DNA from: an uncultured bacterium
GTDB taxonomy: Bacteria; Auribacterota; Erginobacteria; Erginobacterales; CAZKCI01
Direction of reading: 5' to 3'
DNA: 64,000 nt
Assembly: GCA_964551475.1 (NCBI GenBank)
Contig: CAZKCI010000064.1
Location: forward strand, 19,643-83,642
In this document: positions 1-64,000 of the stretch, piece by piece
Layout of the letters: each line of letters opens with the position of its first letter
Numbering within the stretch: position 1 is the first letter of the stretch
Made by a program: the position numbers and the translations under genes
The notes under the pieces: model-generated
What the model was told of the DNA's origin: nothing
The model's database searches: none
The model's input: only the letters and a program-made list of their open reading frames with translations

Positions 1-910
<910 letters not shown>

Positions 911-967
911 AATTTCCGATTTCGGATTTCGGATTGCGGATTGCGGATTTGGCGGACTGAGTTTATA

Positions 968-1807
968 ATGAAACTGCGAACGGTCTTCCGGTATCCTTCC
1001 ATAATAATTGGCTCTCTGCTGATCCTGGGGATGGCCTTGGCTGCGCTCTTCGCGCCGATTCTTTCCCCCCGCGACCCCGACGAGGTCCGGCCGTCGCCCG
1101 AGGAGATCCTGCGGCCGCCCGGGACCGGCTGCCCCCTGGGCACCGACGACCTCGGCCGCGACGTCTTGAGCCGCCTTCTCTACGGGGGGAGAATCTCGCT
1201 TTCGGTCGGTTTCCTGGCGGTCGGGATCGCCCTCCTGATCGGCGTCTTCCTGGGAGCGGCGGCGGGTTATTACGGCGGCTGGGTCGATCTCCTGATCATG
1301 CGCCTGGTGGAGATCGTGATGATGTTCCCGACTTTCTTCTTCATCCTCATGATCCTGGCCTTTCTGGGCCCGGGGATCGGCAACGTGATGATCGTCATCG
1401 GCATCTTCAGCTGGCCCGGCCTCTGCCGGCTGGTCCGGGCCGAGTTCCTGTCCCTGCGCGAGCGGGAATTCGTCCTCGCCGCCCGCGGCCTGGGCGCCTC
1501 CGGCGGGAGGATCATCTTCCGCCACATCCTTCCCAACGCCCTGGGGCCGGTCTTCGTCTATGCCACGCTGGCCGTGGGGGGAGCGATTCTGACCGAGACC
1601 GGCATCTCCTTCCTCGGCCTGGGCGCCCAGCCGCCCGTCTCCTCCTGGGGAAACATCATCACCACCGGCCGCCATTTCATCGACAGCGCCTGGTGGCTCA
1701 CCCTCTTCCCGGGCCTGGCCATCCTGGTCACGGTCCTCTCCTACAACCTCCTCGGTCAGGGACTGCAGGACGCCTTCGATCCGCATCGGACGGGGGCGAG
1801 AAGATGA
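968..1807 (+). CDS. ABC transporter permease, OppC/DppC family
   Basis: ATG at 968 (MKLRTVFRYPS…) inside ORF 941..1807. It has an N-terminal TM segment, a conserved permease core and the EAA-like loop (…ARGLGASGGRIIFRHILPNAL…). There is a 4-bp ATGA overlap with the downstream ATPase. Confidence 0.8.
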   Translation: MKLRTVFRYPSIIIGSLLILGMALAALFAPILSPRDPDEVRPSPEEILRPPGTGCPLGTDDLGRDVLSRLLYGGRISLSVGFLAVGIALLIGVFLGAAAGYYGGWVDLLIMRLVEIVMMFPTFFFILMILAFLGPGIGNVMIVIGIFSWPGLCRLVRAEFLSLREREFVLAARGLGASGGRIIFRHILPNALGPVFVYATLAVGGAILTETGISFLGLGAQPPVSSWGNIITTGRHFIDSAWWLTLFPGLAILVTVLSYNLLGQGLQDAFDPHRTGARR

Positions 1808-2787
1808 AGGCGCTCCTGGAGGTGAGGGATCTGCGCGTGGTCTTCCCGGCCGAAGCGGGCGTGGTCCGGGCGGTAGACGGCGTTTCCTTCTCGCTGGGCG
1901 AAGGGGAGACGCTCGGCCTGGTGGGGGAGTCGGGCTGCGGCAAGACGATGACGGCGCTCTCGCTCCTGCGCCTGATCCCGAGTCCGGGAACGCTGGCCGG
2001 GGGAGAAATCATCCTCAATGGGCGCGACCTCCGGTCGCTCACCGAGGGCGAGATGAGGCGGATCCGCGGGGAGAAGATAGCCATGATCTTCCAGGAGCCG
2101 ATGACCTCCCTGAACCCGGTCTTCACCGTCGGGGAACAGATCGAGGAGACCATCCGCGCCCACGAGCGGGCCGGCCGGGCGGAGGTCCGGGAGCGGGCCC
2201 TGCGGCTTCTGAGGGAAGTCAACATCCCGGACCCCGCCGCCCGTTTCCACGCCTACCCGCACCAGCTCTCCGGGGGCATGCGGCAGCGGGTGATGATCGC
2301 GATCGCCCTCTCCTGCCGCCCCCGCCTCCTGATCGCCGACGAGCCGACCACCGCCCTCGACGTCACGGTCCAGGCGCAGATCCTGAGACTGCTCGGACGG
2401 CTGGGGAAAGAGCACGGGATGGCCCTCCTCCTGGTGACCCACGATCTCGGCGTGGTGGCCCGGGAGACCGACCGGGTGGCGGTGATGTACCTGGGACGGA
2501 TCGTCGAGACCGCGTCCACGTCCGCCCTTTTCGCCCGCCCGCTCCATCCCTATACCGCCGCCCTGATGCGGTCGATCCCGCGCCTGGGAGAGACCCGGCG
2601 CAGGCTCCCCGCGATCCCGGGGAACGTGCCCGATCCCCGGGAGCGCCCGACCGGCTGCTCCTTCCATCCGCGCTGCCCGCTCGCCGAAGCGGTCTGCCGG
2701 GTCGAGGACCCGGCTTTGCTCGAGCTGTTGCCCGGCCATTCGGCCGCCTGCCATGTCGCCCGCAGACACGTGCGCGATCGGACCTGA
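1804..2787 (+). CDS. ABC transporter ATP-binding protein, OppD/DppD family
   Basis: ATG at 1804 ([14 protein letters not shown]). Walker A GESGCGKT, signature LSGGMRQR and Walker [13 protein letters not shown] are present. The C-terminal oligopeptide/dipeptide ABC extension has Cys residues. Confidence 0.85.
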
Positions 2788-2799
2788 GGAGGCCCGATA

Positions 2800-3212
2800 A
2801 CGGAAGGTAAATAGGCTAGGGTTAGGTGAATGGTTTGGTCATTGGGCAAGGGTTAGGTGCGGCCGGGTTCCACCGTTTACCTCACCTATTGACCAGACCA
2901 ATAACCTTGCCCTAACCCATTGACCGATTGGTTGACGGGTTAGGGTAAGGAAGTGGGTCTGGTAAATGGGTTAGGGTCAAGTGCGGCCTGGAGAACCGCC
3001 GGCCGGGCTGCACCATTGACCTTACCCATCGACCAGACCAATAACCTTGCCCTAACCCATTGACCGATTGGTTGACGGGTTAGGGTAAGGAAGTGGGTCT
3101 GGTAAATGGGTTAGGGTCAAGTGCGGCCTGGAGAACCGCCAGCCAGGCTGCACCATCGACCTTACCCATCGACCAGACCAATATCCTAACCCTAACCCAT
3201 CAACCCCATCCG
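2800..3212 (+). repeat. Three tandem copies of a ~125-bp MITE-like element with terminal inverted repeats (GGGTTAGGGTAAGGAAGTGGGTCTGGTAAATGGGTTAGGG … CCTTACCCATCGACCAGACCAATAACCTTGCCCTAACCC), joined by GATTGGTTGAC linkers
   Basis: Two near-identical ~150-bp direct repeats (approx 2893-3050 and 3043-3190), each carrying internal inverted arms, plus a more diverged copy at 2805-2935. The same element recurs at 6 other intergenic loci in the window. Confidence 0.8.
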
Positions 3213-3223
3213 CACCGCAACAA

Positions 3224-4213
3224 ATGAAGGAACAATCTCAAGATATTCTTCTGCAAGTCCGCGACCTCCGGAAGAGCTTCCCCCTTCGCCGGGGGCTCTT
3301 CTCCCGCCCGGCGGGGTCCGTCCGGGCGGTGGACGGGGTGAGCTTCGAGATCCCCCGCGGGACCACGCTCGGCCTGGTCGGCGAGACCGGCTGCGGGAAG
3401 ACCACGCTCGGCCGCCTCATCCTCCGTCTCCTCCCCGCCGACGGGGGAGAGGTTTTCTTCCGGGGCTTGAACGTGCTCGCCCTTCCCCCCGCCCGGCTGC
3501 GGGAGCTGCGCCAGGAGATGCAGATCGTTTTCCAGGATCCTTTCGGATCGCTGAACCCCCGGATGAGAGTCGGCGCGATCGTGGGGGAGGGGCTCCGAAT
3601 CTTTCGGCGGGGGACCGGACGGGAGATCGAGACGGAGACGGCCCGCCTCCTGGAGCGGGTGGGCCTCAACGCCTCCGCGGCGAAACTCTATCCCCACGAG
3701 TTTTCGGGCGGCCAGCGCCAGCGGATCGGGATCGCCCGGGCGATCGCGCTCCGGCCCGCGTTCATCGTCTGCGACGAGCCGGTCTCTTCGCTGGACGTCT
3801 CCATCCAGGCCCAGATCCTGAACCTTCTCGCCGACTTGCAGGAGGAGATGGGGCTCGCCTATCTCTTCATCGCCCATGATCTCCGCGTGGTCGAGCACAT
3901 CTCCCATCGGGTGGCGGTGATGTACCGGGGGCGGCTCATGGAGACGGCGAAACGGGAGGATCTTTACGCCGATCCCCGCCACCCCTACACCCGTCTCCTT
4001 CTGGATTCCATCCCCGATCTCGATCCCGCCGCCCCCCGCCGCGATCCGCCCGCCGTTGCGCCCGAAGAGGCGGCTGGCGACGGCTGCCCGTTCTTCCCGC
4101 GCTGCGGGGAGAGGAGCGAGGAATGCGGTACGGTAGTTCCGGAGCTTCAGGAGATTTTTCCCGGGCATCAGGTGGCGTGTATAAGGCAGGGAAGGCTGAA
4201 GACCGAAGGCTGA
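3224..4213 (+). CDS. ABC transporter ATP-binding protein, OppF/DppF family
   Basis: Walker A GETGCGKT, signature FSGGQRQR, Walker B FIVCDEPVSSLD and a C-terminal Cys-containing extension (CPFFPRC). Confidence 0.85.
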   Translation: MKEQSQDILLQVRDLRKSFPLRRGLFSRPAGSVRAVDGVSFEIPRGTTLGLVGETGCGKTTLGRLILRLLPADGGEVFFRGLNVLALPPARLRELRQEMQIVFQDPFGSLNPRMRVGAIVGEGLRIFRRGTGREIETETARLLERVGLNASAAKLYPHEFSGGQRQRIGIARAIALRPAFIVCDEPVSSLDVSIQAQILNLLADLQEEMGLAYLFIAHDLRVVEHISHRVAVMYRGRLMETAKREDLYADPRHPYTRLLLDSIPDLDPAAPRRDPPAVAPEEAAGDGCPFFPRCGERSEECGTVVPELQEIFPGHQVACIRQGRLKTEG

Positions 4214-4370
4214 AGGCTGAAGGCCGAAGACTGAAGGCTGAAGGCTGAAGGAAAAACCGCCTGAACCCTGAACCCTGAACCCTGAACCCTGAACCCTGAA
4301 CCCTGAACCCTGAACCCCGTAGCCAGCCACTTGACAATTGATAAATGACCAATGACGAATGACCAATGAT
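4189..4370. repeat. Three consecutive short tandem arrays: (GCTGAAGG)x~7 overlapping the oppF 3' end, (CCTGAAC)x8, and (AATGACC)x3
   Basis: Read directly: …gaaggctgaagaccgaaggctgaaggctgaaggccgaagactgaaggctgaaggctgaagg…cctgaaccctgaaccctgaaccctgaaccctgaaccctgaaccctgaacccc…aatgaccaatgacgaatgaccaatga. A TTGACA hexamer sits at ~4331. Confidence 0.85.
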
Positions 4371-4385
4371 AAAGGGGGTCTAGTT

Positions 4386-6182
4386 ATGAAAAAATGGCTC
4401 TCGCTCGCGATTGTCATCCTCATCCTGGCCGGAATCGCCATCTGGCGCTTCGCCTTCCGGCCGACTTCCTCGCCGCCTCTCTCCGCGTTCGTTCCGGAAC
4501 GGGCCGCGATCTATCTGTCCGCGGACGATCTGGCCGGTTTCTGGGACCGTTTCGTCACCGGGGAATTCTGGCGGGAGCTGAGCGGATCGCCCCTTTGGAA
4601 GAAGGCGGGGATTCCGGAGAAGATCGCCTCCTGGGCCGCCGGTTTCGAAGCCGCGGCCGGTTTTCCTCTCGATCGGGACAACTTCCGCGAGCTCTGCGGG
4701 CGTCAAATCGCCCTCGCCCTCCTGCCGGAGGAGAAGGGCCGTCCCGCGTGCTTCCTTCTGGCCACCCGGGTCGGCGCGAAAACCCGGGCGCTGGAGCTCG
4801 TCTCCCGCTGGCGGGACAAGATCCGCGCCGAAGATCAGAGGTCTTTGCGGGAATCGGAGCGGTCGGATCTTCCCTGGGTGGAGATCCGCCCGAGCGAGGT
4901 CTTCCCGTTCTCCTCGGCCTACGCATTCTTCGGCGATTGCCTGGTCTTCCTGGTGTCGCCCGTGCGGGCCGGTCGGGAGATCGAAGAGGTCCTGTCCCTC
5001 GCCCAAGGGAAGGGGACCGGCGCCTCCATCGCCGCGCTCGACGGCTTCCGGGAGACGAGCGGCCTCCTTCCGCCGTCCTTTTCGCCGCGACTCTTCTGGC
5101 ATCTGCGCGCCGATCGCCTGTCGGCGCTGTGGGGAGGGGGAGGCCTGGTCGGGATCGAAGCCCCCGGGATGAGGGAATGGGAGACTCTTTCCAACAACCT
5201 CCGCTCCCGCCTGGAGACCACCCGCTCGCTCGGCGGGGCGGTGTGGCTGGAACGGGGGCTGAAGGGCTTTATCCGCAGGGAGTTCGATGTCGCCCGGGCG
5301 AAAGAGATCTATGGCGAGAAACTCTCTCGTCCGATCTCCCGGCGGCTGGACGGTCTCCGTTTCGCCCCCGCTTCCGCCCTGGGCGTCTGGGCCGCCGCCG
5401 AGGACTTCTCCCTCTGCTGGGAGCGGGCGCGGATCGATTGGGAGATGCTGGCCCCGCTCCTCACCACGGGCGCGGACCGGGACTCGCGGGAAGTTTGGAC
5501 GGCGCTGTTCCGGACGTTCCGGGAAGATCTTCTCCCCGCGCTCTCGGATGAAGCGGCGGTCGTCCTCAACCGCCTCGCCTCTCCCGGCCTGATCCCGCTC
5601 CCCGACGCCGCGCTGGCGGTCAAAGTGAAAGACGCCGCCGCCGCCGCGCGGGGGATGGAGAAGGTCGTCGCCGCGGCGATCGGGAGCCGGCCCATCCTTC
5701 CCTCGTCCGCGCGGCGGGGAAAGTGGGAGATCACGACGGTCCCGGTCGCGCCCTTTTTCCAGCCCGCCTGGGCGGCGGCCGAGGGTTATCTGGTCGCCGG
5801 GACCGCTTCGGCGGCGGTGGAGAAAGCCCTCCTGCTCCTGTCCGGCGGGGAAGGGCGGCTGATCGACGAAGCGGATTTCCGGCGCCTGGCCGAGGTCATC
5901 CCGGCCGAGGGCGGGCGTTATCTCTATCTCGACACCGCCCGTCTGAGCGACGATATCGCCGAGGTCATCCGCTGGGCGGCGGCTTTCGCGCCGAAGGAAG
6001 AGCGGCAGCGGGAGTTCCTATCGGCGCCGGAGGCGATCGAGTCGCTGCGCCCCTGGAAGCGCCTGGAGAAATTGGCGTTGCGGGCGCGGGCGCAACAAAA
6101 CGTTGTGATCGATGACTTTTACTGGTATAGTGCTGAAGAATCATTCTCCGGCGCGGCTTCCGGGACGCCGCCTGCGCGTTGA
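4386..6182 (+). CDS. Hypothetical membrane-anchored protein (~598 aa); N-terminal TM helix, large periplasmic/extracytoplasmic domain
   Basis: ATG 4386 preceded by AGGGGG RBS ([20 protein letters not shown]…). It sits in the long ORF 4359..6182 and has no recognisable catalytic motif. It possibly resembles DUF3352-type proteins; this is unverified. Confidence 0.55.
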
Positions 6183-6208
6183 TCCGGCCCGCCGGTTTTC
6201 GGTTTTTA

Positions 6209-6290
6209 GCCGGGATGGTGGAACTGGCAGACACATACGTTTGAGGGGCGTATGGGGTAACCCGTGCGGGTTCGACTCCCGCTCCCGGCA
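6209..6290 (+). tRNA. tRNA-Leu (anticodon GAG), type II with long variable arm
   Basis: Acceptor stem GCCGGGA/TCCCGGC with discriminator A. Anticodon stem tacgt/gcgta has the loop TTGAGGG, giving anticodon GAG. The variable arm tggggtaacccgtgc is long. The T-arm is GCGGG-TTCGACT-CCCGC. No encoded CCA. Confidence 0.8.
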
Positions 6291-6317
6291 TCAGCGAATA
6301 TTCGAGGAATTTTTTGC

Positions 6318-6346
6318 TTGCCAGGAGAATCCGATATTCGTATGAT
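6318..6346 (+). promoter_or_regulatory. Candidate sigma70 promoter: TTGCCA - 17 nt - TATGAT upstream of the OMP gene
   Basis: Hexamers read at 6318-6323 and 6341-6346 with an exact 17-nt spacer. A hairpin flanked by T/A runs (cTTTTTCCGGACGCC…GGCGGCCGGAAAAAg, ~6367-6401) lies between it and the RBS. Confidence 0.45.
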
Positions 6347-6418
6347 AAAAGCAGCTTAGAAACCATCTTTTTCCGGACGCCTCGAGGGCGGCCGGAAAAA
6401 GAAAGGAAAGGAGCCCAG

Positions 6419-7078
6419 GTGAAGACAAAGCTGATCTGCGTGATGGGTGTCTCTTGCCTCGCCTTGATCGTCGCCGGCCTCGGATGGGGCCAGGCCTATA
6501 TGGACAAAGGATACGGCAACGCCGGCCACGTCGATAATTGGAAGCCGATCGACGTGGGAGATCGCATGATCGGGGTCTCCTGCCGTCCCGGGATCGGCGC
6601 CCGGGTGGGCTATTTCTTCCCCTACTCCAACGACGACGTGAACAGCGAGATCGCCTACGAGGGGATCATCTCCTACGCGGTCAGCAACGTCTTCGCCACC
6701 GCCCTCACCGTCGGCTACACCGACCCCGAGGTCCTGGCTCCCGTCGCCGGGCGCATGGAGACGACCTACCTGAACCTGACCTTCGAGCTCCGGGGCGAGC
6801 CCGAGCCCAATTTCGGCCTCTACCTCGGCTTCGGCCCCAGCATCTATTTCACCAACTTCAAATCCGATGGTCCCTACGCCCTGGATTCCGACGACACTTT
6901 CGGCTGCCACATCTCCCTGGGGATTGACTATTTCGTCCTCCAGGACCTCGCCATCAACATCGACGTCAAGCACCAGTGGTTCATCGGTGACATCAAGTAC
7001 CGCGTCAACGGCGGGAAGAAGGAGAAGCTGGAGATGAACGGAATGACCTTCGGGGCGGGTCTGAAGTATTTCTTCTGA
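6419..7078 (+). CDS. Outer-membrane beta-barrel protein (OmpA-like/OMP_b-brl family)
   Basis: GTG 6419 after a GGAG RBS. Signal peptide VKTKLICVMGVSCLALIVAGLGWGQA, alternating amphipathic beta-strand pattern, and a C-terminal …GAGLKYFF with terminal Phe typical of OMPs. Confidence 0.6.
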   Translation: MKTKLICVMGVSCLALIVAGLGWGQAYMDKGYGNAGHVDNWKPIDVGDRMIGVSCRPGIGARVGYFFPYSNDDVNSEIAYEGIISYAVSNVFATALTVGYTDPEVLAPVAGRMETTYLNLTFELRGEPEPNFGLYLGFGPSIYFTNFKSDGPYALDSDDTFGCHISLGIDYFVLQDLAINIDVKHQWFIGDIKYRVNGGKKEKLEMNGMTFGAGLKYFF

Positions 7079-7108
7079 TCCCGGCCTTCGGGCGTTTGAC
7101 GGGCTTTT

Positions 7109-7150
7109 CGAGGGGCTCGCGCGTTGGCGCGAGCCCCTCGCTATTTCGGG
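7109..7150 (+). terminator. Rho-independent terminator-like hairpin after the OMP gene
   Basis: cGAGGGGCTCGCGC-gttg-GCGCGAGCCCCTCg perfect 13-bp stem followed by ctatttcggg. Confidence 0.5.
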
Positions 7151-7152
7151 TC

Positions 7153-7304
7153 AGTATATATGGGCGCGCCGGGTGCTGTCCGCGGACGGGTTTCGCTATC
7201 GTAGGCGCGGACCTTTACGGTCCGCGGTTACGACACCGGGGAGGGGACCCTGGGGACGTTTCGGCTTGAAATGATTCCGAAGGCCCATATATAATACGCG
7301 CCCG
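7153..7304 (+). other. Structured ~150-nt element upstream of hppA. Its ends are mutually complementary AT-rich segments (gTATATATGGGCGCGcc … ggCCCATATATAatacgcgccc) and it encloses strong internal hairpins (GCGCGGACC-ttta-CGGTCCGCG)
   Basis: Complementarity was read directly. It is either a cis-regulatory leader RNA or a small TA-flanked MITE. Confidence 0.35.
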
Positions 7305-7378
7305 ATGGACGAAGTCTTCGGGAGCGGATGCTCTGCGTCCGTTCCCAGAACAAACCAGGACAATCAAGAGGAGGAGCC

Positions 7379-9814
7379 ATGAGGAAAACATTTTGGTTGG
7401 CGCCGGCGCTCTCTGCCGCCGCCCTGTTGTCCCCTTCCGCGACCTGGGCCGCTTCCGACGCGATACCCGCCTCCTGGTGGCTCGCGCCGTTGTCTTCGAT
7501 CGCGGCCCTGGCGGTGGCCTTCTTCTTCTACCGCTGGATGATGGCCCAGCCGCCCGGCAACGAGGCCATGGTCCGGATCGCGGGCTATGTCCGCGAAGGC
7601 GCCCATGCCTATCTCCGGCGCCAGTACGCGGTGGTGGGCAAGATCTTCATCGCCCTGGCGCTCCTCTTGGGCGTCCTGGCGGTGCTGGGGATACAGAACC
7701 CGTTCGTGCCTATATCTTTCCTGACCGGGGGGTTCTTCTCCGGCCTCTGCGGCTACCTGGGGATGAAGTCCGCGACCCAGGCCTCCTCCCGGACGGCCGA
7801 GGGGGCCCGCCTTTCCCTAAATCAAGGGCTCAAGATCGCCTTCCGATCCGGGGCGGTGATGGGGCTGGTGGTGGTCGGCTTCGGCCTTCTCGACATCTCC
7901 TTCTGGTACCTGGTGTTGAACTGGATCTATGACCATAATATCTTTGGCTTGAGCCTGGTGTTGGCCCGGAAGGTCGGTCTGGTCGTGACCGATCAGGCCT
8001 GGGATCCCTCCTGGGTCAATAATTCGCTCTACTTGAGAGGGAAGCTGGTGGAGATCACCACCACCATGATCACCTTCGGGATGGGGGCGTCCACCATGGC
8101 CCTCTTCGCCCGCGTGGGCGGGGGGATCTTCACCAAGGCCGCCGACGTGGGGGCGGACCTGGTGGGCAAGGTCGAAGCCGACATCCCCGAGGACGATCCC
8201 CGCAATCCGGCGACCATCGCCGACAACGTGGGAGACAACGTGGGCGACGTGGCCGGGATGGGCGCCGATCTCTACGAATCCTACTGCGGTTCCATCCTCT
8301 CCACCGCCGCCCTGGGCGCGGCCTTGCCGCTGATCGCCGGCGCCTTCAGCCCGGCCCGGGCGGTGATGGCTCCGATGCTGGTCTCGGCGCTGGGGATCAT
8401 ATGCTCCATCGTCGGGATGTTCTTCGTGCGCACGCGCGAGCAGGCCACCCAGAAAAACCTGCTCAAGGCCCTGCTCCTGGGCACGCTCGGCAGTTCGGTG
8501 CTGATCCTGATCGCCTGCGCCCTGATGGCCCTGATCGGCCTGATCACCTGGGGAATCTTCGGTTCGGTGGTCGCGGGCCTTCTCGCCGGCGTGATCATCG
8601 GGCAGTCCACCGAGTACTACACCAGCGATGAGTACGCCCCCACCAAGTCCGTGGCCAACCAGGCCCGGATGGGTCCGGCGACGACCGTCCTGGACGGGAT
8701 CGCGGTGGGGATGTTCTCGACCGGGATACCGGTGATCACCGTCGCCGTGGGGCTGCTCGCCTCCTATGCCTTCGCCGGCGGCTTCTCCAGCATTCCCATG
8801 GGCCTTTACGGCGTCGGCTTTGCCGCGGTCGGGATGCTCTCCACGCTGGGGATCACGCTCGCCACCGACGCCTACGGCCCGATCGCCGACAACGCCGGCG
8901 GGAACGCCCAGATGGCGGGGCTCGATCCGGAGGTGCGGGAGCGGACCGCCGCTCTCGACTCGCTCGGAAACACCACCGCCGCCACCGGGAAGGGCTTCGC
9001 CATCGGCTCGGCGGCCCTGACCGCTCTCGCCCTGGTCGCGGCCTACATCGAAGAGATCAAGATCTGGGTGGGAAAACTGGCGGGGGACGGCTACTTCCTG
9101 GTCGGCAAATACGCCTTCGTGAACAACGTTGGGGGCGAGGCGAAGGCCAAGGTGGCGGGGATCGCCCATATCGTCACCGCTGCCAAAGCGGAGATGGGCG
9201 ACTTTGTCAACGCCTACGACCTCAATCTGATGAACCCCCTTCTCCTCTGCGGCATCTTCCTGGGGTCGATGATGGCCTTTTATTTCTGCGCCCTGGCCAT
9301 CAAGGCGGTGGGCCAGGCGGCCGGCACCATGGTCGAGGAGGTCCGCCGCCAGTTCAAGGAGATCCCGGGGATCATGGAAGGGAAGGGGACGCCGGACTAT
9401 GCCCGCTGCGTCGCCATCTCCACCCAGGGCGCCCAGCGGCAGATGGTCCTCCCCTCGCTTCTCGCGATCATCGTCCCGGTGGCCACCGGGATCGTGCTCG
9501 GCGTCCCCGGCGTGATGGGGCTTCTGATCGGGTCCATGGCCGCCGGGTTCTCGCTGGCCTGCATGCTGAACAACTCGGGGGGCGCCTGGGACAACGCCAA
9601 GAAATTCATTGAGCGGGGAAGCTACGGGGGCAAAGGCTCCGCCGCCCATAAAGCCGCGGTCATCGGCGACACCGTGGGCGATCCCTTCAAGGATACCGCC
9701 GGTCCCTCGATGAACATCCTGCTCAAGCTGATGGCCATGGTGAGCGTGGTCTTCGCCGGGGTGGTGGTCAAGCTCTCACCCATCATCGCCCAGGGCCTCT
9801 TGGGACTGCGCTGA
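7379..9814 (+). CDS. hppA: Membrane-bound proton/sodium-translocating pyrophosphatase (H+-PPase)
   Basis: ATG 7379 after GAGGAGG. ~16 TM segments with hallmark motifs …[19 protein letters not shown]…, [41 protein letters not shown]. The GNTTAA (Ala) variant points to the K+-stimulated subfamily. Confidence 0.9.
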
Positions 9815-9831
9815 ACGGCCGGGGAAGCGAG

Positions 9832-10266
9832 ATGAGCCAGGGGGAGAACCGGCCGGGCGAAATCCATGACGAGCCGGCGGCCAGCCGTCTGGGCTACCGG
9901 GTTCTCAAGGCGGTCCTGATCATCCTGGTCGCGGGCGGCGTGGTCTTCCTGTGGAAGTTCGCCGCCCGGCGCACCCCCCCCGACCTGGCCCCCCACCGGG
10001 GACAGCTCCGGCTGCTGGAGGAGTCCTACGCCCTCCGCCAGGAGCGGATCCGCGCCGACTTTGAGGAGAAGATCCGCGCCGCGCCCAACGAGGTCCTTTC
10101 CGTCAAGTACCAGCAGGAGGAGAACCAGGAACTGAATCGGGCCGAGGACCTCTATTTCGCCGACAAGGAAGCGATCGCCCGGGGCGATTACCGCTGTCTC
10201 CCGGCCCACTGGGGGGAGGAGATCAAGCGGATGCCGAAATCAACAACTGGAACAACTGACCGTTAA
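9832..10266 (+). CDS. Hypothetical small membrane-anchored protein (144 aa)
   Basis: ORF with one TM helix ([18 protein letters not shown]) and a charged C-terminal region. It is co-directional and close to hppA. No recognisable motif. Confidence 0.45.
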
Positions 10267-10398
10267 TGGGTAAGGGTGAGGAAGTGGGTCTGGTCAATGG
10301 GTTGGGGTTAAGTGCAGCCCGGCGAATCGCAAGACAGGCCAGACCATTAACCTTACCCATCTTCCAGACCAATAACCTCACCCTTACCTATTGACCAT
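10267..10398 (+). repeat. MITE-like palindromic element, single copy, beginning 1 bp after the upstream stop codon
   Basis: tGGGTAAGGGTGAGGAAGTGGGTCTGGTCAATGGGTTGGGGTTAAGTGCAGCCC…AGACCATTAACCTTACCCATCTTCCAGACCAATAACCTCACCCTTACC. The arms are reverse-complementary. Confidence 0.8.
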
Positions 10399-10407
10399 CG
10401 GTTAACA

Positions 10408-10776
10408 ATGGAACCAAGTAACAAAAAGATCCTGGTTATCGACGACGACGACAAGATCGGCGCTTTTCTCAAGCTCTATTTCAGCAAGAAGGGGTTCGCG
10501 GTGGGGGTCGTCCAGAAGGCTGAGGAAGCGGAGCGGGAGATCGAGAAGACAAGGCCCGATCTGATCTTCCTCGACTACCGGATGTCCCCGATCACCGGGA
10601 AGGACATCCTGGAGCGGATGAAGATCCGCGGCGACCGCACGCCGGTGGTGATGATGTCGGCGTACCGCCGCCGCGACGGGGACATGGAGATGGTCAGGCT
10701 GGGGGCGCTCGCCTATCTCCCCAAGCCTTTCGACTTCGCCGAGATCGACCGCATCCTCCGCCGGGTCTTCCCCTGA
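10408..10776 (+). CDS. Single-domain response regulator (CheY-like receiver)
   Basis: ILVIDDDD…; phospho-acceptor context DLIFLDYRM; conserved T/S (VVMMSAY) and K (YLPKPF) positions. No output domain. Confidence 0.85.
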   Translation: MEPSNKKILVIDDDDKIGAFLKLYFSKKGFAVGVVQKAEEAEREIEKTRPDLIFLDYRMSPITGKDILERMKIRGDRTPVVMMSAYRRRDGDMEMVRLGALAYLPKPFDFAEIDRILRRVFP

Positions 10777-10780
10777 AACG

Positions 10781-11020
10781 ATTGGTCAATGGGTTAGGGT
10801 TAGGAAGTGGGTCTGGTGGATGGGTTAGGGCAAGGTGTCGCCAAGCCAGGTTGCACCATTAACTTTACCCATATACCAGACCAATATCCTTACCCTTACC
10901 CATTAACCGATTGGGTGACGGGTTAGGGTTAGGTCAACGGTTTGGTCCTTGGGCTGGGGTTAGGTCGGTTGCACCATTGACCTTGCCCATTTACCGGACC
11001 AATAACCTTGCCCTGATCCA
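10781..11020 (+). repeat. Two tandem MITE-like elements between the receiver and histidine kinase genes
   Basis: Copy 1 ~10785-10908 (GGGTTAGGGTTAGGAAGTGGGTCTGGTGGATGGGTTAGGG…TACCAGACCAATATCCTTACCCTTACCC). The linker is gattgggtgac. Copy 2 ~10920-11020. Confidence 0.8.
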
Positions 11021-12979
11021 TTGCCCGTTGTTATGGATACCGACTCCACTCCAAACGCTCTGGCCGACGAGCTGCTCTCCCGTCTCCCCGACGGGGTGAT
11101 GTGGCTGGACGGCGAGGGGCGTTTCCGCCATCTCAACCCCGCCGCTCGGGCGCTGCTTCTCGCCCCTTCCCGGCGCTGGCTGGGAAGGTTCTTGACGGTG
11201 TATCTTGCCCCCGCGTCGGCGCCGGCGGTGGCGACCGCTCTCGGCGAGATGGCCGCCGCGGGCCGCGGCGAAGGCCGATGGGAGGTGGCCGCCGCCCGGC
11301 GTCCGGAGCGGAAGCTCGAGCTGGCTCTCTCCGCCGTTCGGGACAAGGGTACTCTCTCCGGGTTCTCCGGGACCCTCCGGGACGTCACCCGGGAGAGAGA
11401 GGAGACGGCCCGCCTGCGGGAGGTCTCCGCGGTTCTCCAGAGCCTCCAGGAGACGGTGATCATCACCGACCGCCGCCGCCGGATCATCTATGTCAATCCC
11501 GCCGCCGCCGGGATGCTGGGCTATGCCGCGGAAGAGATGCTGGGGCGCGCTGCCGCCTTTTACTTCGAGGGGATCCCGGGCAACCCTCCCCATCTGGCCG
11601 ATTTCATCTCCAGCCATGTCGGCGAGAGAGGATGGGAGGGAGATGTGTACAACCGCCGCAAGGATGGCCGGATCGTCCCGGTTCATTTATCCCTGACCAA
11701 GGTGGTGGCGGAGGGGGGGGAGACGGTGGGCTATGTCGGGGTCTCCCATGACATCAGCCGGATCAAGGAGCTGGAGGCCGAGCGCCGGCTGCGCATGGAG
11801 AGGGTGGAGGAGGAGGTGCGCAAACGGACCGAGGAGCTGCAGGGGATCAGCCGGGACATGGCCGGCCAGCGGAGCCAGCTCGACGCCATCCTCTCCAACA
11901 TTGCCGAGGGGGTGGTGGTGGAGAACGAGCGCTACGAAGTGGAGTTCATGAACCAGACGCTGATCCGGGGTTTCGGGAACCAGGTGGGGCGGAAATGCTT
12001 TGAGGCCTTCATCGGCCGAGCCACACCCTGCCCGGTCTGCGGGGTGAAAGCGGTGATCGGGGAAGGGAAGGACTACTTCCGCTATGAATCGGTGGACAAG
12101 CAGGGCCGCCGCTACGAGCTGGTCGCCTCGCCCCTGGTGAAGCCCGACGGCCGCCGCCTGGTCATCGAGATCATCCGGGACATCACCGAGCGCAAGAAGA
12201 CCGAGGAGCTGATCCGCCGCCAGAACCTCCAGCTGACCGAGGTCAACCAGGAGCTGAAGAAGCTGCTCCGGGTCAAAAGCGATTTTCTTTCCCTGATCTC
12301 TCACGAGCTCAAGTCTCCCCTGACCGTGATCCAGGGCTATCTCATCCTGCTCACGAAAAAGCAGATGGGGGCCTTGAACCCGGAGCAGGAGGAGGGGCTG
12401 TCCGTGGCCGCCCTGGAGGCCGACCACCTGAACTATCTGATCAACCAGATCCTCGACCTCTCCCAGCTCGACTCCGGAAAGCTGGAGCTCATACCGGAGA
12501 CGATCGACGTCGCGGAGCTGATCGGGCATTGCCTGGCCGCGCTCCGCCCCGCGGCGAAGAAGAATCGCGTCTCCTTCCGAACGCGCATCGGCCCCGCCGC
12601 CCGCCGGGCGCTGGCCGACGGGAACAAGATCAAGCAGGTTTTCCGGAACGTCCTGGAGAACGCCCTCAAGTTCAGCCCCCCCGGAGGGACCATCTCCATC
12701 CGGGGGGAGAGCAAGGAGGGGCGGGTCACCTATTCCGTCAGCGACCAGGGCATCGGCATCCCCGAGCACGAACTGGAAAAGGTCTTCGAGCGCTTCCACC
12801 AGGTGAAGAACCCCCTGACCATGAAATTCGGGGGCATGGGACTGGGCCTGGCCATCAGCAAGAACATCATGGAGCTCCACGGGGGAAGGATCTGGGCGGA
12901 GTCCTCTCCGGGGAAGGGGACCACGATATTTTTCAGCTTGCCCCGGGAAAAGGCGGGCGGGAAGGGGGAGGAACGATGA
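11021..12979 (+). CDS. PAS/PAC-domain sensor histidine kinase
   Basis: TTG start per the ORF track (an alternative ATG lies 12 bp downstream). PAS modules (…IITDRRRRIIYVNPAAAGMLGY…), a coiled-coil, and the HisKA H-box LISHELKSPLTVIQGY. HATPase_c N/G boxes are present (…NVLENALKFS…, GGMGLGLAISKNIMELHGGRIWAESSPGKGTTIFF). Confidence 0.85.
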   Translation: MPVVMDTDSTPNALADELLSRLPDGVMWLDGEGRFRHLNPAARALLLAPSRRWLGRFLTVYLAPASAPAVATALGEMAAAGRGEGRWEVAAARRPERKLELALSAVRDKGTLSGFSGTLRDVTREREETARLREVSAVLQSLQETVIITDRRRRIIYVNPAAAGMLGYAAEEMLGRAAAFYFEGIPGNPPHLADFISSHVGERGWEGDVYNRRKDGRIVPVHLSLTKVVAEGGETVGYVGVSHDISRIKELEAERRLRMERVEEEVRKRTEELQGISRDMAGQRSQLDAILSNIAEGVVVENERYEVEFMNQTLIRGFGNQVGRKCFEAFIGRATPCPVCGVKAVIGEGKDYFRYESVDKQGRRYELVASPLVKPDGRRLVIEIIRDITERKKTEELIRRQNLQLTEVNQELKKLLRVKSDFLSLISHELKSPLTVIQGYLILLTKKQMGALNPEQEEGLSVAALEADHLNYLINQILDLSQLDSGKLELIPETIDVAELIGHCLAALRPAAKKNRVSFRTRIGPAARRALADGNKIKQVFRNVLENALKFSPPGGTISIRGESKEGRVTYSVSDQGIGIPEHELEKVFERFHQVKNPLTMKFGGMGLGLAISKNIMELHGGRIWAESSPGKGTTIFFSLPREKAGGKGEER

Positions 12980-13803
12980 AAGCTTTCGCCTGGTTGTGCC
13001 CGCCGCGCCGGCTGATCCGTTGGCCCGGTTATTCCGCCCTGCTGGCGCTGGGCCTGGCCGGCTGCTCCTCTCTTCCCGAGGCCGAGCCGGCGATCGGATC
13101 CCGGGAAGAAGCGCGGGAGGCGATCGCCAGCGCCGACCCGGACCGCCGGGCGGACGGGGTGGAATATCTGGGCGACGCGGCGGACCCGGCGCTGATCCCG
13201 ACGATCTCGCCCCTGGTCCGGGATCCGGACAAGATGGTCCGTCTGAACGCCACTCTGGCCCTGCGCAACATCGCCGATCCCGCGGCCGCCGTGCCCCTGC
13301 GGGAAGCCCTCGTGGATGCCGACTCGGATGTCCGCTTCTCGGCCGCCAGCGCTCTATTCGAGATCGGGGACAGAACGGGCGAGGACGCCCTGATCGAGGG
13401 GCTCTCGAGCCCGCGACCCGACTTTCGTCTCCAGGCGCTGATGTTCCTGGGCAAGATGCGCTCGCGCAAGGCCGTCCCCGCTCTGGTCGGCCTGCTCAAG
13501 GACGAGGAGCCCCGGATCCGCTCCACCGCCGCCTACATCCTCGGCCTGCTTGAGGAGCCATCGGCCCGGGGCCCCCTGATCGCGGCCTTGAGCGATGAGT
13601 CCGTCTGGGTGCGCCGTGACGCCTGGGGGGCGCTTCAGGCCGTCTCCGGGGAGGCGCTGATTTTTCATCCCGACGCCGAACCGGCCGTCCGGGAGCAAGA
13701 GACGGCGGCCATCAGGGAATGGGCGGCCTCCCGGACGGCGGGGACGCCGGTGCTTCCGGCACCATCGCCGCTTTCCAGCCCCGGGGTGATAGGACAAGAT
13801 TAG
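12976..13803 (+). CDS. HEAT-repeat (PBS-lyase-like) lipoprotein
   Basis: ATG 12976 overlaps the kinase stop (ATGA). Lipoprotein signal …LLALGLAGCSS. Repeated …DPD/VR…A..AL… HEAT-like units (DKMVRLNATLALRNI, DSDVRFSAASALFEI, EPRIRSTAAYILGLL, SVWVRRDAWGAL). Confidence 0.7.
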   Translation: MKAFAWLCPPRRLIRWPGYSALLALGLAGCSSLPEAEPAIGSREEAREAIASADPDRRADGVEYLGDAADPALIPTISPLVRDPDKMVRLNATLALRNIADPAAAVPLREALVDADSDVRFSAASALFEIGDRTGEDALIEGLSSPRPDFRLQALMFLGKMRSRKAVPALVGLLKDEEPRIRSTAAYILGLLEEPSARGPLIAALSDESVWVRRDAWGALQAVSGEALIFHPDAEPAVREQETAAIREWAASRTAGTPVLPAPSPLSSPGVIGQD

Positions 13804-13805
13804 AA

Positions 13806-14040
13806 AGAAAATGGGTTAGGGTTAGGAAGTGGGTCTGGTAAATGGGTTAGGGTTAAGTGCGGCCTGACAAAACCGCCAGCCGGGCTACACCATTGACCGA
13901 TTGGTTAATGGGTTGTTGATGGGTTGGGGTTAGGAAGTGGGTCTGGTAAATGGGTTAGGGCAAGGTGTCGCCAAGCCAGGCTGCACCATTAACTTTACCC
14001 ATTTACCAGACCAATATCCTTACCCTTACCCATTGACTAG
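13806..14040 (+). repeat. MITE-like elements (one truncated copy plus one full copy) directly after the HEAT-lipoprotein stop
   Basis: aTGGGTTAGGGTTAGGAAGTGGGTCTGGTAAATGGGTTAGGGTTAAGTGCGGCC…; second copy …GGGTTGGGGTTAGGAAGTGGGTCTGGTAAATGGGTTAGGGCAAGG…TTTACCCATTTACCAGACCAATATCCTTACCCTTACCC. Confidence 0.8.
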
Positions 14041-14055
14041 TTATTGAGAGTGATC

Positions 14056-16170
14056 ATGCGACCTATCGGCCGAACATTGCTGTATATCGTGTTTCCCTTG
14101 TGTCTCTTCTCCCTCTCCTGCCAGGACCGGGCGGGGCGGGCCTTCAGCCGGGCCCTGACGCTGGCCCGGCAGAAGCGGTACGAGCAGGCGGTGGGGGAGA
14201 TGCGGCGTCTCCTCCAGATCGCCCCCCGATCCTCGCGCGCCCACAACGCCCTGGGGCAGATCTACCGGGTCCAGAACCTCTACTCGCAGGCGATCGAGGA
14301 GCTGGAGAAGGCGATCGAAATCAGCCAGACCGATCCCATCCCCGCCTACAACCTGGCCGTCATCTACCAGGAGATGGAGGATTATCCCAAGGCCGATTCG
14401 TTTTTCCGGGAAGCCCTGCGCCGGGATTCCCGCTTCACCCCCGCCCTCTATCGCCAGGGGACGCTCTCTCTCGCCCGGGGGGACCTCGATCAGGCGAAGA
14501 AGCAGCTGATCGATTTCGTGGAACTGGAGCCGGGAAACGCCTTCGGCCACAACAATCTGGGCTGTCTCCTCTGGCGGCAGGGCGAAGCCGTCTCCGCCCG
14601 CGAATCGTTCCGGCGGGCGGTCGAGCTGGAGCCCGCCCTGGCCTCGGCCTGGTTCAACCTCGGTTTCGCCGCTCTCGATGCTTCCGATGGGAAGGAGGAG
14701 GGGAGCGCGGCACTGGAGAGATACCTCAAGCTTCGCCCGTTCGCCCTCGATCAGGATGCGGTGAGAAAATCGATCGAAAAGCCGTCCGCTCCGACCCCCG
14801 CGACGCCCTCCGCGGAGGCGGCGCTGGCCGCCGCCGTCCGCTGCGAGGCCGCCGGAGAGACCGCGAACGCGCGGGCGAAATACGGCGAGGCGATCGCTCT
14901 CGCTCCCGGATCGGGCGAGGCCCACTATCGGCTCGCCCGTCTCTATGACCGCGCCCTGGGCGAGAAAATGAAGGCGATCGAAGGGTATGAAAGGGCGCTG
15001 GATCTCTCTCCACGTTCCGCCTGGGCGGACGCGGCGATCGCGCGCCTCCAGTCTCTGCGCGGCGATATGGAGAAGCAGCTCCTGGCGAAAAAAGATCTCC
15101 CCCGCCCGCCGTCCGCGAGCCCCACTCCCTATTCCGCCCCCGCTCCCTCCGCTCCCGCGGGCCGAGCGGAGGATCTTTACCGGGCGGGATTGAAAGAGGA
15201 AGAGGCCCGGCGGACGGAACAGGCGGAGGCTTGCTACCGCCAAGCGCTGGCGGTCTCTCCCGATCACGCGCTCACCCTCTTCCATCTCGGCCGCCTGGCG
15301 GCAGCCTCCGGCCGCTATGAGGAGGCGCTCGATCTTCTGCGGAAGGCCCAAGCGATCGATGCCTCCCTCCCCGCCCGGGAGGAGCTCGGCTCGGTCTGCC
15401 TCAAGCTCGGAACCGCCGCCCTCTCCGACAAGGAATTCGACCGGGCCGTCGACTGGTATCGCCAGGCCGGGACCTACGGCAAGGTCCATGAAGCCCGGCA
15501 GGGACAGGGGACGGCCTTCCAGGCCGCCTACCGCGCCGAATTCGACCGGGGGAACTATTCCGCCGCCGCCGGTCATCTCCGCTCCGCCGTGGAGATCCGC
15601 CCGGACACGGCTTCGGACTGCCTGGCCCTGGGCGATCTCTACGCCCAGAAGCTCCGGCGGCCCGATGAGGCCCGACGCTATTATCAGAAGTATCTGGCCC
15701 TGATGCCTCGGGGGCCGGACGCCGACCGGGTGAGAGGATACGTCTCTCCCTCCGCCGCCCCGCCGCCGGCCGCCCGTCCTCCCGCCGCCCGTCCGGCCTC
15801 GTCCCCGCGCGCGCCTAAGCCGACGCAGGATCATTTCTCGCTGGGCGCCCGCTATCAGCAGCAGGGGAAAACAGCGGAGGCGGAGGAGGAGTATCTGATC
15901 GCGCTCCGGGAGAAGCCGTCCCTGTACCAGGCGCACTACAACCTGGGCGTGCTCTACAGCCAGACGGGCCGCGCGACCGACGCTCTCAACGCCTACAAGA
16001 GGGCGGCCCAGATCAATCCCAACTTCGCGCCGTCCCAGCTCGCCATCTTCAAGATGTACTACTTCCGTTTCGGGATGAAGAACCTGGCCCGTCCCTACGC
16101 CCAGAAATACATCCAGCTGGAGCCGAACTCCTCGGCGGCGCGGGAGCTGGAAGGATGGCTGAACAAGTGA
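14056..16170 (+). CDS. TPR-repeat protein (probable lipoprotein, ~704 aa)
   Basis: ATG 14056 (the track ORF starts at TTG 14044). N-terminal hydrophobic segment ending …LFSLSCQ. Many 34-aa TPR units (…AHNALGQIYRVQNLYSQAIEELEKAIE…), with Pro/Ala-rich linkers. Confidence 0.75.
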   Translation: MRPIGRTLLYIVFPLCLFSLSCQDRAGRAFSRALTLARQKRYEQAVGEMRRLLQIAPRSSRAHNALGQIYRVQNLYSQAIEELEKAIEISQTDPIPAYNLAVIYQEMEDYPKADSFFREALRRDSRFTPALYRQGTLSLARGDLDQAKKQLIDFVELEPGNAFGHNNLGCLLWRQGEAVSARESFRRAVELEPALASAWFNLGFAALDASDGKEEGSAALERYLKLRPFALDQDAVRKSIEKPSAPTPATPSAEAALAAAVRCEAAGETANARAKYGEAIALAPGSGEAHYRLARLYDRALGEKMKAIEGYERALDLSPRSAWADAAIARLQSLRGDMEKQLLAKKDLPRPPSASPTPYSAPAPSAPAGRAEDLYRAGLKEEEARRTEQAEACYRQALAVSPDHALTLFHLGRLAAASGRYEEALDLLRKAQAIDASLPAREELGSVCLKLGTAALSDKEFDRAVDWYRQAGTYGKVHEARQGQGTAFQAAYRAEFDRGNYSAAAGHLRSAVEIRPDTASDCLALGDLYAQKLRRPDEARRYYQKYLALMPRGPDADRVRGYVSPSAAPPPAARPPAARPASSPRAPKPTQDHFSLGARYQQQGKTAEAEEEYLIALREKPSLYQAHYNLGVLYSQTGRATDALNAYKRAAQINPNFAPSQLAIFKMYYFRFGMKNLARPYAQKYIQLEPNSSAARELEGWLNK

Positions 16171-16223
16171 CGCTTGACCGTTCCCGCCGGAGCGCGATCA
16201 GGGCCGGGAGAGGGGCGATCCGG

Positions 16224-16895
16224 ATGGCGTTAGCCTCTCTGCTGCTCTCTCTCCTTTGCTGCGGCTGCGGCCCGGGCGAGGAGGCGCCGGCGGCAGGGGA
16301 GACACCCTCCTATCACATCGGGATGGGCAAGGCCCTCTATCAGCGCGGTGACTATACCGGGGCGGTCCGGATGTATGAAAAGGCGATCGGAATGGACCGG
16401 GAATGCGCCGAGGCCTATCTTCAGATCGGGACCATCTACGACAACATCCTGAAAGACAAACCCCAGGCGCTTTTTTGCTATGGGAAGTTTCTCTCCCTGG
16501 AGCCCGATTCGCCGATGGCGGAGATGGTCAAGGAATGGAGCGAAGAAATAGAGAAGAACCTGCCGCCGTCCCGGCGCGAGACGCTGCGGAAACCATCCCC
16601 CGCGCCGCCCCTTCCGAGCATCCCTCCGGCCCCGCGGAAGGAGAAACGGGAGCCGTCTCCCACCCCGGCTCCCGCCCTCGCGCGTCCGGCCTCTTCGCCG
16701 CCCGCCCGCTCCGCCGTCCCTTCCCGCTACACGGTCAAGGCCGGGGATACGCTGGCCCGGATCGCGGCCGCCCATTACGGGGACCGGAACGACTGGAAGA
16801 CGATTTTCGAGGCGAACCGCGGCGTGCTGGAGAAGCCCGACGGGATCCGGCCAGGTATGACGCTGGTGATACCGGTTTCTCCGGGACGACGGTGA
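16224..16895 (+). CDS. TPR + C-terminal LysM domain lipoprotein
   Basis: ATG 16224 (MALASLLLSLLCCGCG lipobox). An in-frame upstream ATG at 16155 would overlap the previous gene. TPR units are present (ALYQRGDYTGAVRMYEKAI…). The LysM motif is YTVKAGDTLARIAAAHYGDRNDWKTIFEANRGVL…. Confidence 0.7.
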   Translation: MALASLLLSLLCCGCGPGEEAPAAGETPSYHIGMGKALYQRGDYTGAVRMYEKAIGMDRECAEAYLQIGTIYDNILKDKPQALFCYGKFLSLEPDSPMAEMVKEWSEEIEKNLPPSRRETLRKPSPAPPLPSIPPAPRKEKREPSPTPAPALARPASSPPARSAVPSRYTVKAGDTLARIAAAHYGDRNDWKTIFEANRGVLEKPDGIRPGMTLVIPVSPGRR

Positions 16896-16905
16896 TTGCC
16901 GAGGG

Positions 16906-17030
16906 CATGGACGAGATGGACGGAAGAATGGACGAGATAGACAAAAAACCGGATTAAGACTGTTTCTCCTCCCGTCCCCTGATCCCTACCCTCTATCCTC
17001 TACCATCTACCATCTACCCCCTACCCCCTA
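16906..17030. repeat. Tandem 9-mers (ATGGACGAG)x3 followed by 7-mers (CTACCMT)x~6
   Basis: …catggacgagatggacggaagaatggacgagata… and …ccctaccctctatcctctaccatctaccatctaccccctaccccctaa… read directly. Confidence 0.8.
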
Positions 17031-17042
17031 AGGCGGCCCCCG

Positions 17043-17522
17043 TTGAACGTCTCCCAGGCCATCCGCGCGCGGCGCAGCATCCGGCGCTTCCTTCCCCGCC
17101 CCCTTCCCGCCGGGACGCTCGCGGAGCTGATCGCCGGCGCCCGGCTCGGCCCCTCGGCCGCCGATCTTCGTCCGCTCCGTTTTCTCCCGGCGGAGGATCC
17201 GGCTCTCCGGAGGAAGATCTTTCCCGCCCTCCGCTGGGCGGCGGGCGGGCGTCCTCCGGCCGGCCGCCGCCCCGCCGCCTACGTCGTAGTCCTGGTCGAC
17301 TCGACCGTTCGCGAGACGGGCTGGCAGTGGGAGGCGGGAGCGGCGGTCCAGTCGATCCTCCTCGCCGCCCGGGAGAAGGGGATCGGGTCCTGCTGGATAC
17401 TTTCGGTCGATCGCCGGCGCCTGGCGGAGGCCCTCGGGATCGGCGCGCGCTATCTCATCGACTCGGTGGTGGCACTGGGCTATCCGGCGGAAGAGGCGAA
17501 AAAAAAGGAAAGGTCCCGATAA
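17043..17522 (+). CDS. Nitroreductase-family protein
   Basis: TTG start per track. N-terminal …AIRARRSIRRF… FMN-binding motif and …GIGSCWI… typical of the NADH/flavin nitroreductase fold. Confidence 0.7.
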   Translation: MNVSQAIRARRSIRRFLPRPLPAGTLAELIAGARLGPSAADLRPLRFLPAEDPALRRKIFPALRWAAGGRPPAGRRPAAYVVVLVDSTVRETGWQWEAGAAVQSILLAAREKGIGSCWILSVDRRRLAEALGIGARYLIDSVVALGYPAEEAKKKERSR

Positions 17523-17565
17523 TCACACTCCGTTGATCATCGGGATCTCCGCTTCGCTCCGACAG

Positions 17566-17692
17566 GAAAGAAAGGCTGAGGGCTGAAGGAAAAGCGGCGC
17601 GCATCTTGTGTCCGGCCTCTCTTATCGTGTATTGTATGGCCGGCAAGCCGGGCTGCGTTTGTCCAGGCTTTGTCCATATCGTCCATATCGAC
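17566..17692. repeat. Short tandem repeats in the secA upstream region: GCTGAGG/GCTGAAGG and (GTCCATATC)x2-GACCATGTC
   Basis: …aaaggctgagggctgaaggaaaag… and …tttgtccatatcgtccatatcgaccatgtcaa… These are the same CTGAAGG and CGTCCAT repeat families seen elsewhere in the window. Confidence 0.7.
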
Positions 17693-17693
17693 C

Positions 17694-20600
17694 ATGTCAA
17701 TACTGACCAAAATTTTTGGCACCAAGTTCGACCGCGACCGCAAGAAACTCCAGCCCCTGGTCGACGAGATCAACCGCCGGGAGGCGGAGTACCGCAACCT
17801 CTCCGAAGAGGCCTTCCGGTCCCTCTCCGCCGGCTTCCGGGAACGGCTCGCCCGGAAGATCGCCGAGCCGACCGCCGCCCTCGCCTCCGTCCGCTCCCGC
17901 CTGGCCTCGGAGCTTACGACCGGCGAGGAGGATGAGCTCAAGGCCGAGGAGAAGGACCTGATCAAGACCATCCGGGCGGCGGAGAAAGCGGAGCTGGAGG
18001 TCCTCCTCCCCGATGCCTTCGCCGCGGTGAAGAACGCCTGCCGGAGGCTCCTCAAGCAGACCTGGGATGTCTGCGGCCAGTCCCTGACCTGGGAGATGGT
18101 CCCCTTCGACGTCCAGATCATCGGGGGGATCGCCCTCCACCAGGGGCGGATCGCCGAGATGGCCACCGGCGAAGGCAAGACGCTGGTCGCCACCTTCCCC
18201 CTCTACCTGAACGCGCTCGCCGGCCACGGCGTCCACCTGGTCACCGTGAACGACTACCTGGCCCGGCGCGACCGGGAGTGGATGGGGCGGATCTTTGAAA
18301 GCCTGGGACTCAGCGTGGGCTGCATCCAGGTGGGGATGGAGCCCGCCGAGCGGTGCGCCGCCTACGCCTGCGACATCACCTACGGGACGAACAACGAGTT
18401 CGGTTTCGACTACCTCCGCGACAACATGGCGGTCCGCCCCGAAGACCAGGTGCAGCGGATCTACCTTCACCACAAGGCGGACACCGACGAGATCAAGCGC
18501 GGCCACTACTACGCGATCATCGACGAGGCGGATTCGATCCTGATCGACGAGGCGCGGACCCCGCTGATCATCTCCGGACCGGTGGCCCGGGACGAGTCCA
18601 CCCATCTCGTCTACAAGCGGGTGATGCCGCTGATGAAGGACCTCTCCCGGCGGCAGGCGCTCCTCTGCGCGCGGCTTTTGGCGGAGGGGAAGGCGGCCTG
18701 GGAGAAGGACGACGAGGAGACGGCCGCCCGCCGCTTCTACCAGGTGAAGAAAGGCCAGCCCAAGAACAAGCAGCTGATGAGCCTGATCGAGGACCCCGCC
18801 GCCCGGAGGCTGATCGAGCGGGCCGAGGTCGAGCTCGACGCCGTCTCTTCCCAGGCCCCCCGGGCCGAGGAGGGGCGGGCGATGCGCGAGGAGCTCTTCT
18901 ACACGCTCAACGAGCGCGCCCACGAGATCAACATCACCGACAAGGGCCATCTCGCCCTCTCTCCCCAGAACCCCGACGAGTACGTGGTCGAGAGCCAGCA
19001 GCAGGACTGGCTGAGCGAGCATCAGAAGGTGGAGTCCGACCCCTTGCTGAGCCGGGAGGAGAAGGTCCTCCGCCACAACGAGATCGTCCGGGAGGAGCAG
19101 GCCTTCAACCAGAAGATCGACAAGATCCACGCCGCCTTCACCTCCCTGCGCGCGCTCGACCTCTTCGAGAAGGACGTCGAGTACGTGATCCAGGACAACA
19201 AGGTGGTGATCGTGGACGAGTTCACCGGCCGCTTGATGCCCGGCCGCCGCTACAGCGACGGGCTCCACCAGGCCCTGGAGGCGAAGGAGGGGGTCTGGAT
19301 CGAGCATGAGACGCAGACGCTGGCCACGGTCACCATCCAGAACTACTTCCGGATGTACGAGAAGCTCGCCGGGATGACCGGGACGGCCGAGACCGAGGCG
19401 GTGGAGTTCGACAAGATCTACCACCTCGACGTGATGGTCATCCCCACCAACGAGCCGGTCCGGCGGACGAACTACCACGACCGGATCTACAAGACCAAGA
19501 ACGAGAAGTACCAGGCGGTGATCGCCGAGATCGCCGCCGGCTTCGAGAAGCAGCGGCCGGTGCTGGTGGGGACGGTCTCGGTCGACACCTCCGAGGTCCT
19601 GAGCCGCATGCTGAAGCGGCGCAAGATCCCCCACCAGGTCCTGAACGCCCGCTACCATCAGCAGGAGGCGGAGATCGTGACCCGGGCCGGCCAGGCCGGC
19701 GCGGTCACCATCGCCACCAACATGGCCGGGCGGGGGACCGACATCAAGCTCGGGGCGGGCGTGGTCCGCGCGGAGTGCCTGGAGACGCGGGGGCGGAACC
19801 GCCGCGCCGCCGGGGAGGCCTTCGCGGGCGAGCCCTGGTGCTGCGTCACCTGCCGCGTCTACGACAAATGCCGCCGGGGGTCGAAGGCGCTCTGCGGGAA
19901 GCCGGCCCAGATGTTCGCCTGCCGAAGCGAGGTCCCCTGCGGACTGCACATCGTCGGGACCGAACGGCACGAGGCGCGGCGGATCGACCGCCAGCTCCGC
20001 GGCCGCTGCGCCCGCCAGGGGGACCCCGGCGCCTCGCGCTTCTACCTCTCGCTCGAGGACGACCTGATGCGCCTTTTCGGCTCCGACCGGATCGCCGGGA
20101 TCATGGGGAAGATGGGGATCGAGGAGGGGGAGGAGATGACCCATCCGCTCCTCACCCGGGCGATCGAGACCGCCCAGAAACGGGTGGAGGGGCACAACTT
20201 CTCCATCCGCGAGCACATCCTCAAATACGACGACGTGATGAACAAGCAGCGGGAGGAGATCTACGCCTTCCGCACCAGCATCATCGACAGCCTGAACCCG
20301 CGCCGGGGGATCCTGGGGGTCATCGAGGAGGCGGTCCGGGAAAAGGTGGAGGAGTTCTGCCCGGAGAAGACGCCTCCGGAGGAGTGGAAGTGGTCGCGCC
20401 TCTCCCTCTGGCTCCAGTCGACCTTTCTCATCTCGCTCCCCGAGAAGTCCCCCCCGGAAGGGATCGCCGCCGCGGGGCTCACCGAGAAGATCATGGGACA
20501 GGTCTCCCGCTTCTACGAGCTCAAGGAGGTCTACGAGGGGAAGGAGAACATGCGGCGGCTCGAGAAGCTGGTGGTCTTGTCCGTGATCGACCGCCTCTGG

Positions 20601-21050
20601 CTCGAGCATCTGGCCAACATGGACGACCTCCGCCAGGGCATCTCTCTGAGGGCCTACGGCCAGAGGGACCCGCTGGTCGACTACAAGCAGGAGAGCTACG
20701 AGATGTTCACCAACATGGAGGCGAATCTCAAGCAGGAGGTGGCGGGGGCGATTTTCCGCGCTTCCATCCGCCCCCCGCCGCTTACCCGCGCTCCGGAGCG
20801 CTTCATCCACGAGGAAGTGGCGGCCTTCTCCGGAAGGCTTCCGGCCAAACCGCAGGCCCGGCCGCGCCCCGCGCCCGCCGCGGCCATGGCCGGAGGGGAT
20901 CCCGGCGAACTCTTCCCGGGCGCCCCTCCCGCGGAGTCCGCTCCCTCCGCCCCCGTTACCTTCAAGCGGGAGGCGGCCAAAACCGGGCCCAACGACCCGT
21001 GTCCCTGCGGTTCGGGGAAGAAGTTCAAGAAGTGCTGCGGGAAACAGTAA
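17694..21050 (+). CDS. secA: Preprotein translocase ATPase SecA
   Basis: ATG 17694 ([17 protein letters not shown]… aligns to the canonical SecA N-terminus). DEAD motor motifs ([77 protein letters not shown]) and a C-terminal zinc finger [14 protein letters not shown]. It contains an unusual Cys-rich insertion in NBD2. Confidence 0.95.
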   Translation: [1118 protein letters not shown]

Positions 21051-21051
21051 A

Positions 21052-21215
21052 AAACATTGGAGTACTGGAGTATTGGAGTAGTGGAGTGATGATAATCATG
21101 GAGTATTGGAGTAGTGGAGTGATGGAGTAATGGGGCAGACTGCCGTGCGGCTTTTTTCCAATACTCCAATACTCCATCACTCCATTACTCCATTGCTCCA
21201 TCACTCCAGTACTCA
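21052..21215 (+). repeat. Large inverted repeat built from 8-mer tandem units (GGAGTANT)x~9 … (ANTACTCC)x~7, with an embedded intrinsic-terminator-like centre (GGCAGACTGCC gtgcggc TTTTTT)
   Basis: Left arm ~21058-21132, centre 21133-21157, right arm 21158-21214. The arms are reverse complements at unit level. Confidence 0.85.
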
Positions 21216-21249
21216 TTCTCCCTTCTGTCGATCGGCTTCTCTCTCCGGC

Positions 21250-22785
21250 TTGCTCGCGCTCCTCTCCGGCGTTCTTCTCACCCTCCCGTTCCTGAACTTC
21301 GCCCTCGCGCCCTTGGCCTGGTTCTCTCTCGTCCCCCTGATCGTCTCCGCCGCCTATCGCCCCGTCCGGACGGGGGCGGTGATGGGTCTCGTCGCCGGAT
21401 GCGTTTTCGGCTTCGTCGGCATGCACTGGCTGAGGGCGGTGACGGGGATCGGCTATTCCATACTCGCCCTCTACCTCGCCCTCTACTGGGCGGCCTGGTC
21501 CGCCTTCGTCTCTTTCGTCTCGCGCCGCCGCCCCGGCTGTCTCTGGTGGGCCGCGCCCGCCTCTTTCGCCGCCCTGGAGTTCCTCCGCTCCCATCTCTTC
21601 ACCGGTTTTCCCTGGAACCTTCTCGGGGTGAGCCAGGCTCTCAACCCGCCGCTCATCCAGGTCGCGTCCTGGACCGGCGTCTACGGCGTCTCCTTCCTCG
21701 TCGTCCTCGCCAACGCCGCCCTCGCCTGTTTCCTCCTGGGTGGGAAGATCGCTCCGGCCGGCCGTGGGCGCCGCCTGCTTCCCTTGGCCGTCACGCTGGC
21801 CGTCCTCGCCGCGGTCTGGCTCTATGGAGAGAATGAGCTTAGGGAGGCGGACGCTCTCCCTCCGTCGCCTTCGTTCAACCTCTGCCTTGTCCAGGGGGGG
21901 ATCAGCCAGGATTTGAAGTGGGATCCCGCTCTCGCCCCCCATCATCTTGAGACCTATCTCCGCCTGACCCGGAAGGCCCTCCCCACTCATCCCGATCTTG
22001 TCCTCTGGCCGGAGTCCGCCGTTCCCTATTACATCGAAGAGCAGGCGGAGGTGAGGAAAAGGATCGCCGAGGTCTGCGCGGAGGGGAAAACTTTTCTTCT
22101 CTTCGGCGGCGACACACGGGAAAGGGCTTCCACCGTGGGCGACACCGGAGGTGAGACGGTTTCTCGCTGGCGCTATTTCAACAGCGCCTACCTCTTCGAC
22201 GGGGCAGGGGAGATGGCCGGGCGCTATGACAAGGTCCATCTCGTCCCCTTCGGCGAATACGTCCCCCTGCGCCGCTTCCTCCCCTTTGTCCGGAGGATGG
22301 TCCCCTGGGAGGACGATTTTTCGGCCGGTGAGGGCCTTGCCCTGCTCCCGGTCGGAGCCGGAAAGTCCATGGCCGTCCTGATCTGCTACGAGGACATCTT
22401 CCCGGGTCTGGTCCGGGATTTCTGCCGGAAGGGCCCGTACCTGCTCGCCAACGTCACCAACGACGCCTGGTACGGGCGGACCAGCGCGCCCTTCCAGCAC
22501 GCCTATGCCGCGCTCTTCAGGGCGGTGGAGAACCGCGTCTACCTGGCGCGGGCCACCAACACCGGCTACTCCTGTGTCGTCGATCCCTGGGGGAGGATCG
22601 TCTCCGAGGTCAGGGACGGGGGAGGGGAGATGCTTTTCATTCCCGGCGCCGCCACCGCCGCCGCCGCTCTCCGAAGGGCCGGGAGTTTTTACACCCGCCA
22701 TGGCGATCTGTTCGCCTGGCTCTGCGTCGGCCTGTCTCTTATCGCGACCGTGTTCTCCGTGATCCGGCAGTCGAAGCAGGCTTGA
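21250..22785 (+). CDS. lnt: Apolipoprotein N-acyltransferase
   Basis: N-terminal multi-TM region plus a CN-hydrolase domain (…LVLWPESAVPYY…, YDKVHLVPFGEYVP, LICYEDIFP, NVTNDAWYG). The start is uncertain: the track ORF begins at ATG 21130 inside the upstream hairpin, while the in-frame TTG 21250 gives a typical Lnt N-terminus (LLALLSGVLLTLPF…). Confidence 0.8.
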   Translation: MLALLSGVLLTLPFLNFALAPLAWFSLVPLIVSAAYRPVRTGAVMGLVAGCVFGFVGMHWLRAVTGIGYSILALYLALYWAAWSAFVSFVSRRRPGCLWWAAPASFAALEFLRSHLFTGFPWNLLGVSQALNPPLIQVASWTGVYGVSFLVVLANAALACFLLGGKIAPAGRGRRLLPLAVTLAVLAAVWLYGENELREADALPPSPSFNLCLVQGGISQDLKWDPALAPHHLETYLRLTRKALPTHPDLVLWPESAVPYYIEEQAEVRKRIAEVCAEGKTFLLFGGDTRERASTVGDTGGETVSRWRYFNSAYLFDGAGEMAGRYDKVHLVPFGEYVPLRRFLPFVRRMVPWEDDFSAGEGLALLPVGAGKSMAVLICYEDIFPGLVRDFCRKGPYLLANVTNDAWYGRTSAPFQHAYAALFRAVENRVYLARATNTGYSCVVDPWGRIVSEVRDGGGEMLFIPGAATAAAALRRAGSFYTRHGDLFAWLCVGLSLIATVFSVIRQSKQA

Positions 22786-22792
22786 TGTTTGT

Positions 22793-22845
22793 AGGCCCGC
22801 TCTGAGAGCGGGCGTTTTAATCGCCGCTTCACAGAAGCGGCCTAC
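22793..22845 (+). terminator. Compound terminator after lnt: GCCCGCTC-tgag-AGCGGGC followed by gtttta, then a second hairpin GCCGCTTC-acag-AAGCGGC, all nested in GTAGGCC…GGCCTAC
   Basis: Read directly from gtaggcccgctctgagagcgggcgttttaatcgccgcttcacagaagcggcctacagg. Confidence 0.5.
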
Positions 22846-22851
22846 AGGAGC

Positions 22852-24720
22852 TTGTCCAGCTACCGTCTCCGGCTCACGAATAAGATGATGAATGTTCGCG
22901 ATCATCTCTCGAGCCGCGCCTTTCGGGGGACGGCGCTCCTGCTTCTCGCCCTCCTCGCCGCGCTCGCCTATTCCTATCCCATCTTCCGCGACTTCGGCAA
23001 CTGGGGGATCCAGGACTGGGACCAGCACCTCTTCTACCACGCCGTCCCCCGCCACACGATTCTCCACTACCATGAGTTCCCGCTCTGGAACCCCTGGTAC
23101 TGCGGGGGGGCGCCTCTTCTCGCCAACCCGCAGTCCCGTTTCCTCTCCCCGACCTACCTCTGCGTCCTCCTCCTGGGCGCGGTGCGGGGGATCAAGGTCG
23201 AGATCCTCCTCCACCTGGTCGTCGGCCTGGTCGGGGCTTACCGCCTCGCCCGCTCCTTCCGGATGAGCCGCCCCGCCTCCGCCCTCACCGCTTCCCTCTT
23301 CGTTCTCAACAGCTCCTTCGCCCTCAACCTGACCGTGGGGATGACCTGGTTCCTCTCCGCCGCCTACATCCCCTGGGCTTTCCATTTTTATCTCAAAGCG
23401 ATGCGGGACCTGCGCTGGTCGGCCGCGAGCGGTGCCTGTCTGGCTATGGTTTTCCTGGGCGGGGGAATCTATCCCGTCGTGATCGCCGTTCTTTTTCTCT
23501 TCGTCTATGCACTCTTCGCCGTTCTCCTGGAGAAAAGGCGCTTCTCCCGCGCCGCGGCGGCCATTTTTCTCTCCATCGCTTTCGCCTTGTCGATCAGCGC
23601 CATCAAAGCCATCCCCGCCTGGATGTATCTGAAAGGACACCCCCGCCTGATCGACGACTACTCCGGCTACAGCCTCTCCTCGCTCGTCTTCTCCCTCTTC
23701 AGCCGCGATCAGCAACTGGGGGCGATCGAGAGCGCCCTCTCCACGTCCCGGACGGGATTTTTCGGCGGCGTCTCCTGGTTTATGGACGAGAACGGAATGT
23801 ACGTCGGGATCGTCGCCGCCCTCCTCTGCCTTCTCGGGATGATCTCCCGCTTCCGCCGCCGCCCGGCTCTCGCCCTCTGCCTGGTCCTCTCCCTCTGGCT
23901 CGCCTTCGGCTCCCGGGCGCCGTTGAGCCTTTGGAATCTCATCCATGAACTTCCGGTTTTCGCCTCGATGCGTGTGGCCCAGCGCTACCGGATCGTTTTT
24001 CTCCTCGCCTTCTCGCTCTTCGCCGGTTTCGGTCTCGACTCCCTGCTCGACCGTCTCCGCCGCCTCCGCCCGCGATTCCCCTCCGATCCCCTCGCCGCCG
24101 CCGCGGTCCTGGTGATCTCGGCCGACCTGATCCTGGTCTCCTCGCGGGTTTTCCGGGAAGCCTTCCCGATCCCTCCGCTCCCGGTTGGCCCTCCGGGCGC
24201 TTTTCGCCAGGTGGAATCATTCTCGTCTTACGGAAGAATCGGCTGGGTGGCGTACGCTTCGAATCCCCGGCACATATCCTGGGGCGGACTCTACCCGGCT
24301 TTTTTGAGCAACCTGGGAGTGATCAAGGCCTACGAGTCGGCCGAGGTGCCCAGGATGGCGATCCCGTCGGAGTGGCCGAGCTACCGGGGGGAGATATTCC
24401 TGGAGGGCACGGAAGGGAGCGCCACGCTCCAGCGTTGGACGCCCAACGCGCTGACGATCGAAACCGAGGCCGATCGTCCGGGCTATCTCATCGTCAACCA
24501 GAACTACGATCCCGGCTGGAAAATCGCCGGCGGCGGGACGGTGGAGAAGAGGAGGGGACTGATTGCGGTAAAAATACCTTTCCGCCGGGCCTCCGTGGCA
24601 TTATATTATCAGCCCCCCGGTTTTCGCCTCGGACTGGCCGTCTCGGCCGCCGGCTGCCTGCTGGCGGCCGCTGTTCTGCGCCGGACGATGCGTCTCCGGG
24701 GGAGGCAGGAAGAAAAATGA
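22852..24720 (+). CDS. Large polytopic membrane protein (~620 aa), candidate GT-C-fold glycosyltransferase (YfhO/ArnT-like)
   Basis: More than 10 predicted TM helices. A conserved-looking periplasmic loop (HEFPLWNPWYCGGAPLLANPQS). Family assignment is tentative. Confidence 0.45.
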   Translation: MSSYRLRLTNKMMNVRDHLSSRAFRGTALLLLALLAALAYSYPIFRDFGNWGIQDWDQHLFYHAVPRHTILHYHEFPLWNPWYCGGAPLLANPQSRFLSPTYLCVLLLGAVRGIKVEILLHLVVGLVGAYRLARSFRMSRPASALTASLFVLNSSFALNLTVGMTWFLSAAYIPWAFHFYLKAMRDLRWSAASGACLAMVFLGGGIYPVVIAVLFLFVYALFAVLLEKRRFSRAAAAIFLSIAFALSISAIKAIPAWMYLKGHPRLIDDYSGYSLSSLVFSLFSRDQQLGAIESALSTSRTGFFGGVSWFMDENGMYVGIVAALLCLLGMISRFRRRPALALCLVLSLWLAFGSRAPLSLWNLIHELPVFASMRVAQRYRIVFLLAFSLFAGFGLDSLLDRLRRLRPRFPSDPLAAAAVLVISADLILVSSRVFREAFPIPPLPVGPPGAFRQVESFSSYGRIGWVAYASNPRHISWGGLYPAFLSNLGVIKAYESAEVPRMAIPSEWPSYRGEIFLEGTEGSATLQRWTPNALTIETEADRPGYLIVNQNYDPGWKIAGGGTVEKRRGLIAVKIPFRRASVALYYQPPGFRLGLAVSAAGCLLAAAVLRRTMRLRGRQEEK

Positions 24721-25851
24721 ACGTGGAGATCACCGAAAGACACAAGACCCTCGCCTCCCGCTTCGCGGAGATGCGGGGGCATCTTTGACCTGGACGGCAA
24801 GCGGACCCGCCTGAAGGAACTGGAAACGGAGATGTCCCGCCCCGGTTTCTGGGACGAGGGGGAAAAGACCCAGAAGGCAATCGCCGAGCTCAAGGGGATC
24901 AAGGAGGTGCTCGATCCCTGGTCCGAACTGGAGAAAGATCTCGGGGAGCTTCCCGAACTTCTCGCTCTGGCCGCCGAAGACGCCAGCCTGGAGGGGGAGA
25001 TCGTCTCCGAGGTCGACCGGATCGGGGAGCGCCTGGACGCGCTCGAGCTTTCCGCGATGCTCTCCCGCCCGGAGGACGCCCAGGACGCGGTCTTCAGCCT
25101 CCAGGCCGGAGCGGGGGGGACCGAGTCCTGCGACTGGACCGAGATGCTCTGGCGGATGTACAGCCGCTGGTGCGAGAGGCGCGGCTACGACGTCGAGGTG
25201 GTGAACATCGCGCCGGGGGAAGAGGCGGGGATCCGGAATCTCACCGCCCTGATCAAGGGGCGTTTCGCCTACGGTTATCTCCAGGCCGAGCGGGGAGTCC
25301 ACCGGCTGGTGCGGATCTCCCCCTTCGATTCCAACCATCGCCGCCACACCTCCTTCGCGTCGGTCGACGTGGCCCCCGACGTGGAGGAGGAGATCGTGAT
25401 CGAGATCGAGGAGAAGGATCTGCGGATCGACACCTTCCGCGCCGGGGGCCATGGGGGCCAGCACGTCAACATGACCGACTCGGCCGTCCGGATCACCCAC
25501 CTGCCGACCGGGATCGTGGTCCAGTGCCAGAACGAGCGCAGCCAGCACAAGAATCGGGCGACGGCGATGAAGGTCCTCAAAGCCCGCCTCTACCAGCGGG
25601 AGCAGGACGAGCTCCGGAGGAAGGCGGTCAAGCATCACGAGGCGCAGAAGGAGATCGGCTTCGGTTCCCAGATCCGCTCCTACGTCTTTCATCCCTACAC
25701 CATGGCCAAGGATCACCGGACCGGCGTCACTACCGGCGACGTGAACCGGGTCATGGACGGGGACATCGACCGCTACATCAACGCGTTTTTAAAGCAGCAG
25801 ACGGGGAGGGGTTCTCCCGGGCCGGCTGCCGACGACGACATGGAGGTGTAA
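24717..25851 (+). CDS. prfB: Peptide chain release factor 2, expressed via programmed +1 ribosomal frameshift (join 24717..24785, 24787..25851)
   Basis: Frame-0 ORF MNVEITERHKTLASRFAEMRGHL ends at the in-frame UGA in gggggCAT CTT TGA C. The +1 frame continues DLDGKRTRLKELETEMSRPGFWDE… and carries the SPF (…RISPFDSNHRRHTSF…) and GGQ (…RAGGHGGQHVNMT…) motifs. Confidence 0.9.
24775..24789 (+). promoter_or_regulatory. RF2 autoregulatory +1 frameshift site: internal SD-like GGGGG, 3 nt, then CUU UGA C
   Basis: Matches the canonical prfB frameshift cassette (SD-like element, slippery CUU, weak UGA-C stop context). Confidence 0.85.
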
Positions 25852-25857
25852 AACGGG

Positions 25858-25915
25858 TAAACCAAGAACCGCAAAAAGTGAACCGTGAACCGTGGAACCG
25901 TGAACCGTTGAACCA
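25858..25915 (+). repeat. Tandem 9-mers (GTGAACCGT-like)x~5 immediately after the prfB stop
   Basis: …aaccaagaaccgcaaaaagtgaaccgtgaaccgtggaaccgtgaaccgttgaaccaggttgg… This is the TGAACC repeat family. Confidence 0.75.
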
Positions 25916-25941
25916 GGTTGGTTAAACCAGAGGAGGAGACG

Positions 25942-26214
25942 ATGACTATCTATGTCGGCAATCTGCCCCGCGATATCAGCGAGGAGGAAGTCCGCCAGGC
26001 TTTCGCCGCATTCGGCGAAGTGACCGTGGTCCGCATGATCAAGGACAAAGTTACCGGCGAGGCGCGCGGCTTCGGCTTTGTGGAGATGCCCAACGCCGAG
26101 GAAGGCGCTTCCGCCGTCCGGGCGATGAACGGCAAGGAGCTCAAGGGCCGCACGCTGAACGTCAACGAGGCCCACGCCAAGCCCGAGGGCGGAAGAGGCC
26201 CGAGAAGAGAGTAG
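25942..26214 (+). CDS. RNA-binding protein with a single RRM domain
   Basis: RNP-2 IYVGNL and RNP-1 RGFGFVEM, with a Gly/Arg-rich tail. The ATG at 25942 lies inside track ORF 25918..26214. Confidence 0.85.
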   Translation: MTIYVGNLPRDISEEEVRQAFAAFGEVTVVRMIKDKVTGEARGFGFVEMPNAEEGASAVRAMNGKELKGRTLNVNEAHAKPEGGRGPRRE

Positions 26215-26220
26215 GCAGGT

Positions 26221-26288
26221 AAGGGTTAGGAAGTGGGTTTGGTCTATGGGTTACCAGACCCACTTCCTAACCCTGACCCATCGACCAG
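26221..26288 (+). repeat. Minimal MITE-like hairpin (20-bp arms GGTTAGGAAGTGGGTTTGGT / ACCAGACCCACTTCCTAACC) filling the RRM-lysS intergenic gap
   Basis: Near-perfect inverted repeat with a 9-nt loop. It has the same arm sequence as the larger elements and ends 6 bp before the lysS ATG. Confidence 0.8.
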
Positions 26289-26293
26289 TAGTT

Positions 26294-27751
26294 ATGAGCG
26301 AGACCCAGCACGAACAGAGGCTGAAAAAGCTTGCCGCCCTGCGGGCGGCGGGCGTCGATCCTTTCGGGAAGAGCTTTCCCCGGAAGGACACCGCCGCCTC
26401 CTGCCGTTCCGAATACCGGGAGGGGAAAGAGGTGTCCGTCGCCGGAAGAATCGTGGGCTGGCGGGAGCACGGGAAGTCGATCTTCGCCGACCTCCAGGAC
26501 TCGAGCGGGAAGGTCCAGCTTTACCTCCGCCGCGATGGATTGGGAGAGGAGGGCGCTTCCCTCCTTCCCCAGCTCGACCTGGGGGACATCCTGGGGGCCG
26601 CCGGGACCCTCTTCACCACCCGGATGGGGGAGGTCTCCATCCAGGTCAAGCGGCTTACCATTCTTGCCAAGGCCCTGCGACCGCTCCCGGAGAAGTGGCA
26701 CGGACTCAAGGACACCGAGGTCAGGTTCCGCCAGCGCTATCTCGATCTGGTCGTCACGCCGGAGGCCCGGGAGGCCTTCCGGGTCCGCTTTCAGGCGATC
26801 CGGGCGATCCGGAAGAGCCTGGACGAACAGGGATTCCTGGAAGTGGAGACGCCGATGATGCAGGCGGCGGTGGGCGGAGCGGCCGCCCGCCCCTTCGTCA
26901 CCCATCACCACGCTCTCGACATCGACCTCTATCTGCGCATCGCCCCCGAGCTCTACCTGAAGCGTCTTCTGGTCGGGGGGTGGGAGAAGATCTACGAGCT
27001 CAACCGCAACTTCCGCAACGAGGGGATCTCCACCCGCCATAACCCGGAGTTCACCATGCTCGAGGTCTACGAGGCCTTCGCCGACTGGCGGACGATGATG
27101 GCCCTCACCCGCTCGCTCGTCCTGGCCGCGGCGGAGGCGGCGGGAAAGGTGCGCCTGCCCCAGGGGGAAGGGGAGATCGATCTCGCCGCGCCCTGGGCGG
27201 AGCGGACCTACTACGGCTCGCTGGAGGAGGGGACCGGGATCGACTTTCGCCCGCTCGAGGCGCGCGCGGTCCTCGAGGCGGCGGCGCGGCTCGGCGTGGC
27301 CGTGACCAAGGAGACCACCCGGGAGCAGGCCCTGGACGGAGTCTTCGACAAGGCGGTCCAGCCCTCCCTCCAGATCCCGACCTTCATCATCAACTATCCG
27401 ATCGAGCTCACGCCCCTGGCCCGCACGCTTCCCTCCGATTCGGGCTTGGCCGCCCGCTTCGAGCTTTTCATCGGGGGGATGGAGCTCGCCAACGGCTACA
27501 CCGAGCTCAACGATCCCCTGGAGCAGAGGCAGAGGTTCGAGGAACAGCTGAAGAAGGGGGCGAGCCGGGGCGAGGTGGACGAGGATTTCGTCCTCGCCCT
27601 CGAGCACGGGATGCCCCCCGCGGGCGGGATGGGGATGGGGATCGACCGCCTGGCCATGATTCTCGCGGGAGTGACCTCAGTCCGCGAAGTGATTCTCTTC
27701 CCGCATCTCAGGCCGAAAACTGATGAGGATAGGCTGAGGACTGAAGACTGA
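26294..27751 (+). CDS. lysS: Lysine--tRNA ligase (class II)
   Basis: ATG 26294 (MSETQHEQRLKKLAALR…). Anticodon-binding OB fold and class II motifs (…FLEVETPMMQ…, …GGMELANGYTELNDP…, GMPPAGGMGMGIDRLAMIL). Confidence 0.9.
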   Translation: MSETQHEQRLKKLAALRAAGVDPFGKSFPRKDTAASCRSEYREGKEVSVAGRIVGWREHGKSIFADLQDSSGKVQLYLRRDGLGEEGASLLPQLDLGDILGAAGTLFTTRMGEVSIQVKRLTILAKALRPLPEKWHGLKDTEVRFRQRYLDLVVTPEAREAFRVRFQAIRAIRKSLDEQGFLEVETPMMQAAVGGAAARPFVTHHHALDIDLYLRIAPELYLKRLLVGGWEKIYELNRNFRNEGISTRHNPEFTMLEVYEAFADWRTMMALTRSLVLAAAEAAGKVRLPQGEGEIDLAAPWAERTYYGSLEEGTGIDFRPLEARAVLEAAARLGVAVTKETTREQALDGVFDKAVQPSLQIPTFIINYPIELTPLARTLPSDSGLAARFELFIGGMELANGYTELNDPLEQRQRFEEQLKKGASRGEVDEDFVLALEHGMPPAGGMGMGIDRLAMILAGVTSVREVILFPHLRPKTDEDRLRTED

Positions 27752-27804
27752 GGGAACTGAACTCTTATATTCCCAGTCACTAATCACCATTCACTATCCC
27801 CCCC

Positions 27805-29040
27805 ATGCTCCCCTACACACTCTGGATCGCACTGCGCTATGCCCGCTTCCGGGGCAAGCGCTCCTTCGTCTCCCTGATCACACTGATCACCGTCACGGGC
27901 GTGGCGGTGGGCGTGATGACCTTGATGGTGGTGATGTCGGTGATGAGCGGTTTCGACGCCGAGCTCAAGGACAAGTTCCTGGGCATCTACGGCCACGTCG
28001 TCATCTCGGGTGACGGCGTGCTCAACGATTACCGGGCGGTGGCGGAACAAGTGTCCCGCCAGCGCGGCGTCAAGGCGGTCGCCCCCTACATCGCCGGCCA
28101 GGTGATCGTCCGCACCCGCAACCGGGCGTTGGGCGTCAACCTCCGCGGCATCGATCCCGCCGCCGAAGCCCGGGTCAGCAAGCTCGCCGCCTATCTCAAG
28201 GAAGGGACGATGGATCTGGGGACGGACGGGATCCTGATCGGTTCCCAGCTCGCCGAATTCTACCGCCTCTCCGTGGGCGACAAGGTCATCCTGATCTCTC
28301 CCGCCGAGGACCTTCTCCCCGGCGCGGCGGGCGCCCGCCGGGAGAAGTTCACCGTGACCGGGATCTTCAAGTCGGGGATGGCTCAGTACGACCTGGAGCT
28401 GGCCTACGTGTCGCTGGAGGCTGCCCAGCGCTTCTTCAACCTGGGCGAGGGGGTCACGGGGATGTCGATCGCGGTCGACAACGTGGAGGAGGCCCACGCC
28501 ATCCGCAACCGCCTTTCCGAAATCTTCTCCTATCCTCCCTTCATCGTCCGCTCCTGGATGGAGCTGAACAAGCCCCTCTTCTCGGCCATCCGGGTGGAGA
28601 AGAACCTGATGTTCATCATCGTCACCCTGATCATCGTGGTCGCCGCGCTCAACATCGCCAGCACGCTGATCGTCACGGTCAAGGAGAAGACCAAGGCGAT
28701 CGGTATTTTCAAGTCGCTGGGCATGACCGAGGCGGCGATCCGGCGGATCTTCGTCATCCTGGGGATGACGATCGGCTCCCTGGGGATCGCGATCGGCGTG
28801 GCGGGAGGGCTCCTCCTGATCGCCAACATCAACCACGTCGCGGCCTTTCTTTCCGTGAGCTTCGGGATCGAGGTTTTTCCTCCGGACGTCTACTACTTCG
28901 AGGCGATCCCCGCCCGGGCCGATTTCCGGGAAACCCTGATCATCGCCGGCTGCGCCCTCCTGATCAGCGTGTTCGCCTCTCTCTACCCGGCCTGGCAGGC
29001 GGCGCGACTGGAGCCGGTCCAGTCGCTGAGGTATGAATAG
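27805..29040 (+). CDS. Lipoprotein-releasing system transmembrane permease (LolC/LolE, FtsX family)
   Basis: MLPYTLWIALRYARFRGKRSFVSLITLITVTGVAVGV… canonical LolC/E N-terminus. It has a MacB-like periplasmic domain and a C-terminal FtsX 4-TM core. It is followed by lolD. Confidence 0.85.
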   Translation: MLPYTLWIALRYARFRGKRSFVSLITLITVTGVAVGVMTLMVVMSVMSGFDAELKDKFLGIYGHVVISGDGVLNDYRAVAEQVSRQRGVKAVAPYIAGQVIVRTRNRALGVNLRGIDPAAEARVSKLAAYLKEGTMDLGTDGILIGSQLAEFYRLSVGDKVILISPAEDLLPGAAGARREKFTVTGIFKSGMAQYDLELAYVSLEAAQRFFNLGEGVTGMSIAVDNVEEAHAIRNRLSEIFSYPPFIVRSWMELNKPLFSAIRVEKNLMFIIVTLIIVVAALNIASTLIVTVKEKTKAIGIFKSLGMTEAAIRRIFVILGMTIGSLGIAIGVAGGLLLIANINHVAAFLSVSFGIEVFPPDVYYFEAIPARADFRETLIIAGCALLISVFASLYPAWQAARLEPVQSLRYE

Positions 29041-29045
29041 AAGAG

Positions 29046-29275
29046 TCAATGGGTTAGGGTTAGGAAGTGGGTCTGGTAAATAGGTTGGGGTTAGGTGTGT
29101 CATGGCAAAACGACTGACGGGCTACACCATTGACCGATTGGTTGACGGGTTAGGGTTAGGAAGTGGGTCTGGTAAATGGGTTGGGGTTAGGTGTGTCATG
29201 GCAAAACGACTGACGGGCTACACCATCTACCTTACCCATCGACCAAACCCACTTCCTTACCCTCACCCATTAACC
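29046..29275 (+). repeat. MITE-like elements (two copies, first lacking a right arm) between lolC/E and lolD
   Basis: …caatGGGTTAGGGTTAGGAAGTGGGTCTGGTAAATAGGTTGGGGTTAGGTGTG…; the second copy ends …ATCTACCTTACCCATCGACCAAACCCACTTCCTTACCCTCACCC. The internal spurious ORFs (MAKRLTGYTI…) are repeat-encoded. Confidence 0.8.
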
Positions 29276-29285
29276 CTGTTTGACT

Positions 29286-29999
29286 ATGACTGAACTTCTC
29301 CGAGCCGAAGGCATCGTCAAGTCCTTCCCGATGGGAAAGGCCGTCCTCCCCGTCCTGAAGGGGATCGACTTCTCCGTCGCGGAAGGCGAGACGGTGGTGA
29401 TCGCGGGCCGTTCCGGGGCCGGGAAGAGCACGCTGCTCCACATCCTGGGCGGCCTGGACTCGCCCGACCGGGGACGGGTCCTGATCGAGGGGCAGGAGAT
29501 CAGCCGGATGTCCTCCCGCGCCCGCTCCCGCCTCAGGAACCTCAAGGTCGGCTTCGTCTTCCAGTTTTTCCATCTGCTCCCCGAGTTCACCGCCCGCGAG
29601 AACGTGCTTCTTCCCCTTCTCATCCAGGGCGGGGGAGGGGGGTGGGGCCGCTCCCAGGCCTCTCGCCGCGCCGAGGAAACCCTCAGCCTGGTGGGGCTGG
29701 CCGAACGGTTCGATCACTACCCGAACCAGCTCTCCGGAGGGGAACAGCAGAGGGTGGCGATCGCCCGGGCCCTGATCAACCGTCCCCCTCTTCTCTTCGC
29801 CGACGAGCCGACCGGCAACCTCGACTCGGACACCGGCCTGGCCATCCTCGCTCTCCTCACCGAGCTCAATCGAACACTCAAGCAAACGGTGGTGGTGGTC
29901 TCCCACGATCAGCAGGTGGCGGACTGGGCGCCCCGGATCGTGACCATGCGGGACGGCGTGGTGGAGGGGGAAGTGAGGCGGGTGAAGCCGGGCGTGTAA
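29286..29999 (+). CDS. lolD: Lipoprotein-releasing system ATP-binding protein
   Basis: Walker A GRSGAGKST, Q-loop, signature LSGGEQQRVAIARAL, Walker B LLFADEPTGNLD. ATG 29286 (the track starts at the in-frame TTG 29280). Confidence 0.85.
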   Translation: MTELLRAEGIVKSFPMGKAVLPVLKGIDFSVAEGETVVIAGRSGAGKSTLLHILGGLDSPDRGRVLIEGQEISRMSSRARSRLRNLKVGFVFQFFHLLPEFTARENVLLPLLIQGGGGGWGRSQASRRAEETLSLVGLAERFDHYPNQLSGGEQQRVAIARALINRPPLLFADEPTGNLDSDTGLAILALLTELNRTLKQTVVVVSHDQQVADWAPRIVTMRDGVVEGEVRRVKPGV

Positions 30000-30066
30000 C
30001 GTTGGCGATGGAACCGATAACGTGGTATAATACACGATCGGAATGGCCCGAAAGCGAGGTAAAGCA

Positions 30067-30972
30067 ATGCATATCTACATCAACGGCAAGTATTTCGACA
30101 AGGACGAGGCGAAGGTCTCGGTCTATGACCACGGGCTTCTCTACGGGGACGGCGTCTTCGAGGGAATCCGGGTCTACAACAACCGCGTCTTCCGCCTGGG
30201 GGAGCACATCCAGCGCCTCTACGATTCGGCCAAAGGGATCTGCCTGACCATCCCGCTCAGCCCGGAGGAGATGTCCCAGGCGGTCATCGAAACCGTTCGT
30301 CGCAACGGCCTGCCCGATGCCTACATCCGCCTGGTCGTCACCCGCGGCGCCGGCTGCCTGGGGCTCAACCCCTTCACCTGCTCCCATCCCCAGGTCATCA
30401 TCATCGTCGACAAGATCGCCCTCTATCCCCAGGAGCTGTACGACAAGGGGTTGAATGTCGTCACCGTGGCCACGCACCGCAACTACCCGGAGTCGCTCAA
30501 CCCCCGGATCAAGTCGCTCAACTACCTGAACAACATCCTGGCCAAGATCGAGGCGATCAACGCCGGCGTGGAAGAGGCGATCATGCTCAACTCCTACGGC
30601 CTGGTCTCGGAGTGCACCGGCGACAACATCTTCGCCTACCGCAAGGGCGTTCTCCTCACCCCCTCGATCAGCATGGGCGTGCTGGAGGGGATCACCCGCG
30701 ACGCCGTCATCCAGATCGCCCGGGAAAAGAAGATCGTCGTCAAGCCCATGGTCATGACCCGCTACGATTTCTACATCGCCGACGAGGTCTTCGTGACCGG
30801 GAGCGCGGCCGAGATCGTCCCGGTGGTCAAGGTCGACGGGCGGGTGATCGGGGAGGGCGTCCCCGGCCCGGTCACCCGGTCCCTGATGGAGGCCTACCAT
30901 CACCTGACCCGGAGCGAAGGGGAGCCGGTGACCCGTGGGGGGAAACCGGGTAAAAAGAAACTGATTGGTTGA
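30067..30972 (+). CDS. ilvE: Branched-chain amino acid aminotransferase (PLP fold type IV)
   Basis: ATG 30067 after a GAGGT RBS (MHIYINGKYFDKDEAKVSVYDHGLLYGDGVFEGIRVY…). Conserved E…K motifs are present. The final codons and TGA stop lie within the downstream repeat. Confidence 0.85.
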   Translation: MHIYINGKYFDKDEAKVSVYDHGLLYGDGVFEGIRVYNNRVFRLGEHIQRLYDSAKGICLTIPLSPEEMSQAVIETVRRNGLPDAYIRLVVTRGAGCLGLNPFTCSHPQVIIIVDKIALYPQELYDKGLNVVTVATHRNYPESLNPRIKSLNYLNNILAKIEAINAGVEEAIMLNSYGLVSECTGDNIFAYRKGVLLTPSISMGVLEGITRDAVIQIAREKKIVVKPMVMTRYDFYIADEVFVTGSAAEIVPVVKVDGRVIGEGVPGPVTRSLMEAYHHLTRSEGEPVTRGGKPGKKKLIG

Positions 30973-31245
30973 CGGGTTAGGGTTAGGAAGTGGGTCTGGT
31001 AAATGGGTTAGGGTTAAGTGCGGCATGGCGAAACCGCCAGCCGTGCCACACCATCTACCTTACCCATCGACCAAACCCACTTCCTTACCCTCACCCATTG
31101 ACCGATTGGTTGACGGGTTAGGGTTAGGAAGTGGGTCTGGTAAATGGGTTAGGGTTAAGTTCGGCATGGCAAAACGGCTGACGGGCTACACCATTAACCT
31201 TACCCATTTACCAGACCATTATCCTGACCTTTACCTATAGACCAT
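30962..31245 (+). repeat. Two tandem MITE-like elements between ilvE and mcsA; the element/linker supplies the ilvE stop codon
   Basis: ctgattggtTGAcGGGTTAGGGTTAGGAAGTGGGTCTGGTAAATGGGTTAGGGTTAAGTGCGGC…ATCTACCTTACCCATCGACCAAACCCACTTCCTTACCCTCACCC cattgaccgattggttgac GGGTTAGGG… (second copy). Confidence 0.85.
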
Positions 31246-31249
31246 CTTT

Positions 31250-31723
31250 ATGAAATGCCAGGTCTGCAATAAGAAAGAGGCGATCGTCCACTTGACCGAA
31301 ATCGGCGACAACGGCGCGGTCAAGATCCATCTCTGTCCCGACTGCGCCCAGGCCCGGGGGATCGGAGGGCTCGCCCCGGAAGAGGCAGGACCGGCCGAGG
31401 CGGCCGCCGCCTCCGCCGGTCCCGACGAGTCCGGGATCCGCTGCGCCGTCTGCGGCATCAGCCTGGCGGAATTCCGGAAGAAAGGCCGCCTGGGCTGCGG
31501 GAACTGCTATCAGGCCTTCGCGGAGGCCTTCGTCCCGCTCCTGGCGGCCATCCATCGGGGAGACCGGCATGTCGGCAAGGTCCCGGCGGTCCATCACCCG
31601 GGGAGCGCCGCACCGGATCTCGTGAGCCTCAAGGAGTCGCTGCGCACGGCGGTGGAGAAGGAGAAGTTCGAAGAGGCGGCCCGGCTCTCCGGGCTGATCA
31701 AGAAACTGGAGCGCGCCCAGTGA
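31250..31723 (+). CDS. mcsA: McsA-like activator of protein-arginine kinase (two CxxC zinc-finger pairs + UVR domain)
   Basis: MKCQVCNKKEA…LCPDCA…CAVCGISL…GCGNCY Cys pairs. C-terminal UVR-like helix (LKESLRTAVEKEKFEEAARLSGLIKKLE). It is immediately upstream of mcsB-clpC. Confidence 0.8.
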   Translation: MKCQVCNKKEAIVHLTEIGDNGAVKIHLCPDCAQARGIGGLAPEEAGPAEAAAASAGPDESGIRCAVCGISLAEFRKKGRLGCGNCYQAFAEAFVPLLAAIHRGDRHVGKVPAVHHPGSAAPDLVSLKESLRTAVEKEKFEEAARLSGLIKKLERAQ

Positions 31724-32829
31724 CCAACGCCCTGGACAGCCTGCCCGCGGGGACGAAGATCGAGTATTTCCTTTACCGTCCTCCGGAATGGATATCCGGG
31801 ACCGGCCCGGAGTCGGACATCGTCATCTCGACCCGGATCCGCCTGGCCCGGAACCTCAAGGGGATCGCCTTCTCCCGGAAGGCGGGCGTCCCCCAGCGCC
31901 GCAGCGTGCTGGAGGCGGCCGCGGCGGCGGCTCCGGCCACGGCCGATCTCGCCGGGGCCTTTCTGATCGAGCTGGAGAAGGTTTCCGAGACCGACCGCCG
32001 GTTCCTGGTCGAGCGCCACCTGATCAGCCCCGAGCTTTCCGCGCGCCAGCAGGGGGCGGTGATCGTCGGCGCGCGGGAGTCCGTGTCGGTGATGATCAAC
32101 GAGGAGGACCATCTCCGCCTCCAGGTCCTTCAGTCCGGCTTTCGCCTGACCGAGACCCTCGCCCAGGCCGACCGTTTGGACAACGACCTGGAGAAACAGG
32201 TGGCCTACGAGTTCTCGCCCGTCCTCGGTTATCTGACCGCCTGCCCCACCAACGTGGGGACGGGCCTGCGCGCCTCGGCGATGCTCCATCTTCCCGGACT
32301 GGTGATCCGCAAACAGATCGGCCAGATCATCCAGGCCTTCGGGAAACTGGGCCTGGCGGTGCGGGGGATATACGGCGAGGGAACCCAGGCCAGCGGCAAC
32401 ATGTTCCAGATCTCCAACCAGGTGACGCTGGGGAAGACGGACTCCGAGATCGTCCGCGATCTGGGGGCGATCATCCGGAAGGTGGCGGCCTACGAACGCG
32501 CCGCCCGCTCGTTCCTGGCCGAGTCGCGGGCGGCGGAGCTGGAGGACCGGATCTTCCGCTCGGCCGCGGTTCTGAGAAGCGCCCGTCTGATCTCGTCGGA
32601 GGAGACGCTCGACCTTCTCTCCGGCCTGTGCCTGGGCGTGGACATGGGCTTCCTCCCGGAGATCCCGCGCGCTGCCGTCAACGAGCTCTTCCTCTCCAGC
32701 CAGCCGGCCCATCTGCAGAAGTTCGCGGGAAAGGAGCTCTCTTCCCGCGCGCGGGACGAGCTGAGGGCCTCCCTGCTCCGGGAGAAGCTGGGGGGGGACC
32801 AGCGCCGCGCCCCGGAGAGGAAGAAGTGA
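31720..32829 (+). CDS. mcsB: Protein-arginine kinase (ATP:guanido phosphotransferase family)
   Basis: GTG start overlapping the mcsA stop. Phosphagen-kinase active-site signature CPTNVGTGLRAS, plus the conserved mcsA-mcsB-clpC synteny. Confidence 0.85.
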   Translation: MTNALDSLPAGTKIEYFLYRPPEWISGTGPESDIVISTRIRLARNLKGIAFSRKAGVPQRRSVLEAAAAAAPATADLAGAFLIELEKVSETDRRFLVERHLISPELSARQQGAVIVGARESVSVMINEEDHLRLQVLQSGFRLTETLAQADRLDNDLEKQVAYEFSPVLGYLTACPTNVGTGLRASAMLHLPGLVIRKQIGQIIQAFGKLGLAVRGIYGEGTQASGNMFQISNQVTLGKTDSEIVRDLGAIIRKVAAYERAARSFLAESRAAELEDRIFRSAAVLRSARLISSEETLDLLSGLCLGVDMGFLPEIPRAAVNELFLSSQPAHLQKFAGKELSSRARDELRASLLREKLGGDQRRAPERKK

Positions 32830-32962
32830 GAATTGTGTAAGGTGTAATGAAGGCCAGCCAGTCGATCGGTCCCTGACACCTCACGCTTTAAACCTTACCC
32901 GGCTATCATCTCTGGTGAACCCAAATCCATTCCAGCAGTCAACGCGCTGATCGGAGACCGCC

Positions 32963-35458
32963 GTGTTCGACCAATTCACTCCCCGCGCCCGCCAGGTGAT
33001 CATCCTGGCCCGCAAGGAAGCCGACCGCTTCAACCACGACTATATCGGCACCGAGCACATTCTCCTCGGCCTGCTCCGCCTGGGCCAGGGGGTGGCGGTG
33101 GACATCCTCCGCGAGCTGGGCGTGGATTTCCAGACCCTGCGGATGGAGGTGGAGCGAGCGGTCGGGACCGGTCCCGAGACCAAGACGGCGGGCGAGGTCC
33201 CTCTCACACCCAAGGCCCGCCGCGCCATCGACCTCGCCGTCGCCGAGGCCAAGAAGCTTCAGCACAGCTACATCGGCACCGAGCATCTCCTGCTGGGGCT
33301 TCTCCAGGAGGGGGAGGGTGTCGCTTCCCAGGTGCTCAAGAACCTGGGGGTGGACCTGGAGGAGACCCGGGGGAGGATCCTGGAAAAGCTCAAGATGGAG
33401 TACGGCAGCCAGACCGGTCCGGAGGCGCCCCCGGCCGAGCCCCGGGACAAGCGCGCGGGCCGGACTCCGGCTTTAAAGGCCTTCGGCCGCGACCTGACGG
33501 AGCTCGCCCGGGAAGGGAAGCTTGACCCGGTGATCGGCCGGGACGCGGAAATCGAGCGGTTGACCCAGGTGGTCTGCCGGCGCTCGAAGAACAATCCGGT
33601 CCTGATCGGGGAAGCGGGGGTGGGCAAGACCGCGATCGTGGAGGGGCTGGCCCAGCGGATCGTCTCCGGCGACGTCCCCGAGATCCTCCGGGAGAAGAAG
33701 CTGATCACGCTCGACCTGGCCCTGATGGTGGCGGGGACGAAATACCGCGGCCAGTTCGAAGAGAGGATCAAGGCGATGATGGAGGAGATCAAGCGCTCCC
33801 GCAACGTCCTGCTTTTCATCGACGAGCTCCACACCATCGTGGGGGCGGGCGCGGCCGAGGGCGCCATCGACGCCTCCAACATCTTGAAGCCCGCCCTCTC
33901 CCGGGGAGAGCTCCAGTGCATCGGGGCCACCACGATGAACGAGTACCGCAAGTACATCGAGAAGGACGCGGCCCTGGAGCGTCGCTTCCAGGTGATCAAG
34001 GTCCGGCCCAACACGGTGGAGGAGACGATCGAGATCCTGAAGGGGCTCCGGAAGAAATACGAGCAGCACCACAACGCCTCCATCACCGACGGCGCGCTGA
34101 TCGCGGCCGCCCGCCTCTCCGACCGCTACCTCTCCGGCCGCTACCTCCCCGACAAGGCGATCGACCTGGTCGACGAGGCCTCCTCCCGCCGGCGCCTCGC
34201 GGTGATGACCCGCCCCGCCGAGATCAAGGGCCTGGAGAAGCGGCTGGAGGAGATCCAGAAGGAGAAGGAGAAGGCGGTCAAGGACCAGGATTTTGAAAAG
34301 GCGGCGGGGCTCCGCGACGAAGAGCGTTCCTCCCAGGAGAAGCTCCGGCGGGAGCTGGAAATCTGGAAGGAGACCAAGAGCAAGGAAAAGGTCACGGTGG
34401 ACGAGGAGGAGATCGCGGAGGTCCTCTCCCGCTGGACCGACATTCCGGTCTCCCGGATGGAAGAGACCGAGGCGGAAAAGCTTCTCAAGATGGAGACGGC
34501 CCTGCACACCCGGGTGGTCGGCCAGGAGGAGGCGATTTCGGTGATCTCGCGGGCCCTGCGGCGTTCGCGCTCGGGGCTCAAGGACCCCGGCCGTCCGATC
34601 GGATCCTTTATCTTCCTCGGCCCCACCGGCGTGGGCAAGACCCTGCTCGCCCGGGTGCTGGCCGAGTTCATGTTCGGCAACGAGGACGCCCTGATCCAGA
34701 TCGACATGTCCGAGTACATGGAGAAGTTCGCCGTCTCCCGCATGGTCGGCTCGCCGCCCGGCTATGTCGGTTTCGAAGAGGGGGGGCAGCTCACCGAGCG
34801 GGTGCGCCGCCGGCCCTACGCCGTGGTCCTCTTCGACGAGGTGGAGAAGGCCCACCCCGACGTGATGGGTATCCTCCTCCAGATCCTGGAGGACGGCAAG
34901 CTCACCGATTCCTGGGGGCGCCCGATCGATTTCCGCAACACGGTGGTGATCATGACCTCCAACGCCGGAGCGGAGCTTCTCCAGAAGGAGACCACGGTGG
35001 GCTTTTCCTCCGGATCGAAGATGGAGGAGTTCTCCGGGATGAAGGGCAAGCTGATGGCGGAGATGAAGAAGATCTTCAAGCCGGAGTTCCTGAACCGCCT
35101 CGACGACGTCATCGTCTTCCACCACCTGACCGGCGACGACCTGGAGCGGATCGCGGACCTCGAAATCCGGGACATCTCCGGCCGCCTCCGGGACCGTCGG
35201 ATCACGCTGGAGCTGACCAAGAAGGCCCGGGAGTTCGTGGTCAAGGACTGCGAGAAACAGCGGGCCGGCGCCCGCCCGCTGCGCCGGGCTCTCCAGCGCC
35301 TGGTGGAGGATCCTCTTTCCGAAGAGCTTCTCCGGTCCAAAATCCCGGAGGGCAGCCGGATCAAGGTGGACCTGAAGAAGGGGGCCATCGTCTTCATCTC
35401 CAGCAAAGAAGAGGGCGCCGCCGGCGCCCCGGCGGCGGCCGGAGACAAGGTCGGATGA
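32963..35458 (+). CDS. clpC: ATP-dependent Clp protease ATP-binding subunit ClpC
   Basis: Two Clp_N repeats. AAA1 has GEAGVGKT and DELH. The UVR motif lies in the linker. AAA2 has GPTGVGKT and the sensor-2 RPLRRALQ. Confidence 0.9.
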
Positions 35459-35535
35459 GTTCGATCGGCTCCCCGCCGTTCCCTCTCTCGCCTGCCCTGG
35501 ACGCAGTCGAACGGGTCTAGGGTGAGGGGGCATGG

Positions 35536-37398
35536 ATGCATGCTTGCCGGACAGCGTATCTTTCCATCCTTCTTCTCCCCCTGGTTTTCGCCCCGCTCGC
35601 CCGTTCCGAGATCCTGCTCGCCGTCCCCGACGACATCGCCGACGCCCTGCCCGAGGATATCCGGGATGACGCGGGGGAGACGGCGACCGTCTCCGGCGCC
35701 TTCCGCTCCTTCTCCCGCGACCGGCGCAACTTCGATCCCGCCTACCCCTGGGTGCTGGAGACGGAGGCCTGGACCGGTTTTCTCGATGATGAAGTCTCCC
35801 GCGCCGCGGGCCCGATCCTCGCCTCGATTTCGGCGGGGGACCAGCTCACGGCCTCGGGATCCTGGGGCGTTCTCCTTTCCGCCGCCGAGCCCCCCTGGCC
35901 CGGGTCGGTCGCGGTCGGCGATCGCCGGGCGCTGGCCGTTCTCGTCGTGACCTCGCTGGCGTCGCGACCCGTCCCGTCCGCCGGCGTCTCCTCCCCGCCC
36001 CGCCCCGATCTCGCGGCGGTCGCCCGGGCCGTGCAAGCCGAGGAGCTCAAGGCGGTTCGGGATCCCTCCTACGCCTCCCCCGCCCGCCGGAAGATCGCCC
36101 AGCTCTACGTGAAATCCGGGCAATACGAGAAGGCGATCAACGAATACCGTTTCGATATGATCCTCGACCCCGCCCGCTCCTCCTCTGGCCATCGCAAGAT
36201 CGCCGAGATCTACAAGCTGATGGGGGACGGGGAGAACGCCCGGATCGAGCTGGAGCTTTCCCGGCTCACCCAGAAGGAGAGCCGGGAATCGCTTTACCGC
36301 CAGCGCCTGACCAAGTGGATCAAGCAGGGAAAATACGAGCTGGCGATTCAGGAGTACAATTATCTTCTCCAGGCCGACAGCCGCTCCCGTCCCGAGTACC
36401 TGGAGAAGATCGCCCAGCTCTATAGCCTGCTGGGGGACCGGGCGCGGGCGCGCGACTACTACGGAAGGCTGATCCGGGAAATGCAGGAGACCGCGCGGCA
36501 GACCGCCGCCCAGCGGCTGGACAAGTCGCTCCGCCTGGCCGCGATCTACGAGGACATGGGCGACTTCGACGCCGCCCGCGCCCAGTACGAGAACGCCCTC
36601 CAGGCCTCGCCCGGCAAGAAGGAGGAGGTCCTGATCAAGACCGCCCAGTTCCTGGAGCGGAGGAAGGATTATCCCGGGGCCCTGGCCGTCTACCGGAGAA
36701 TGGAGGGGATGCCGGATGCGGACCGGGCGGGGCTCGCCGAGCGCAGCGCGCGGCTGATGGAGCGAAACAAGGACATCGGAGGAGCGATCGCGGAATACGA
36801 GCGGGCGGCGAAGTTCTCCCGCCCTCCGGACTCCTCCCGTATCCGCTGGAAACGCGCCGCTCTGCTCTCTTCGTCGGGCCGTCTGCAGGAAGCCCTGGCG
36901 GCCTATCGGGAAGCGGCCGGCGATCTCACGGGCGCGGCGCGGGCGGAGGCGGTGGAGGAAACGGGGGATCTCCTGGTCAAGCTCAAGAAGGAAGAGGAGG
37001 CGAGAGCGGCCTACCGCGAGGCGGGTTCCCTCCTCCTCGCCTCCCGGTCGACGGCCTCTGGCCGGGAAGACGTCGTCCGCCGGCTGGCGGATCTGGCGGA
37101 GAAAGCGGGCGATGCCGAAGTCGCCCGCCGCTATCGGGAGGAGACGGCGTCACTGCTCGCGGGCAAGATCCGCGACGATCCCGCCTCCAGTGTCCGGTCC
37201 CGCCGCCGACTGATCGATCTCCTGGAGAAGCTCGAAAAATGGGACGAGGCCGCCGCGCAGTACCAGGAATGGATCGCCCGGGAGCCGGACAACTCCTCGC
37301 CCTATTACCGCCTGTATCGCCTCTATCGCGATAAGCTGAAAAACGAGGAGCAAGCGAAGACGTGGGAGGAAAAGTACCAGGAGATGAAAAGGAAATAA
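35536..37398 (+). CDS. Secreted TPR-repeat protein (620 aa)
   Basis: Signal peptide MHACRTAYLSILLLPLVFAPLARSE followed by more than 10 TPR-like units (…AQLYVKSGQYEKAINEY…, …WIKQGKYELAIQEYNYLLQAD…). Confidence 0.6.
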   Translation: MHACRTAYLSILLLPLVFAPLARSEILLAVPDDIADALPEDIRDDAGETATVSGAFRSFSRDRRNFDPAYPWVLETEAWTGFLDDEVSRAAGPILASISAGDQLTASGSWGVLLSAAEPPWPGSVAVGDRRALAVLVVTSLASRPVPSAGVSSPPRPDLAAVARAVQAEELKAVRDPSYASPARRKIAQLYVKSGQYEKAINEYRFDMILDPARSSSGHRKIAEIYKLMGDGENARIELELSRLTQKESRESLYRQRLTKWIKQGKYELAIQEYNYLLQADSRSRPEYLEKIAQLYSLLGDRARARDYYGRLIREMQETARQTAAQRLDKSLRLAAIYEDMGDFDAARAQYENALQASPGKKEEVLIKTAQFLERRKDYPGALAVYRRMEGMPDADRAGLAERSARLMERNKDIGGAIAEYERAAKFSRPPDSSRIRWKRAALLSSSGRLQEALAAYREAAGDLTGAARAEAVEETGDLLVKLKKEEEARAAYREAGSLLLASRSTASGREDVVRRLADLAEKAGDAEVARRYREETASLLAGKIRDDPASSVRSRRRLIDLLEKLEKWDEAAAQYQEWIAREPDNSSPYYRLYRLYRDKLKNEEQAKTWEEKYQEMKRK

Positions 37399-37547
37399 GG
37401 TTCAACGGATCAAGGGTTCAGCGGTTCAGAGGTTCACGGTTCAACGGTTAGATAACACAACCGCTGAACCGCTGAACCGTGAACCGTTGAACCGTGAACC
37501 GCTGAACCGCTGAACCGTGAACCGCTGAACCGTTGAACCCTGAACCC
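37399..37547 (+). repeat. ~150-nt inverted repeat made of 8-9-mer microsatellite units: (GGTTCANNG)x6 - loop agataacacaa - (CNNTGAACC)x~11, followed by a T-rich tract
   Basis: It begins 1 bp after the TPR-gene stop and ends ~20 nt before the proS ATG. The arms were read directly. Confidence 0.85.
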
Positions 37548-37567
37548 TGTTTCCTTTTGGAGCACCC

Positions 37568-39271
37568 ATGCGCTGGACCAAGACACTGATCCCCACGCTG
37601 CGCGAAGCGCCGCAGGAAGCCGAGATCGCGAGCCACATCCTGATGATCCGGGCCGGGCTGATGCGGAAGCTCTCCTCCGGCCTCTACACCTTTCTCCCCC
37701 TGGGACTGAGGGCGCTCAGCAAGGTGGAGAGGATCGTCCGGGAGGAGATGGACCGGGCGGGGGCGCTGGAGATCCTGATGCCGATCCTGCAGCCCCGCGA
37801 GCTCTGGGAGAAGAGCGGCCGCTTCGGGATCATGGGCGAGATCATGCTCCGGGCCAAGTCGCGCTCCGGCCGCGAACTCGTCCTCGGCCCCACCCACGAG
37901 GAGGTGGTGACCGATCTCGTCGCCCACGAGATCGACTCCTACCGCGGGCTCCCCGTGAACCTCTACCAGATCGCCCCCAAGATCCGCGACGAGATCCGCC
38001 CCCGCTTCGGCCTCATCCGCTCAAGGGAGTTCATCATGAAGGACGGCTACTCCTTCGACCTCGACGACGCGGGGGCGGCGGAGTCTTACCAGAAGATGTA
38101 CGACGCCTACATCCGGATCTTCGCGCGCTGCGGTCTCCAGGTCCGGGTGGTCGAGGCCGACACCGGCGTGATGGGGGGAAACCTCTCCCACGAGTTCATG
38201 GTCCCGGCCGAGTCGGGCGAGGACTACCTCGCCTCCTGCGCGCAGTGCGGCTACGCCGCCAACACCGAGAAGGCGGCTCTCCGGCCCTCCCCCGACCGGC
38301 CCTCCCGGACGGCCGAGCCGATCGCCTCCGTCGACACGCCGAACTCCAGGACGGTGGAGGAGCTCGCCGCCTTCTTCCAGGCCGGCCCCGAGCGCTTCAT
38401 CAAGACGCTGATCTATGTCGCCGACGGGACGCCCGTCGCCGTCCTGGTCCGGGGGGACCGGGACGTGAACGAGGGGAAGCTCGCGCGCCTGCTCGGGGCG
38501 ACACAGACGGCCCTGGCCGACGAGAAGACGATCGAGAAGGCGACCGGCGCTCCGCTCGGCTTCGCCGGGCCGGTGGGGCTCGCGGGGATCCGGGTCGTCG
38601 CCGACTACAGCGTGGCGTCGATCGCCGACGGGATCACCGGGGCGAACCAGAAGGACAAGCACCTGGTCCATGTCAACCTCGAGCGCGATTGCGCGATCTC
38701 TGAGTTTCACGATCTCGCCGTGGCGGCGGCGGGCGACCTCTGCGGCCGCTGCGGCGCGCCTCTCTCGCTGAGCCGGGGCGTCGAGGTCGGCCACACCTTC
38801 AAGCTGGGGACGAAATACAGCCGGGCCCTGGGGGCCATGGTCAAGACCGAGAAGGGGGAGGAGATCCCGGCGGTGATGGGCTGCTACGGGATCGGCGTGA
38901 GCCGGGTGGTGGCGGCGATCGTCGAGCAGTCCCATGACGCCAAGGGGATCGTCTGGCCCGTCTCCGTCGCCCCCTACCAGGTCCTGGTCCAGGCTTTGAA
39001 CCAGGACGACGAGAAGATCGCCTCCGTCGCCTCCGCCCTCCACGACCGGCTGGAAGGGGAGGGGTGGGAGGTCCTCTACGACGACCGCCCGGTCTCAGCG
39101 GGCGTCAAGTTCAACGACGCCGACCTGGTCGGGATACCGCTCCGGATCACGATCGGGAGGAAGTTTCTGAAGACCGGCGAGCTGGAGCTGAAGCGGCGCG
39201 ACGCCCCCGCCGCCGTGGGTTGCCGTCCCGAGGACCTCACGGCGACGCTTAAAAAACTCCTGGCTGGCTAA
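37568..39271 (+). CDS. proS: Proline--tRNA ligase (class II, bacterial type with editing domain)
   Basis: MRWTKTLIPTLREAPQEAEIASHILMIRAGLMRKLSSGLYTFLPLG… canonical ProRS N-terminus. INS/editing domain and class II motif 3 are present. Confidence 0.9.
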   Translation: MRWTKTLIPTLREAPQEAEIASHILMIRAGLMRKLSSGLYTFLPLGLRALSKVERIVREEMDRAGALEILMPILQPRELWEKSGRFGIMGEIMLRAKSRSGRELVLGPTHEEVVTDLVAHEIDSYRGLPVNLYQIAPKIRDEIRPRFGLIRSREFIMKDGYSFDLDDAGAAESYQKMYDAYIRIFARCGLQVRVVEADTGVMGGNLSHEFMVPAESGEDYLASCAQCGYAANTEKAALRPSPDRPSRTAEPIASVDTPNSRTVEELAAFFQAGPERFIKTLIYVADGTPVAVLVRGDRDVNEGKLARLLGATQTALADEKTIEKATGAPLGFAGPVGLAGIRVVADYSVASIADGITGANQKDKHLVHVNLERDCAISEFHDLAVAAAGDLCGRCGAPLSLSRGVEVGHTFKLGTKYSRALGAMVKTEKGEEIPAVMGCYGIGVSRVVAAIVEQSHDAKGIVWPVSVAPYQVLVQALNQDDEKIASVASALHDRLEGEGWEVLYDDRPVSAGVKFNDADLVGIPLRITIGRKFLKTGELELKRRDAPAAVGCRPEDLTATLKKLLAG

Positions 39272-39295
39272 AAAAAAGCAACCGCGGATTGCGCG

Positions 39296-39315
39296 CCTGC
39301 CTGCCGGCAGGCAGG
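39296..39315 (+). terminator. Palindrome CCTGCCTGCC-GGCAGGCAGG after proS (hairpin; no clear U-tract)
   Basis: Perfect 10-bp inverted repeat, flanked by a CGCGGATT direct repeat. Confidence 0.3.
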
Positions 39316-39335
39316 GATTTCGCGGATTATAAAAG

Positions 39336-39360
39336 CCCTGAACCCTGAACCCTGAACCCC
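39336..39360 (+). repeat. (CCCTGAA)x3 heptamer array
   Basis: gccctgaaccctgaaccctgaacccc; the same unit as the 4261-4318 array. Confidence 0.7.
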
Positions 39361-39368
39361 GGACTTCA

Positions 39369-40172
39369 ATGAAATCCTCGTTGTTCAGCAAAGGTTCCAA
39401 GTTGTTCGTCGGCATGGTCCACCTCCTTCCTCTCCCCGGCAGCCCCGGTTACGGCGGCTCCTTCGAGGCGATCGTCACCCGGGCGCTCAAGGACGGGCTC
39501 GCCCTCCAGGAGGGGGGCGCGGACGCCGTCATCATGGAGAACTATGGCGACGTCCCCTTCTTCTCCGACTCCGTTCCGCCGGAGACGGTCGCGGCGATGG
39601 CGGTGATCGCGCGCGCCATCCGCGCCGAGGTCTCCCTGCCGATGGGGATCAACGTCCTCAGGAACGACGCCCGCTCGGCCCTGGCGGTGGCGCTGGCCGC
39701 GGGGGGGAACTTCATCCGGGTCAACGTCCACTCCGGGGCGATGGTGACCGACCAGGGGATCGTCCAGGGGAAGGCCGCCGAGACGATGCGCGCCCGGGTG
39801 TCACTCAAAGCGCCGGTCGCTGTCTGGGCCGACGTGATGGTCAAGCACTCGGCGCCTCTGGGCGACTACTCGATCGAGGGGGCGGCCAAGGACACCGCTT
39901 ACCGGGGGCTCGCCGACGCCCTGATCGTCTCCGGCGCCGGGACCGGCCAGGCGACCGAGCTCGCCAAGGTCAAACGGGTCCGCTCCGCCGTCCCCGACCT
40001 GCCGATCCTGATCGGATCGGGGACGACGCCGGAGAACCTCGCCGAGTTCCTCCCCTTCGTCGACGGATTCATCGTCGGGACCGCGCTCAAGGAGAAGGGG
40101 ATCACGGTGAATCCCGTCTCCCTCCCCCGGGTCAAGGCCTTCGCCCGGGCGCTCCGGCCCAAGTCTCGGTGA
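39369..40172 (+). CDS. BtpA/SgcQ-family TIM-barrel protein
   Basis: MKSSLFSKGSKLFVGMVHLLPLPGSPGY…AVIMENYGDVPF… closely matches the BtpA (PF03437) N-terminal signature. Confidence 0.7.
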   Translation: MKSSLFSKGSKLFVGMVHLLPLPGSPGYGGSFEAIVTRALKDGLALQEGGADAVIMENYGDVPFFSDSVPPETVAAMAVIARAIRAEVSLPMGINVLRNDARSALAVALAAGGNFIRVNVHSGAMVTDQGIVQGKAAETMRARVSLKAPVAVWADVMVKHSAPLGDYSIEGAAKDTAYRGLADALIVSGAGTGQATELAKVKRVRSAVPDLPILIGSGTTPENLAEFLPFVDGFIVGTALKEKGITVNPVSLPRVKAFARALRPKSR

Positions 40173-40217
40173 AGATTCTCATCCCCTCCGCCGGTTCCGC
40201 TCGCTGTTCGGCCGGTC

Positions 40218-40246
40218 TTGACTTGGCGCTATAACCGGTGCTATAT
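40218..40246 (+). promoter_or_regulatory. Candidate sigma70 promoter for the toxin-antitoxin pair: TTGACT - 17 nt - CTATAT
   Basis: cTTGACTtggcgctataaccggtgCTATATtcgg, in a locally AT-richer intergenic region upstream of the GGAG RBS and the ATG at 40283. Confidence 0.45.
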
Positions 40247-40282
40247 TCGGTACGAATAATGGTGCGAAATGGAGAACGATCC

Positions 40283-40534
40283 ATGAATATTCTCTCTGCC
40301 CAGGAGGTCAAGCGCCGGGGGGTCGGGGCGGTGGAGGATATCCTTCACCGCGGGCCGGTGCACATATTGAAGAACAACCGCCCTCGCTACGTGATCATGA
40401 AGGAAGACGATTACGCCCTGCTGATGGCCGATCTGGCGGAGGCCCGCCTGGCGGCCTCGCTGGCGGACGTGAAGGCGGGGCGTATTCGCCGCGGCCCGGC
40501 CGCCAAACTGCTCGCGGAGCTGGAGAGGAGATAG
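40283..40534 (+). CDS. Type II antitoxin, Phd/YefM family
   Basis: MNILSAQEVKRRGVGAVEDILHRGPVHILKNNRPRYVIMKEDDYALLMADLAEARL… small acidic/basic protein with the Phd/YefM fold signature. It is directly upstream of the RelE/ParE-like gene. Confidence 0.75.
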   Translation: MNILSAQEVKRRGVGAVEDILHRGPVHILKNNRPRYVIMKEDDYALLMADLAEARLAASLADVKAGRIRRGPAAKLLAELERR

Positions 40535-40541
40535 GGGACTC

Positions 40542-40838
40542 GTGGCATCAACCCGTCCCCCTTTCGCGCTGGTCTGGACGGCGACCTTCGAGCGCACCGC
40601 CCGCAAGTTTCTTCGCCGTCACCCGGAACAGCGGGGGATGCTCGCGGATGTCTTCCGGCAGCTGGAAAGGGACCCGCGCTCTCCCCGTCTCCGGCTTCAT
40701 CCCTGGAAGGGGAGCCAGCGGGGCTGGTATGCCCTCAGCCTGACCTATGACTATCGCATCGTTCTGGTCCTAAGATTAGTCGCCCGCGAAGCGGTGCTGC
40801 TCGATATCGGAACTCATGACGAGGTCTATCGGGAGTAG
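40542..40838 (+). CDS. Type II toxin, RelE/ParE superfamily
   Basis: …RLRLHPWKGSQRGWYALSLTYDYRIVLVLRLVAREAVLLDIGTHDEVYRE matches the RelE/ParE C-terminal signature (…H.LKG…Y.L…DYRI…GTHD..Y). The start is 8 bp after the antitoxin stop. Confidence 0.75.
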   Translation: MASTRPPFALVWTATFERTARKFLRRHPEQRGMLADVFRQLERDPRSPRLRLHPWKGSQRGWYALSLTYDYRIVLVLRLVAREAVLLDIGTHDEVYRE

Positions 40839-40913
40839 GTTGTTATTCCATGGCCTCGCGTCCTGAAAACAAATGGTCCCAGCGGGTGGCCGAGACCAGC
40901 AACGCCCTCGATC

Positions 40914-41393
40914 TTGAAGCGGGTGTCTTCACCAAGTTCGCCAAGAGAGAGGAGAAAAAGGTTCCCTCCGGTCACCGGGTGCTCTTTCGTCGTCAGCATC
41001 ATCGTCGCGCTGATGATATTCTCTCCGCTTGCCTGTAAGATGTTCCCTCCGCCGAGCGTCCATTTCAAATCGCCTTTCCCGCCTTCAGCTGAGTTGTTGC
41101 ACTATCAGCGGGAGCAGGCGGGTTTTGACGTGAGCTATGCCTTTGTTTTCAGGATGACCGACGATAGACTGCGCGATCAGATAATCGCGGATTGGCAACT
41201 GCAGACGGTGGTCGATAAAGACCGGAAATTGCGCTCGTTCATCAGCCTGAAACCGCCCGCCTGGTGGCCGGCCAGGAGACTCCAGGCCATGCCCGAGCGC
41301 TACGAGAGAGACGATGAGGCTGCCGAGAAATATTGGAGCTTGTGGGTCGACGGCAAGAACGAGTTGCTGTACTGTGAGTGCGGACGGTGGTGA
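40914..41393 (+). CDS. Hypothetical protein (159 aa) with N-terminal hydrophobic segment; lower local GC
   Basis: ORF only; no recognisable motif (…WQLQTVVDKDRKLRSFISLKPPAWW…LYCECGRW). Confidence 0.35.
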   Translation: MKRVSSPSSPRERRKRFPPVTGCSFVVSIIVALMIFSPLACKMFPPPSVHFKSPFPPSAELLHYQREQAGFDVSYAFVFRMTDDRLRDQIIADWQLQTVVDKDRKLRSFISLKPPAWWPARRLQAMPERYERDDEAAEKYWSLWVDGKNELLYCECGRW

Positions 41394-41394
41394 A

Positions 41395-42111
41395 TTGAAG
41401 ATCAAAGCGAATCTCGGCTATCTGTCGGGGTGGGCGCTGGCCGCCGCGGTCTTGGCCGCCGGATGCTGCGGCGATAAAAAGGCGGATTCGTCCGCCCGGA
41501 AGGAAATCGTGCGCGATCGACGCTATCCGAGCCATTGGTGGGCGCCGGCCCCCCGGGAAGGGGCCCCGGCCTGGGAGATCCTCCCCCAGGAGGCCGGCCC
41601 CGGCGAGGTCATCCTCTCCAAGCGCAACGAGCTCGGCCTCCTCTCCAACTTCGCCGCCACGCCCTTTGAGTGTCGAGGCCAGCGCTACGCGAGCCTGGAG
41701 GGTTTCTGGCAGATGATGAAATACCCGGAATCCCCGCAGGACCCGCGGGCGACCTTCCCCGGACTGACCTGGAACTACACCCGCGACCAAGTGGCCCAGC
41801 TCACGGCCTTCGAGGCGAAGGAGGCGGGGAACCTGGCCGGGGAGAACATGAAGAAGATGGGGATCGAGTGGGTGACTTTCGAAGGGAAGCGGTTCCCCTA
41901 TCGTCCGGCGTCTCCGGGCGAGCACTGCCGCCTGATCGTAGAAGCGACCTGGGACAAGGTCCGCCAAAACCCCGACGTGAAGAAGGTCCTTCTCTCCACC
42001 GGCGATCTCATCCTGAAGCCGGATCATCACCAGGAACCCAACCCTCCCGCCGCCTGGCGGTATTACGACATCCTCACCGGGATTCGAAGCCGCCTGCGGG
42101 AAGAGCGATAG
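41395..42111 (+). CDS. NADAR (YbiA-like, DUF1768) domain lipoprotein
   Basis: In-frame TTG 41395 gives MKIKANLGYLSGWALAAAVLAAGC (lipobox). NADAR signatures LLSNFAATPFECRGQRYASLEGFWQMMKY and …VRQNPDVKKVLLSTGDLIL…. Confidence 0.6.
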   Translation: MKIKANLGYLSGWALAAAVLAAGCCGDKKADSSARKEIVRDRRYPSHWWAPAPREGAPAWEILPQEAGPGEVILSKRNELGLLSNFAATPFECRGQRYASLEGFWQMMKYPESPQDPRATFPGLTWNYTRDQVAQLTAFEAKEAGNLAGENMKKMGIEWVTFEGKRFPYRPASPGEHCRLIVEATWDKVRQNPDVKKVLLSTGDLILKPDHHQEPNPPAAWRYYDILTGIRSRLREER

Positions 42112-42137
42112 CCGGCGGAATATAATCCCCTGCCGAA

Positions 42138-42686
42138 ATGAAAACAGTCCTGGGCATTGCCGGAAGCCCCCGGAAGGGCGGGAACACGGAGATCCTGGTC
42201 TCCCGGGTCCTCGCGGGCGCGGCCGCTCAAGGCGCCACGGTCGATCTCGTCCGCCTGGCGGAACTGAAGATCTCGGAATGCGACGGCTGCCACGCCTGCT
42301 GGAAGGGGAGGGGGTGCTCCAAGAAGGACGATATGCTCTCCCTCTATCCGAAGATCGTCTCCTGCGACGCCATCGTCTTCGGCACGCCGGTCTACTGGTA
42401 TGGGCCGACCGCCTTGATGAAGGCTTTCGTGGACCGCCTGGTCTATTTCAACTGCCCGAAGAACCGGGCTTTGATCCGGGGGAAGAAGGCGGCGATCGCC
42501 GTCCCCTTCGAGGATAAGGACCCCGCGACGGCCGATCTGATCGTGAAATTCTTCAAGAAAAGCCTGTCCTACCTGGAGATGAAGTTCGCCGGCCAGGTTC
42601 TCGCGCCCGGAGTGGGCGCAAAGGGCGAGATTATGGTCCGGTCAAGAATCCTGGCCGAGGCCTTTGATCTGGGCCGCTCATTGTGA
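42138..42686 (+). CDS. Flavodoxin-fold NADPH-dependent FMN reductase / iron-sulfur flavoprotein-like
   Basis: MKTVLGIAGSPRKGGNTEILV… (FMN_red N-terminus), CDGCHACW Cys motif, …FGTPVYWYGPTALMKAFVDRL…. Confidence 0.75.
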   Translation: MKTVLGIAGSPRKGGNTEILVSRVLAGAAAQGATVDLVRLAELKISECDGCHACWKGRGCSKKDDMLSLYPKIVSCDAIVFGTPVYWYGPTALMKAFVDRLVYFNCPKNRALIRGKKAAIAVPFEDKDPATADLIVKFFKKSLSYLEMKFAGQVLAPGVGAKGEIMVRSRILAEAFDLGRSL

Positions 42687-42756
42687 TTTTCGGTTCTCTC
42701 CCGTTTTATGTGGGTTCCCAGATCCCCATTTTCTATTCTCGTCTCCGCCCCAACCT

Positions 42757-42796
42757 TTTGGACATTTAAGGTCCGATCGGACCAGAAATGTCCAAT
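42757..42796. repeat. 38-bp near-perfect palindrome TTGGACATTT-aa-GGTCCGATCGGACC-ag-AAATGTCCAA
   Basis: Read directly. It is a member of the CGATCG-cored palindrome family also present at 57428-57653. Confidence 0.8.
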
Positions 42797-43010
42797 TTCA
42801 CTTCCGGGGCGCCGAGAAGAAGACGGCCGCGGAGGCGGCAGGGCCCGGGGCAGGGACGGCGGGGATAACCGGCCGGGATGAAGGGCGCCCTCCGAATCCA
42901 CACGAAATGGAGGAGAACCTGATTTTCCAGGCCTGTCCATAGCGTCCATCCAGTCCCTCCCGTCCATGGCGTCCCGACCCTCGCGGTTCAGTCGGCCGGT
43001 GATTCCGGCC

Positions 43011-43041
43011 AAAAAATCGCCCCGGGGAGGGGCGATTTTTA
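43011..43041. terminator. Bidirectional intrinsic terminator AAAAAA-TCGCCCC-gggga-GGGGCGA-TTTTT
   Basis: Perfect 7-bp GC stem flanked by an A-run and a T-run. It sits between the accessory islet and the nusA leader. Confidence 0.65.
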
Positions 43042-43095
43042 TTCTTGACCGCGGTGCAAACGTGTAATATCCTAACAACAATTTCGGGTGGTTCT

Positions 43096-43126
43096 CCAGA
43101 GTGGGTGGACACCCACTCTTTTTTAT
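43096..43126 (+). terminator. nusA leader hairpin + U-tract (AGAGTGGGTG-gac-ACCCACTCT-TTTTTTAT), ~25 nt before the nusA ATG: candidate attenuator
   Basis: Read directly. It is preceded by TTGACC (43045-50) and TGTAATAT (43063-70) promoter-like hexamers with an atypical 14-nt spacing. Confidence 0.5.
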
Positions 43127-43149
43127 AAACCGCCCCGGACGAATACGAC

Positions 43150-44433
43150 ATGAACGCGGACCTGATAGCCGTACTCGAATACATGGAGAGGGACAAGGGG
43201 ATCAGCCGGGAGGTTCTCCTCCAGGCGATCGAGACCTCTCTGCTCACCGCTTCCAAGAAAAGCCTGGGGCCGGCCCGGAACCTAGAGGTCACGATCAATC
43301 CCAAGACCGGTGACATCAAGGCCTTCACCACTCTGGTCGCGGTGGAAAAGGTGACCGACCAGCACAACGAGATTTCCCTATCCGAAGCGCGCAAGATCAA
43401 GGCCTCCGCCGCGGCGGGGGACGAAATCCGCAAAGAGGTCACGCCCAAGAACTTCGGACGCATCGCCGCCCAGACCGCCAAGCAGGTGGTGATCCAGAAG
43501 ATCCGGGAAGCGGAAAAAGAAGTCGTCATGGGCGAATACCGGCAGAGGGTGGGGGACATCGTGAGCGGCGTGATCCGCCGGGCCGAGAAGGGAGTGGTGG
43601 TGATCGATCTCGGCCGGACCGAGGGGATCATGCCCGAGCGGGAGCAGTGCCCGCACGAGGAGTACCGGCCGGGGATGCGGGTGCGCGCCATTATCCTGGA
43701 AGTCCGCGACAAGAACAAGGGCCCCGAGGTCATCCTCTCCCGCGCCACCGCCGGCTTCGTCCACAAGCTCTTCGAAATCGAAGTGCCGGAGCTGAAAGAG
43801 AATGTGGTGGAGATCAAGGCCATCGCCCGGGAGCCCGGCTACCGCACCAAGATCGCGGTCTGGGCCGCCAACGAAAAGGTCGACTGCGTCGGCGCCTGCG
43901 TCGGCCTGCGGGGAGCGCGGGTGAAGAGCGTGGTCCGCGAGCTCTCCGGCGAGAAGGTCGACATCATCCGCTGGGACGCCGATCCGGCCGTTTTCATCAC
44001 CAACGCGCTCTCCCCGGCCAAGCTCAAGCAGGTCGTGATCAACGAGGAGAAGAAGGAGGCCGAGGTGGTGGTGGACGAGGACCAGCTTTCGCTGGCCATC
44101 GGGAAGAAGGGGCAGAACGTCCGCCTCTCCTCCCGCCTGACCGGCTGGAAGGTCGATATCTACCGGGAAGGCGAAATCAGCAAGGGGGTCAAGAAAGCAG
44201 TGGGCCAGATCTCCGCCCTCCCCGACGTGGACGAGGAGACCGCCCAGAAACTGGTGGAGGCCGGCTTCACCGATCTCGCCGTGCTCGCCATCTCCGACTC
44301 GGCGGACCTCGCCGAGATCCCCGGCCTGGACGAAGAGAAAGCCTCGGCGATCATCGCCTCGGCGAAGAAGCTGGCGGCTCCGGCCGAGGCGCCGGCGGCG
44401 GCCGCCCCTCCGGAAGCGGAAGAAAAAATCTGA
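43150..44433 (+). CDS. nusA: Transcription termination/antitermination factor NusA
   Basis: N-terminal RNAP-binding domain, an S1 domain, two KH domains (…GACVGLRGARVKSVVREL…GEKVDII…) and a C-terminal acidic repeat. Confidence 0.9.
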   Translation: MNADLIAVLEYMERDKGISREVLLQAIETSLLTASKKSLGPARNLEVTINPKTGDIKAFTTLVAVEKVTDQHNEISLSEARKIKASAAAGDEIRKEVTPKNFGRIAAQTAKQVVIQKIREAEKEVVMGEYRQRVGDIVSGVIRRAEKGVVVIDLGRTEGIMPEREQCPHEEYRPGMRVRAIILEVRDKNKGPEVILSRATAGFVHKLFEIEVPELKENVVEIKAIAREPGYRTKIAVWAANEKVDCVGACVGLRGARVKSVVRELSGEKVDIIRWDADPAVFITNALSPAKLKQVVINEEKKEAEVVVDEDQLSLAIGKKGQNVRLSSRLTGWKVDIYREGEISKGVKKAVGQISALPDVDEETAQKLVEAGFTDLAVLAISDSADLAEIPGLDEEKASAIIASAKKLAAPAEAPAAAAPPEAEEKI

Positions 44434-44466
44434 CGATTTTTCGCGCGCTCGACGCATAAAGGACAG

Positions 44467-46545
44467 ATGAGAGTCTACGAACTGGCCAAGTCGCTCAAGC
44501 TCGAGAACAAGGACCTGATCGCCCGGCTCGGGGAGATGGGGATCGCGGTCAAGTCCCACTCCTCGTCCCTGACCGAAGAGCAAGCGGCCTCCGTCCGTTC
44601 CCGCCTGGCGGCCTCTCCTCCCGCGGCCGCCCCGGCCGTAGGACCGGCGAAGAAGGTTTCACCGCCGGCGAAAAAGACCAAAGCCGAGGAACCGCCGGCG
44701 CCGGTCTCGACCGCCGCGCCCATCAGCGAAGCCGGACCGGCCGCGCCCTCCGCGCCGGCCGTCTTCCTGAAAAACCTGGCGATCAAGTTCCCGGTGACCG
44801 TGCGGGAGTTCGCCGATGGAGTGGGGCAGAAGCCGAACATCATCCTGAAGAAGCTCATGGAGATGGGCCTCTTCTGCTCCTTGAACCAGTTCCTGGACGA
44901 GGGCCCCGCCCAGACTATCGCCCGGGAATACGGATTTGAAATCAAGGCGCCCATCCGGGGACCGGCGGAGACGCCGCCCGGCACCCGGAAGGAAGCCGCC
45001 CATCACCGTCCGGCGCCGGTCCGGGATGAGCACGCCGAGCCGCGCGCCCCGGTGGTCACACTGATGGGCCATATCGACCACGGCAAGACCTCGCTCCTCG
45101 ACGCCGTCCGCCGCTCGCGCATCGCCGCCGGCGAGGCGGGAGGGATCACCCAGCACATCGGCGCCTACCGGATCAAGACCAAGGGGGGGTACATCGTCTT
45201 TCTGGACACCCCGGGCCACAAGGCCTTCACCACCATGCGCGCGCGGGGCGCCCAGCTCACCGACATCGTGGTCCTGGTGGTGGCCGCCGACGACGGGATC
45301 ATGCCCCAGACACTGGAGGCGATCGACCACGCCCGGGCGGCCGGCGTCCCCGTCGTGGTGGCGATCAACAAGATGGACAAGTCCGCCGCCTCGCCCGACA
45401 AGGTCAAGCGCCAGCTGGCCGAGCGGGAGCTTCTGCCCGAAGACATGGGAGGCAAGATCATCTGCGTCCCCGTTTCCGCCAAGACCAAGGACGGGCTGGA
45501 GCACCTCCTGGAGATGCTCCTGCTCCAGGCCGAGATCATGGAGCTCAGGGCCATCCCCACCGGCCCGGCCGAGGGCGTGGTGGTGGAGGCCCGCCACACC
45601 GCCGATCGCGGCCCGGTGGTTACGCTGCTCATCAAGAAGGGGACGCTCCGCCGGGGCGACCCCCTAGTCTGCGATGTTTTTCCCGGCAAGGTGAAGAGCA
45701 TGTTCGACGACCTTGGCCGCGAGGTCAAGGAAGCCGGCCCTTCCACCCCGGTCGAGGTGCTGGGGATCATGGGCGTCCCCGCCGCCGGCTCGTTTTGCCG
45801 GGTGGTGGCCTCCGACGCCGCCGCGCGGGAGTCCGCGGAAAGCCTCCAGGCCGAGAAAAAGGTCCAGTCCCGGGAGCCCGTCCACCGGGCGAGCCTGGAG
45901 GACCTCTTCCAGAAGCTCAGCCAGGGCACGGCCAAGGAGCTCAACCTGGTGGTCAAAGCCGACGTCCAGGGGACGCTGGAGGCCCTTCTGGGCTCCCTCT
46001 CCGAGCTCGCCACGCCCAAGGCCGAGGTCAAGTTCATCCACACCGGCGTCGGCGCGATCAGTGAATCCGACGTCATGCTCGCCTCCGCTTCGGGGGCGGT
46101 GATCATCGGCTTCAACGTCAAGGCGGAGAGCCGGATCAAGGGGCTGGCGGGGAGCGAAGGGGTGGACATCCGGGAATACGCCATCATCTACGAGGCGGTG
46201 GACGAGGTGACCCGGGCCCTGGAAGGGCTGCTCGAGCCCAAGATCGAGGAGCAGGTCCTCGGCCAGGCGCGGGTCAAGCAGGTCTTCAAGGTCACCAAGG
46301 TGGGGACGGTAGCCGGGTGCGATGTGGAGAAGGGAAAGATCGCGCGCGGCAACCGGGTGAAGATCCTGCGCGCCGGCCAGGTGGTCGGGAAGGACACCGT
46401 GATCTCGATCAAGCGCTTCAAGGACACCGTCGACGAAGTGGGCCCGGGGATGGAGTGCGGGATCACCCTCGGCAATTTCAAGGATTATCAGGAAGGGGAT
46501 CTCATCGAGGCCTACCGGATCAAAGAGACCGCTCAAACTTTATAG
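44467..46545 (+). CDS. infB: Translation initiation factor IF-2
   Basis: G-domain [21 protein letters not shown]. Pro/Ala-rich N-terminal region. C-terminal beta-barrels. Confidence 0.95.
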
Positions 46546-46580
46546 AACGGAGCGGCGAGCCGCTCTGTTCTATAAAGTTT
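46535..46580 (+). other. ~45-bp palindrome spanning the infB stop codon (AAACTTTATAGAACGGAGCGGC-gag-GCCGCTCTGTTCTATAAAGTTT)
   Basis: 20-bp arms with one G:U-compatible mismatch. No U-tract follows. Confidence 0.6.
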
Positions 46581-46684
46581 GACAGCCCGCTGATCTTAAG
46601 TTTCCGCGTCGTCATGCCCATCCCTCTGCGTCGGGCCGGCGCGTCGTTCCGAAGAAAATATTTGATCTTGCGGATTCCCCTGAT

Positions 46685-46746
46685 CTCGCGGATATTTTTT
46701 CCGAATGAGGCGGGGGATGACGATCCCCCGCCTCGTTCGGAAAAAA
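46685..46746 (+). other. Hairpin TTTTTT-CCGAATGAGGCGGGGGA-tgacga-TCCCCCGCCTCGTTCGG-AAAAAAG ending 2 nt before the rbfA ATG
   Basis: 17-bp stem (one wobble) flanked by T- and A-runs. It is terminator-like in either orientation and sequesters the rbfA translation-initiation region. Confidence 0.55.
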
Positions 46747-46747
46747 G

Positions 46748-47146
46748 ATGAAGACGCATCGGCTCGCCCGGATCGAGGAGCAGGTCAAGCGGATCATCGG
46801 GGAGATTCTCTCCGCCGGGGCCAAGGATCCCCGGATCGGTCTCGCCAGCGTGACCCGGGTCTCGGTCAGCCCCGATCTCCAGCAGGCCAAGGTTTTCATC
46901 AGCGCCTACGGCAGCGAGGAGGAGAAGAGGAAGACCTTCGCAGGCCTGCAGAGCGCCCGCTCCTATATCCAGCGCGAGCTCGGCTCCCAGGTCAGCTACC
47001 GCAATACGCCGGTGATCAGCTTCCACGAGGACCTCGTCCTGGCCTACGGGGCCCGGATCGACGAGATCCTCCTGGAGATCAAGAAAAAGGAAGGCGAGTC
47101 TTCCTATCCTCCATCCTCTACCCTCCATCCTCCCGAGAAGCCATGA
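46748..47146 (+). CDS. rbfA: Ribosome-binding factor A
   Basis: MKTHRLARIEEQVKRIIGEIL… KH-like RbfA signature (…RIGLASVTRVSVSPDLQQAKVFIS…). Confidence 0.85.
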   Translation: MKTHRLARIEEQVKRIIGEILSAGAKDPRIGLASVTRVSVSPDLQQAKVFISAYGSEEEKRKTFAGLQSARSYIQRELGSQVSYRNTPVISFHEDLVLAYGARIDEILLEIKKKEGESSYPPSSTLHPPEKP

Positions 47147-48129
47147 AGGTTCCCCCTTCCCTGATCTCCGCTATCCGCTCCCGCCGCTCCTTCCTCATCT
47201 CCTCCCACATCCGCCCGGACGGCGACGCCATCGGGACCCAGCTCGCCCTCCGCCTGATCCTCCTGGCCCTGGGGAAGAAAGCGGTCATCCAGAACCACTC
47301 TCCCGTCCCGCGGAACTTCCACTTCCTCCCCGGCTCGCGGCTCATCCGCCCGTTCGGGAAGCTCCCGTTCCGCCCGGACGCCGCCCTGATCATCGACGTC
47401 CCCTCGCCCCATCGCCTGGGCGGGGTGCGGGAGCACCTCCAGGGGATCCCGCTGGTCATCAATATCGATCACCACATCTCCAACGAGTATTTCGGGTCGA
47501 TCAACTGGGTGGAGGCGAAATCCTCCTCGGTGGGGGAGATGGTCTGCTCGCTGGTCCGAGCCCTCGGCCTCCCGCTTTCCCGCCCGATCGCCCTCTGCCT
47601 CTACGTGGCCCTCCTCACCGACATGGGCAAGTTCCAGTTCATGGTCACGCCGGAGTCGGGGGCGAGGATCTTCCGCCTCGCCGCCTCTCTCACCGCCACC
47701 GGTCTCGTCCCCTACGAGATCTACAAGCTCGTCTACAACCTCTATTCGCACGACCAGCTGAAGCTTCTCGGCGAGGCCCTGCGCACGCTCGCCTTCGCCG
47801 CCTCCGGACAGATCGCGCACATGTCCGTCACGGCGGCGATGGTGAAAAAGTACGGGATCAGCGACGACAACACCGACGGCCTGATCTCCCAGCCCCGGGA
47901 CCTGCGCTCCACCCGGGTAGCCATCCTCTTCACCGAGTCCGAGGGCAAGGTCAAGGTCTCGCTCCGTTCCAAGGAGCCCCGGCGACTGAACATGAACCGG
48001 GTCGCCTCCCGCTTCGGGGGGGGAGGGCATCCGGCCGCCGCCGGGGCGGAGGTGGAGGGAAGCCTCGGGCATGTCCGGCCGCTGATTGTGAAGGCGGTGG
48101 AAGAGGAGTTAAGGAGATCTCGAATCTGA
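47143..48129 (+). CDS. nrnA: DHH/DHHA1 phosphoesterase (NrnA-like bifunctional oligoribonuclease/pAp phosphatase)
   Basis: ATG 47143 overlapping the rbfA stop. DHH motifs (SHIRPDGDAIG, …INIDHHISN…) and DHHA1 GGGH (FGGGGHPAAAG). Confidence 0.75.
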   Translation: MKVPPSLISAIRSRRSFLISSHIRPDGDAIGTQLALRLILLALGKKAVIQNHSPVPRNFHFLPGSRLIRPFGKLPFRPDAALIIDVPSPHRLGGVREHLQGIPLVINIDHHISNEYFGSINWVEAKSSSVGEMVCSLVRALGLPLSRPIALCLYVALLTDMGKFQFMVTPESGARIFRLAASLTATGLVPYEIYKLVYNLYSHDQLKLLGEALRTLAFAASGQIAHMSVTAAMVKKYGISDDNTDGLISQPRDLRSTRVAILFTESEGKVKVSLRSKEPRRLNMNRVASRFGGGGHPAAAGAEVEGSLGHVRPLIVKAVEEELRRSRI

Positions 48130-48161
48130 GATCGGAGATCTCAAATCTCAGATCCCCGGCG

Positions 48162-48860
48162 CTGGACGGTTTTCTCCTCGTCGACAAACCCCCCGGCATC
48201 ACTTCCTACGGTGTGGTCGACCGGCTGAAAAAGCGCTTCCGGCCCGGCCGCATCGGCCACGGGGGAAGCCTGGACCCGCTGGCCACGGGGCTTCTGGTGG
48301 TGATGCTGGGGAAGGCGACCTCGTCCGCTTCGTCACTGCTCGGGGGGGACAAGGAGTATCTGGCCGATGTGCGCCTGGGCCTAGCCACCGACACACAGGA
48401 CATCAGCGGGCGCACTCTCTCCGAAAAGGATCCCTCGTCCGTGACCCGGGAAGGACTGGCGGAGGCGCTCCGGGCTTTCCGCGGCGAGATCGAGCAGATC
48501 CCGCCGATGTTCTCGGCCCTGAAAAGCCACGGCGAGCGCCTCTACGATCTGGCCCGGCGGGGGATAACCGTTCCCCGTCCCCCCCGCCGGGTGACGGTGC
48601 GTCAGATCGATCTTGTCGATTTTGTTCCTCCGGTCGCCCGGATCCGGGTGCTCTGTTCCAAGGGAACCTACATCCGGACGCTGGCCAGCGATCTGGGCGA
48701 GCGCTTGGGAGTGGGCGCCTGCCTGTCGGCGCTGAGACGGACAGCCTCCTTCCCGTACCTGGTCGGTGACGCGCTGGAGCTGGAACGTCTATTGGCCATG
48801 TCCAAAGAGGAGTTCGAAGCAAGACTTATACAGCCGGAGGGATCACAGGTTGCACGATAA
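48162..48860 (+). CDS. truB: tRNA pseudouridine(55) synthase TruB (probable non-canonical CTG start; the first in-frame GTG at 48213 would delete the conserved N-terminus)
   Basis: In-frame upstream translation LDGFLLVDKPPGITSYGVVDRLKKRF… matches the TruB N-terminal motif. The catalytic region GHGGSLDPLATGLLVVMLGKAT is present. No ATG/GTG/TTG lies in frame upstream. Confidence 0.7.
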   Translation: MDGFLLVDKPPGITSYGVVDRLKKRFRPGRIGHGGSLDPLATGLLVVMLGKATSSASSLLGGDKEYLADVRLGLATDTQDISGRTLSEKDPSSVTREGLAEALRAFRGEIEQIPPMFSALKSHGERLYDLARRGITVPRPPRRVTVRQIDLVDFVPPVARIRVLCSKGTYIRTLASDLGERLGVGACLSALRRTASFPYLVGDALELERLLAMSKEEFEARLIQPEGSQVAR

Positions 48861-48861
48861 T

Positions 48862-48997
48862 CGGGTTCAGCGGTTCACGGTTCAGCGGTTCAGCGGTTCA
48901 ACGGTTGGAAAAATAACCGTGAACCGCTGAACCGTGAACCGCTGAACCTCTGAACCTCTGAACCGTTGAACCGTGAACCGTTGAACCTTTGAACCCT
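48862..48997 (+). repeat. ~135-nt inverted repeat of 8-9-mer units: (GGTTCANCG)x5 - loop aaaaataa - (CNNTGAACC)x~9
   Basis: It starts 2 bp after the truB stop and ends ~18 nt before the ribF ATG. It has the same architecture as 37399-37547. Confidence 0.85.
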
Positions 48998-49014
48998 GGC
49001 TGCATAGACATGCA

Positions 49015-49962
49015 ATGAAGGTTTATAACTCCATTACTCCTCGTTCTTCGCGGTCTCCGCTGGTTATCGGAATCGGAACCTTCGACGGCGTCCATCGCGG
49101 GCACCGGGCGGTCCTCTCCGCCGTCCGCCGACTGGCCGGACAGTCCGGAGTTTCCGGCGTGATCGCCTTCCGCGTCCCCCCGCGGCATGTGGTCGGGGCG
49201 GGCGGAGAGGAGTGCCTGACCACGCCGGCCCAGCGCCGGGAACTGTTCCAGAAAACGGGCGTGGACGTCTGCTGGCTCCTCGACTTCGACCGCCGTTTTT
49301 CGCGTCTTTCCGCGGACGATTTCGTGCGCCGCGAGCTCGCCCAGAAGCTCAGGATCTCCGGCGTCTGCGTGGGGGAGGGATTCCGTTTCGGGCGGGGGAG
49401 GGGGGGGACGGTCGCTCTCCTCCGCCGTCTGGGCGCGGAACTCGGGTTCCGTGTCCGGGAGGTAAGGGCGGTGCGCGCGGGCGGCCGCCGTGTCTCCAGC
49501 ACGCGCATCCGCCGTCTTCTCGCCCGGGGGGACGTCCGTTCCGCCGCCCGCTGCCTGGGGAGAGACTACGTTCTCACCGGGAAGGTCGTGGGCGGGCGCG
49601 GCCAGGGGCGTTCTCTCGGCTATCCCACGGCCAACTTCATCCCCGAGCAGATGCTTCCCCGTCCCGGCGTCTACGCCGCCCGGATCGAGTCCGGTGGCCT
49701 CCGCCGGAGCGGGATGTTCTATCTTGGCCGCCGTCCGACACTGCCCGGGCGCCGGCCGGGAGAGGTCGTAGCCGAAGCCCATCTCTTCGATTTCGCCGGA
49801 AACCTCTACGGGAGGCGGATAAAAGTCTTCTTGAAAAGGCGCCTGCGAAGGGATATAAAGTTCAAAACCATAACGGCCCTCCTCGGGCAGATCCGGCGCG
49901 ATGAGACGCGCGCCCGCTTCTCCGCAAAGAGACTGAGCCGCCGCAAAGGAGATAACGCATGA
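49015..49962 (+). CDS. ribF: Bifunctional riboflavin kinase / FMN adenylyltransferase
   Basis: IGTFDGVHRGH adenylyltransferase motif and a C-terminal riboflavin kinase domain (…GRGQGRSLGYPTANF…). Confidence 0.85.
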   Translation: MKVYNSITPRSSRSPLVIGIGTFDGVHRGHRAVLSAVRRLAGQSGVSGVIAFRVPPRHVVGAGGEECLTTPAQRRELFQKTGVDVCWLLDFDRRFSRLSADDFVRRELAQKLRISGVCVGEGFRFGRGRGGTVALLRRLGAELGFRVREVRAVRAGGRRVSSTRIRRLLARGDVRSAARCLGRDYVLTGKVVGGRGQGRSLGYPTANFIPEQMLPRPGVYAARIESGGLRRSGMFYLGRRPTLPGRRPGEVVAEAHLFDFAGNLYGRRIKVFLKRRLRRDIKFKTITALLGQIRRDETRARFSAKRLSRRKGDNA

Positions 49963-50228
49963 GTCTGAGCACCGAGAAGAAAAAGACGGTCATCGACGCC
50001 TACGGCGCCAAAGGCGGGGACACCGGGTCCCCGGAAGTGCAGGTTGCCCTGATCACCGAGCGGATCAACGAGCTGACCGCCCACATGAAGACCCATCAGA
50101 AGGACAACCGTTCCCAGCGGGCCCTGGTGGAGCTGGTTTCGACGCGCCAGCGCCATCTCACCTATCTGAAGCGGACGTCGCTGGCCCGCTACCACGGGCT
50201 GGTCGAGAAGCTGGGACTGAGAAAGTAA
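49959..50228 (+). CDS. rpsO: 30S ribosomal protein S15
   Basis: MSLSTEKKKTVIDAYGAKGGDTGSPEVQVALITERINELTAHMKTHQKDNRSQRALV… canonical S15. Confidence 0.9.
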   Translation: MSLSTEKKKTVIDAYGAKGGDTGSPEVQVALITERINELTAHMKTHQKDNRSQRALVELVSTRQRHLTYLKRTSLARYHGLVEKLGLRK

Positions 50229-50281
50229 ATCGAGCATAGACGGCCGGGGGAGAGCCCCGGAGAAAAGAGAGAGAGGAAAGT

Positions 50282-52408
50282 ATGGAATTCAAGGCTAGTT
50301 ACAAAGCAGGGGACAAGGACTATACGATCGCCACCGGCGCTTTGGCCCGGCAGGCCGACGGGGCGGTGACGGTGTCCTGCGGGGGAACGGTGGTGCTGGT
50401 CACCGCGGTGGCCGACAAGGAAGGGGAGCCGGTGCTGGACATGCTCCCCCTGACTGTGGATTACCGCGAAAAAGTCTCCGCCGCCGGGAAGATCCCGGGC
50501 GGATTTTTCAAGCGCGAAGGCCGGCCGACCGAGAAGGAGACGCTGACCGCCCGCCTGATCGACCGCCCCCTGCGCCCGCTCTTTCCCAAGGGGATGGGGA
50601 ACGACATCCAGATCATTGCCTGGGTCCTCTCCGCCGACGGCGAGAACGATCCCGACATCCTCTGCCTGAACGGGGCCTCGGCCGCGCTGATGGTCTCCGG
50701 CATCCCCTTCGCCGGCCCGGTGGGCGCGGTCCAGGTGGGGATGATCGACGGCAAGTTCATCATCAACCCCACCAGCAAGGAGATGGACCAGAGCGATCTG
50801 GACATCGTCGTCGCCGGCTCCCCCGAGGTCATCTACATGGTCGAGGGCGGGGCCGAGGTCGTCCCCGAGGAGACGGTGCTCAAGGCGATCATGGCCGGCC
50901 ACGAGGCGCTGAAAAGCTCCTGCCGGGCCCAGATCGAGCTCCGCGGGAAGGTCAACCCCCAGCCCTACTCTTTTGAGCTTCACGTGCCTCCCGCGGAGCT
51001 GGTGGAGAAGGTCCGCCAGGCGATCGCCTCCGAAATCGTCGCGGTCCTGACCATCAAGGAGAAGCTGAAGCGCGCCGCCGCCACGGACAAGCTGAAGAAG
51101 GCGACGGCCTTGAAGCTCCAGATCGGCGACACCGAGCAGGAGCAGTGGGCTTTTTCCTCGGCTTTCACCGCCGCTCAGAAGTACCACATGCGCCGGATGA
51201 TCCTGGACCAGAACCTCCGCAGCGACGGCCGCGACCCGGAGCAGATCCGCCCGATCACCGCCCAGGTCGGCGTCTTCCCCCGCACCCACGGTTCCGCCGT
51301 CTTCACCCGCGGAGAGACCCAGGCCCTGGTCATCAGCACGCTGGGGACCAAGTCCGATCAGCAGAGGGTGGAGGGGCTGGAGGAGGAGAGGCGCAAGCGC
51401 TTCATGCTCCACTACAACTTCCCGCCCTTCTGCACCGGCGAGACCAGGCCCAACCGCGGCCCCAAGCGCCGGGAGATCGGCCACGGCCACTTGGCCGAGC
51501 GGTCGCTGGCCCCGGTCCTTCCCTCGGAAGAGGAATTTCCCTACACCATCCGGGTGGTCTCCGACATCCTCTCCTCCAACGGCTCATCCTCGATGGCCTC
51601 GATCTGCGGCGGCTCGCTCTCCCTGATGGACGCGGGCGTGCCGATCAAGGACGCGGTGGCCGGGATCGCCATGGGACTGCTTCTTCAAGAAGGCAAGACC
51701 GTGATCCTGACCGACATCCTGGGCTCCGAGGACGCCTTGGGGGACATGGACTTCAAGGTGGCCGGGACCAAGGACGGCATCACCGGCCTGCAGATGGACA
51801 TCAAGGTCGGGGGGATCACGGAGGAGGTCATGAAGCAGGCCCTCGCCCGCGCCCGTTCCGCCCGTCTCCGGATCCTGGAGATCATGAACGGCGTGCAGTC
51901 CACGGCGCGCGCCGAGATCTCGCCCTACGCGCCCAAGATCCTCTCCCTCCAGATCGATCCGGAAAAGATCGGCCTGGTGATTGGTCCCAAGGGCAAGAAC
52001 ATCAAGGCCCTGGAAAAGACCGGGAGCGGAGTGACGATCGAGATCGAGGACACCGGACAGATCATGGTCTCGTCCTCCGATCTCGACGCGGCGAAAAGGG
52101 TCAAGGCCGCGATCGAGGCCATGGTCGAGGATGTGGAAGTGGGCGATATCTACACGGGCAAGGTGGTCAGCATCAAGGCCTTCGGCGCCTTCGTGGAGAT
52201 CGTCCCCGGCAAGGAGGGGCTGGTCCACATCTCGGAGCTGGCGGAGGAGAGAGTGGCCAAGGTGGAGGACGTGGTCAAGGAAGGGGACGAGGTCCAGGTC
52301 AAGGTGATCAACATCGACAACCTCGGCCGGATCAAGCTGAGCCGGAAACAGGCGCTCCCGGAGGACAAGCGGAAGCAAGCCGACACCTCCGCCCCGCGCC
52401 GGCGGTAG
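50282..52408 (+). CDS. pnp: Polyribonucleotide nucleotidyltransferase (PNPase)
   Basis: Two RNase PH domains, a KH domain (…[14 protein letters not shown]…) and a C-terminal S1 domain. A hairpin (GGCCGGGGGAGAGCCCCGG) in the rpsO-pnp spacer resembles the known pnp leader processing stem. Confidence 0.95.
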
Positions 52409-52524
52409 TTCTCTCCCCGCCGCCTCTTGGGGGGCGGGAAGAGGATCGGTTTGAACAATGACGGCGCCGGCCGTTCCCGTCCGCCCGGGCGGGGCGTCGG
52501 CGCCGTTTCGCTTCTATCTCGACG

Positions 52525-54942
52525 ATGAGCGCGGACAGACGCTTCGCGCCGGCGTTCGGCCTTCTCCTGATCGCCGGGGCCATATTCATCGCGGTCAGCC
52601 TCTTCTCCTATCAGCCGGGAGACGCCGGCCATGCCGCCTCCGCGGGACCCGTCTACAACTACGGGGGCCGGGTGGGGGCCCAGATCGCGCTCTATCTTCT
52701 CCTCATCCTGGGCTACGGCGCCTGGGCCCTGCCGGTTACCTTGCTCGCCGAGGGATGCTTCCTGATCTTCTCCTCCCGGTCCCGTTCAGTCCTGGTCACT
52801 CTCCTCTACGAGTTCGCCGCGCTGGCCTCCTTCTCCGGCCTCTGGGGGCTCAGAAGGGATGTCCCTCCCCGCGCCCTGGGCTGGCAGCTGGAGCGGGTGG
52901 GCTGGGGGGGATACTGGGGGAGGGAAGCGAGCGGCTTCCTGCTTTCCAACCTCGGACTGATCGGCGCCCGCATCATCCTGCTCACCGTCTTCGTCCTTTC
53001 CGTCCTCCTGCTCACCGACATGAAGCCGCTCTATTGGTCGTTCGGCTTCATCCGCCGGGCGGTCCTCTTTGCCCGCTCGCTCCTCCCCTCCGGGCGGGTG
53101 GTCAAGGTCGGGCGGACGCCCGCCCGCTCGCCTCCGGCCGCGGCGAAGGCCCTCCCCCGCCGCGCCGACGAGGAGCGGAGGAAGGAGCGGGAGGCCCTGG
53201 CGAAGAAGCAGGAGGAGCTCCGGCGCAAGGCCAAGGAGCTCGAGGTTCTCAAGGCCCGCGAGAAGAAGGAGGCGGAGGAGAGGCGCCGCCGGGAGGAGGA
53301 GGAGGCCCGGGAAAAGGCGCGGGCGGAGAAGGATCGCCGCGCCCGGGAGGCCGAACGGGAGAAGGAGCGGGAGAAACAGGAAAAGCGTCGGGAGGCGGAG
53401 GCCGCCCGGCGGAAACGCGCCGCCGCGGTTCCGGCCGGCGCCCCGGTCCGGACGGCCGTCGCCACGCCGGGAGGCGTCTACCGCCTCCCCACGGCCGACC
53501 TCCTGATCCAGCCGCCGCCGCTGGCCGACCGCGAGCTCAAGGACGACATCGACGTCAACTCCAAGATCCTGGAGTCCACGCTCCAGGACTTCGGGATCGA
53601 GGCGAAGGTGGTGGGGGCGGAGCGGGGGCCGGCGATCACCCGCTACGAGCTCCAGCCCGCGCCCGGCGTCAAGGTCCAGAAGGTCAAGACGCTCGACAAC
53701 GACATCGCCCTGGCCATGAAGGCGATCTCGATCCGGATCCTCGCCCCCATCCCCGGCAAGGCGGCGATCGGGATCGAGGTCCCCAACTCCTCGACGGCAC
53801 TCGTCTACGTCAAGGAGATGATCGAGTCGGAGGAGTTCCGGGACCCCAAGATGCTGCTCCCCCTGGCCCTGGGCAAGGACATCGCCGGGAAGCCGCTGGT
53901 GGCCGACCTCACCGACATGCCCCACCTCCTGATCGCCGGGGCCACCGGTTCGGGCAAGACCGTCTGCATGAACGCGGTGATCGTGAGCCTCCTCTTCGCC
54001 CGGACGCCGGACGAGCTGAAGATGATCCTGGTCGACCCCAAGAAGGTGGAGATGACCGCCTACGGGCGCCTCCCCCATCTCCTCTGCCCGGTGGTCACCG
54101 ACGCGGTGAAGACCTCTCTCGCCCTGTCCTGGCTGGTCAAGGAGATGGAGAGCCGCTACGATCTCTTCGCCCGGGTGGGGGCGCGGAACATCGAGGGCTA
54201 CCAACGCGCCTCCAAGGACGTTCCCCTCAAGGAAGGGGAGGAGCCTCTCCCGGCGACCATCCCCTACATCCTCTTGATGATCGACGAGCTGGCGGACCTG
54301 ATGCTGGCCGCCCAGACCGAGATCGAGAACCAGATCGCCCGCCTCGCCCACCTCTCCCGGGCGGTGGGGATCCACATGATCCTCGCCACCCAGCGCCCCT
54401 CGGTCGACGTGATCACCGGCATCATCAAGGCCAACTTCCCGGCCCGCCTCTCCTTCAAGGTCTCGGCCAAGGTCGACTCCCGCACCGTCCTCGATACCTC
54501 GGGGGCGGACAAGCTCTTGGGCAACGGCGACCTCCTCTTCCTCCCTCCCGGCACGAGCCGCCTGATCCGGGCCCAGGGGACTCTCTGCCACGACTCCGAG
54601 ATCGAGGCGGTGGTCGGCTTCGTCAACCGCCAGCGCGAGCCCCAGTTCCGGGCGGAGATCCTGCAGAGGGCTCCGGGCGGGGGGGCGGGGGGGATCGCAA
54701 TGGGCGGGGGGGAGGACATCCTCCTCGAGGCGGCGGTCGAGGTGATCAAGCAGACCGGGCGGGCCTCGGTCTCGGTCCTCCAGAGGAAGCTCAAGATCGG
54801 CTATTCCCGGGCCTCCCGGATCGTTGATATACTGGAAGAGAGGGGCGTGGTCGGACCCTTCCAGGGTTCCAAGGAGCGCGAGGTCTTGATCGACACCTAC
54901 GCCGGGTCGGCGCCGTCCGGCGACAAGGACGAGGAAGAATGA
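52525..54942 (+). CDS. ftsK: DNA translocase FtsK/SpoIIIE
   Basis: N-terminal 4-TM domain and a Pro/Glu/Arg-rich linker. The motor has Walker A GATGSGKT and Walker [12 protein letters not shown]-terminal gamma winged-helix domain. Confidence 0.9.
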
Positions 54943-55439
54943 GCGGCCTCCACGATCTCGGTTCGTCCCTGAAGAAGGCGCGGGAGGCGAAGGGGGCGAC
55001 TCTTCCCGAGGCCGCCGCCTCGACCAAGATCAAGCTCTCCTACCTGGAGGCGCTGGAGAACAATCTTCTCGACAATCTCCCCCCTCACGCCTACGTCAAG
55101 GGGTTCCTCAAGATCTATACCCACTACCTGGGCATGCCGTCGGAGCCGATCCTCCTCGCCTTCGACCAGGCGACGGGCGCGGAGGAGCCGGAGATGGTCC
55201 TCGTCCCCTCGCGTCCTGACCAGGCGGTCCCCTGGCTTCCGAAGATCCGCTGGGCGGCGGCCCTCCAGGCCCTGGCGGGTCTCCTGGTGGCGGGACTCCT
55301 CGCCTGGGGCGTGATCAAGCTGATCCGGGGGGAGAAGATCATGGAGACGCCGACCGAAGGCTTCTCCCTGATCACCGACCCCTACTCTCCGGAGACGGTG
55401 CAGAAGCTGCCGCTCCCCGCCGCGCCCGCCCCCCGCTGA
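54939..55439 (+). CDS. RodZ-like cytoskeletal protein (N-terminal XRE-type HTH, single TM)
   Basis: HTH (…LPEAAASTKIKLSYLEALE…), the DUF4115-like …HAYVKGFLKIYTHYLG… and a TM segment (AAALQALAGLLVAGLLAWGVI). ATGA overlap with ftsK. Confidence 0.55.
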   Translation: MSGLHDLGSSLKKAREAKGATLPEAAASTKIKLSYLEALENNLLDNLPPHAYVKGFLKIYTHYLGMPSEPILLAFDQATGAEEPEMVLVPSRPDQAVPWLPKIRWAAALQALAGLLVAGLLAWGVIKLIRGEKIMETPTEGFSLITDPYSPETVQKLPLPAAPAPR

Positions 55440-55447
55440 AGATTTCC

Positions 55448-55677
55448 ACGAATTGACACGAATTTTCACGAATTAGGCTTGGCCCGGCTCGGCATTTTAA
55501 CCCGCGAATAACGCGCCTGCCCGCCGCAGCGCATAGCGCGGAGGCGGGAATAGCGCGCGAAGGGGTTCGATTTGAACGGTTTCAACGTCTTCAACGATTT
55601 CAACGGCCGTTCAGTCGGTCACGTGTAACGTGTAACGATTTCAACGACTGCAACGATTTTAACGTCTTCAACGCTTC
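55448..55677 (+). repeat. Composite repeat region upstream of rimO: (CACGAATT)x3, CGCGAATA/GCGCATAG/GGGAATAGCGCGCG motifs, then a ~10-unit 9-mer array (NNTTCAACG)
   Basis: …gatttccacgaattgacacgaattttcacgaatt… and …ggtttcaacgtcttcaacgatttcaacggccgttcagtcggtcacgtgtaacgtgtaacgatttcaacgactgcaacgattttaacgtcttcaacgcttc. Confidence 0.8.
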
Positions 55678-55679
55678 TC

Positions 55680-57029
55680 ATGAAGGCCAGCACCGCTCCC
55701 GTCCCCTTCGCCCTGGTCAGCCTCGGCTGCCCCAAGAACTTCGTCGACTCGGAGGCGCTCGCGGGATCCCTCCCTCCCGATCGCTATTGCCTCACACCGC
55801 ATCTGTCGGAGGCGGAGGTGATCGTCGTCAACACCTGCGCCTTCCTTGCCTCGGCCCGCGCCGAATCGCTGGAGGCCCTGAGCAGGGCGGCCAGCTGGAA
55901 AAAGAAGAGCTGCCGGGCCTTGGTCGCGGCCGGCTGTCTGCCCCAGTTTCTGGGAAAGGACGCCGCGCGGGAAATGCCCGAGGCGGACATCATCCTCGGC
56001 CCCGGCGAGTGGCTGTCTCTCCATCGGCGTCTTTCCGCCTTCCTCGATCGCGCCGCCCGGGCGCGGCCGCTCATCCGCCGCGTTCCCGTCTTTCCTGCGG
56101 GCGAATGGGACCGTCGTCGTCTCGGCCCCTCTCACACATTCTGTCTCAAGATCGCCGACGGCTGCGATAACCGCTGCGCCTACTGCCTGATCGGCCGTCT
56201 CCGCGGTCCCTACCGGTCCCGTTCTCTTCCCGTTCTCCTCGCCGAGGCCCGGCGCCTGGCGGGGGAGGGGGGACGGGAGATTGTCCTGGTGGCCCATGAC
56301 ACGGCTTTTTACGGGCGGGAGAAGAACGGCCGTTCTCTCCTTGCCCGGCTGATCGAGGGCTTGGAGGCGATCAAGGGGATCGACTGGATCCGCCTCCTCT
56401 ATCTCCATCCCTCCCACCTCGACGGGGATTTTCTCCGGACTCTTGCCGACTCGCCCAAGTTCTGCCGCTACCTGGACATCCCCCTCCAGCACATCGACGA
56501 CCGGGTCCTTGTCCGCATGGGACGCAAATCCTCCCGCCAGAAGATCGAGCAGCTCCTCGATCTCTGCCGGAGCCTCATCCCCGGTCTCGCTCTCCGGACG
56601 ACTCTGATGACCGGTTTCCCCGGCGAGGGGGAGGAGGAGTTCCAGTCGCTCAAGGAGTTTGTCCGCTGGCAGCGTTTCGACCACCTGGGCGTCTTCGCCT
56701 TCTCTCCGGAGAAGGGGACGCGGGCGGCCTCTCTCCGTCCCCGCGTCCCCCCCCCGCTCGCCGCCCGCCGCCGTGACGAGCTGATGCGCCTGCAGAAGAG
56801 GATCTCGCGGGCGAAGTTGAAACAGCGGATCGGCGAGGAGATCGAGGCGCTGGTGGACGGCCCTTTCCCGGAGAACGGCGCGGGCCTCGTGGTCGGCCGG
56901 TCCCGCTTCCAGGCCCCCGAGGTCGACGGCCTGACCGTGGTGGAAGGGGAGGGGATGAAGCCGGGCGACCTGGTCCGCGCCCGCGTCACCGCCGCCTCCG
57001 CCTACGACCTTTACGCGCTGAAGCTGTAG
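55680..57029 (+). CDS. rimO: Ribosomal protein S12 methylthiotransferase RimO (radical-SAM MTTase with C-terminal TRAM domain)
   Basis: N-terminal MTTase Cys triad (…SLGCPKN…VVNTCAF…), radical-SAM CDNRCAYC, and a C-terminal TRAM domain. Confidence 0.85.
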   Translation: MKASTAPVPFALVSLGCPKNFVDSEALAGSLPPDRYCLTPHLSEAEVIVVNTCAFLASARAESLEALSRAASWKKKSCRALVAAGCLPQFLGKDAAREMPEADIILGPGEWLSLHRRLSAFLDRAARARPLIRRVPVFPAGEWDRRRLGPSHTFCLKIADGCDNRCAYCLIGRLRGPYRSRSLPVLLAEARRLAGEGGREIVLVAHDTAFYGREKNGRSLLARLIEGLEAIKGIDWIRLLYLHPSHLDGDFLRTLADSPKFCRYLDIPLQHIDDRVLVRMGRKSSRQKIEQLLDLCRSLIPGLALRTTLMTGFPGEGEEEFQSLKEFVRWQRFDHLGVFAFSPEKGTRAASLRPRVPPPLAARRRDELMRLQKRISRAKLKQRIGEEIEALVDGPFPENGAGLVVGRSRFQAPEVDGLTVVEGEGMKPGDLVRARVTAASAYDLYALKL

Positions 57030-57056
57030 GCCCGGTCTGCGACCGGGCGTTTTTGT
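57030..57056 (+). terminator. Rho-independent terminator GCCCGGTC-tgc-GACCGGGC-GTTTTTGTTG after rimO
   Basis: 8-bp GC stem plus a U-tract, immediately after the rimO TAG. Confidence 0.7.
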
Positions 57057-57064
57057 TGAATTTT

Positions 57065-57272
57065 TGTGGGAGCGGCGTCCTCGCCGCGATCCATGACGGC
57101 TTGGCCTTTTTAACCGCGAATTCACGCGAATAAATCGCGAATAGCCCGGATACTGATCACTGATTACTGATCACTTCTTTTTCAGTTACTGTATTCCCTG
57201 TGGGAGCGGCGTTCCTGCCGCGATTCTGTCGTTTCTTGTTTTCTGTGGGAGCGGCTTCTCGCCGCGGTCGCC
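57065..57272 (+). repeat. Three copies of a 28-nt REP-like palindromic unit (YTGTGGGAGCGGCKTYCTCGCCGCGRTY) at irregular spacing
   Basis: Copies are at ~57065-57092, 57198-57226 and 57243-57272; each contains the small hairpin GCGGCG…CGCCGC. An (ACTGATY)x3 array and (CGCGAAT)x3 motifs lie between copies. Two more copies in inverted orientation are at 59726-59791. Confidence 0.75.
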
Positions 57273-57427
57273 CGATCCCTGCGCATCGCGGGCAATTCCC
57301 CGCCCGGTCTATCGCGGGGGTAAGAAAGCCGGAAGGTTTACAGGCGTTGTACGCAACCGCCAGATTGCCAAGCGGTTAGCGGATAAATCCCCCCCCACTG
57401 TCAACCCGTTCCTCTAAAACATCGGCT

Positions 57428-57653
57428 GGATTGGACACTTTTGTACGATCGAAAAAAAGTGTCCAATCCTGAGGAAGTCAAAACGAGGAATCCCGGTTGC
57501 TCAGCATCTCAAACCGGAGAGGCATTCACGTCGAGGAACTGGGTGGATCCGGCTTGGGACACTTTCATTCCGATCGGAATGAAAGTGTCCCAACCCGAGC
57601 GGATGAGAATCAGCGTGACCGGAACAACCCTTGCCCGATCGGACAAGGGTTGT
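57428..57653. repeat. Three large palindromes with a CGATCG(G) core and TTGG(G)ACA…TGTCC(C)AA arms
   Basis: P1 57428-57469 GGATTGGACACTTTT-gtacgatcgaaa-AAAAGTGTCCAATCC. P2 57554-57593 is a perfect 40-bp palindrome TTGGGACACTTTCATTCCGATCGGAATGAAAGTGTCCCAA. P3 57624-57653 ACAACCCTTGCCCGATCGGACAAGGGTTGT. They lie in a lower-GC segment. Confidence 0.85.
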
Positions 57654-57734
57654 CCCAAGAGAGGCAAGAGATGGTGATCTGGCGCAGGAAGAAGGAGAAC
57701 CCACCCAAAACGGAAGAGAACCCCATTTTTTAGC

Positions 57735-57910
57735 TCTGGCGCCTGGCCGCAGTTTCTTCGCCAGTCTTGGCGCCGCCAGCTTCACGGTTGCCACGATCTG
57801 CCCGTAGCCCGTGCATCGGCAGAGGTTGCCGTCGATCGCCTCCCGGATCTCATGTTCGGAGGGATTGGGATTTTGGTCGAGCCCGAGTTCGATAATCGCA
57901 TCACTCTTTT
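57735..57910 (-). pseudogene. Remnant (C-terminal ~45 aa only) of a [2Fe-2S]-binding small subunit of a molybdopterin oxidoreductase (CoxS/XdhC-like)
   Basis: Minus-strand translation QKSDAIIELGLDQNPNPSEHEIREAIDGNLCRCTGYGQIVATVKLAA… contains the family-defining GNLCRCTGY motif. An in-frame stop lies immediately upstream and no N-terminal ferredoxin-like domain is present. Confidence 0.55.
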
Positions 57911-58057
57911 GCTATTTACTTATATATGCCGCCCAGGTTCTCTGCTGTAAAGAGGAGGCCGGAGGTAGGCACTAAACAGGTCAATCCTTGGTCTGGCGTC
58001 GGTCCCTCGCTGGCTGTTTCGGCATTTCGGACGCAGAAGAATTTGTTCGATTCTCCC

Positions 58058-58086
58058 TTGACAGGTCCATCCGGCCGGGATAGTAT
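58058..58086 (+). promoter_or_regulatory. Candidate sigma70 promoter for the ArsR-family gene: TTGACA - 17 nt - TAGTAT (overlapping TATATA)
   Basis: cccTTGACAggtccatccggccgggaTAGTATatagc; a GGAG RBS lies 10 nt before the ATG at 58111. Its coordinates overlap the track ORF 57916..58497 (-), which is dismissed as spurious under noticed_but_rejected; the overlap is acknowledged rather than contradictory. Confidence 0.55.
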
Positions 58087-58110
58087 ATAGCAAAATGGAG
58101 ATATATAAAT

Positions 58111-58464
58111 ATGAACGACCTGCGTCGGATAGAACGGATTTTCAACGCGGTGGGGAACGACACCCGTCTGCGCATCCTGAAAATGCTCGAGGTCAAGCCC
58201 AGGTGCGTCTGCGAGGTGACGCATATCCTGGGGATCGCCCAATCGAGCGTTTCGCGGCATCTGGGCCTTCTTCGGGATGCCGGGTTGATTGACAACCGAA
58301 AGGACGGATTGTGGGTCAACTATTCGCTTGTTTCCAGCACCGATGACGTCATCGCCTCGATCGTCGTCGGCCTGAGAAGGTGGGGGAACGAGGACCCGCA
58401 GATAACCAAGGACAAAGAGAAAGCCCGGACAGCCAAACGGGAGAGCATCTGTGCGAAGGGATAG
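58111..58464 (+). CDS. ArsR/SmtB-family metalloregulator
   Basis: …DTRLRILKMLEVKPRCVCEVTHILGIAQSSVSRHLGLLRDAGLI… a winged HTH with the CVC metal(loid)-binding motif in the first helix. Confidence 0.8.
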   Translation: MNDLRRIERIFNAVGNDTRLRILKMLEVKPRCVCEVTHILGIAQSSVSRHLGLLRDAGLIDNRKDGLWVNYSLVSSTDDVIASIVVGLRRWGNEDPQITKDKEKARTAKRESICAKG

Positions 58465-58530
58465 GCTCGGGTTTTTATCTTTTTCTCCCGCGGCCAAATA
58501 TTCAGATATAGAAAATCAGAGGAGATCATT

Positions 58531-59703
58531 ATGAAGCAGTGGCTCTTATTTTTCGCGATGCTGGCCGTGTTCTTGCTGGCGTATTCTTTTCCATTCGATG
58601 AAATGGGTTTTGGCGGGCCGGTCAAGGAAGCATTTCTGATGCTCCAGGAGTACGCCCAGCAGCACGTCCTTCTCTGTTTGGTTCCGGCCTTCTTCATCGC
58701 CGGGGCGATCAGCGTCTTTGTCAACCAGCAGGCAGTGATCCGCTACCTTGGCCCCCGAGCCAATAAGGTGCTGTCGTACGGAGTCGCTTCGGTCTCCGGA
58801 ACCATCCTGGCCGTCTGTTCTTGCACCGTACTTCCCATCTTCTCGGGGATCTACCAGCGGGGTGCCGGGCTGGGACCAGCCTGCGCCTTTCTCTACTCCG
58901 GCCCGGCGATCAACGTCCTCGCCATCATCCTGACCGCGCGGATACTGGGGATGGAACTGGGAGTGGCCCGGGCGGTCGGCGCAGTCGCCTTCAGCGTCAT
59001 CATCGGGCTCGCCATGCACTACATCTTTCTCAAGGAGGAACGTGCGCGAACGGTCGCGGCCAACGGTTTCAGCGGCGGAGAGGAAGAGGAAGGACGGCCG
59101 CTCTGGAAGACGGCCCTCTATTTCGCCTCGATGATCGCTATCCTCGTCTTCGCCAACTGGAGCGGGGCGACGAAACAGGAGGGCGGGGTCTGGGCCTGCA
59201 TCTTCAAGATCAAATGGGTTCTGACCGGAATTTCGCTTCTTGCTCTGATCGCCATGCTCGCTACCTGGTTTAAAAAGGACGAACTGAAGAGCTGGACATC
59301 CGCTACCTGGACCTTCTCGAAGCAAATCCTTCCGCTTCTTTTAGGGGGGGTGCTGGTGTCGGGGTTTCTCCTCGGCCGCCCCGGTCATGAAGGACTGATC
59401 CCGTCGAGATGGATTGTCGGTTTGGTCGGAGGCAATTCCCTCTTTGCCAACTTCTTCTCTTCCTTCGCGGGGGCGCTGATGTACTTCGCCACACTGACCG
59501 AGGTGCCGATCCTCCAGGGCTTGATCGGTTCGGGGATGGGGAAGGGGCCGGCCCTGGCGTTGCTCCTGGCCGGGCCGGCCTTGAGCCTGCCGAGCATGAT
59601 GGTGATCAGATCGATGATGGGGACGAAAAAGGCGTTGGTGTTTATTGCCTTGGTTGTAGGTATGTCCACGATCACGGGGATGATCTACGGGGCACTGTTC
59701 TGA
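58531..59703 (+). CDS. Permease of the ArsP_1/DUF318 family (organoarsenical/metalloid efflux candidate)
   Basis: Polytopic protein with the conserved Cys-containing motif …SGTILAVCSCTVLPIFSG… and an internal duplication typical of DUF318 permeases. It is adjacent to a thioredoxin-like partner gene. Confidence 0.65.
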   Translation: MKQWLLFFAMLAVFLLAYSFPFDEMGFGGPVKEAFLMLQEYAQQHVLLCLVPAFFIAGAISVFVNQQAVIRYLGPRANKVLSYGVASVSGTILAVCSCTVLPIFSGIYQRGAGLGPACAFLYSGPAINVLAIILTARILGMELGVARAVGAVAFSVIIGLAMHYIFLKEERARTVAANGFSGGEEEEGRPLWKTALYFASMIAILVFANWSGATKQEGGVWACIFKIKWVLTGISLLALIAMLATWFKKDELKSWTSATWTFSKQILPLLLGGVLVSGFLLGRPGHEGLIPSRWIVGLVGGNSLFANFFSSFAGALMYFATLTEVPILQGLIGSGMGKGPALALLLAGPALSLPSMMVIRSMMGTKKALVFIALVVGMSTITGMIYGALF

Positions 59704-59725
59704 GGTGAGCTTGTTGAATGGTGTT

Positions 59726-59791
59726 TGTGGGAGGGGCATTCTTGCTCCGATCCAAGACGGCTCTGATCGCGACAAGAATGTCGCTCCCACA
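59726..59791. repeat. Pair of REP-like 28-nt units in inverted orientation (TGTGGGAGGGGCATTCTTGCTCCGATCC … GATCGCGACAAGAATGTCGCTCCCACA)
   Basis: Related to the 57065-57272 units, in a head-to-head arrangement (BIME-like). Confidence 0.65.
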
Positions 59792-59837
59792 GTATGCAGA
59801 GACAATGCGCGACGTGAATCCATCAGGGAGGCTGACT

Positions 59838-60080
59838 ATGAAGATCGAAGTCCTGGGAACCGGATGTCCGAAATGCCACAAGGTGAAGGAGAACGTGCGT
59901 ACCGCCCTGGCGGAGCTGAAAAAGGAAGCCGAGATCGTCGAGGTCAAGGATTTGAAGGCCATCTCCTCATACGGGGTTATGCTTACTCCCGCGTTGGCGA
60001 TCGACGGAGAGGTCAAGACGGTGGGGAAGATCCCCTCGGTGGAGGAGGTCAAGAAACTGATAGCGAATTCGACCAAATAA
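59838..60080 (+). CDS. Small thioredoxin-fold protein (redox-active disulfide protein 2-like, CPKC active site)
   Basis: MKIEVLGTGCPKCHKVKENV… ~80 aa. It is the classic partner of DUF318 permeases. Confidence 0.7.
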   Translation: MKIEVLGTGCPKCHKVKENVRTALAELKKEAEIVEVKDLKAISSYGVMLTPALAIDGEVKTVGKIPSVEEVKKLIANSTK

Positions 60081-60099
60081 CCGAAGAGAGGAGAAGCTA

Positions 60100-60474
60100 A
60101 TGACTGCTAAAAGCAGTTGCGGCTGCGGCGGCACGGTGAAACTAGTCTTCCCCTGCTCCGGGGCGTCCGACACCGGGGAGATCGCCGACCGCGCGGCGCG
60201 GAAGATCAGTTCCGAAGGCACCGGAAACATGTATTGCCTGGCGGGGATCGGGGGGCGGGTCAGCGGCATTATGGCCACCACGAAGGCCGCCTGCCGGGTC
60301 CTGGCGATCGACGGTTGCCCTATCGCTTGTGCGAAGAAGACACTGGAAGCGGCGGGCTTCTCGGGTTTTCACCATATACGGCTCAACGATCTGGGGATGG
60401 AGAAGGGGGAGAGCCCGGTGGTGCCGGAGAGGATCGAGAAAGTGGCGGAGGCGGCGAGAAAGCTTCTCGCCTGA
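60100..60474 (+). CDS. DGC-domain putative zinc-binding protein
   Basis: Cys-rich: CGCGG…CSGAS…C…AIDGCPIAC (DGC motif). Confidence 0.6.
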   Translation: MTAKSSCGCGGTVKLVFPCSGASDTGEIADRAARKISSEGTGNMYCLAGIGGRVSGIMATTKAACRVLAIDGCPIACAKKTLEAAGFSGFHHIRLNDLGMEKGESPVVPERIEKVAEAARKLLA

Positions 60475-60479
60475 AGATA

Positions 60480-60929
60480 ATGATGAAACAAACCGCGCGT
60501 TATCTGAAAGAGATGGTACTGCTGACGGCGATTTTGGTGGCTGTCCAAGTTATTACCTCGCTGGGATGCTCCCCCAAAGAAGGCGAGCCTGCCGGTTCCG
60601 GTGAGGCATTCAAAGCCCTGCCTCCCTTCAGCGGTCTTCCCCGCCTGGTCGACCTGGGGGCGGACAAGTGCATCCCCTGCAAGATGATGGCGCCGATCCT
60701 GGAGAAACTGCGCGGGGAATACGCCGGCGTCTTCGATGTGCATTTCATCGATGTCTGGAAAAATCCGGGGGCGGGCACAGAGTTCGGCATCAAGGTCATT
60801 CCCACGCAGATATTTTACGACGGGACCGGCAAGGAGTTGGAACGCCACATCGGGTTCATCTCCAAAGATGACATCCTGGCCGCGTGGAACAAACTGGGGG
60901 TAACTATCAAGAAAGGGGCGACTAAATGA
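60480..60929 (+). CDS. Thioredoxin-like lipoprotein (TlpA/ResA-like; CIPC active site)
   Basis: A signal/lipobox region (…VQVITSLGCSPKE…) and the thioredoxin motif LGADKCIPCKMMAP. Confidence 0.6.
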   Translation: MMKQTARYLKEMVLLTAILVAVQVITSLGCSPKEGEPAGSGEAFKALPPFSGLPRLVDLGADKCIPCKMMAPILEKLRGEYAGVFDVHFIDVWKNPGAGTEFGIKVIPTQIFYDGTGKELERHIGFISKDDILAAWNKLGVTIKKGATK

Positions 60930-61858
60930 GTCTCGTTAGAATATCCGTCGCGGCGGCGTTGGCCATGGCGTGTTTTTTCACCCTTCCCGCCGGGGCACAG
61001 GACAAGGTTGCGTCTGGCACCCTCGAATCGCTCTATCCCAATCTCGCCTCGGGCATTCTGATGTATGCCCAGGTGGCGCCGCTGCCGGGGAATATCCTGC
61101 TCAGGGCCGAAGGGATGGAGATAGCCCAGAAGGATATCGATCAGTTCGTCGCCCGACAGCCGAAGCGCCTCCAGCCGGAGATGGCGAAATCCGGCTTCTT
61201 CGCCCTGGAGCAGGTAGCGACCGAGCGAATACTGCTGAAACTCGCCCGGGACGAAGCGGCGAAAAGCAGCCGCGACGTTTCCGGAATGACGGACGACCAG
61301 GTCCGGCAGACCTTCTTCGACGGTCTCACCCGTGACATAACCGTCAGCGAGGGGGACGCGGAGAAGTTCTATAAAGAAAACGAGACCCTGTTCTGCGGCG
61401 CTCCCCTGGCCCAGATCCGCCAGCAGGTCGAATCCCAGGTATCGCAGGACAAGAAACAGCGCTTCCAGGACGACTACTATCGCAACCTCGGGCAGAAGAT
61501 GGGAATAGTCGTCGCCGATGCCTGGCTCAAGGATCAGGCGCAAACCGCCCGGAACAACCCGCTGGACCAGGCCCGGGCCGCCAGCAAGCCGACCCTCGCC
61601 GTCTTCAGCGCCAAGAGCTGCTGCGGCCCGGACAAAATGGGACCGATCGTGGGGGCCATCCAGAAGACCTTCGGGGACGCCATCAACTGCGTCTCCATCG
61701 ATCCGCGGCGGGAGCAAGTCCTCTCCACACGTTATGGAGTTCGCACGATCCCCACGCAGATTTTGTTCGACCGGAACGGCAGGGAGTCTTTCCGCAACAA
61801 CGGCCTGATCACCGAGAAGGATCTGGCCGATAAAATCGGCAAACTGAAAGCCTCCTGA
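60926..61858 (+). CDS. Secreted protein with C-terminal thioredoxin-like domain (atypical SCCGPDK motif) and N-terminal chaperone-like region
   Basis: Signal peptide MSLVRISVAAALAMACFFTLPAGAQD. The C-terminal …LAVFSAKSCCGPDKMGPIV…TIPTQILFD… has a thioredoxin fold pattern. Confidence 0.5.
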   Translation: MSLVRISVAAALAMACFFTLPAGAQDKVASGTLESLYPNLASGILMYAQVAPLPGNILLRAEGMEIAQKDIDQFVARQPKRLQPEMAKSGFFALEQVATERILLKLARDEAAKSSRDVSGMTDDQVRQTFFDGLTRDITVSEGDAEKFYKENETLFCGAPLAQIRQQVESQVSQDKKQRFQDDYYRNLGQKMGIVVADAWLKDQAQTARNNPLDQARAASKPTLAVFSAKSCCGPDKMGPIVGAIQKTFGDAINCVSIDPRREQVLSTRYGVRTIPTQILFDRNGRESFRNNGLITEKDLADKIGKLKAS

Positions 61859-61859
61859 T

Positions 61860-62558
61860 ATGCAAGAGATCTTCATTCATCTGACCCGCGCGGTCGAGGG
61901 GGCCCCTCTCCTCGCCTTGGGGGCCTCCTTCGTTTGGGGTGTCCTGAGCATCCTGCTGAGCCCCTGCCACCTCGCCTCCATCCCCCTGATCGTGGGTTTC
62001 ATCGACGATCAGGGCACCATCTCCACCCGCCGGGCCTGCCACCTCGCCATCCTCTTCGCGGTGGGGATCCTGATCACCATCGGGATCGTCGGCGCGGTGA
62101 CCGCCGCCCTGGGGAGGATGATGGGCGACGTCGGGAGATACGGGAACTACCTGGTCGCGGTGATCTTCCTCGTCGTCGGCCTCCATCTGCTGGGTGTCAT
62201 CCCGATGCCCGGGTCGGGTCCCGGCAAGGTCGGGATGAAGCGGAGGGGGCTTTTTGCCGCCTTCCTCCTGGGCCTGGTTTTCGGGATCGCACTCGGCCCC
62301 TGCACCTTTGCCTACCTGGCCCCCATGCTCGCCGTGACCTTCCAGCTCGCCTCCACCAACCTTCTCTACGGGCTGGCGCTTCTTCTCGTCTACGGGATCG
62401 GCCACTGCTCGGTGATCGTCCTGGCCGGGACATTCACTGAGGTCGTGCAGCATTACCTGAACTGGAACGATCGTTCGCGGGGGGCTTTGATCGTGAAGAA
62501 GATCTGCGGTGTCCTGGTCATCCTCGGCGGGCTCTATCTGGCCTTCGGCGCCCGTTAG
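61860..62558 (+). CDS. ccdA: Cytochrome c-type biogenesis / thiol:disulfide interchange transmembrane protein (CcdA/DsbD core)
   Basis: 6 TM segments with the two conserved Cys motifs LSPCHLASIP and GPCTFAYLAP. Confidence 0.85.
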   Translation: MQEIFIHLTRAVEGAPLLALGASFVWGVLSILLSPCHLASIPLIVGFIDDQGTISTRRACHLAILFAVGILITIGIVGAVTAALGRMMGDVGRYGNYLVAVIFLVVGLHLLGVIPMPGSGPGKVGMKRRGLFAAFLLGLVFGIALGPCTFAYLAPMLAVTFQLASTNLLYGLALLLVYGIGHCSVIVLAGTFTEVVQHYLNWNDRSRGALIVKKICGVLVILGGLYLAFGAR

Positions 62559-62631
62559 ATCGAAGCGACGGGGGGGAAAATAAGCGCTCTACGATCGGAG
62601 AAGTTATGGCCATGAACCAAACGAGGAGGAC

Positions 62632-62847
62632 ATGACGAAGACCGATCAGGGTGATGGCGCAACCCGTATAAAAAAGTTGGTGCGGGAGGCGTATGCGAAG
62701 GTGGCGAAGGGGAGGGGATCGTGCTGCGGCCCTTCGTCCGCGTGCTGCTCGGCCAGCACGACCGAGTCCATCGGAACCAGCCCGGCGAAAATCCGGGATC
62801 TCGAAGATTCCGTCGCCAGCATCAAGGTCAGGGCTGTTAAACCTTAG
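62632..62847 (+). CDS. Small Cys-rich protein (71 aa) resembling only the N-terminal ~45 residues of arsenite S-adenosylmethionine methyltransferase (ArsM)
   Basis: …[24 protein letters not shown]… with a good GAGGAGGA RBS. No methyltransferase fold follows in any frame. Confidence 0.4.
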
Positions 62848-62876
62848 CGGAATCCGGGAAATACAGGAGGGCCGGG

Positions 62877-64000
62877 ATGAGCGCGGGAGAAAGTCAGGTC
62901 AAGAGAGGCTTGGGTTTCTTCGAGAAGTATCTAACGGTCTGGGTCATCCTCTGCATCGGAGTGGGGATATTCCTCGGGAGGATTGCCCCTGGTGTGGCGA
63001 CGTTCCTGGACGGTCTCGCTATCTACGTTGGCGACGCCCCCGCCGTGTCGATCCCCATCGCGATCTGCCTTTTTTTCATGATGTACCCGATCATGGTAAA
63101 GATCGACTTCGCGGAGGTGATCAGCGCCGGCAGGACGCCGAAGCCAGTGGCCCTCACGCTGTTCGCAAACTGGGCCATCAAGCCGTTCACCATGTACGCG
63201 ATCGGGGTCTTCTTCCTGGGCACCCTGTTCATCAAGTTCATCGGGGTTGACGCGGTGGATTACGTGAAGATGCCGCTCGGGCTCAACCTCGATCTTGGAG
63301 CGGCCTACGGCGCGGGGAAGGTCGTCATGCACGGGGGGATGAAAATGCTCGCGGTGCCGCTCTGGCGGAGCTATTTTGCCGGCTGCATCCTCCTCGGCAT
63401 CGCCCCTTGCACGGCGATGGTCCTTGTCTGGGGGTACCTCGCCAAGGGGAACGACGGCCATACGCTCGTCATGGTGGCGATCAATTCCCTCTCCATGCTC
63501 CTTCTCTACGGCCCGCTCGGGGGCTTCCTTCTCGGGGTCGGCCGCATCCCGGTCCCGTGGCAGGCGCTCGTTCTCTCGATTGGGATCTACGTGGCCCTGC
63601 CCCTCGTCGCAGGGTACTACTCGCGGAAATGGATCATCCGGGCCAAGGGAATCGTGTGGTTCAGTGAGAAGTTCCTCCACGTTCTTACGCCCGTGACCAT
63701 CATCGCCCTTCTCACCACGCTCGTGCTCCTCTTCTCGTTCAAGGGCGAGATCATCACTGCAAAGCCGCTCACAATCCTCTGGCTCGCCATCCCCCTGTTC
63801 CTCCAGACGATGCTCATATTCTGGATCACCTACGGCCTCGCGAAGGTCCTCCGCCTCAGTTACGAGGACGCGGCGCCAAGCGCCATGATCGGCGCCTCGA
63901 ACCACTTTGAGGTCGCCATCGCCACCGCAACGCTCCTCTTCGGCCTCTCCTCCGGTGCGGCCCTCGCCACCGTGGTCGGCGTCCTCATCGAGGTGCCCTC
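62877..64000 (+). CDS. acr3: Arsenite efflux transporter, ACR3 family (3' end outside window)
   Basis: ATG 62877 after AGGAGG. Own translation [34 protein letters not shown]…[21 protein letters not shown]…[22 protein letters not shown]… matches the ACR3/bile-acid:Na+ symporter fold. It is open to the window end. Confidence 0.8.

Follow-up and report, generated by a model that had tools for sequence, protein, structure and literature searches.

A long hairpin of inverted heptamer/octamer arrays between truB and ribF in an uncultured Auribacterota bacterium as a candidate member of a dispersed intergenic family

The 154-nt gap between truB and ribF carries two mirror-image runs of a 7-8-nt unit, which together make a single very long hairpin. 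We give about an even chance to the reading that this hairpin is a copy of a dispersed, fast-turning-over intergenic family with a generic, REP-like action in the operon transcript; judging from sequence comparison, it does not appear to be a control element specific to ribF or truB. The window, by which we mean the whole 64,000-nt stretch analysed, is 64.6% G+C, has nearly all of its genes on the + strand and is about 15% intergenic (~9.4 kb). The genes around the hairpin were confirmed as those for TruB, RibF, S15 and PNPase, with NusA, IF-2, RbfA and an NrnA-like protein encoded upstream. Pfam TruB_N/TruB_C_2 were found on the truB gene in L001, and the RibF N-terminus (MKVYNSIT) agrees with that of relatives. 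The locus is composed as follows:

48213-48860, + strand, truB coding sequence as called (NCBIfam TIGR00431, 200 bits), its 3' part being certain, with the stop codon TAA at 48858-48860
48864-48906, + strand, 5' arm of the hairpin: five GGTTCA units (GGTTCAGC, GGTTCAC, GGTTCAGC, GGTTCAGC, GGTTCAAC) and a partial GGTT
48907-48914, + strand, A-rich loop GGAAAAAT
48915-48995, + strand, 3' arm of the hairpin, roughly double the 5' arm in length: a partial AACC, then ten TGAACC units
49001-49014, + strand, small palindrome TGCATagacATGCA, which abuts the ribF ATG
49015-49962, + strand, ribF, bifunctional riboflavin kinase / FAD synthetase (NCBIfam TIGR00083, 216 bits)

GGTTCA units start at 48864, 48872, 48879, 48887 and 48895 (spacing 8, 7, 8 and 8 nt), and TGAACC units at 48920, 48928, 48935, 48943, 48951, 48959, 48967, 48974, 48982 and 48990. 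The first base of the hairpin lies 3 nt past the truB stop. An initial annotation of this DNA had described five forward GGTTCA units, an A-rich loop and an inverted block at 48862-48997, and the sequence is as it stated. Its count of nine inverted units has to be corrected to ten, plus the leading partial AACC, and its spacing of about 18 nt to the ribF ATG is, measured from the last unit (48995), 19 nt. The palindrome that it placed across the ribF ribosome-binding site is present and forms a 5-bp hairpin in both RNA and DNA folds, but no Shine-Dalgarno-like motif is seen within it by inspection, so that 'across' is true of position only.

With TRF, the two arms come out at 5.5 and 10.5 copies of a period of 8 nt, at 88-91% matches. 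The arrays have the properties by which long simple-sequence repeats are defined, i.e. a 5-11-nt unit repeated head-to-tail beyond chance and enriched in non-coding DNA. The two-unit patterns TGAACCNNTGAACC and TGAACCNTGAACC occur 19 and 18 times in the window versus 0.01 and 0.00 expected, respectively (100 dinucleotide shuffles). The truB-ribF hairpin is no assembly artefact, since its sequence is identical in two JGI metagenome assemblies from two samples, one of them a 242-kb contig, and its 3' end is contained in two independent Logan assemblies, whose contigs break within the 3' arm.

As RNA, the truB-ribF spacer folds at -80.9 kcal/mol versus -42.9 +/- 4.0 kcal/mol in dinucleotide shuffles (z = -9.6); for the DNA fold, z = -9.4. 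Folded singly, the arms are nearly unstructured (-8.2 kcal/mol for the 5' arm and -6.8 kcal/mol for the 3' arm; -5 to -8 for arms overall). An inverted-repeat search found two overlapping blocks of the 3' arm as partners for the 5' arm:

48920-48948, + strand, proximal pairing block of 29 nt, 100% complementary to 48864-48892
48945-48987, + strand, distal alternative pairing block of 43 nt, 88% complementary to 48864-48906

The proximal register comes out at -73.9 kcal/mol, ~7 kcal/mol above the optimum, and a purely distal register at -61.9 kcal/mol; in the minimum-energy fold the base of the stem is formed with the distal block. This fold makes up 0.009 (0.9%) of the ensemble, hence many registers coexist. 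Unit variants of 7 and 8 nt follow one another in mirrored order in the two arms, which suggests that the arms stay complementary through inverted copying (template switching) and/or selection for pairing. Sense and antisense folds of seven hairpins gave a mixed picture with no consistent difference, and a G-U bias is absent; thus, they give no evidence that selection acts on RNA rather than on DNA. We found no match to Rfam, including the FMN riboswitch, for the hairpin loci at gathering thresholds. At E <= 1 only sub-threshold microRNA-precursor models appear, and they do so on both strands, as would be expected of a generic long hairpin.

The same window carries a second hairpin of the same unit:

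37399-37546, + strand, sister hairpin between a TPR gene and proS, with orthologous hairpins in L298 and L299

Five GGTTCA units and one degenerate GGATCA (37399-37449) are followed here by a 9-nt loop AGATAACAC and 11 TGAACC units (37459-37546). The sister hairpin begins immediately past the stop of the TPR gene, ends 21 nt short of the proS ATG and folds as RNA at -88.7 kcal/mol (z = -10.6); it has termini in common with the truB-ribF hairpin (GGTTCA... ...GAACCCTG). About 15 hairpins built of other units in the layout of a G-rich arm, an A-rich loop and a C-rich arm are found in the same 64 kb, among them the following:

21058-21214, + strand, hairpin of another unit, (TGGAGTAN)9.4, loop, (TCCATTAC)7.2, between secA and lnt

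A small GC stem with a T-run lies in its loop region, at 21137-21156. The same layout is seen in a complex-sequence hairpin (GGGTTAGGGTTAGGAAGTGGGTCTGG... / ...CCAGACCCACTTCC...), below called family A, which occupies at least 8 spacers of the window. Altogether, arrays and hairpins make up ~2.26 kb of the ~9.4 kb of intergenic DNA (~24%), and 18 of the 23 arrays with a 6-9-nt period are wholly or mostly intergenic. The hairpins span gene gaps all the way from the stop codon to the ribosome-binding region. Some arrays of the window have a single arm:

4191-4251, + strand, (GAAGGCT)8.7 array, which precedes the CCTGAAC array and is not complementary to it
4260-4317, + strand, one-armed array of 8.3 perfect CCTGAAC units, 41 nt before the next gene
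25878-25914, + strand, one-armed array of 5 TGAACC units, 3 nt before the gene of an RRM_1 RNA-binding protein (25918-26214)
39336-39359, + strand, one-armed array of 3.4 TGAACCC units, 9 nt before a btpA-like gene

All three TGAACC arrays without a GGTTCA partner lie on the sense strand, 3-41 nt ahead of a start codon. Together with the neighbouring non-complementary arrays at 4191-4317, they show that members of the class need not be paired.

By RibF and ProS, the closest relatives are uncultured bacteria of the PVC group, which their source records call Candidatus Aureabacteria or Auribacterota. We compared their truB-ribF spacers with that of the window. In the nearest genome (L009, GCA_964584165.1; RibF 72% identical) the truB TAA is directly followed by the ribF ATG (GGGGATAATGATG). 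A family-A hairpin occupies the gap in L174 and L176 (77-78%), (CAGAATN)4.6, a loop and (ATTCTGN)8.6 fill it in L003 (50%), and different short repeats are found there in L175 and L005. As relatives have at truB-ribF either no spacer or entirely different repeats, the housekeeping context would not point to a dedicated role. The proS-upstream hairpin is present in three species. In L298, which belongs to the same MAG as L009 and has a ProS 90% identical, it stands in the orthologous spacer with 5 GGTTCA and ~9 TGAACC units; in L299 (82%) it is split by another inverted-array insert with a ~30-nt flanking duplication. The MAG that is without the ribF copy thus retains the proS-upstream one, and L009 also has a degenerate TGAACCC array (TRF).

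Over the 14 kb of synteny compared, TGGAGTA hairpins stand at macB-abc and proS-btpA in L298 and at secA-lnt in the window, where family A takes the macB-abc spacer, and GGTGTNA and GTTACGTAA arrays are found in L298 only. The secA-lnt unit family (TGGAGTAN/TCCATTAC) is also seen at other spacers in both L298 and L299. The two GGTTCA hairpins of the window are 78% similar to each other, and the proS copy is 70-73% similar to its orthologue; the truB-ribF loop GGAAAAAT resembles the loop of the L299 proS locus, GGTTGGAAAAACATGAAGATAACCG. These comparisons show that the truB-ribF spacer is not conserved and that the hairpin families turn over fast between close relatives. Since the spacer is not conserved, the proS-upstream hairpin is older and the window copies are more alike than orthologues, we infer that the ribF copy is a younger, lineage-specific gain of a dispersed element.

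The initial annotation had recognized the design of the truB-ribF locus at 37399 as well, and 37399-37546 does consist of a GGTTCA arm, a loop and a TGAACC arm. It had put both loci in the truB-ribF-rpsO-pnp operon, which applies to truB-ribF alone, the 37399 locus lying 11 kb upstream, from the TPR gene to proS. Its main idea, a dispersed and structured repeat class rather than chance tracts, is borne out by the common termini, by the other unit families and by the occurrences in other genomes and phages described below. It had proposed to examine this idea with a search for tandem TGAACC units, a fold prediction and a comparison of orthologous spacers. In the 64-kb window all 5 tandem TGAACC arrays are intergenic and 2 of the 5 are inverted pairs, and both folds lie far below their shuffles, as given above. 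In the comparison of spacers, the proS hairpin recurs in L298 and L299, and at truB-ribF the relatives examined have no GGTTCA hairpin.

We looked for the class outside the lineage. A three-unit TGAACC scan returned at least 120 matches in a metagenome collection and at least 120 in a viral collection, and GGTTCA-type units are carried by L131, L083, L116, L127, L142, L113 and L166. In the 2.27 Mb of DNA fetched, a generic search returned 59 pairs of inverted arrays, 52 of them evaluable. A stop-hairpin-start arrangement was seen for 37 of these 52 (+ strand, 23; - strand, 14; crude ORF calling), with the array a median of 9 nt past the stop and a median of 19 nt ahead of the start, while 2 pairs were convergent-only and 5 divergent-only. 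An ATGCTGA/TCAGCAT hairpin stands between infB and rbfA in L130. In the structural module of phage L208, a (GTTCAAN)4/(NTTGAAC)4 hairpin is found at every gene gap, and its loops have a motif in common, which related contigs carry in either orientation. The hairpin and the region downstream of it are identical in the related phages L238 and L291, and a search for compensatory change between the two was therefore uninformative. A TTTT directly follows the L238 hairpin.

Two apparent regularities were discarded. The G-rich arm comes first in all ~15 hairpins of the window, which might be taken for a bias relative to transcription or replication, but a hairpin reads alike on both strands, hence 'G-first' is a property of the type of element and not of its orientation. 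Counted by unit, GGTTCA-first and TGAACC-first elements stand at ~10 to 2. A general 1:2 ratio of the arms, true for the window copies, L298, L003, L113 and L142, fails in the 24 scored pairs (3' arm longer in 7, 5' arm longer in 7, equal in 10).

The closest described counterpart of the truB-ribF hairpin is in Geobacter metallireducens, whose paired 'global regulator binding sites' fall into classes 1-3, with 24 + 21 + 8 pairs per genome (Aklujkar et al. 2009, PMC2700814, Figs S3-S5, Table S4). They consist of 4-5 tandem octa- or heptanucleotides on opposite strands and as a rule lie between the 3' side of one gene and the 5' side of its neighbour; binding of IHF/HU to them was put forward as a guess (PMC2700814). 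As in the truB-ribF hairpin, their units read outward from the centre, i.e. (unit')n-loop-(unit)n, and opposite-strand arrays of this kind (at truB-ribF, GGTTCA x5, an 8-nt loop and TGAACC x10) stand in both the truB-ribF and TPR-proS gaps. However, Geobacter units are GTTGCTYN (class 1) and MTYCTGA (class 3), whereas the window unit is GGTTCA/TGAACC, and the arms of the window hairpin are longer and unequal (5 versus 10 units). The phyla also differ, the window being from a PVC-group candidate phylum and Geobacter from Desulfobacterota. The class 3 unit ATTCTGA (MTYCTGA) is that of the L003 truB-ribF hairpin. Because layout and location match those of the Geobacter sites and the unit consensus does not, we would assign the truB-ribF hairpin to the Geobacter architectural kind and not to the Geobacter sequence classes. 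It thus adds a new unit and a new phylum to a kind that has been recorded, and never characterized, in Geobacter.

REP elements are stabilizers of mRNA and are tied to RAYT transposases. Each is an imperfect palindrome of 20-40 nt, complex in sequence and tagged with GTAG or CGTC (PMC3733652), and REPINs are ~100-nt hairpins of two inverted repeats (PMC3116915). When placed <=15 nt from a stop codon, REPs stall ribosomes and reduce translation (PMC12306157). [quoted passage not shown] The window arms, in contrast, are 43 and 81 nt of tandem units with no GTAG or CGTC tag, and no RAYT (Y1 transposase) gene is among the genes of the 64-kb window.

For heptamer simple-sequence repeats we know of no accepted function. 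Among long simple-sequence repeats, heptanucleotides are the most frequent, and slippage of the polymerase has been put forward to account for them (Mrazek 2007, cited in PMC4679880). In Xanthomonas and Nostoc, GGGNATC repeats have the G-rich sense strand after stops and the antisense (C-rich) strand just before starts (PMC4692102), and TAACTGA arrays of Beggiatoaceae lie a few nt upstream of start codons (PMC4679880). Heptamer repeats of these kinds, including the STRR of cyanobacteria, resemble the window arrays in being head-to-tail, strongly intergenic and mostly between same-strand neighbours, and TAACTGA arrays are, like TGAACCC, without self-structure. However, they are described as single direct arrays, with one inverted case found in 170 TAACTGA sets, whereas the window has a mirrored pair that makes a ~45-bp duplex. 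The truB-ribF element is related both to these repeats and to REP-like elements.

Long intercistronic duplexes cut by RNase III, with a protective upstream 3' stem, are also known from the intercistronic sites of phage T7 and from the leader hairpin of E. coli rpsO-pnp. They share with the window element the position between cistrons and, for rpsO-pnp, the operon context. They are, however, unique and conserved, with internal loops tuned for a single cleavage, whereas the window element is repeat-built and dispersed. In literature searches, inverted heptamer arrays did not turn up for phages or by a different name.

Put together, we suggest the following course of events. The arrays would belong to the slippage-prone class of long simple-sequence repeats, gaining and losing units by slippage, which would explain their variable unit number; inverted copying (template switching) and/or selection for pairing would hold the arms complementary. 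The truB-ribF copy would most likely derive from an older element, e.g. one upstream of proS. Since there is no room for a promoter, no U-tract terminator is present and truB runs directly into ribF in the closest relative, the hairpin would be co-transcribed in the nusA-infB-rbfA-nrnA-truB-ribF-rpsO-pnp message. In the RNA it would form a register-degenerate ~45-bp duplex based 3 nt past the truB stop and 19-27 nt ahead of the ribF start. With the base of the stem so close to the stop, a ribosome terminating on truB would be impeded and would stall; the stem may also offer a duplex of a length suitable for RNase III and a barrier to 3' exonucleases. Upstream and downstream cistrons would thereby be uncoupled in stability and translation, with the ribF ribosome-binding region left free. 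By analogy with REPs and the RNase III-cut hairpins, a generic role in ribosome stalling, RNase III processing or as an exonuclease barrier is probable. Persistence at the proS locus in three species could also be explained by concerted evolution through slippage, without any function.

A tentative and somewhat unlikely alternative is that a non-autonomous mobile element (MITE-, REPIN- or IS200/IS605-derived) sits between truB and ribF, the hairpin serving as substrate for a transposase located elsewhere in the genome and any effect on expression being incidental. As to origin, it overlaps with the reading of a dispersed REP-like family; the two differ on whether any function exists. Mobility would account for presence, absence and replacement of families at orthologous spacers, for the same unit families at different spacers in genomes whose ProS are 90% identical, for window copies that have common termini and are more alike than orthologues, and for family-A hairpins as dispersed complex-sequence copies in the same layout. 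The phage family with conserved loops in both orientations and the L299 insert with its ~30-nt flanking duplication also fit. However, neither window locus is flanked by the target-site duplication of a MITE (junctions TAATCG/G...CCCTG/GCTGC at truB-ribF and AATAA/G...CCCTG/TTTCC at proS), the GTAG/CGTC tag is absent at the hairpin ends, and neither a transposase or RAYT nor other copying machinery was found among the genes of the 64-kb window. Moreover, the copies differ by whole units, as expected from slippage. A broader claim, which we consider unlikely, is that inverted heptamer/octamer hairpins are no junk but have a function, serving very widely as punctuation between the cistrons of bacteria and phages: the stop codon and the ribosome-binding site would be held at the base of the duplex, which would set translational coupling, ribosome stalling and RNase III processing, possibly with a dedicated partner that binds RNA, e.g. 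the RRM protein whose gene adjoins one array, and the families would be spread among spacers, genomes and phages by undescribed copying.

It is doubtful, and more so than either of these, that a protein binds the arrays multivalently, with the hairpin tuning access to them. The primary element would then be (TGAACCN)n before starts, and the partner would bind RNA (ribosomal protein S1, a cold-shock protein or the RRM protein of 25918-26214) or DNA (IHF/HU). The constant sense-strand position of the one-armed arrays ahead of start codons agrees with this, as does the TGAACC array just upstream of the RRM gene itself. Among 76 metagenome arrays, an ORF start lies <=60 nt downstream in 24 when read in the TGAACC orientation versus 10 in the opposite one. 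TGAACC units are also unusually free of self-structure: (TGAACCC)8 folds at 0.0 and (TGAACCG)8 at -6.8 kcal/mol, versus a median of -21 for TGAACCG permutations. With a 3' arm about twice as long as the 5' arm at truB-ribF, half of it can stay single-stranded for ~7 kcal/mol, and analogous proposals have been made for TAACTGA repeats (PMC4679880) and the Geobacter sites (PMC2700814). However, one genome carries unrelated units (TGGAGTAN, GAAGGCT, ATTTCGG, CTACCNT, GTCCATNNN), which no single sequence-specific binder fits, and the downstream genes have no common function. The element is also missing from the orthologous truB-ribF spacer of the closest genome, and the longer 3' arm is not general (7 of 24 scored pairs).

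It is very unlikely that the hairpin terminates or attenuates transcription between truB and ribF-rpsO-pnp. Its stability is great, the sister locus is followed by TGTTTCCTTTT, and related hairpins have the T-run in the loop with a small GC stem (21137-21156) or the TTTT after the hairpin (L238). However, no T-run lies past 48995, where the stem is followed by CCCTGGCTGCATAG; the 19 nt to the ribF ATG leave no room for a promoter that would restart essential genes; and the closest relative has no gap between truB and ribF. A site scan called nothing resembling a promoter or a terminator at 48860-49015 or 37399-37567. Least credible of all is a phase-variable contingency locus in which a change of unit number switches ribF or truB expression: short tandem units are prone to slippage and the perfect 8-copy array at 4260-4317 looks recently expanded, but the flanking genes are housekeeping genes, the two samples do not differ in the truB-ribF sequence (contigs from short reads end within the array), the arrays lie outside coding sequences and outside any recognizable promoter, and a role of this kind was considered improbable for comparable G-rich heptamer repeats (PMC4692102).

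Two further identities were rejected. Mimicry of the tRNA T-arm as a TruB substrate, suggested by the likeness of GGTTCA to the T-loop, fails by eye, the counterparts of A58 and C61 not fitting, and the sister locus has no connection with truB. An internal promoter, with TTGAAC taken for a -35 hexamer, has no -10 element at a usable distance and the ATG only 19 nt away.

Overall, the single truB-ribF locus is ordinary in its own genome; what is under-described is the class as such, how abundant it is, how exactly it spans the gap from stop to start, how it turns over and that it occurs in phages. Such hairpins should not be taken for gene-specific regulators, and they explain assembly breaks at gene boundaries in genomes of this kind. 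If they shape mRNA processing or translational coupling, they would form a REP-like layer of expression control in poorly known phyla and in phages.

The window carries a dispersed hairpin of ~100–140 nt, which we call family A. Its arms (GGGTTAGGGTTAGGAAGTGGGTCTGGTAAATGGGT... and ...ACCCATCGACCAGACCCACTTCC...) are made up of degenerate modules of 5–7 nt that end in ACC, or in GGT on the opposite arm. Family A frequently occurs in two or three tandem copies that occupy entire spacers, and it is also found in the truB-ribF gap of two relatives' contigs, L174 and L176. A second family, with the 9-nt units ATGGACGNN / GTCCATNNN, occurs both in the window organism and in its relatives; these units are arranged as an inverted pair in L299, a relative with a hairpin upstream of proS.

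Repeat copies and selected genes (positions in the window unless a contig is named)
2788–3223, family A
6209–6290, tRNA-Leu(GAG) (ARAGORN)
10267–10407, family A
10777–11020, family A
13904–14036, family A
16907–16942, 9-nt unit family
17672–17695, 9-nt unit family
25918–26214, gene for an RRM_1 RNA-binding protein of 98 aa (Pfam, E = 8.5e-23)
26218–26278, family A
29041–29279, family A
30959–31249, family A
42935–42967, 9-nt unit family
L298 (closest genome, GCA_964584165.1) 13221–13761, 9-nt unit family
L299 3292–3376, 9-nt unit family

At 4191–4317, (GAAGGCT)8.7 is followed by AAAAACCG and then (CCTGAAC)8.3. As in the hairpins, a G-rich array precedes an A-rich linker and a C-rich array; the two arrays are non-complementary, and the GAAGGCT array contains the stop codon (4211–4213) of the ABC-ATPase gene that lies upstream. 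The loop of the hairpin at 21058–21214 (TGGAGTAN/TCCATTAC) contains a small GC stem and then TTTTTT (GCCGTGCGGCTTTTTT, 21137–21156), a terminator-like module nested within the repeat hairpin.

Comparable hairpins are found in phage contigs. Nearly all structural-gene gaps of L208 (positions 1–2792; IMG/VR UViG_3300009634_000151), and likewise of L228, L260, L216 and L238/L291, hold a (GTTCAAN)~4.4 / (NTTGAAC)~4.4 hairpin. The order within a gap is stop codon, ~3 nt, hairpin, ~20 nt with a Shine-Dalgarno motif, and start codon. Loops in L208 and the related contigs have a common motif, AAAACC..CTCTTTCCC, found in either orientation.

Some features of the window are of other kinds. prfB has a classic programmed +1 frameshift site (24717–24790): the short frame-0 ORF (MNVEITERHKTLASRFAEMRGHL) terminates at CTT TGA C (24783–24789), beyond which the body of RF2 is encoded in the +1 frame. 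A scan of the entire window with Rfam at gathering thresholds gave zero matches, the tRNA model included. The rpsO-pnp leader (50229–50281) contains a short GC hairpin (GGCCGGGGGAGAGCCCCGG), kept in L174 (2306–2356), and then a purine-rich run; the position of this hairpin is like that of the E. coli pnp leader hairpin. Between rpsO and pnp, Candidatus Erginobacter occultus (L007, 7320–7360) has a one-armed (CAGAATA)4.6 array, whose unit is identical to that of the truB-ribF hairpin of another relative (L003) and to that of the Geobacter class 3 sites (PMC2700814).

Arrays also lie close to start codons. Upstream of a MiaB/RimO-like radical-SAM gene, arrays of CACGAATTGA and of TTCAACGAC/AACGATTTC are present in the window (55440–55679); in the closest genome (L009, 12700–12830), the orthologous spacer has a TGAACCC array 5 nt upstream of the ATG. 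The RRM_1 gene has a TGAACC array 3 nt upstream and a mini family-A hairpin immediately downstream; speculatively, its product is a candidate partner of the arrays. In L299 (1040–1300), the proS-upstream GGTTCA/TGAACC element is split by an insert of ~170 nt with an inverted array of its own (ATCCTATTCA... / ...GGATAGGATGG). A direct duplication of ~30 nt (GAACCGTGAAyCTGATAACCTGAGCAGTCAyC) stands on both sides of this insert, and may be the footprint of the mode by which these elements insert.

Follow-up and report, generated by a model that had tools for sequence, protein, structure and literature searches.

Immediately downstream of rimO, the window (the whole stretch of 64,000 nucleotides analysed) carries a genuine nine-gene arsenic-resistance operon within accessory DNA of an uncultured bacterium (Table 1). 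Its ORFs, in the order arsR, arsP, Thioredoxin_3, DGC, anchored thioredoxin, 310-aa secreted protein, ccdA, arsM remnant and acr3, all face the same direction behind one promoter, with intergenic gaps of at most 134 nt and no internal terminators found within the operon. The features described in a first-pass annotation of the segment, among them a strong rimO terminator, REP units, three CGATCG palindromes and a textbook arsR promoter, were all recovered at most a few bases from where they had been placed, and the Pfam and NCBIfam families of the individual proteins agreed with its guesses, the Thioredoxin family being matched twice.

Table 1. Features of the rimO-acr3 region (window coordinates; bit scores with model cut-offs in brackets)
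Feature	Position	Strand	Basis or remark
rimO	55680..57029	+	final gene of conserved synteny block; Pfam UPF0004/Radical_SAM/TRAM_2
rimO intrinsic terminator	57030..57058 (57030-57048 and T run)	+	8-bp stem, 7 GC pairs
three REP-like units	57065-57092, 57199-57226, 57244-57271	+	lineage-native repeat
three CGATCG-centred palindromes	57419-57478, 57550-57597, 57621-57656	.	dispersed repeat family
conserved box GAACCCACCCAAAACGGAAGAGAACC	57697..57722	.	read directly from sequence
CoxS/XdhC-type [2Fe-2S] small-subunit 3' remnant, 58 codons	57732..57905	-	PF01799, NCBIfam
sigma-70-type promoter TTGACA-17-TAGTAT	58058..58086	+	upstream of arsR; 10/12 positions match
arsR, ArsR/SmtB repressor	58111..58464	+	NF033788 82.5 bits (55), HTH_5
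arsP-family permease (ArsP_1/DUF318)	58531..59703	+	PF03773 254.9 bits
inverted pair of diverged REP units (fourth, fifth)	59726..59791	.	within operon, arsP/Thioredoxin_3 gap
cytoplasmic Thioredoxin_3 protein (MTH895/ArsE family)	59838..60080	+	TIGR00412 98.3 bits (62)
DGC-domain Cys-rich protein	60100..60474	+	PF08859 102.6 bits
membrane-anchored or lipoprotein periplasmic thioredoxin	60480..60929	+	PF00085
secreted 310-aa protein	60926..61858	+	SurA-like chaperone domain, then thioredoxin fold with invariant S-C-C-G-P-D
ccdA (DsbD_TM)	61860..62558	+	PF02683 40.4 bits (27.1)
arsM remnant, 71-aa ORF	62632..62847	+	N-terminal 48 codons joined to C-terminal 23
acr3 arsenite efflux permease	62877..64085 (window ends 64000)	+	TIGR00832 356 bits (282.8)

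Proteins and non-coding elements of the locus

The ArsR protein carries a CVC motif in its DNA-binding region, retained in 12 of 14 homologues, and the CSC motif of ArsP is retained in 31/31. Members of the ArsP_1 family also include copper and zinc exporters. The CPKC thioredoxin-like protein was placed in the Thioredoxin_3 family, with its motif retained in 50 of 55 homologues, and its gene start was moved from 59718 to 59838. No signal peptide was found in the DGC protein; the anchored thioredoxin has an N-terminal hydrophobic segment, as read from the sequence, and a CIPC motif (retained in 66/74). Both cysteine motifs of CcdA, SPC and GPC, are retained in 57/57 homologues; its best NCBIfam match is ArsG, at 48 bits against a cut-off of 200, so that it fails the ArsG model. 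Beyond the window, acr3 runs on to its end, and the full gene (402 aa) is visible in locus L001.

The secreted thioredoxin-like protein of the first-pass annotation is indeed exported and has a thioredoxin fold, but it also contains a SurA-like domain, and Cys-Cys-Gly-Pro replaces the CxxC motif. C-C-G-P is invariant within its subfamily, with CxxC in the wider family. A third cysteine, C157, would complete a classic S3 arsenic site, but among 32 representatives of the Cys-Cys subfamily just three have Cys there, so the pair has to be enough by itself. More distant relatives include Rosetta-stone fusions of an anchored thioredoxin, a SurA-like domain and a thioredoxin.

The tiny Cys-rich ORF that had been likened to the ArsM N-terminus does match that part of the arsenite methyltransferase model, but is in fact arsM with an in-frame internal deletion of ~636 bp that kept the C-terminal end. 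When aligned by BLASTP, it matched the undeleted L084 ArsM in two segments (residues 9-45 and 250-278), and the junction was located at the DNA level to 62772-62779. The intact ArsM proteins of L084 and L083 pass NF008823.

Of the non-coding elements, the rimO terminator has an identical copy in the closest relative, L087. The three REP units upstream of the operon, of the form TGTGGGAGCGGC..GCCGCGAT, are homologous to intergenic DNA of L087, and of 174 loci only L001 and L087 contain their core GTGGGAGCGGC. The palindrome pattern has a chance expectation of 0.01; the inner arms of the three copies covary, the region 57419-57656 has a predicted fold of -145 kcal/mol (z = -7.2), and further copies lie at 42760-42793 of the window, 5912-5945 of L087 and 18463-18503 of L001. 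The box GAACCCACCCAAAACGGAAGAGAACC lies 41 nt from the third palindrome, and box and spacing are repeated beside the 42.7-kb palindrome copy. The inverted REP pair between arsP and the Thioredoxin_3 gene is predicted to form a stable hairpin (RNA fold -57.9 kcal/mol, z = -4.5). The region had been described as an island bounded by repeats. Copies of these elements are also present in L087, within the operon itself and at window position 42760, and thus they do not delimit an island; they are dispersed repeats native to the lineage, not island borders.

Acquisition and remodelling of the region

The gene order truB-ribF-rpsO-pnp-ftsK-HTH25-rimO is common to relatives (L088, L089) and breaks right after rimO; L087, whose RimO is 78% identical, has only ~1.1 kb at this site and no operon. 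The lower GC content noted earlier was confirmed, with values of 0.652 for window positions 1-57029, 0.545 for 57030-58110 and 0.599 for the operon (58111-64085). Across 1-57029, 6-kb windows had a mean GC of 0.651 (sd 0.010) with none below 0.630, and the operon thus lies below all of them. The end of synteny after rimO, the lack of the operon at this site in the nearest relative and an operon GC below that of the upstream windows support an accessory, acquired status of the segment. By contrast, the acquisition is not recent, because the operon contains a diverged pair of native REP units, the GC3 of ccdA (0.88) and acr3 (0.85) is native-like relative to the core (0.85), and the codon-usage distance, at 0.581, is high yet inside the core range (maximum 0.600). 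Searches near the operon revealed no integrase, transposase or tRNA.

A decayed [2Fe-2S] subunit of which only the C-terminus survives, another proposal of the first-pass annotation, is present on the minus strand. Its translation contains ...EAIDGNLCRCTGYGQIV... and matches positions 41-75 of the 75 in PF01799 (Fer2_2; E 1.9e-11) as well as NCBIfam models up to their C-terminal ends. About 100 N-terminal codons are gone, the stop codon is not retained, and the frame continues without a stop until 57501. The remnant has no counterpart in any other locus compared, and neither a relative with an intact CoxS-type gene at the site nor a close intact homologue was found. A former molybdoenzyme locus may plausibly have been lost by deletion, as suggested. 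The two gene scars, the CoxS 3' fragment and the internally deleted arsM, and the native REP units within the operon show that acquisition was followed by remodelling during a long residence.

Recurrence in other genomes and relation to known systems

About 80 metagenomic loci share the operon architecture, some of them in Phycisphaerae and Planctomycetota MAGs. Linkage was counted over 84 loci with a homologue of the 310-aa protein, with denominators that vary by gene. The 310-aa gene is preceded by the anchored thioredoxin in 63/66 loci and followed by CcdA in 53/58; Thioredoxin_3 is linked in 42/48, ArsP in 30/32 and ArsR in 31/32, and the DGC gene occurs in 25 of 48 related loci. Of the 25 loci with flanks of 5 kb or more on both sides, 18 (72%) contain ACR3, ArsM or ArsC, with ArsC in just five. 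An ArsF-family lipoprotein (NF040494, 90 bits, cut-off 60) sits at the corresponding place in 23 of the 48 related loci, and about a quarter of the relatives have a MerB-like domain fused to the anchored thioredoxin. CxxC-type relatives adjoin ArsR, ArsP_1 and Thioredoxin_3 genes, and arsenic-specific genes are not visible there. The operon flanks are unrelated across the other genomes. The unusually large thiol-redox set is a conserved unit and not a chance neighbourhood. The locus is best read as an operon for arsenic resistance under ArsR control, of a kind shared among uncultured PVC-group bacteria, in a lower-GC accessory region that starts where synteny breaks off after rimO.

[quoted passage not shown] That report described eight instances in seven organisms, nearly all with arsC, suggested the thioredoxin-like proteins as electron donors to CcdA and proposed a support of arsenate reduction. 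The operon studied here shares the DsbD_TM/CcdA, thioredoxin and Thioredoxin_3 families with those operons, but is devoid of arsC and additionally encodes two exported thioredoxin-fold proteins (one SurA-like with Cys-Cys) and the DGC protein.

With the cytochrome c maturation systems of CcdA and ResA, TlpA or CcmG, the operon shares the series of cytoplasmic thioredoxin, two-Cys CcdA and membrane-anchored exported CxxC thioredoxin; it differs in being under ArsR control together with arsenic pumps, in lacking heme-lyase and ccm/res genes, and in its terminal acceptor, which would be the new chaperone-thioredoxin protein. The ArsD metallochaperone carries Cys12-Cys13-Cys18, with Cys12-Cys13 on a thioredoxin fold. 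The 310-aa protein likewise has its vicinal Cys-Cys at the thioredoxin active-site position, directly behind the first beta strand, but it differs from cytoplasmic ArsD in being exported, lacks an ArsA partner as well as a conserved third Cys, and gave no match to PF06953 (ArsD) in the Pfam search, so that it is not a sequence member of that family. Compared with the chaperones SurA, PpiD, Cj1289 and PrsA, to which it is just 6-22% identical, it has a thioredoxin-fold domain where the parvulin PPIase domain would sit. The ArsEFG system of Shewanella putrefaciens 200, reportedly the subject of work by Chen, Zhang and Rosen in 2019, likewise combines a small Thioredoxin_3 protein (ArsE family) with a DsbD_TM membrane protein in one ars operon; the anchored thioredoxin, the SurA-like/thioredoxin protein and the DGC protein are additions of the window.

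Proposed thiol relay and alternative explanations

Proteins of the CcdA/DsbD family link cytoplasmic thioredoxin to exported thioredoxin-like proteins by passing electrons outward, and vicinal thiols bind trivalent arsenicals. We consider it fairly probable that the operon combines arsenic resistance with a periplasmic thiol relay that protects the envelope. ArsR would leave its promoter on binding As(III) or a trivalent organoarsenical, and ACR3 and ArsP would pump arsenicals from the cytoplasm. In parallel to efflux, electrons would pass from the cytoplasmic Thioredoxin_3 protein to CcdA and on to the anchored periplasmic thioredoxin, which would maintain the 310-aa protein with its vicinal dithiol in the reduced state. 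The SurA-like domain of this protein may hold unfolded exported proteins, and its Cys-Cys pair may act on their cysteines, either capturing or removing adducts of As(III) or organoarsenicals or resolving mixed disulfides; the envelope would thus be shielded where exported arsenicals build up. Against such a relay, a thioredoxin reductase and an obvious client are both missing from the window.

An ArsEFG-type function, in which ArsE and periplasmic partners reduce an aromatic nitro-arsenical, or some other organoarsenical, and the DsbD_TM protein (ArsG) exports the product as an efflux permease, appears unlikely. ArsG-type proteins are said, by Chen et al. in 2019 and by their NCBIfam name, to be efflux permeases and not electron carriers. 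In favour of this reading, the Thioredoxin_3 protein passes the model named for the ArsE family, ArsG is the best match of CcdA, ArsF-family lipoproteins occur in about half of the related loci, ArsP and the ArsM of relatives hint at organoarsenicals, and some relatives have the MerB-like fusion. However, the window is without ArsF, its CcdA falls far below the ArsG cut-off, and both electron-transfer-type Cys motifs of CcdA are invariant; moreover, synthetic nitro-arsenicals are an unlikely selection for sediment or groundwater PVC bacteria.

There is little probability that the thioredoxins just power a thioredoxin-coupled arsenate reductase, ArsC, with the periplasmic proteins incidental. 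This role was proposed by Castillo and Saier (2010; PMC2963123), and in L084, L085, L086, L129 and L135 the cluster contains or adjoins LMWP-type ArsC genes. Yet arsC is absent from the window operon and from most well-flanked loci, two of the three thioredoxin-fold proteins bear export signals, and CcdA would carry electrons outward, away from cytoplasmic ArsC. It is also quite improbable that a general periplasmic thiol-homeostasis or cytochrome-c-maturation set lies beside ars genes in a native region whose low GC stems from the composition of membrane proteins and from a long intergenic stretch. The GC3 and codon-usage values, the absence of mobility genes and the CxxC-type relatives would fit this view; the >90% linkage to ArsR and ArsP, the frequent ACR3, ArsM or ArsC in dozens of diverse loci, the single promoter for all nine ORFs, the synteny break at rimO with the operon absent from the nearest relative, and the GC below all upstream 6-kb windows argue against it.

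The putative thiol-relay gene set, previously unstudied, elaborates a theme already in the literature. Under the envelope-protecting relay that we favour, the conserved genes probably provide a secreted, chaperone-like thiol protein with reducing power from across the membrane. As the CxxC relatives are without visible arsenic-specific genes, the wider module may answer thiophilic stress in general.

Gene content of the ars operon

The features described in the first-pass annotation were all recovered in place, and its gene assignments agreed with Pfam and NCBIfam HMM searches for each gene. ArsR scored 82.5 bits with NF033788 (cut-off 55) and contains, in its DNA-binding helix region (sequence RCVCEV), the As(III)-site cysteine pair CVC, which was kept in 12 of 14 homologues. 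ACR3 reached 356.1 bits with TIGR00832 (cut-off 282.8), its C-terminus being absent from the sequence scored. Judged from these two proteins, which both score above their family cut-offs, the locus is an ArsR-type ars operon with ACR3. A consensus scan identified a promoter (TTGACA-17-TAGTAT) and the rimO terminator (Table).

The Thioredoxin_3 protein (98.3 bits with TIGR00412, the MTH895/ArsE family; cut-off 62) carries a CPKC motif. Translation probably starts with the ATG at 59838; the database call (120 aa, from 59718) begins inside a very stable hairpin, which two diverged REP units form as an inverted pair and which this longer call reads through, and homologues are 76–77 aa long. CcdA matched PF02683 (DsbD_TM; 40.4 bits, cut-off 27.1) with the two conserved membrane cysteines present, and its SPC and GPC motifs were found in 57 of 57 homologues. 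The operon also encodes a candidate CxxC acceptor, a 149-aa thioredoxin with CIPC as its motif and a hydrophobic anchor at the N-terminus, which is predicted to be exported.

The tiny Cys-rich ORF previously likened to an ArsM N-terminus does contain that N-terminus, yet it also retains the C-terminus and represents an internally deleted arsM. Residues 11–47 of the 71-aa product align to residues 9–45, and residues 42–70 to residues 250–278, of the intact ArsM of L084, the closest related operon; matching DNA blocks are listed in the Table. The deletion is in frame and removed ~636 bp (212 codons), the methyltransferase core among them. With only the two termini left, the ORF fails the full-length ArsM model NF008823 (24.2 bits vs. 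a cut-off of 263); the intact ArsM proteins of L084 and L083, another operon copy, pass the arsenite methyltransferase model. A second assembly (L002), which may come from the same sample, was identical over the junction. A 70-aa AhpD/CMD-like CxxC protein is encoded ahead of arsM in loci L083, L092, L100, L108, L118, L119, L162, L166 and L167; NCBIfam ties this domain to ArsM-AhpD fusion selenoproteins, and the window has no AhpD/CMD-like gene.

Features of the operon, its surroundings and related loci
Feature	Window position	Position in compared locus	Remark
rimO terminator	57030-57048
DNA homologous to intergenic DNA of L087	57030-57191
Palindrome copy	42760-42793
Palindrome copies	57419-57656
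Palindrome copy	70322-70362	L001:18463-18503
Palindrome copy		L087:5912-5945
CoxS remnant	57732-57905		minus strand
arsR promoter	58058-58086
ars operon	58111-64085
REP inverted pair	59726-59791		inside operon
310-aa protein gene	60926-61858
arsM remnant ORF	62632-62847
arsM 5' block	62657-62772	L084:8545-8660
arsM 3' block	62779-62840	L084:9297-9358
Peptidase_C25/FG-GAP gene	64702-67425	L001:12843-15566	minus strand
BrnT module	67586-70402	L001:15727-18543
Flanking element copies of BrnT module		L001:15727-15787, 18393-18543	direct
FG-GAP/cysteine-peptidase gene		L084:1480-2778
pgsA-pgpA-bamD-lptE-holA		L088:9347-12929, L089:9467-13192	after rimO
AhpD/CMD-like gene		L083:10684-10896	ahead of arsM
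ArsF-family lipoprotein gene		L086:6441-6887
Thioredoxin genes with MerB-like extension		L170:4519-5805, L171:747-2084	others include L098, L100, L106, L115, L121, L138-L141, L144, L146, L149, L162, L166, L167
Tat-signal FMN_red gene		L170:7516-8223	3' of module

Accessory status of the region downstream of rimO

The window belongs to a 242-kb contig of JGI metagenome 3300036982, and locus L001 carries it on to position 72558 (window position = L001 position + 51859). The nearest database relatives of RimO share 78% and 75% identity with it, and the next group (55–56%) contains a cluster with Candidatus Erginobacter occultus (Auribacterota, PVC group). A scan of reference genomes, with saturated scan patterns and without synteny information, returned only matches of at most 45% identity. 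The order truB-ribF-rpsO-pnp-ftsK-HTH25-rimO is common to two of these farther relatives (L088 and L089, at 55% RimO identity). Based on the RimO relatives and the common gene order, the host was taken to be an uncultured PVC-group bacterium of ~65% GC.

Synteny with L088 and L089 breaks at the rimO 3' end (57029/57030). Both relatives continue with pgsA-pgpA-bamD-lptE-holA, none of which was found in the 72.5 kb covered here. In the closest relative (L087; RimO 78% identical), ~1.1 kb with small ORFs separate rimO from DNA matching the window's own locus (L001) at 15727 and from 18392; the common DNA past the gap includes a DUF5985 gene with 91% nucleotide identity. The 10–13 kb that are present here and absent from L087, the single close relative compared, comprise the CoxS scar, the operon, a 122-aa ORF, the C25-peptidase/FG-GAP gene and the BrnT plus radical-SAM/methyltransferase module. 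Other operon copies have unrelated flanks, and blastn of the regions upstream of arsR and downstream of acr3 against all other loci gave no non-coding homology. The reported drop in GC content was reproduced, with values of 0.652 upstream, 0.545 in 57030–58110 and 0.599 in the operon (upstream 6-kb windows: 0.651 ± 0.010, minimum 0.630). Six operon genes have a GC3 of 0.71–0.80 vs. 0.85 ± 0.05 in the core; ccdA and acr3 are native-like. The RSCU distance of the operon (0.581) lies ~2.2 sd over the core gene groups and under the core maximum of 0.600. Searches for island marks found no tRNA, no integrase or transposase among the called genes and no flanking direct repeats, the repeats at the left end being dispersed native ones, and a plasmid search with the 310-aa protein gave no match.

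Horizontal acquisition, as proposed in the first pass, is thus supported by the synteny break, the absence of 10–13 kb from L087, the unrelated flanks elsewhere and the low GC content. A recent date is disfavoured by the native-like GC3 of ccdA and acr3, the codon distance within the core range, the lack of mobility genes and the REP units inside the operon. We conclude that the segment is accessory, laterally acquired and since remodelled.

The REP-like units noted earlier, of which there are three, and the three palindromes centred on CGATCG were present, but their proposed role as island borders was not upheld, because both kinds of repeat are dispersed and native to the lineage. Among 174 loci, the REP core GTGGGAGCGGC occurred only on this contig and in L087, and the DNA immediately downstream of rimO is homologous to L087 intergenic DNA that flanks rimO on both sides. 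The palindromes conform to GGACA-N9-CGATCG-N9-TGTCC; their inner arms vary between copies with pairing retained, and an identical 26-nt box lies 41 nt beyond two of them. They do not represent a known RNA family, since Rfam gave only sub-threshold chance matches in 54000–64000. The L001 copy at 18463 lies within a ~75-nt insertion that is missing from the homologous L087 site, which suggests that the palindrome family is mobile. The REP and palindrome families are dispersed lineage-native intergenic repeats, and probably mobile; the REP pair inside the operon therefore indicates that the operon has resided in the lineage long enough for colonisation.

The decayed CoxS-like gene was found as a minus-strand fragment reading SDAIIELGLDQNPNPSEHEIREAIDGNLCRCTGYGQIVATVKLAA. 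It covers only the last 35 positions of Fer2_2 (41–75 of 75; E 1.9e-11) and, in several models of the CoxS/XdhC type, reaches the C-terminal end; with no N-terminal Fer2 domain and no complete Fer2_2 domain, it falls short of a [2Fe-2S] small subunit. About 100 N-terminal codons were lost, as an in-frame stop lies directly upstream; the downstream frame is open until 57501. No CoxS-like sequence was found near other operon copies or near rimO in relatives, and the search for a close intact homologue returned 13 short fragments (58–77% identity). The suggested deletion of a molybdoenzyme locus fits a truncated gene that abuts the arsR promoter region.

Further changes are visible to the right of the operon. 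Direct copies of a 60–150 bp intergenic element, which is single-copy in L087, stand on either side of a BrnT-toxin gene and a gene for a 668-aa radical-SAM/SPASM-methyltransferase fusion; this module looks like a second insertion within the accessory region. Just downstream of the operon, a 907-aa Peptidase_C25/FG-GAP protein is encoded by a gene with six 120-nt tandem repeats. The L084 operon is also flanked by an FG-GAP/cysteine-peptidase gene, which may reflect coincidence or shared lineage.

Conservation of the thiol-redox module and relation to known systems

The 310-aa protein, which is predicted to be secreted, combines a SurA-like domain with a thioredoxin fold carrying Cys-Cys-Gly-Pro (C232/C233) instead of CxxC. 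Its family turned up 108 times when 5.8 billion proteins were searched with a word index, the named members belonging to Phycisphaerae, Sedimentisphaerales and Planctomycetota MAGs. An exhaustive profile search (E ≤ 1e-30) gave 238 representatives of 50% identity clusters; among 147 that were aligned, 32 were of the Cys-Cys type and most others had canonical CxxC. Over 80 environmental loci contain this well-conserved operon type, and the Cys-Cys subfamily forms 32 or more clusters when grouped at 50% identity.

Co-occurrence was tallied by tblastn over 84 loci (80 from a metagenome scan and four earlier ones), with loci of sufficient flank as denominators. The anchored thioredoxin gene lies directly upstream of the 310-aa gene in 63 of 66 loci and ccdA directly downstream in 53 of 58. 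ArsR (31/32), ArsP (30/32) and Thioredoxin_3 (42/48) were common companions; DGC was found in 25 of 48 loci, and ACR3, ArsM or ArsC in 18 of the 25 loci whose flanks reach 5 kb or more on each side. All tallied module genes are co-directional, and the redox motifs were kept (CIPC 66/74, CPKC 50/55, CSC 31/31). Members of the CxxC type adjoin Thioredoxin_3, ArsR, ArsP_1 or DsbD_2 genes. Some more distant CxxC members (P0246, P0247, P0248, P0268, P0283) unite the SurA-like domain with an anchored and a second thioredoxin in a single chain, which supports a functional link between the anchored thioredoxin and 310-aa genes of the window. The fused members have neighbours of the kinds just named, and on their short contigs (L172, L173) no arsenic-specific genes were visible.

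In ~21 of the 84 related operons, the anchored thioredoxin has a ~280-aa C-terminal extension with a MerB-like domain (PF03243, E 8e-19). Aligned to MerB2 (5c17), this domain matches catalytic Cys96 and Cys159 with cysteines of its own, and a cysteine replaces Asp99. It may act in the periplasm as a lyase or a binding domain for organo-metal(loid)s. The gene of the window encodes the short form without it. In L170, a Planctomycetota MAG, a Tat-signal FMN_red (ArsH-like) protein is encoded 3' of the module, a hint of periplasmic redox chemistry on arsenicals.

NCBIfam names the Thioredoxin_3 family 'MTH895/ArsE', one family of small lipoproteins 'ArsF nitroreductase subunit' and one of DsbD_TM proteins 'ArsG efflux permease'. 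Compared with ArsEFG, the window's Thioredoxin_3 protein passes the ArsE-family model, whereas ArsF is lacking (no protein matches NF040494) and CcdA fails the ArsG model NF040495 (48.2 bits vs. a cut-off of 200). Of 48 related loci, 23 encode an ArsF-family lipoprotein, whose gene sits between those for DGC and the anchored thioredoxin; the L086 protein scored 90 bits with NF040494 and has a CPAC motif. The 310-aa protein shares the N-terminal/C-terminal helical module of SurA-like chaperones but has no parvulin PPIase domain, and its C-terminal domain adopts a thioredoxin fold. It gave no PF06953 (ArsD) match and, by analogy with the ArsD Cys12-Cys13-Cys18 site, has only the vicinal pair. 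C157, considered as a third arsenic ligand, was present in 29 of 31 sequences of the first alignment, yet only 3 of 32 Cys-Cys representatives have a cysteine there, and it was rejected as a general feature. From known ars operons that contain thiol-redox genes, this locus differs by its SurA-like/Cys-Cys and DGC proteins and by having no arsC. The thiol-redox set is hence richer than typical, as claimed, in these two proteins, while part of its content has precedent. In sum, an accessory ars operon with a thiol set held up from the first-pass interpretation and the repeat borders did not. Literature searches for DGC with arsenic and for Auribacterota with arsenic found nothing relevant.

A possible envelope function in arsenic resistance

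To our knowledge, nearly all that is understood of arsenic resistance concerns chemistry in the cytoplasm and efflux. Little explored is the fate of the envelope, in which trivalent arsenicals, once expelled, encounter exported proteins with thiols. What the analysis establishes is the content and order of the genes, their motifs and folds and their linkage; each mechanistic step that follows is inferred. Trivalent arsenicals would derepress ArsR, and ACR3 and ArsP would export arsenicals. In line with the established CcdA-ResA/TlpA logic, electrons would pass outward from Thioredoxin_3 via CcdA and the anchored thioredoxin to the Cys-Cys protein, whose targets would be exported proteins with cysteines or the periplasmic arsenicals themselves.

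A tentative and rather doubtful reading makes the anchored thioredoxin, the 310-aa protein and CcdA a pathway, undescribed so far, that is dedicated to defence against arsenicals outside the cytoplasm. If so, the 310-aa protein would be a periplasmic counterpart of ArsD whose vicinal dithiol binds As(III) or methylarsenite, an idea based on the known binding of As(III) by vicinal thiols and on the ArsD precedent. As a chaperone, it would shield or repair exported cysteine-containing proteins and be recharged by cytoplasmic electrons. The three-cysteine MerB-like domain, found in about a quarter of the related operons, could then serve as an oxygen-independent carbon-arsenic lyase.

The present result is a clean annotation with a testable hypothesis rather than a demonstrated new system. 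The operon is predicted to let a repressor that responds to arsenic control both a complete relay of electrons to the outside and a dithiol protein resembling a chaperone, and the operon type, which is conserved, points to an unexplored envelope-protection function. If this is true, periplasmic arsenic damage control would be defined as a resistance function, the ArsE- and ArsG-type genes of many anaerobes would gain an alternative reading, and a function would be provided for two uncharacterised families, the SurA-like/thioredoxin proteins and, possibly, DGC.

Follow-up and report, generated by a model that had tools for sequence, protein, structure and literature searches.

The four large palindromes centred on CGATCG in the window, the whole 64-kb stretch of DNA analysed here, are probably orphan copies, some of them borne by a MITE, of the putative binding site of a PaaX-like regulator. 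Palindromes of about 40 bp bracket PaaX-like genes in other loci, so P1-P4 are most likely stray copies of the site of such a protein. They are orphans because the PaaX-like gene of the same organism lies on another contig. Among the functions offered by the initial annotation, operators for a dimeric regulator fit best, the evidence being the repeated pairing of the palindromes with a PaaX-like gene.

All four palindromes reported by the initial annotation were found in the window as written (Table 1), and its view of them as one family is borne out, given that they share the CGATCG centre and a common anatomy, in which 4-6 variable self-complementary bases separate TTGG(G)ACA(Y)TT from (C)CGATCG(G). 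In each of the four, TGTCC stands 8-9 nt from the core, with P1 in the 8-nt spacing class. The extents of P1-P4 were drawn allowing ≤2 mismatches. P3 had been described as lacking the outer motif on one side; a variant half-site is present there instead (GGAACAAC / GTTGTCCC), and this ACAAC/GTTGT variant recurs in the related loci L046 and L050.

Table 1. Palindromes and MITE-related features of the window (positions are those of the 64-kb stretch).
Feature	Position	Strand	Details
P1, 42-bp palindrome GGATTGGACACTTTTGTA-CGATCG-AAAAAAAGTGTCCAATCC	57428..57469	.	arm 21, 2 mismatches beside core
P2, 48-bp palindrome	57550..57597	.	arm 24, 1 mismatch
P2, perfect 40-mer TTGGGACACTTTCATTCCGATCGGAATGAAAGTGTCCCAA	57554-57593		
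P3, 36-bp palindrome GGAACAACCCTTGCC-CGATCG-GACAAGGGTTGTCCC	57621..57656	.	arm 18, 2 mismatches; ACAAC/GTTGT half-site variant
P4, 38-bp palindrome TTGGACATTTAAGGTC-CGATCG-GACCAGAAATGTCCAA	42758..42795	.	arm 19, 2 mismatches
MITE-like element, 228 bp, P4 at centre	42692..42919	+	terminal inverted repeats GGTTCTCTCCCGTTTTATGTGGGTTCCCAGA and CCTCCGAATCCACACGAAATGGAGGAGAACC, 22/31 complementary
Target-site duplication, left copy, 8 bp, TGATTTTC	42684..42691	+	
Target-site duplication, right copy, 8 bp, TGATTTTC	42920..42927	+	
MITE-family terminal inverted repeat (GGTTCTCTTCCGTTTTGGGTGGGTTC...)	57692..57722	-	24/31 matches to left TIR; 88% over 26 bp

Eight long loop-less palindromes were counted in the 64-kb window against about 0.3 expected, this expectation being the mean of 20 first-order Markov simulations (range 0-2). 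Because CGATCG makes up only 6.7% of the palindromic hexamers in the window, its presence at the centre of four of the eight has a probability of P ~1e-3. Arm pairing extends over 16-23 of 24 positions at P1-P4, compared with 6-13 at the bulk of the window's 79 CGATCG sites; one unrelated CGATCG site also attains 16/24. The predicted DNA hairpins are stable (-15.2 kcal/mol, z = -7.7, for P1; -22 kcal/mol, z = -9.2, for P2), and two Logan contigs, L003 and L004, end within P2, at window position 57564. The spacings between clustered copies (53, 54, 65, 112, 125 and 162 bp) showed no consistent helical phase. An Rfam search of the whole window returned 0 matches at the gathering score, and a local Rfam search at E ≤ 1 gave only sub-threshold chance matches to hairpin/miRNA, leader and sRNA models.

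P4 is carried by a MITE. The element that surrounds it has terminal inverted repeats (TIRs), an exact 8-bp duplication and copies in unrelated contexts, and it encodes nothing, its homologues in the metagenome loci L022 and L033 being 82-88% identical with unrelated flanks. The left copy of the duplication takes in the TGA stop of an FMN-reductase gene (42138-42686). The termini presumably resemble those of the IS6/IS26 family; IS6-family ends begin GGTTCT and generate 8-bp duplications. Two full palindromes, A and B, stand 112 bp apart in locus L022; the left arm of P4 matches A and the right arm matches B; P4 is therefore an A/B hybrid. A further TIR of the same family lies 40-66 nt from P3, and local alignment gave the same offset in the complete element, which indicates that P3 and this TIR are a partial copy of the MITE's left module. 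MITE modules beside P1, in the P1-P2 spacer and upstream of the L040 palindrome were also sought, and the alignment scores did not exceed those of shuffles. Correia elements, MITEs with transcription-factor sites, offer a parallel to P4 in its 228-bp element with ~30-bp TIRs and an 8-bp target duplication. In the element described here, however, the palindrome is central cargo and not a terminal repeat, and most members of the palindrome family elsewhere have no surrounding MITE.

P1-P3 lie in non-coding, repeat-rich debris flanked by rimO and a [2Fe-2S] pseudogene, on the border of a low-GC ars/thiol island. The lower-GC segment claimed for this cluster is real (GC 0.55-0.59 over 57-61 kb vs ~0.65 elsewhere), and the position of the palindromes at the edges of accessory regions was likewise correctly recognised. 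We found no evidence that they serve to mark island borders: mobile-element debris accounts for the association, P4 lying within a MITE and P3 adjoining a MITE end. No partner palindrome was found at the far side of the low-GC ars island within L001. The genes on either side have signals of their own, rimO a canonical terminator-like site upstream of P1 and arsR a promoter-like site at 58058-58086, ~400 bp beyond P3, and no gene of the window is positioned for control by P1-P4. P1-P3 were also considered as terminators and rejected, given the rimO terminator-like site and the lack of T-tracts in the palindromes. The window is without a PaaX-like gene, and a tblastn search of it for a remnant with four family members at E ≤ 50 returned noise only.

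The proteins linked to the palindromes are 170-270 aa long and consist of an N-terminal winged helix and a PaaX_M/Cas2-like domain, with PaaX_C in some. PF20803 was recognised in all proteins tested (41-82 bits vs a cut-off of 24) and PF08223 in the long forms. At E ≤ 1e-3 the family comprises 3,753 clusters of 50% identity, and its members are probably most frequent in CPR/Patescibacteria. Scans that began from the palindrome pattern, taken with look-ups that began from the protein, placed a ~40-bp site near a PaaX-like gene in 14 independent loci, most of which have one site 3-40 bp before the start codon and another at or just after the stop.

The pattern scan, which fixed only GGACAYT, CGATCG and ARTGTCC, matched 36 loci in the genome and metagenome collections. 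A gene with PF20803 PaaX_M lies within ~250 bp of the palindrome in six independent lineages (L038, L037, L012, L029, L040 and L015), and palindromes stand on both sides of the gene in three of these (L038, L037 and L012). The search pattern is itself palindromic, at 10 positions per arm, so some cross-phylum matches may be chance palindromes, for example the terminator-like site in Chlamydiae (L016/L027); about 10 unrelated perfect long palindromes per genome were estimated to suffice for the observed number of matches. Family membership was claimed only where a PaaX-like gene or several related copies were present.

The protein-first test used eight further homologues picked by sequence alone. 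Seven of them (L046, L047, L048, L050, L051, L054 and L056) have sites at both sides of the gene, or at every side covered by the contig; the flanks of the eighth gene, in L049, carry repeated copies of a CGGTCG-containing motif that was not scored as a palindrome. Protein P0001 (L041), an orthologue of the L040 product, is encoded with the same site 17 bp before its ATG. The site cores are mostly CGATCG, with CGGCCG in L051 and CGGTCG/CGACCG-type cores in L029, L049 and L056, and the outer boxes vary by lineage (GGACA, GTACA, GAACA, ACCGATA and others). These differences in cores and boxes indicate that site and protein lineage have changed together. In L050 the gene is preceded by four sites in tandem, and the last abuts a conserved -10-like TATAGT; a simple sigma-70 scan found no full promoter there. 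In L046 the intergenic region that holds two of the sites is divergent, which likewise agrees with a promoter position. The gene neighbours include CN_hydrolase, a cation-efflux gene, LemA or dnaE, and no paa genes. PaaX-like genes were not found in viral contigs, a PHROGs search with the family gave no meaningful match, and its PADLOC matches were to Cas2, Csa3 and CARF domain models only. No description of the protein-site pairing was present in the literature searched (PaaX with Cas2, PaaX-like, CPR, CGATCG palindromic repeats).

The PaaX-like gene of the window's organism is on contig L046, which occurs in the same four samples as the window, has other repeat families in common with it and is of similar GC. 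Upstream of this gene, the site at L046 positions 9928-9957 is 93% identical to P2 over 30 bp. The 64-kb window has 4 copies, the 21 kb of L046 have 3, and SDBV01 contigs totalling ~170 kb have 4; REP elements, for comparison, number tens to hundreds per genome.

One of the closest characterised systems is E. coli PaaX, whose site is TGATTC-N27-GAATCA, 39 bp overall (PMC9493321). The proteins are homologous, with PF20803 and with or without PF08223; family protein P0003 matches E. coli PaaX (PDB 8A39) at E = 7e-14. In both systems two short inverted half-sites stand far apart, with TTGGACA-N24-TGTCCAA spanning 38 bp here, and in both a site lies at or over the regulator's own promoter, which here is the upstream site of most loci. 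The covariation of site and protein lineage also agrees with a PaaX-type operator. The two systems differ in the half-site sequence, in the conserved CGATCG centre and fully self-complementary spacer, in the second site after the gene and the dispersed extra copies, and in the Cas2-type motif. This motif (FDIPE...Q.S.W) is invariant in the PaaX-like family, whereas E. coli PaaX has lost its FDIPE/QKSVW counterpart. The family members are not true PaaX proteins: they score at most 110 bits against the TIGR02277 equivalog cut-off of 264.55, and no paa genes lie beside them.

By analogy with E. coli PaaX, a dimer of the PaaX-like protein would make its contacts at the pair of outer half-sites (R-ACA-M-Y, in this case TTGGACAY) ~24 bp apart, and the conserved CGATCG would lie beneath the centre of the dimer. 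The site at the protein's own gene covers the promoter or lies just downstream of it, which would lead to autoregulation, and a second site follows the gene. P4 arrived inside the MITE and P3 with a MITE end, and the orphan copies P1-P4 would still bind the PaaX-like protein as decoy or architectural sites. We infer that the regulator binds these sites and acts as a repressor, and that regulation does not depend on the orphan copies.

Several observations do not fit a plain operator. The arms are almost always complementary at non-conserved positions, across the copies in one genome as well as around one gene; in alignment A3, 81% of cells are paired vs 60% in shuffles, with a covariation score of 0.514 vs 0.145. 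This strict symmetry is not required by a plain operator. Many copies, P1-P3 included, lie between convergent or co-directional genes or are distant from any start codon. Identical 41-53-bp copies occur in unrelated flanks (four copies in SDBV01, three in Ga0105104), which looks like recent copying and not like a regulon. The invariant Cas2-type motif hints at an activity beyond DNA binding.

A transcription-factor operator would be ordinary per se, but three features are unusual and absent from the literature searched: in each of the 14 loci examined, the gene of a very large and uncharacterised PaaX-like family is accompanied by a ~40-bp cognate site, on both sides in most of them; strict two-fold symmetry is kept at non-conserved positions; and sites escape as identical orphan copies, some of them MITE-carried. 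The pairing assigns a protein to a DNA site in a form open to direct testing, and does so for a family probably most frequent in CPR bacteria, for which, to our knowledge, the sites of hardly any regulators are known. It also prompts one to ask if the Cas2-type motif, being retained, acts on palindromic DNA. In annotation, a class of long palindromes at which short-read assemblies break is thereby explained.

A rival reading is a REP-like selfish element, in which the ~40-bp hairpin would be the copied unit and the bracketed winged-helix/Cas2-like gene its cognate enzyme, in a RAYT-like role. The Cas2-like domain would nick an extruded hairpin or cruciform at its CGATCG centre, which would give both copying and arm symmetry. 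Most of the 14 loci have a site on either side of the gene, as RAYT genes have REPs; identical copies have unrelated flanks; arm covariation is strong, and palindromy runs for variable lengths past the conserved motif; the Cas2-type motif, with the Asp of strand beta-1, is invariant here and lost in canonical PaaX; and hybrids of the P4 kind point to exchange at the core. We nevertheless regard this explanation as unlikely. We know of no nuclease or transposase activity for PaaX_M domains. The PaaX-like gene looks resident and not mobile, since its gene order is conserved: it is followed by a CN_hydrolase gene and a 140-aa gene in both L046 and L047, and it adjoins dnaE in two CPR (Candidate Phyla Radiation, Patescibacteria) loci. 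On the contigs covered, copy numbers are a handful per 100 kb, not hundreds, and no target-site duplications were seen by eye around bare palindromes. The only mobility shown, that of P4, is the surrounding MITE's, and the P4 hybrid could also be obtained by deletion between copies of the 10-bp direct repeat TCCGATCGGA.

The proposal of a second REP-like family in the initial annotation was partly apt: the identical 41-53-bp copies in unrelated flanks of other genomes speak for the label, but the tag and the transposase gene that define REP/RAYT systems are absent. REPs and REPINs are GTAG- or CGTC-tagged palindromes with RAYT transposases (PMC3733652). Neither tag is present in any aligned copy, and the units are symmetric; the product of the flanked gene is a winged-helix and Cas2-like protein without a match to Y1_Tnp (HUH transposase). 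The resemblance is that of short intergenic palindromes of 20-40 bp, in several and sometimes clustered copies with covarying arms, and of a cognate gene bracketed by repeats. REPs, however, are imperfect oriented stem-loops that carry the tag, whereas the palindromes here are perfect and loop-less, and the bracketed gene encodes a Y1 HUH transposase there and a winged-helix/Cas2-like protein here, at the low copy number seen.

A broader form of this idea, which we consider quite unlikely, is that the winged-helix/Cas2-like proteins and their bracketing ~40-bp palindromes constitute an unrecognised selfish or self-regulating module whose Cas2-type site is catalytically active on the CGATCG centre of the extruded hairpin or cruciform. 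If so, a single activity at this centre would explain its conservation, the enforced arm symmetry, the hybrids and the spread of identical orphans, and Cas2, the CRISPR adaptation protein, would have in the module a free-living relative able to recognise palindromic repeats.

Another rival reading is that the palindromes act as RNA hairpins. As stem-loops of the 5'-UTR or 3'-UTR they would end transcription, protect the mRNA from decay or mask the start codon; the Cas2-like domain, of the VapD/Cas2-type RNase fold, might bind or cut them, and the orphans would resemble terminators or insulators. High stability is predicted for the hairpins (z = -4.6 to -9.2) and covariation is strong, many copies are found between convergent or co-directional genes, the upstream hairpin ends 5-9 nt before the start codon in L012, L015, L029, L037 and L051, and the downstream sites are at the expected position of a terminator. 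A perfect palindrome forms the same hairpin on both strands, so no strand bias points to RNA. Most copies have no T-tract, rimO already has its terminator-like site upstream of P1, in L046 the sites occupy a divergent promoter region in which a terminator would be senseless, and no Rfam family matched. This makes an RNA function decidedly improbable.

Site-specific recombination, with crossover in the symmetric CGATCG core of attC- or pdif-like sites that bound cassettes or islands, is very improbable. It would accommodate P4 as a hybrid with an A left arm and a B right arm of palindromes that are separate in L022, a pair in L005 that flanks a 2-kb two-gene module (AT-rich by eye only), the integron-cassette-like site-gene-site units in which an ORF starts a few bp after the site, and the P1-P3 cluster at the low-GC island border. 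However, none of the loci has a recombinase gene linked to the sites, and the bracketing sites are self-symmetric (A/A and B/B in L012 and L037), not the reciprocal hybrids A/B and B/A of integration. The far side of the ars island lacks a partner site within L001, and a symmetric core confers no polarity. With integron attC sites the palindromes share conserved outer boxes around a variable self-complementary interior, the bracketing of single ORFs with their start a few bp past the site, and hybrid sites after loss of the segment between two sites. They differ in that the R''/L''/L'/R' boxes (RYYYAAC/GTTRRRY) and the extrahelical bases of attC are absent from the aligned copies, and in that the centre is conserved here and variable in attC. 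No IntI gene or cassette array was seen, and no integrase was present among the gene products whose Pfam domains were listed or searched.

The remaining proposals of the initial annotation are extremely improbable, namely that the neighbouring repressor of the ArsR family uses the palindromes as operators, or that they are motifs of a PvuI-type (CGATCG) system of restriction-modification or methylation. P1-P3 do stand 450-680 bp upstream of arsR, but that gene has its own promoter-like site far from the palindromes, which recur in many loci without ars genes and have the PaaX-like gene as their recurrent neighbour; the ArsR operator was rejected on these grounds, and the evidence indicates the PaaX-like protein encoded on another contig, instead of the local ArsR, as the regulator. 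A restriction-modification link found no support: with 79 sites vs 60 expected, CGATCG shows no depletion in the window and no strong enrichment, and no methyltransferase or endonuclease gene was seen beside any copy. In favour of methylation, CGATCG is a known methyltransferase target within HIP1 of cyanobacteria (PMC6604393 and PMC5861425); HIP1 (GCGATCGC) is their highly iterated palindrome (PMC5861425). The window holds only 11 copies of GCGATCGC in 64 kb, with CGATCG at 1.3-fold over expectation. In cyanobacteria, by comparison, GCGATCGC is over-represented 15- to 300-fold, genes included. HIP1 is thus a hyper-abundant 8-mer, while the unit here is a 34-50-bp palindrome with a second conserved box; the two have the CGATCG core in common, and the full GCGATCGC occurs in the family members L008, L016, L021 and L048.

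The initial annotation had described four large palindromes centred on CGATCG, and all four (P1 to P4; see table) are present in the window as written; the finding is real and its interpretation is right in part only. A scan of all even centres in the window for palindromes lacking a loop (arm length 15 or more, no more than 2 mismatches) recovered eight, among them P1–P4, each with a CGATCG centre, against 0–2 (mean 0.3) expected by chance from 20 first-order Markov simulations of the window. Because 6.7% of palindromic hexamers are CGATCG, its presence at the centre of four of the eight has P ~1e-3. Arm pairing at P1–P4 reached 16–23 of 24 positions, compared with 6–13 at the bulk of the 79 CGATCG sites in the window, one unrelated site also reaching 16 of 24. 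The anatomy is common to all four: TTGG(G)ACA(Y)TT as the outer box, 4–6 variable bases and (C)CGATCG(G), with 8–9 nt from TGTCC to the core. P3 is not a degenerate copy; its half-site is the variant ACAAC/GTTGT, found again in related loci.

Coordinates and description of the palindromes, neighbouring repeats and sites at PaaX-like genes
Feature	Contig or locus	Position	Description
P1	window	57428-57469	CGATCG-centred palindrome
P2	window	57550-57597	CGATCG-centred palindrome
P3	window	57621-57656	CGATCG-centred palindrome
P4	window	42758-42795	CGATCG-centred palindrome
MITE-like element	window	42692-42919	228 bp, P4 at centre; terminal inverted repeats ~30 bp, starting GGTTCTC
Target duplication	window	42684-42691 and 42920-42927	exact 8-bp direct repeat TGATTTTC flanking the MITE
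Third copy of MITE terminal repeat	window	57692-57722	beyond P3, at the same 40-66-nt offset
Partial MITE copy	window	57621-57722	
[2Fe-2S]-binding (CoxS-like) gene remnant	window	~57733-57870	minus strand; Pfam PF01799 Fer2_2, E = 2e-11
REP-like repeat (T)GTGGGAGCGGC / TGTGGGAGGGGC	window; L046	57061-57095, 57152-57280, 59721-59791; 1702-1810	
Short-period arrays	window; L046	37405-37518, 48864-48956, 21098-21214; 18523-18583	
GGTTAGGGTTAGGAAGTGGGTCTGGTAAATGGGT repeat family	window	2880-3115, 13919-14033, 26218-26278, 31058-31244	
Conserved upstream block	L046; L047; L050	9975-10070; 40-85; 495-540	
P0001	L041		contig begins inside palindrome, 17 bp before ATG
P0003/P0009	L044-L046		two CCGATCGG sites upstream, one across stop codon
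P0005	L047		site 27 bp past stop; core-only site 38 bp before ATG
P0008	L048		GCGATCGC sites on either side of gene
P0007	L049		repeated CGGTCG-containing motif copies flank gene; motif not scored as palindrome
P0011	L050		four tandem upstream sites; last abuts conserved -10-like TATAGT, ends ~21 bp before ATG
P0012	L054		sites 16 bp before ATG and 57 bp past stop
P0016	L051		CGGCCG-core sites 9 bp before ATG and 13 bp past stop
P0025	L056		40-bp palindromes, CGGTCA/CGACCG-type centre, before ATG and across stop

A search pattern with GGACAYT, CGATCG and ARTGTCC fixed and 6–7 interior bases per side free gave 16 hits among GTDB species genomes and 20 among JGI metagenomes. In most matches the free bases were likewise self-complementary, and the same loci held extra CGATCG-centred palindromes outside the pattern, with related arms GTGGACAG, CGAACAC and TGTACAC. 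Since the pattern is itself palindromic, isolated matches from distant phyla may have arisen by chance; family membership is claimed solely where independent support exists. Four copies in SDBV01 were 100% identical over 45–53 bp, and three in Ga0105104 were identical over 41–46 bp, all in unrelated flanks. One metagenome-assembled genome (MFD02416.bin.2.262, L005) carries two 98-bp repeats (1669-1766 and 3696-3793), each a palindrome plus ~45 bp on one side. They enclose a 2-kb two-gene module, AT-rich by eye, whose genes are a CPBP-protease/PDZ gene and one without a known function; the second repeat precedes, by 81 bp, two ORFs that by eye resemble a toxin-antitoxin module (RHH antitoxin, MazF-type toxin).

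Six loci selected by their palindromes, from different lineages (L038, L029, L037, L012, L040 and L015), have as neighbouring ORF a PF20803 PaaX_M protein of 170–260 aa, with a winged helix and the Cas2-like PaaX_M domain; palindromes lie on either side of this gene in L038, L037 and L012. In the reverse test, homologues were chosen by protein sequence alone and their flanks read afterwards. In total, a site of this type was found near the gene in 14 of 14 independent loci, on both sides in most, and site sequence varies together with protein lineage. The best-supported reading is that the palindromes are putative binding sites of the PaaX-like protein. Of the options in the initial annotation, operators for a dimeric regulator fit best, the predicted regulator being PaaX-like. 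Sites at the protein's own gene would be autoregulatory, and the window copies would be orphans, partly MITE-spread.

P0003, one of the PaaX-like proteins compared, matches E. coli PaaX (PDB 8A39) at E = 7e-14. It is PaaX-like and not PaaX, because it scores 110 bits on TIGR02277 (cut-off 264.55) and paa genes are absent among its gene's neighbours. Cas2 profiles likewise match the central domain, along strand beta-1 and helix alpha-1. In 12 diverse family members F-D-I-P-E, R and Q-x-S-x-W show little or no variation; E. coli PaaX has LSEGL and ALAPSL at the corresponding positions. At 50% identity the family falls into 3,753 clusters with E <= 1e-3, of which 583 reach E <= 1e-10.

Several PaaX-like genes showed further features. 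In L051 (1084-2503) and L056 (1-1314), distinct low-GC loci that are probably CPR, the gene adjoins dnaE (DNA polymerase III alpha), convergently in one and divergently in the other. An in-frame TGA at 2344-2346 of L040 (metagenome Ga0105104, closest relative), at a codon that reads Arg in P0001 (86% identical), is a pseudogene mark or a sequencing error. The first ~119 bp of the 1,175-bp contig L050 are repeated at its end (1-125, 1057-1175), the two copies differing by a single G/T change that introduces a stop codon. Possible causes are tandem duplication of the gene, variation between strains and an assembly artefact; P0011, called at 186 aa, is probably a 253-aa long form cut short. Upstream of three long-form genes lies a conserved block, TGCAAGAAAATC(C/G)CC-N-CGA/CAAAAG-N-TCCTTATAGT, ending in a -10-like TATAGT with no good -35 at 16–18 nt; this block is possibly a different kind of promoter or a further regulatory site.

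The 64-kb window contains neither a PaaX-like gene nor remains of one. Contig L046 comes from the same four samples as the window contigs, and from this, similar GC (0.638, vs 0.646 in the window) and common repeat families (GGTTCAG heptamer arrays, TGTGGGAGCGG repeats) we infer that both derive from one organism. The PaaX-like gene on L046 (269/299 aa, PaaX_M + PaaX_C) is divergent from a two-gene unit encoding an uncharacterised 429-aa protein and a cation-efflux protein, and the site upstream of it at 9928-9957 shares 93% identity with P2. Tandem short-period arrays (GGTTCAGC/GGTTCAC and ATGGAGT-type units) form long inverted repeats with loops of 17–48 nt, in several copies common to the window and L046. 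The GGTTAGGGTTAGGAAGTGGGTCTGGTAAATGGGT family and its complement form inverted-repeat arms of 26–47 nt, 74–92% complementary, in at least four places.

The MITE carrying P4 was inserted 5 bp past the FMN-reductase stop and 230 bp before nusA, and occurs in other contexts in Ga0105104 contigs. It may be related to the IS6/IS26 family, of which GGTTCT ends and 8-bp duplications are typical. In the L022 copy both palindromes, A and B, are complete and separated by 112 bp; the window copy has a single hybrid, P4, joining the A left arm to the B right arm, and the L033 copy retains B and the right module only. The hybrid can be explained by deletion between two identical 10-bp cores.

P1–P3 lie in a stretch rich in other repeats, between a rimO terminator-like site (57030-57048) and the CoxS-like pseudogene, of which ~45 codons (...AIIELGLDQNPNPSEHEIREAIDGNLCRCTGYGQIVATVKL...) remain with in-frame stops ahead. 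Given that terminator-like site, the pseudogene and arsR's own promoter-like site (58058-58086), no gene is positioned for control by P1–P3. P1–P3 do sit at the edge of the low-GC ars/thiol island, but nothing indicates a border-marking role; the position is one of accumulated mobile-element debris, and a search within L001 for a partner site across the island gave none. The (T)GTGGGAGCGGC / TGTGGGAGGGGC repeat adjoins P1–P3 and also occurs inside the ars/thiol gene cluster; it is common to the window and L046 and forms a family separate from the CGATCG palindromes.

A plain operator does not account for all features of the putative PaaX-like sites. Arm complementarity at non-conserved positions does not fit: in an alignment of 27 distinct copies, arms paired in 81% of cells, compared with 60% in shuffles and 30–41% in slid controls, and the covariation score of 0.514 (vs 0.145) was reached by 0 of 500 shuffles, with four pair types and few non-pairs in the interior. 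Specificity divergence between lineages could mimic covariation across genomes but cannot explain why copies in the same genome, or flanking the same gene, differ from each other while each stays self-symmetric, as observed in L012, L037, L022 and the window. The identical copies in unrelated flanks, indicating recent copying, do not fit either. Arm complementarity and recent copying together point to one of three possibilities: the sites function when extruded as a hairpin or cruciform, one arm is corrected to match the other, or the conserved Cas2-type site is active. These are treated as less probable alternatives to the binding-site reading. Symmetry is not needed at promoter sites, as the asymmetric interiors of gene-proximal arrays such as that in L050 show.

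PaaX with its operator is the closest known parallel, through common fold and site geometry: the E. coli site, TGATTC(N27)GAATCA, has two half-sites and spans 39 bp (PMC9493321), and TTGGACA-N24-TGTCCAA spans 38 bp. In contrast to that system, the palindromes have a conserved CGATCG centre and a self-complementary spacer, lie on both sides of the gene and occur in dispersed copies, and the PaaX-like family retains the Cas2 motif. Features diagnostic of REP/RAYT (end tag, Y1 transposase gene), HIP1 (hyper-abundance) and attC (paired boxes, IntI gene) were sought and not found. No description of the protein–palindrome pairing was found in the literature searched, and the value of the finding is mainly that a testable site is assigned to a very large uncharacterised family.

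Sequences identical to the ArsR of the window occur on JGI contig Ga0393266_0000007 (242 kb), a second JGI contig and two Logan contigs (L003, L004), both of which start within P2, at window 57564. A perfect palindrome longer than k is a usual break point of a de Bruijn graph, and such breaks could conceal these sites in k-mer assemblies. Logan short-read contigs repeatedly start or end at the palindrome centre: besides L003 and L004, L041–L043 start inside a palindrome and L048 ends inside one.
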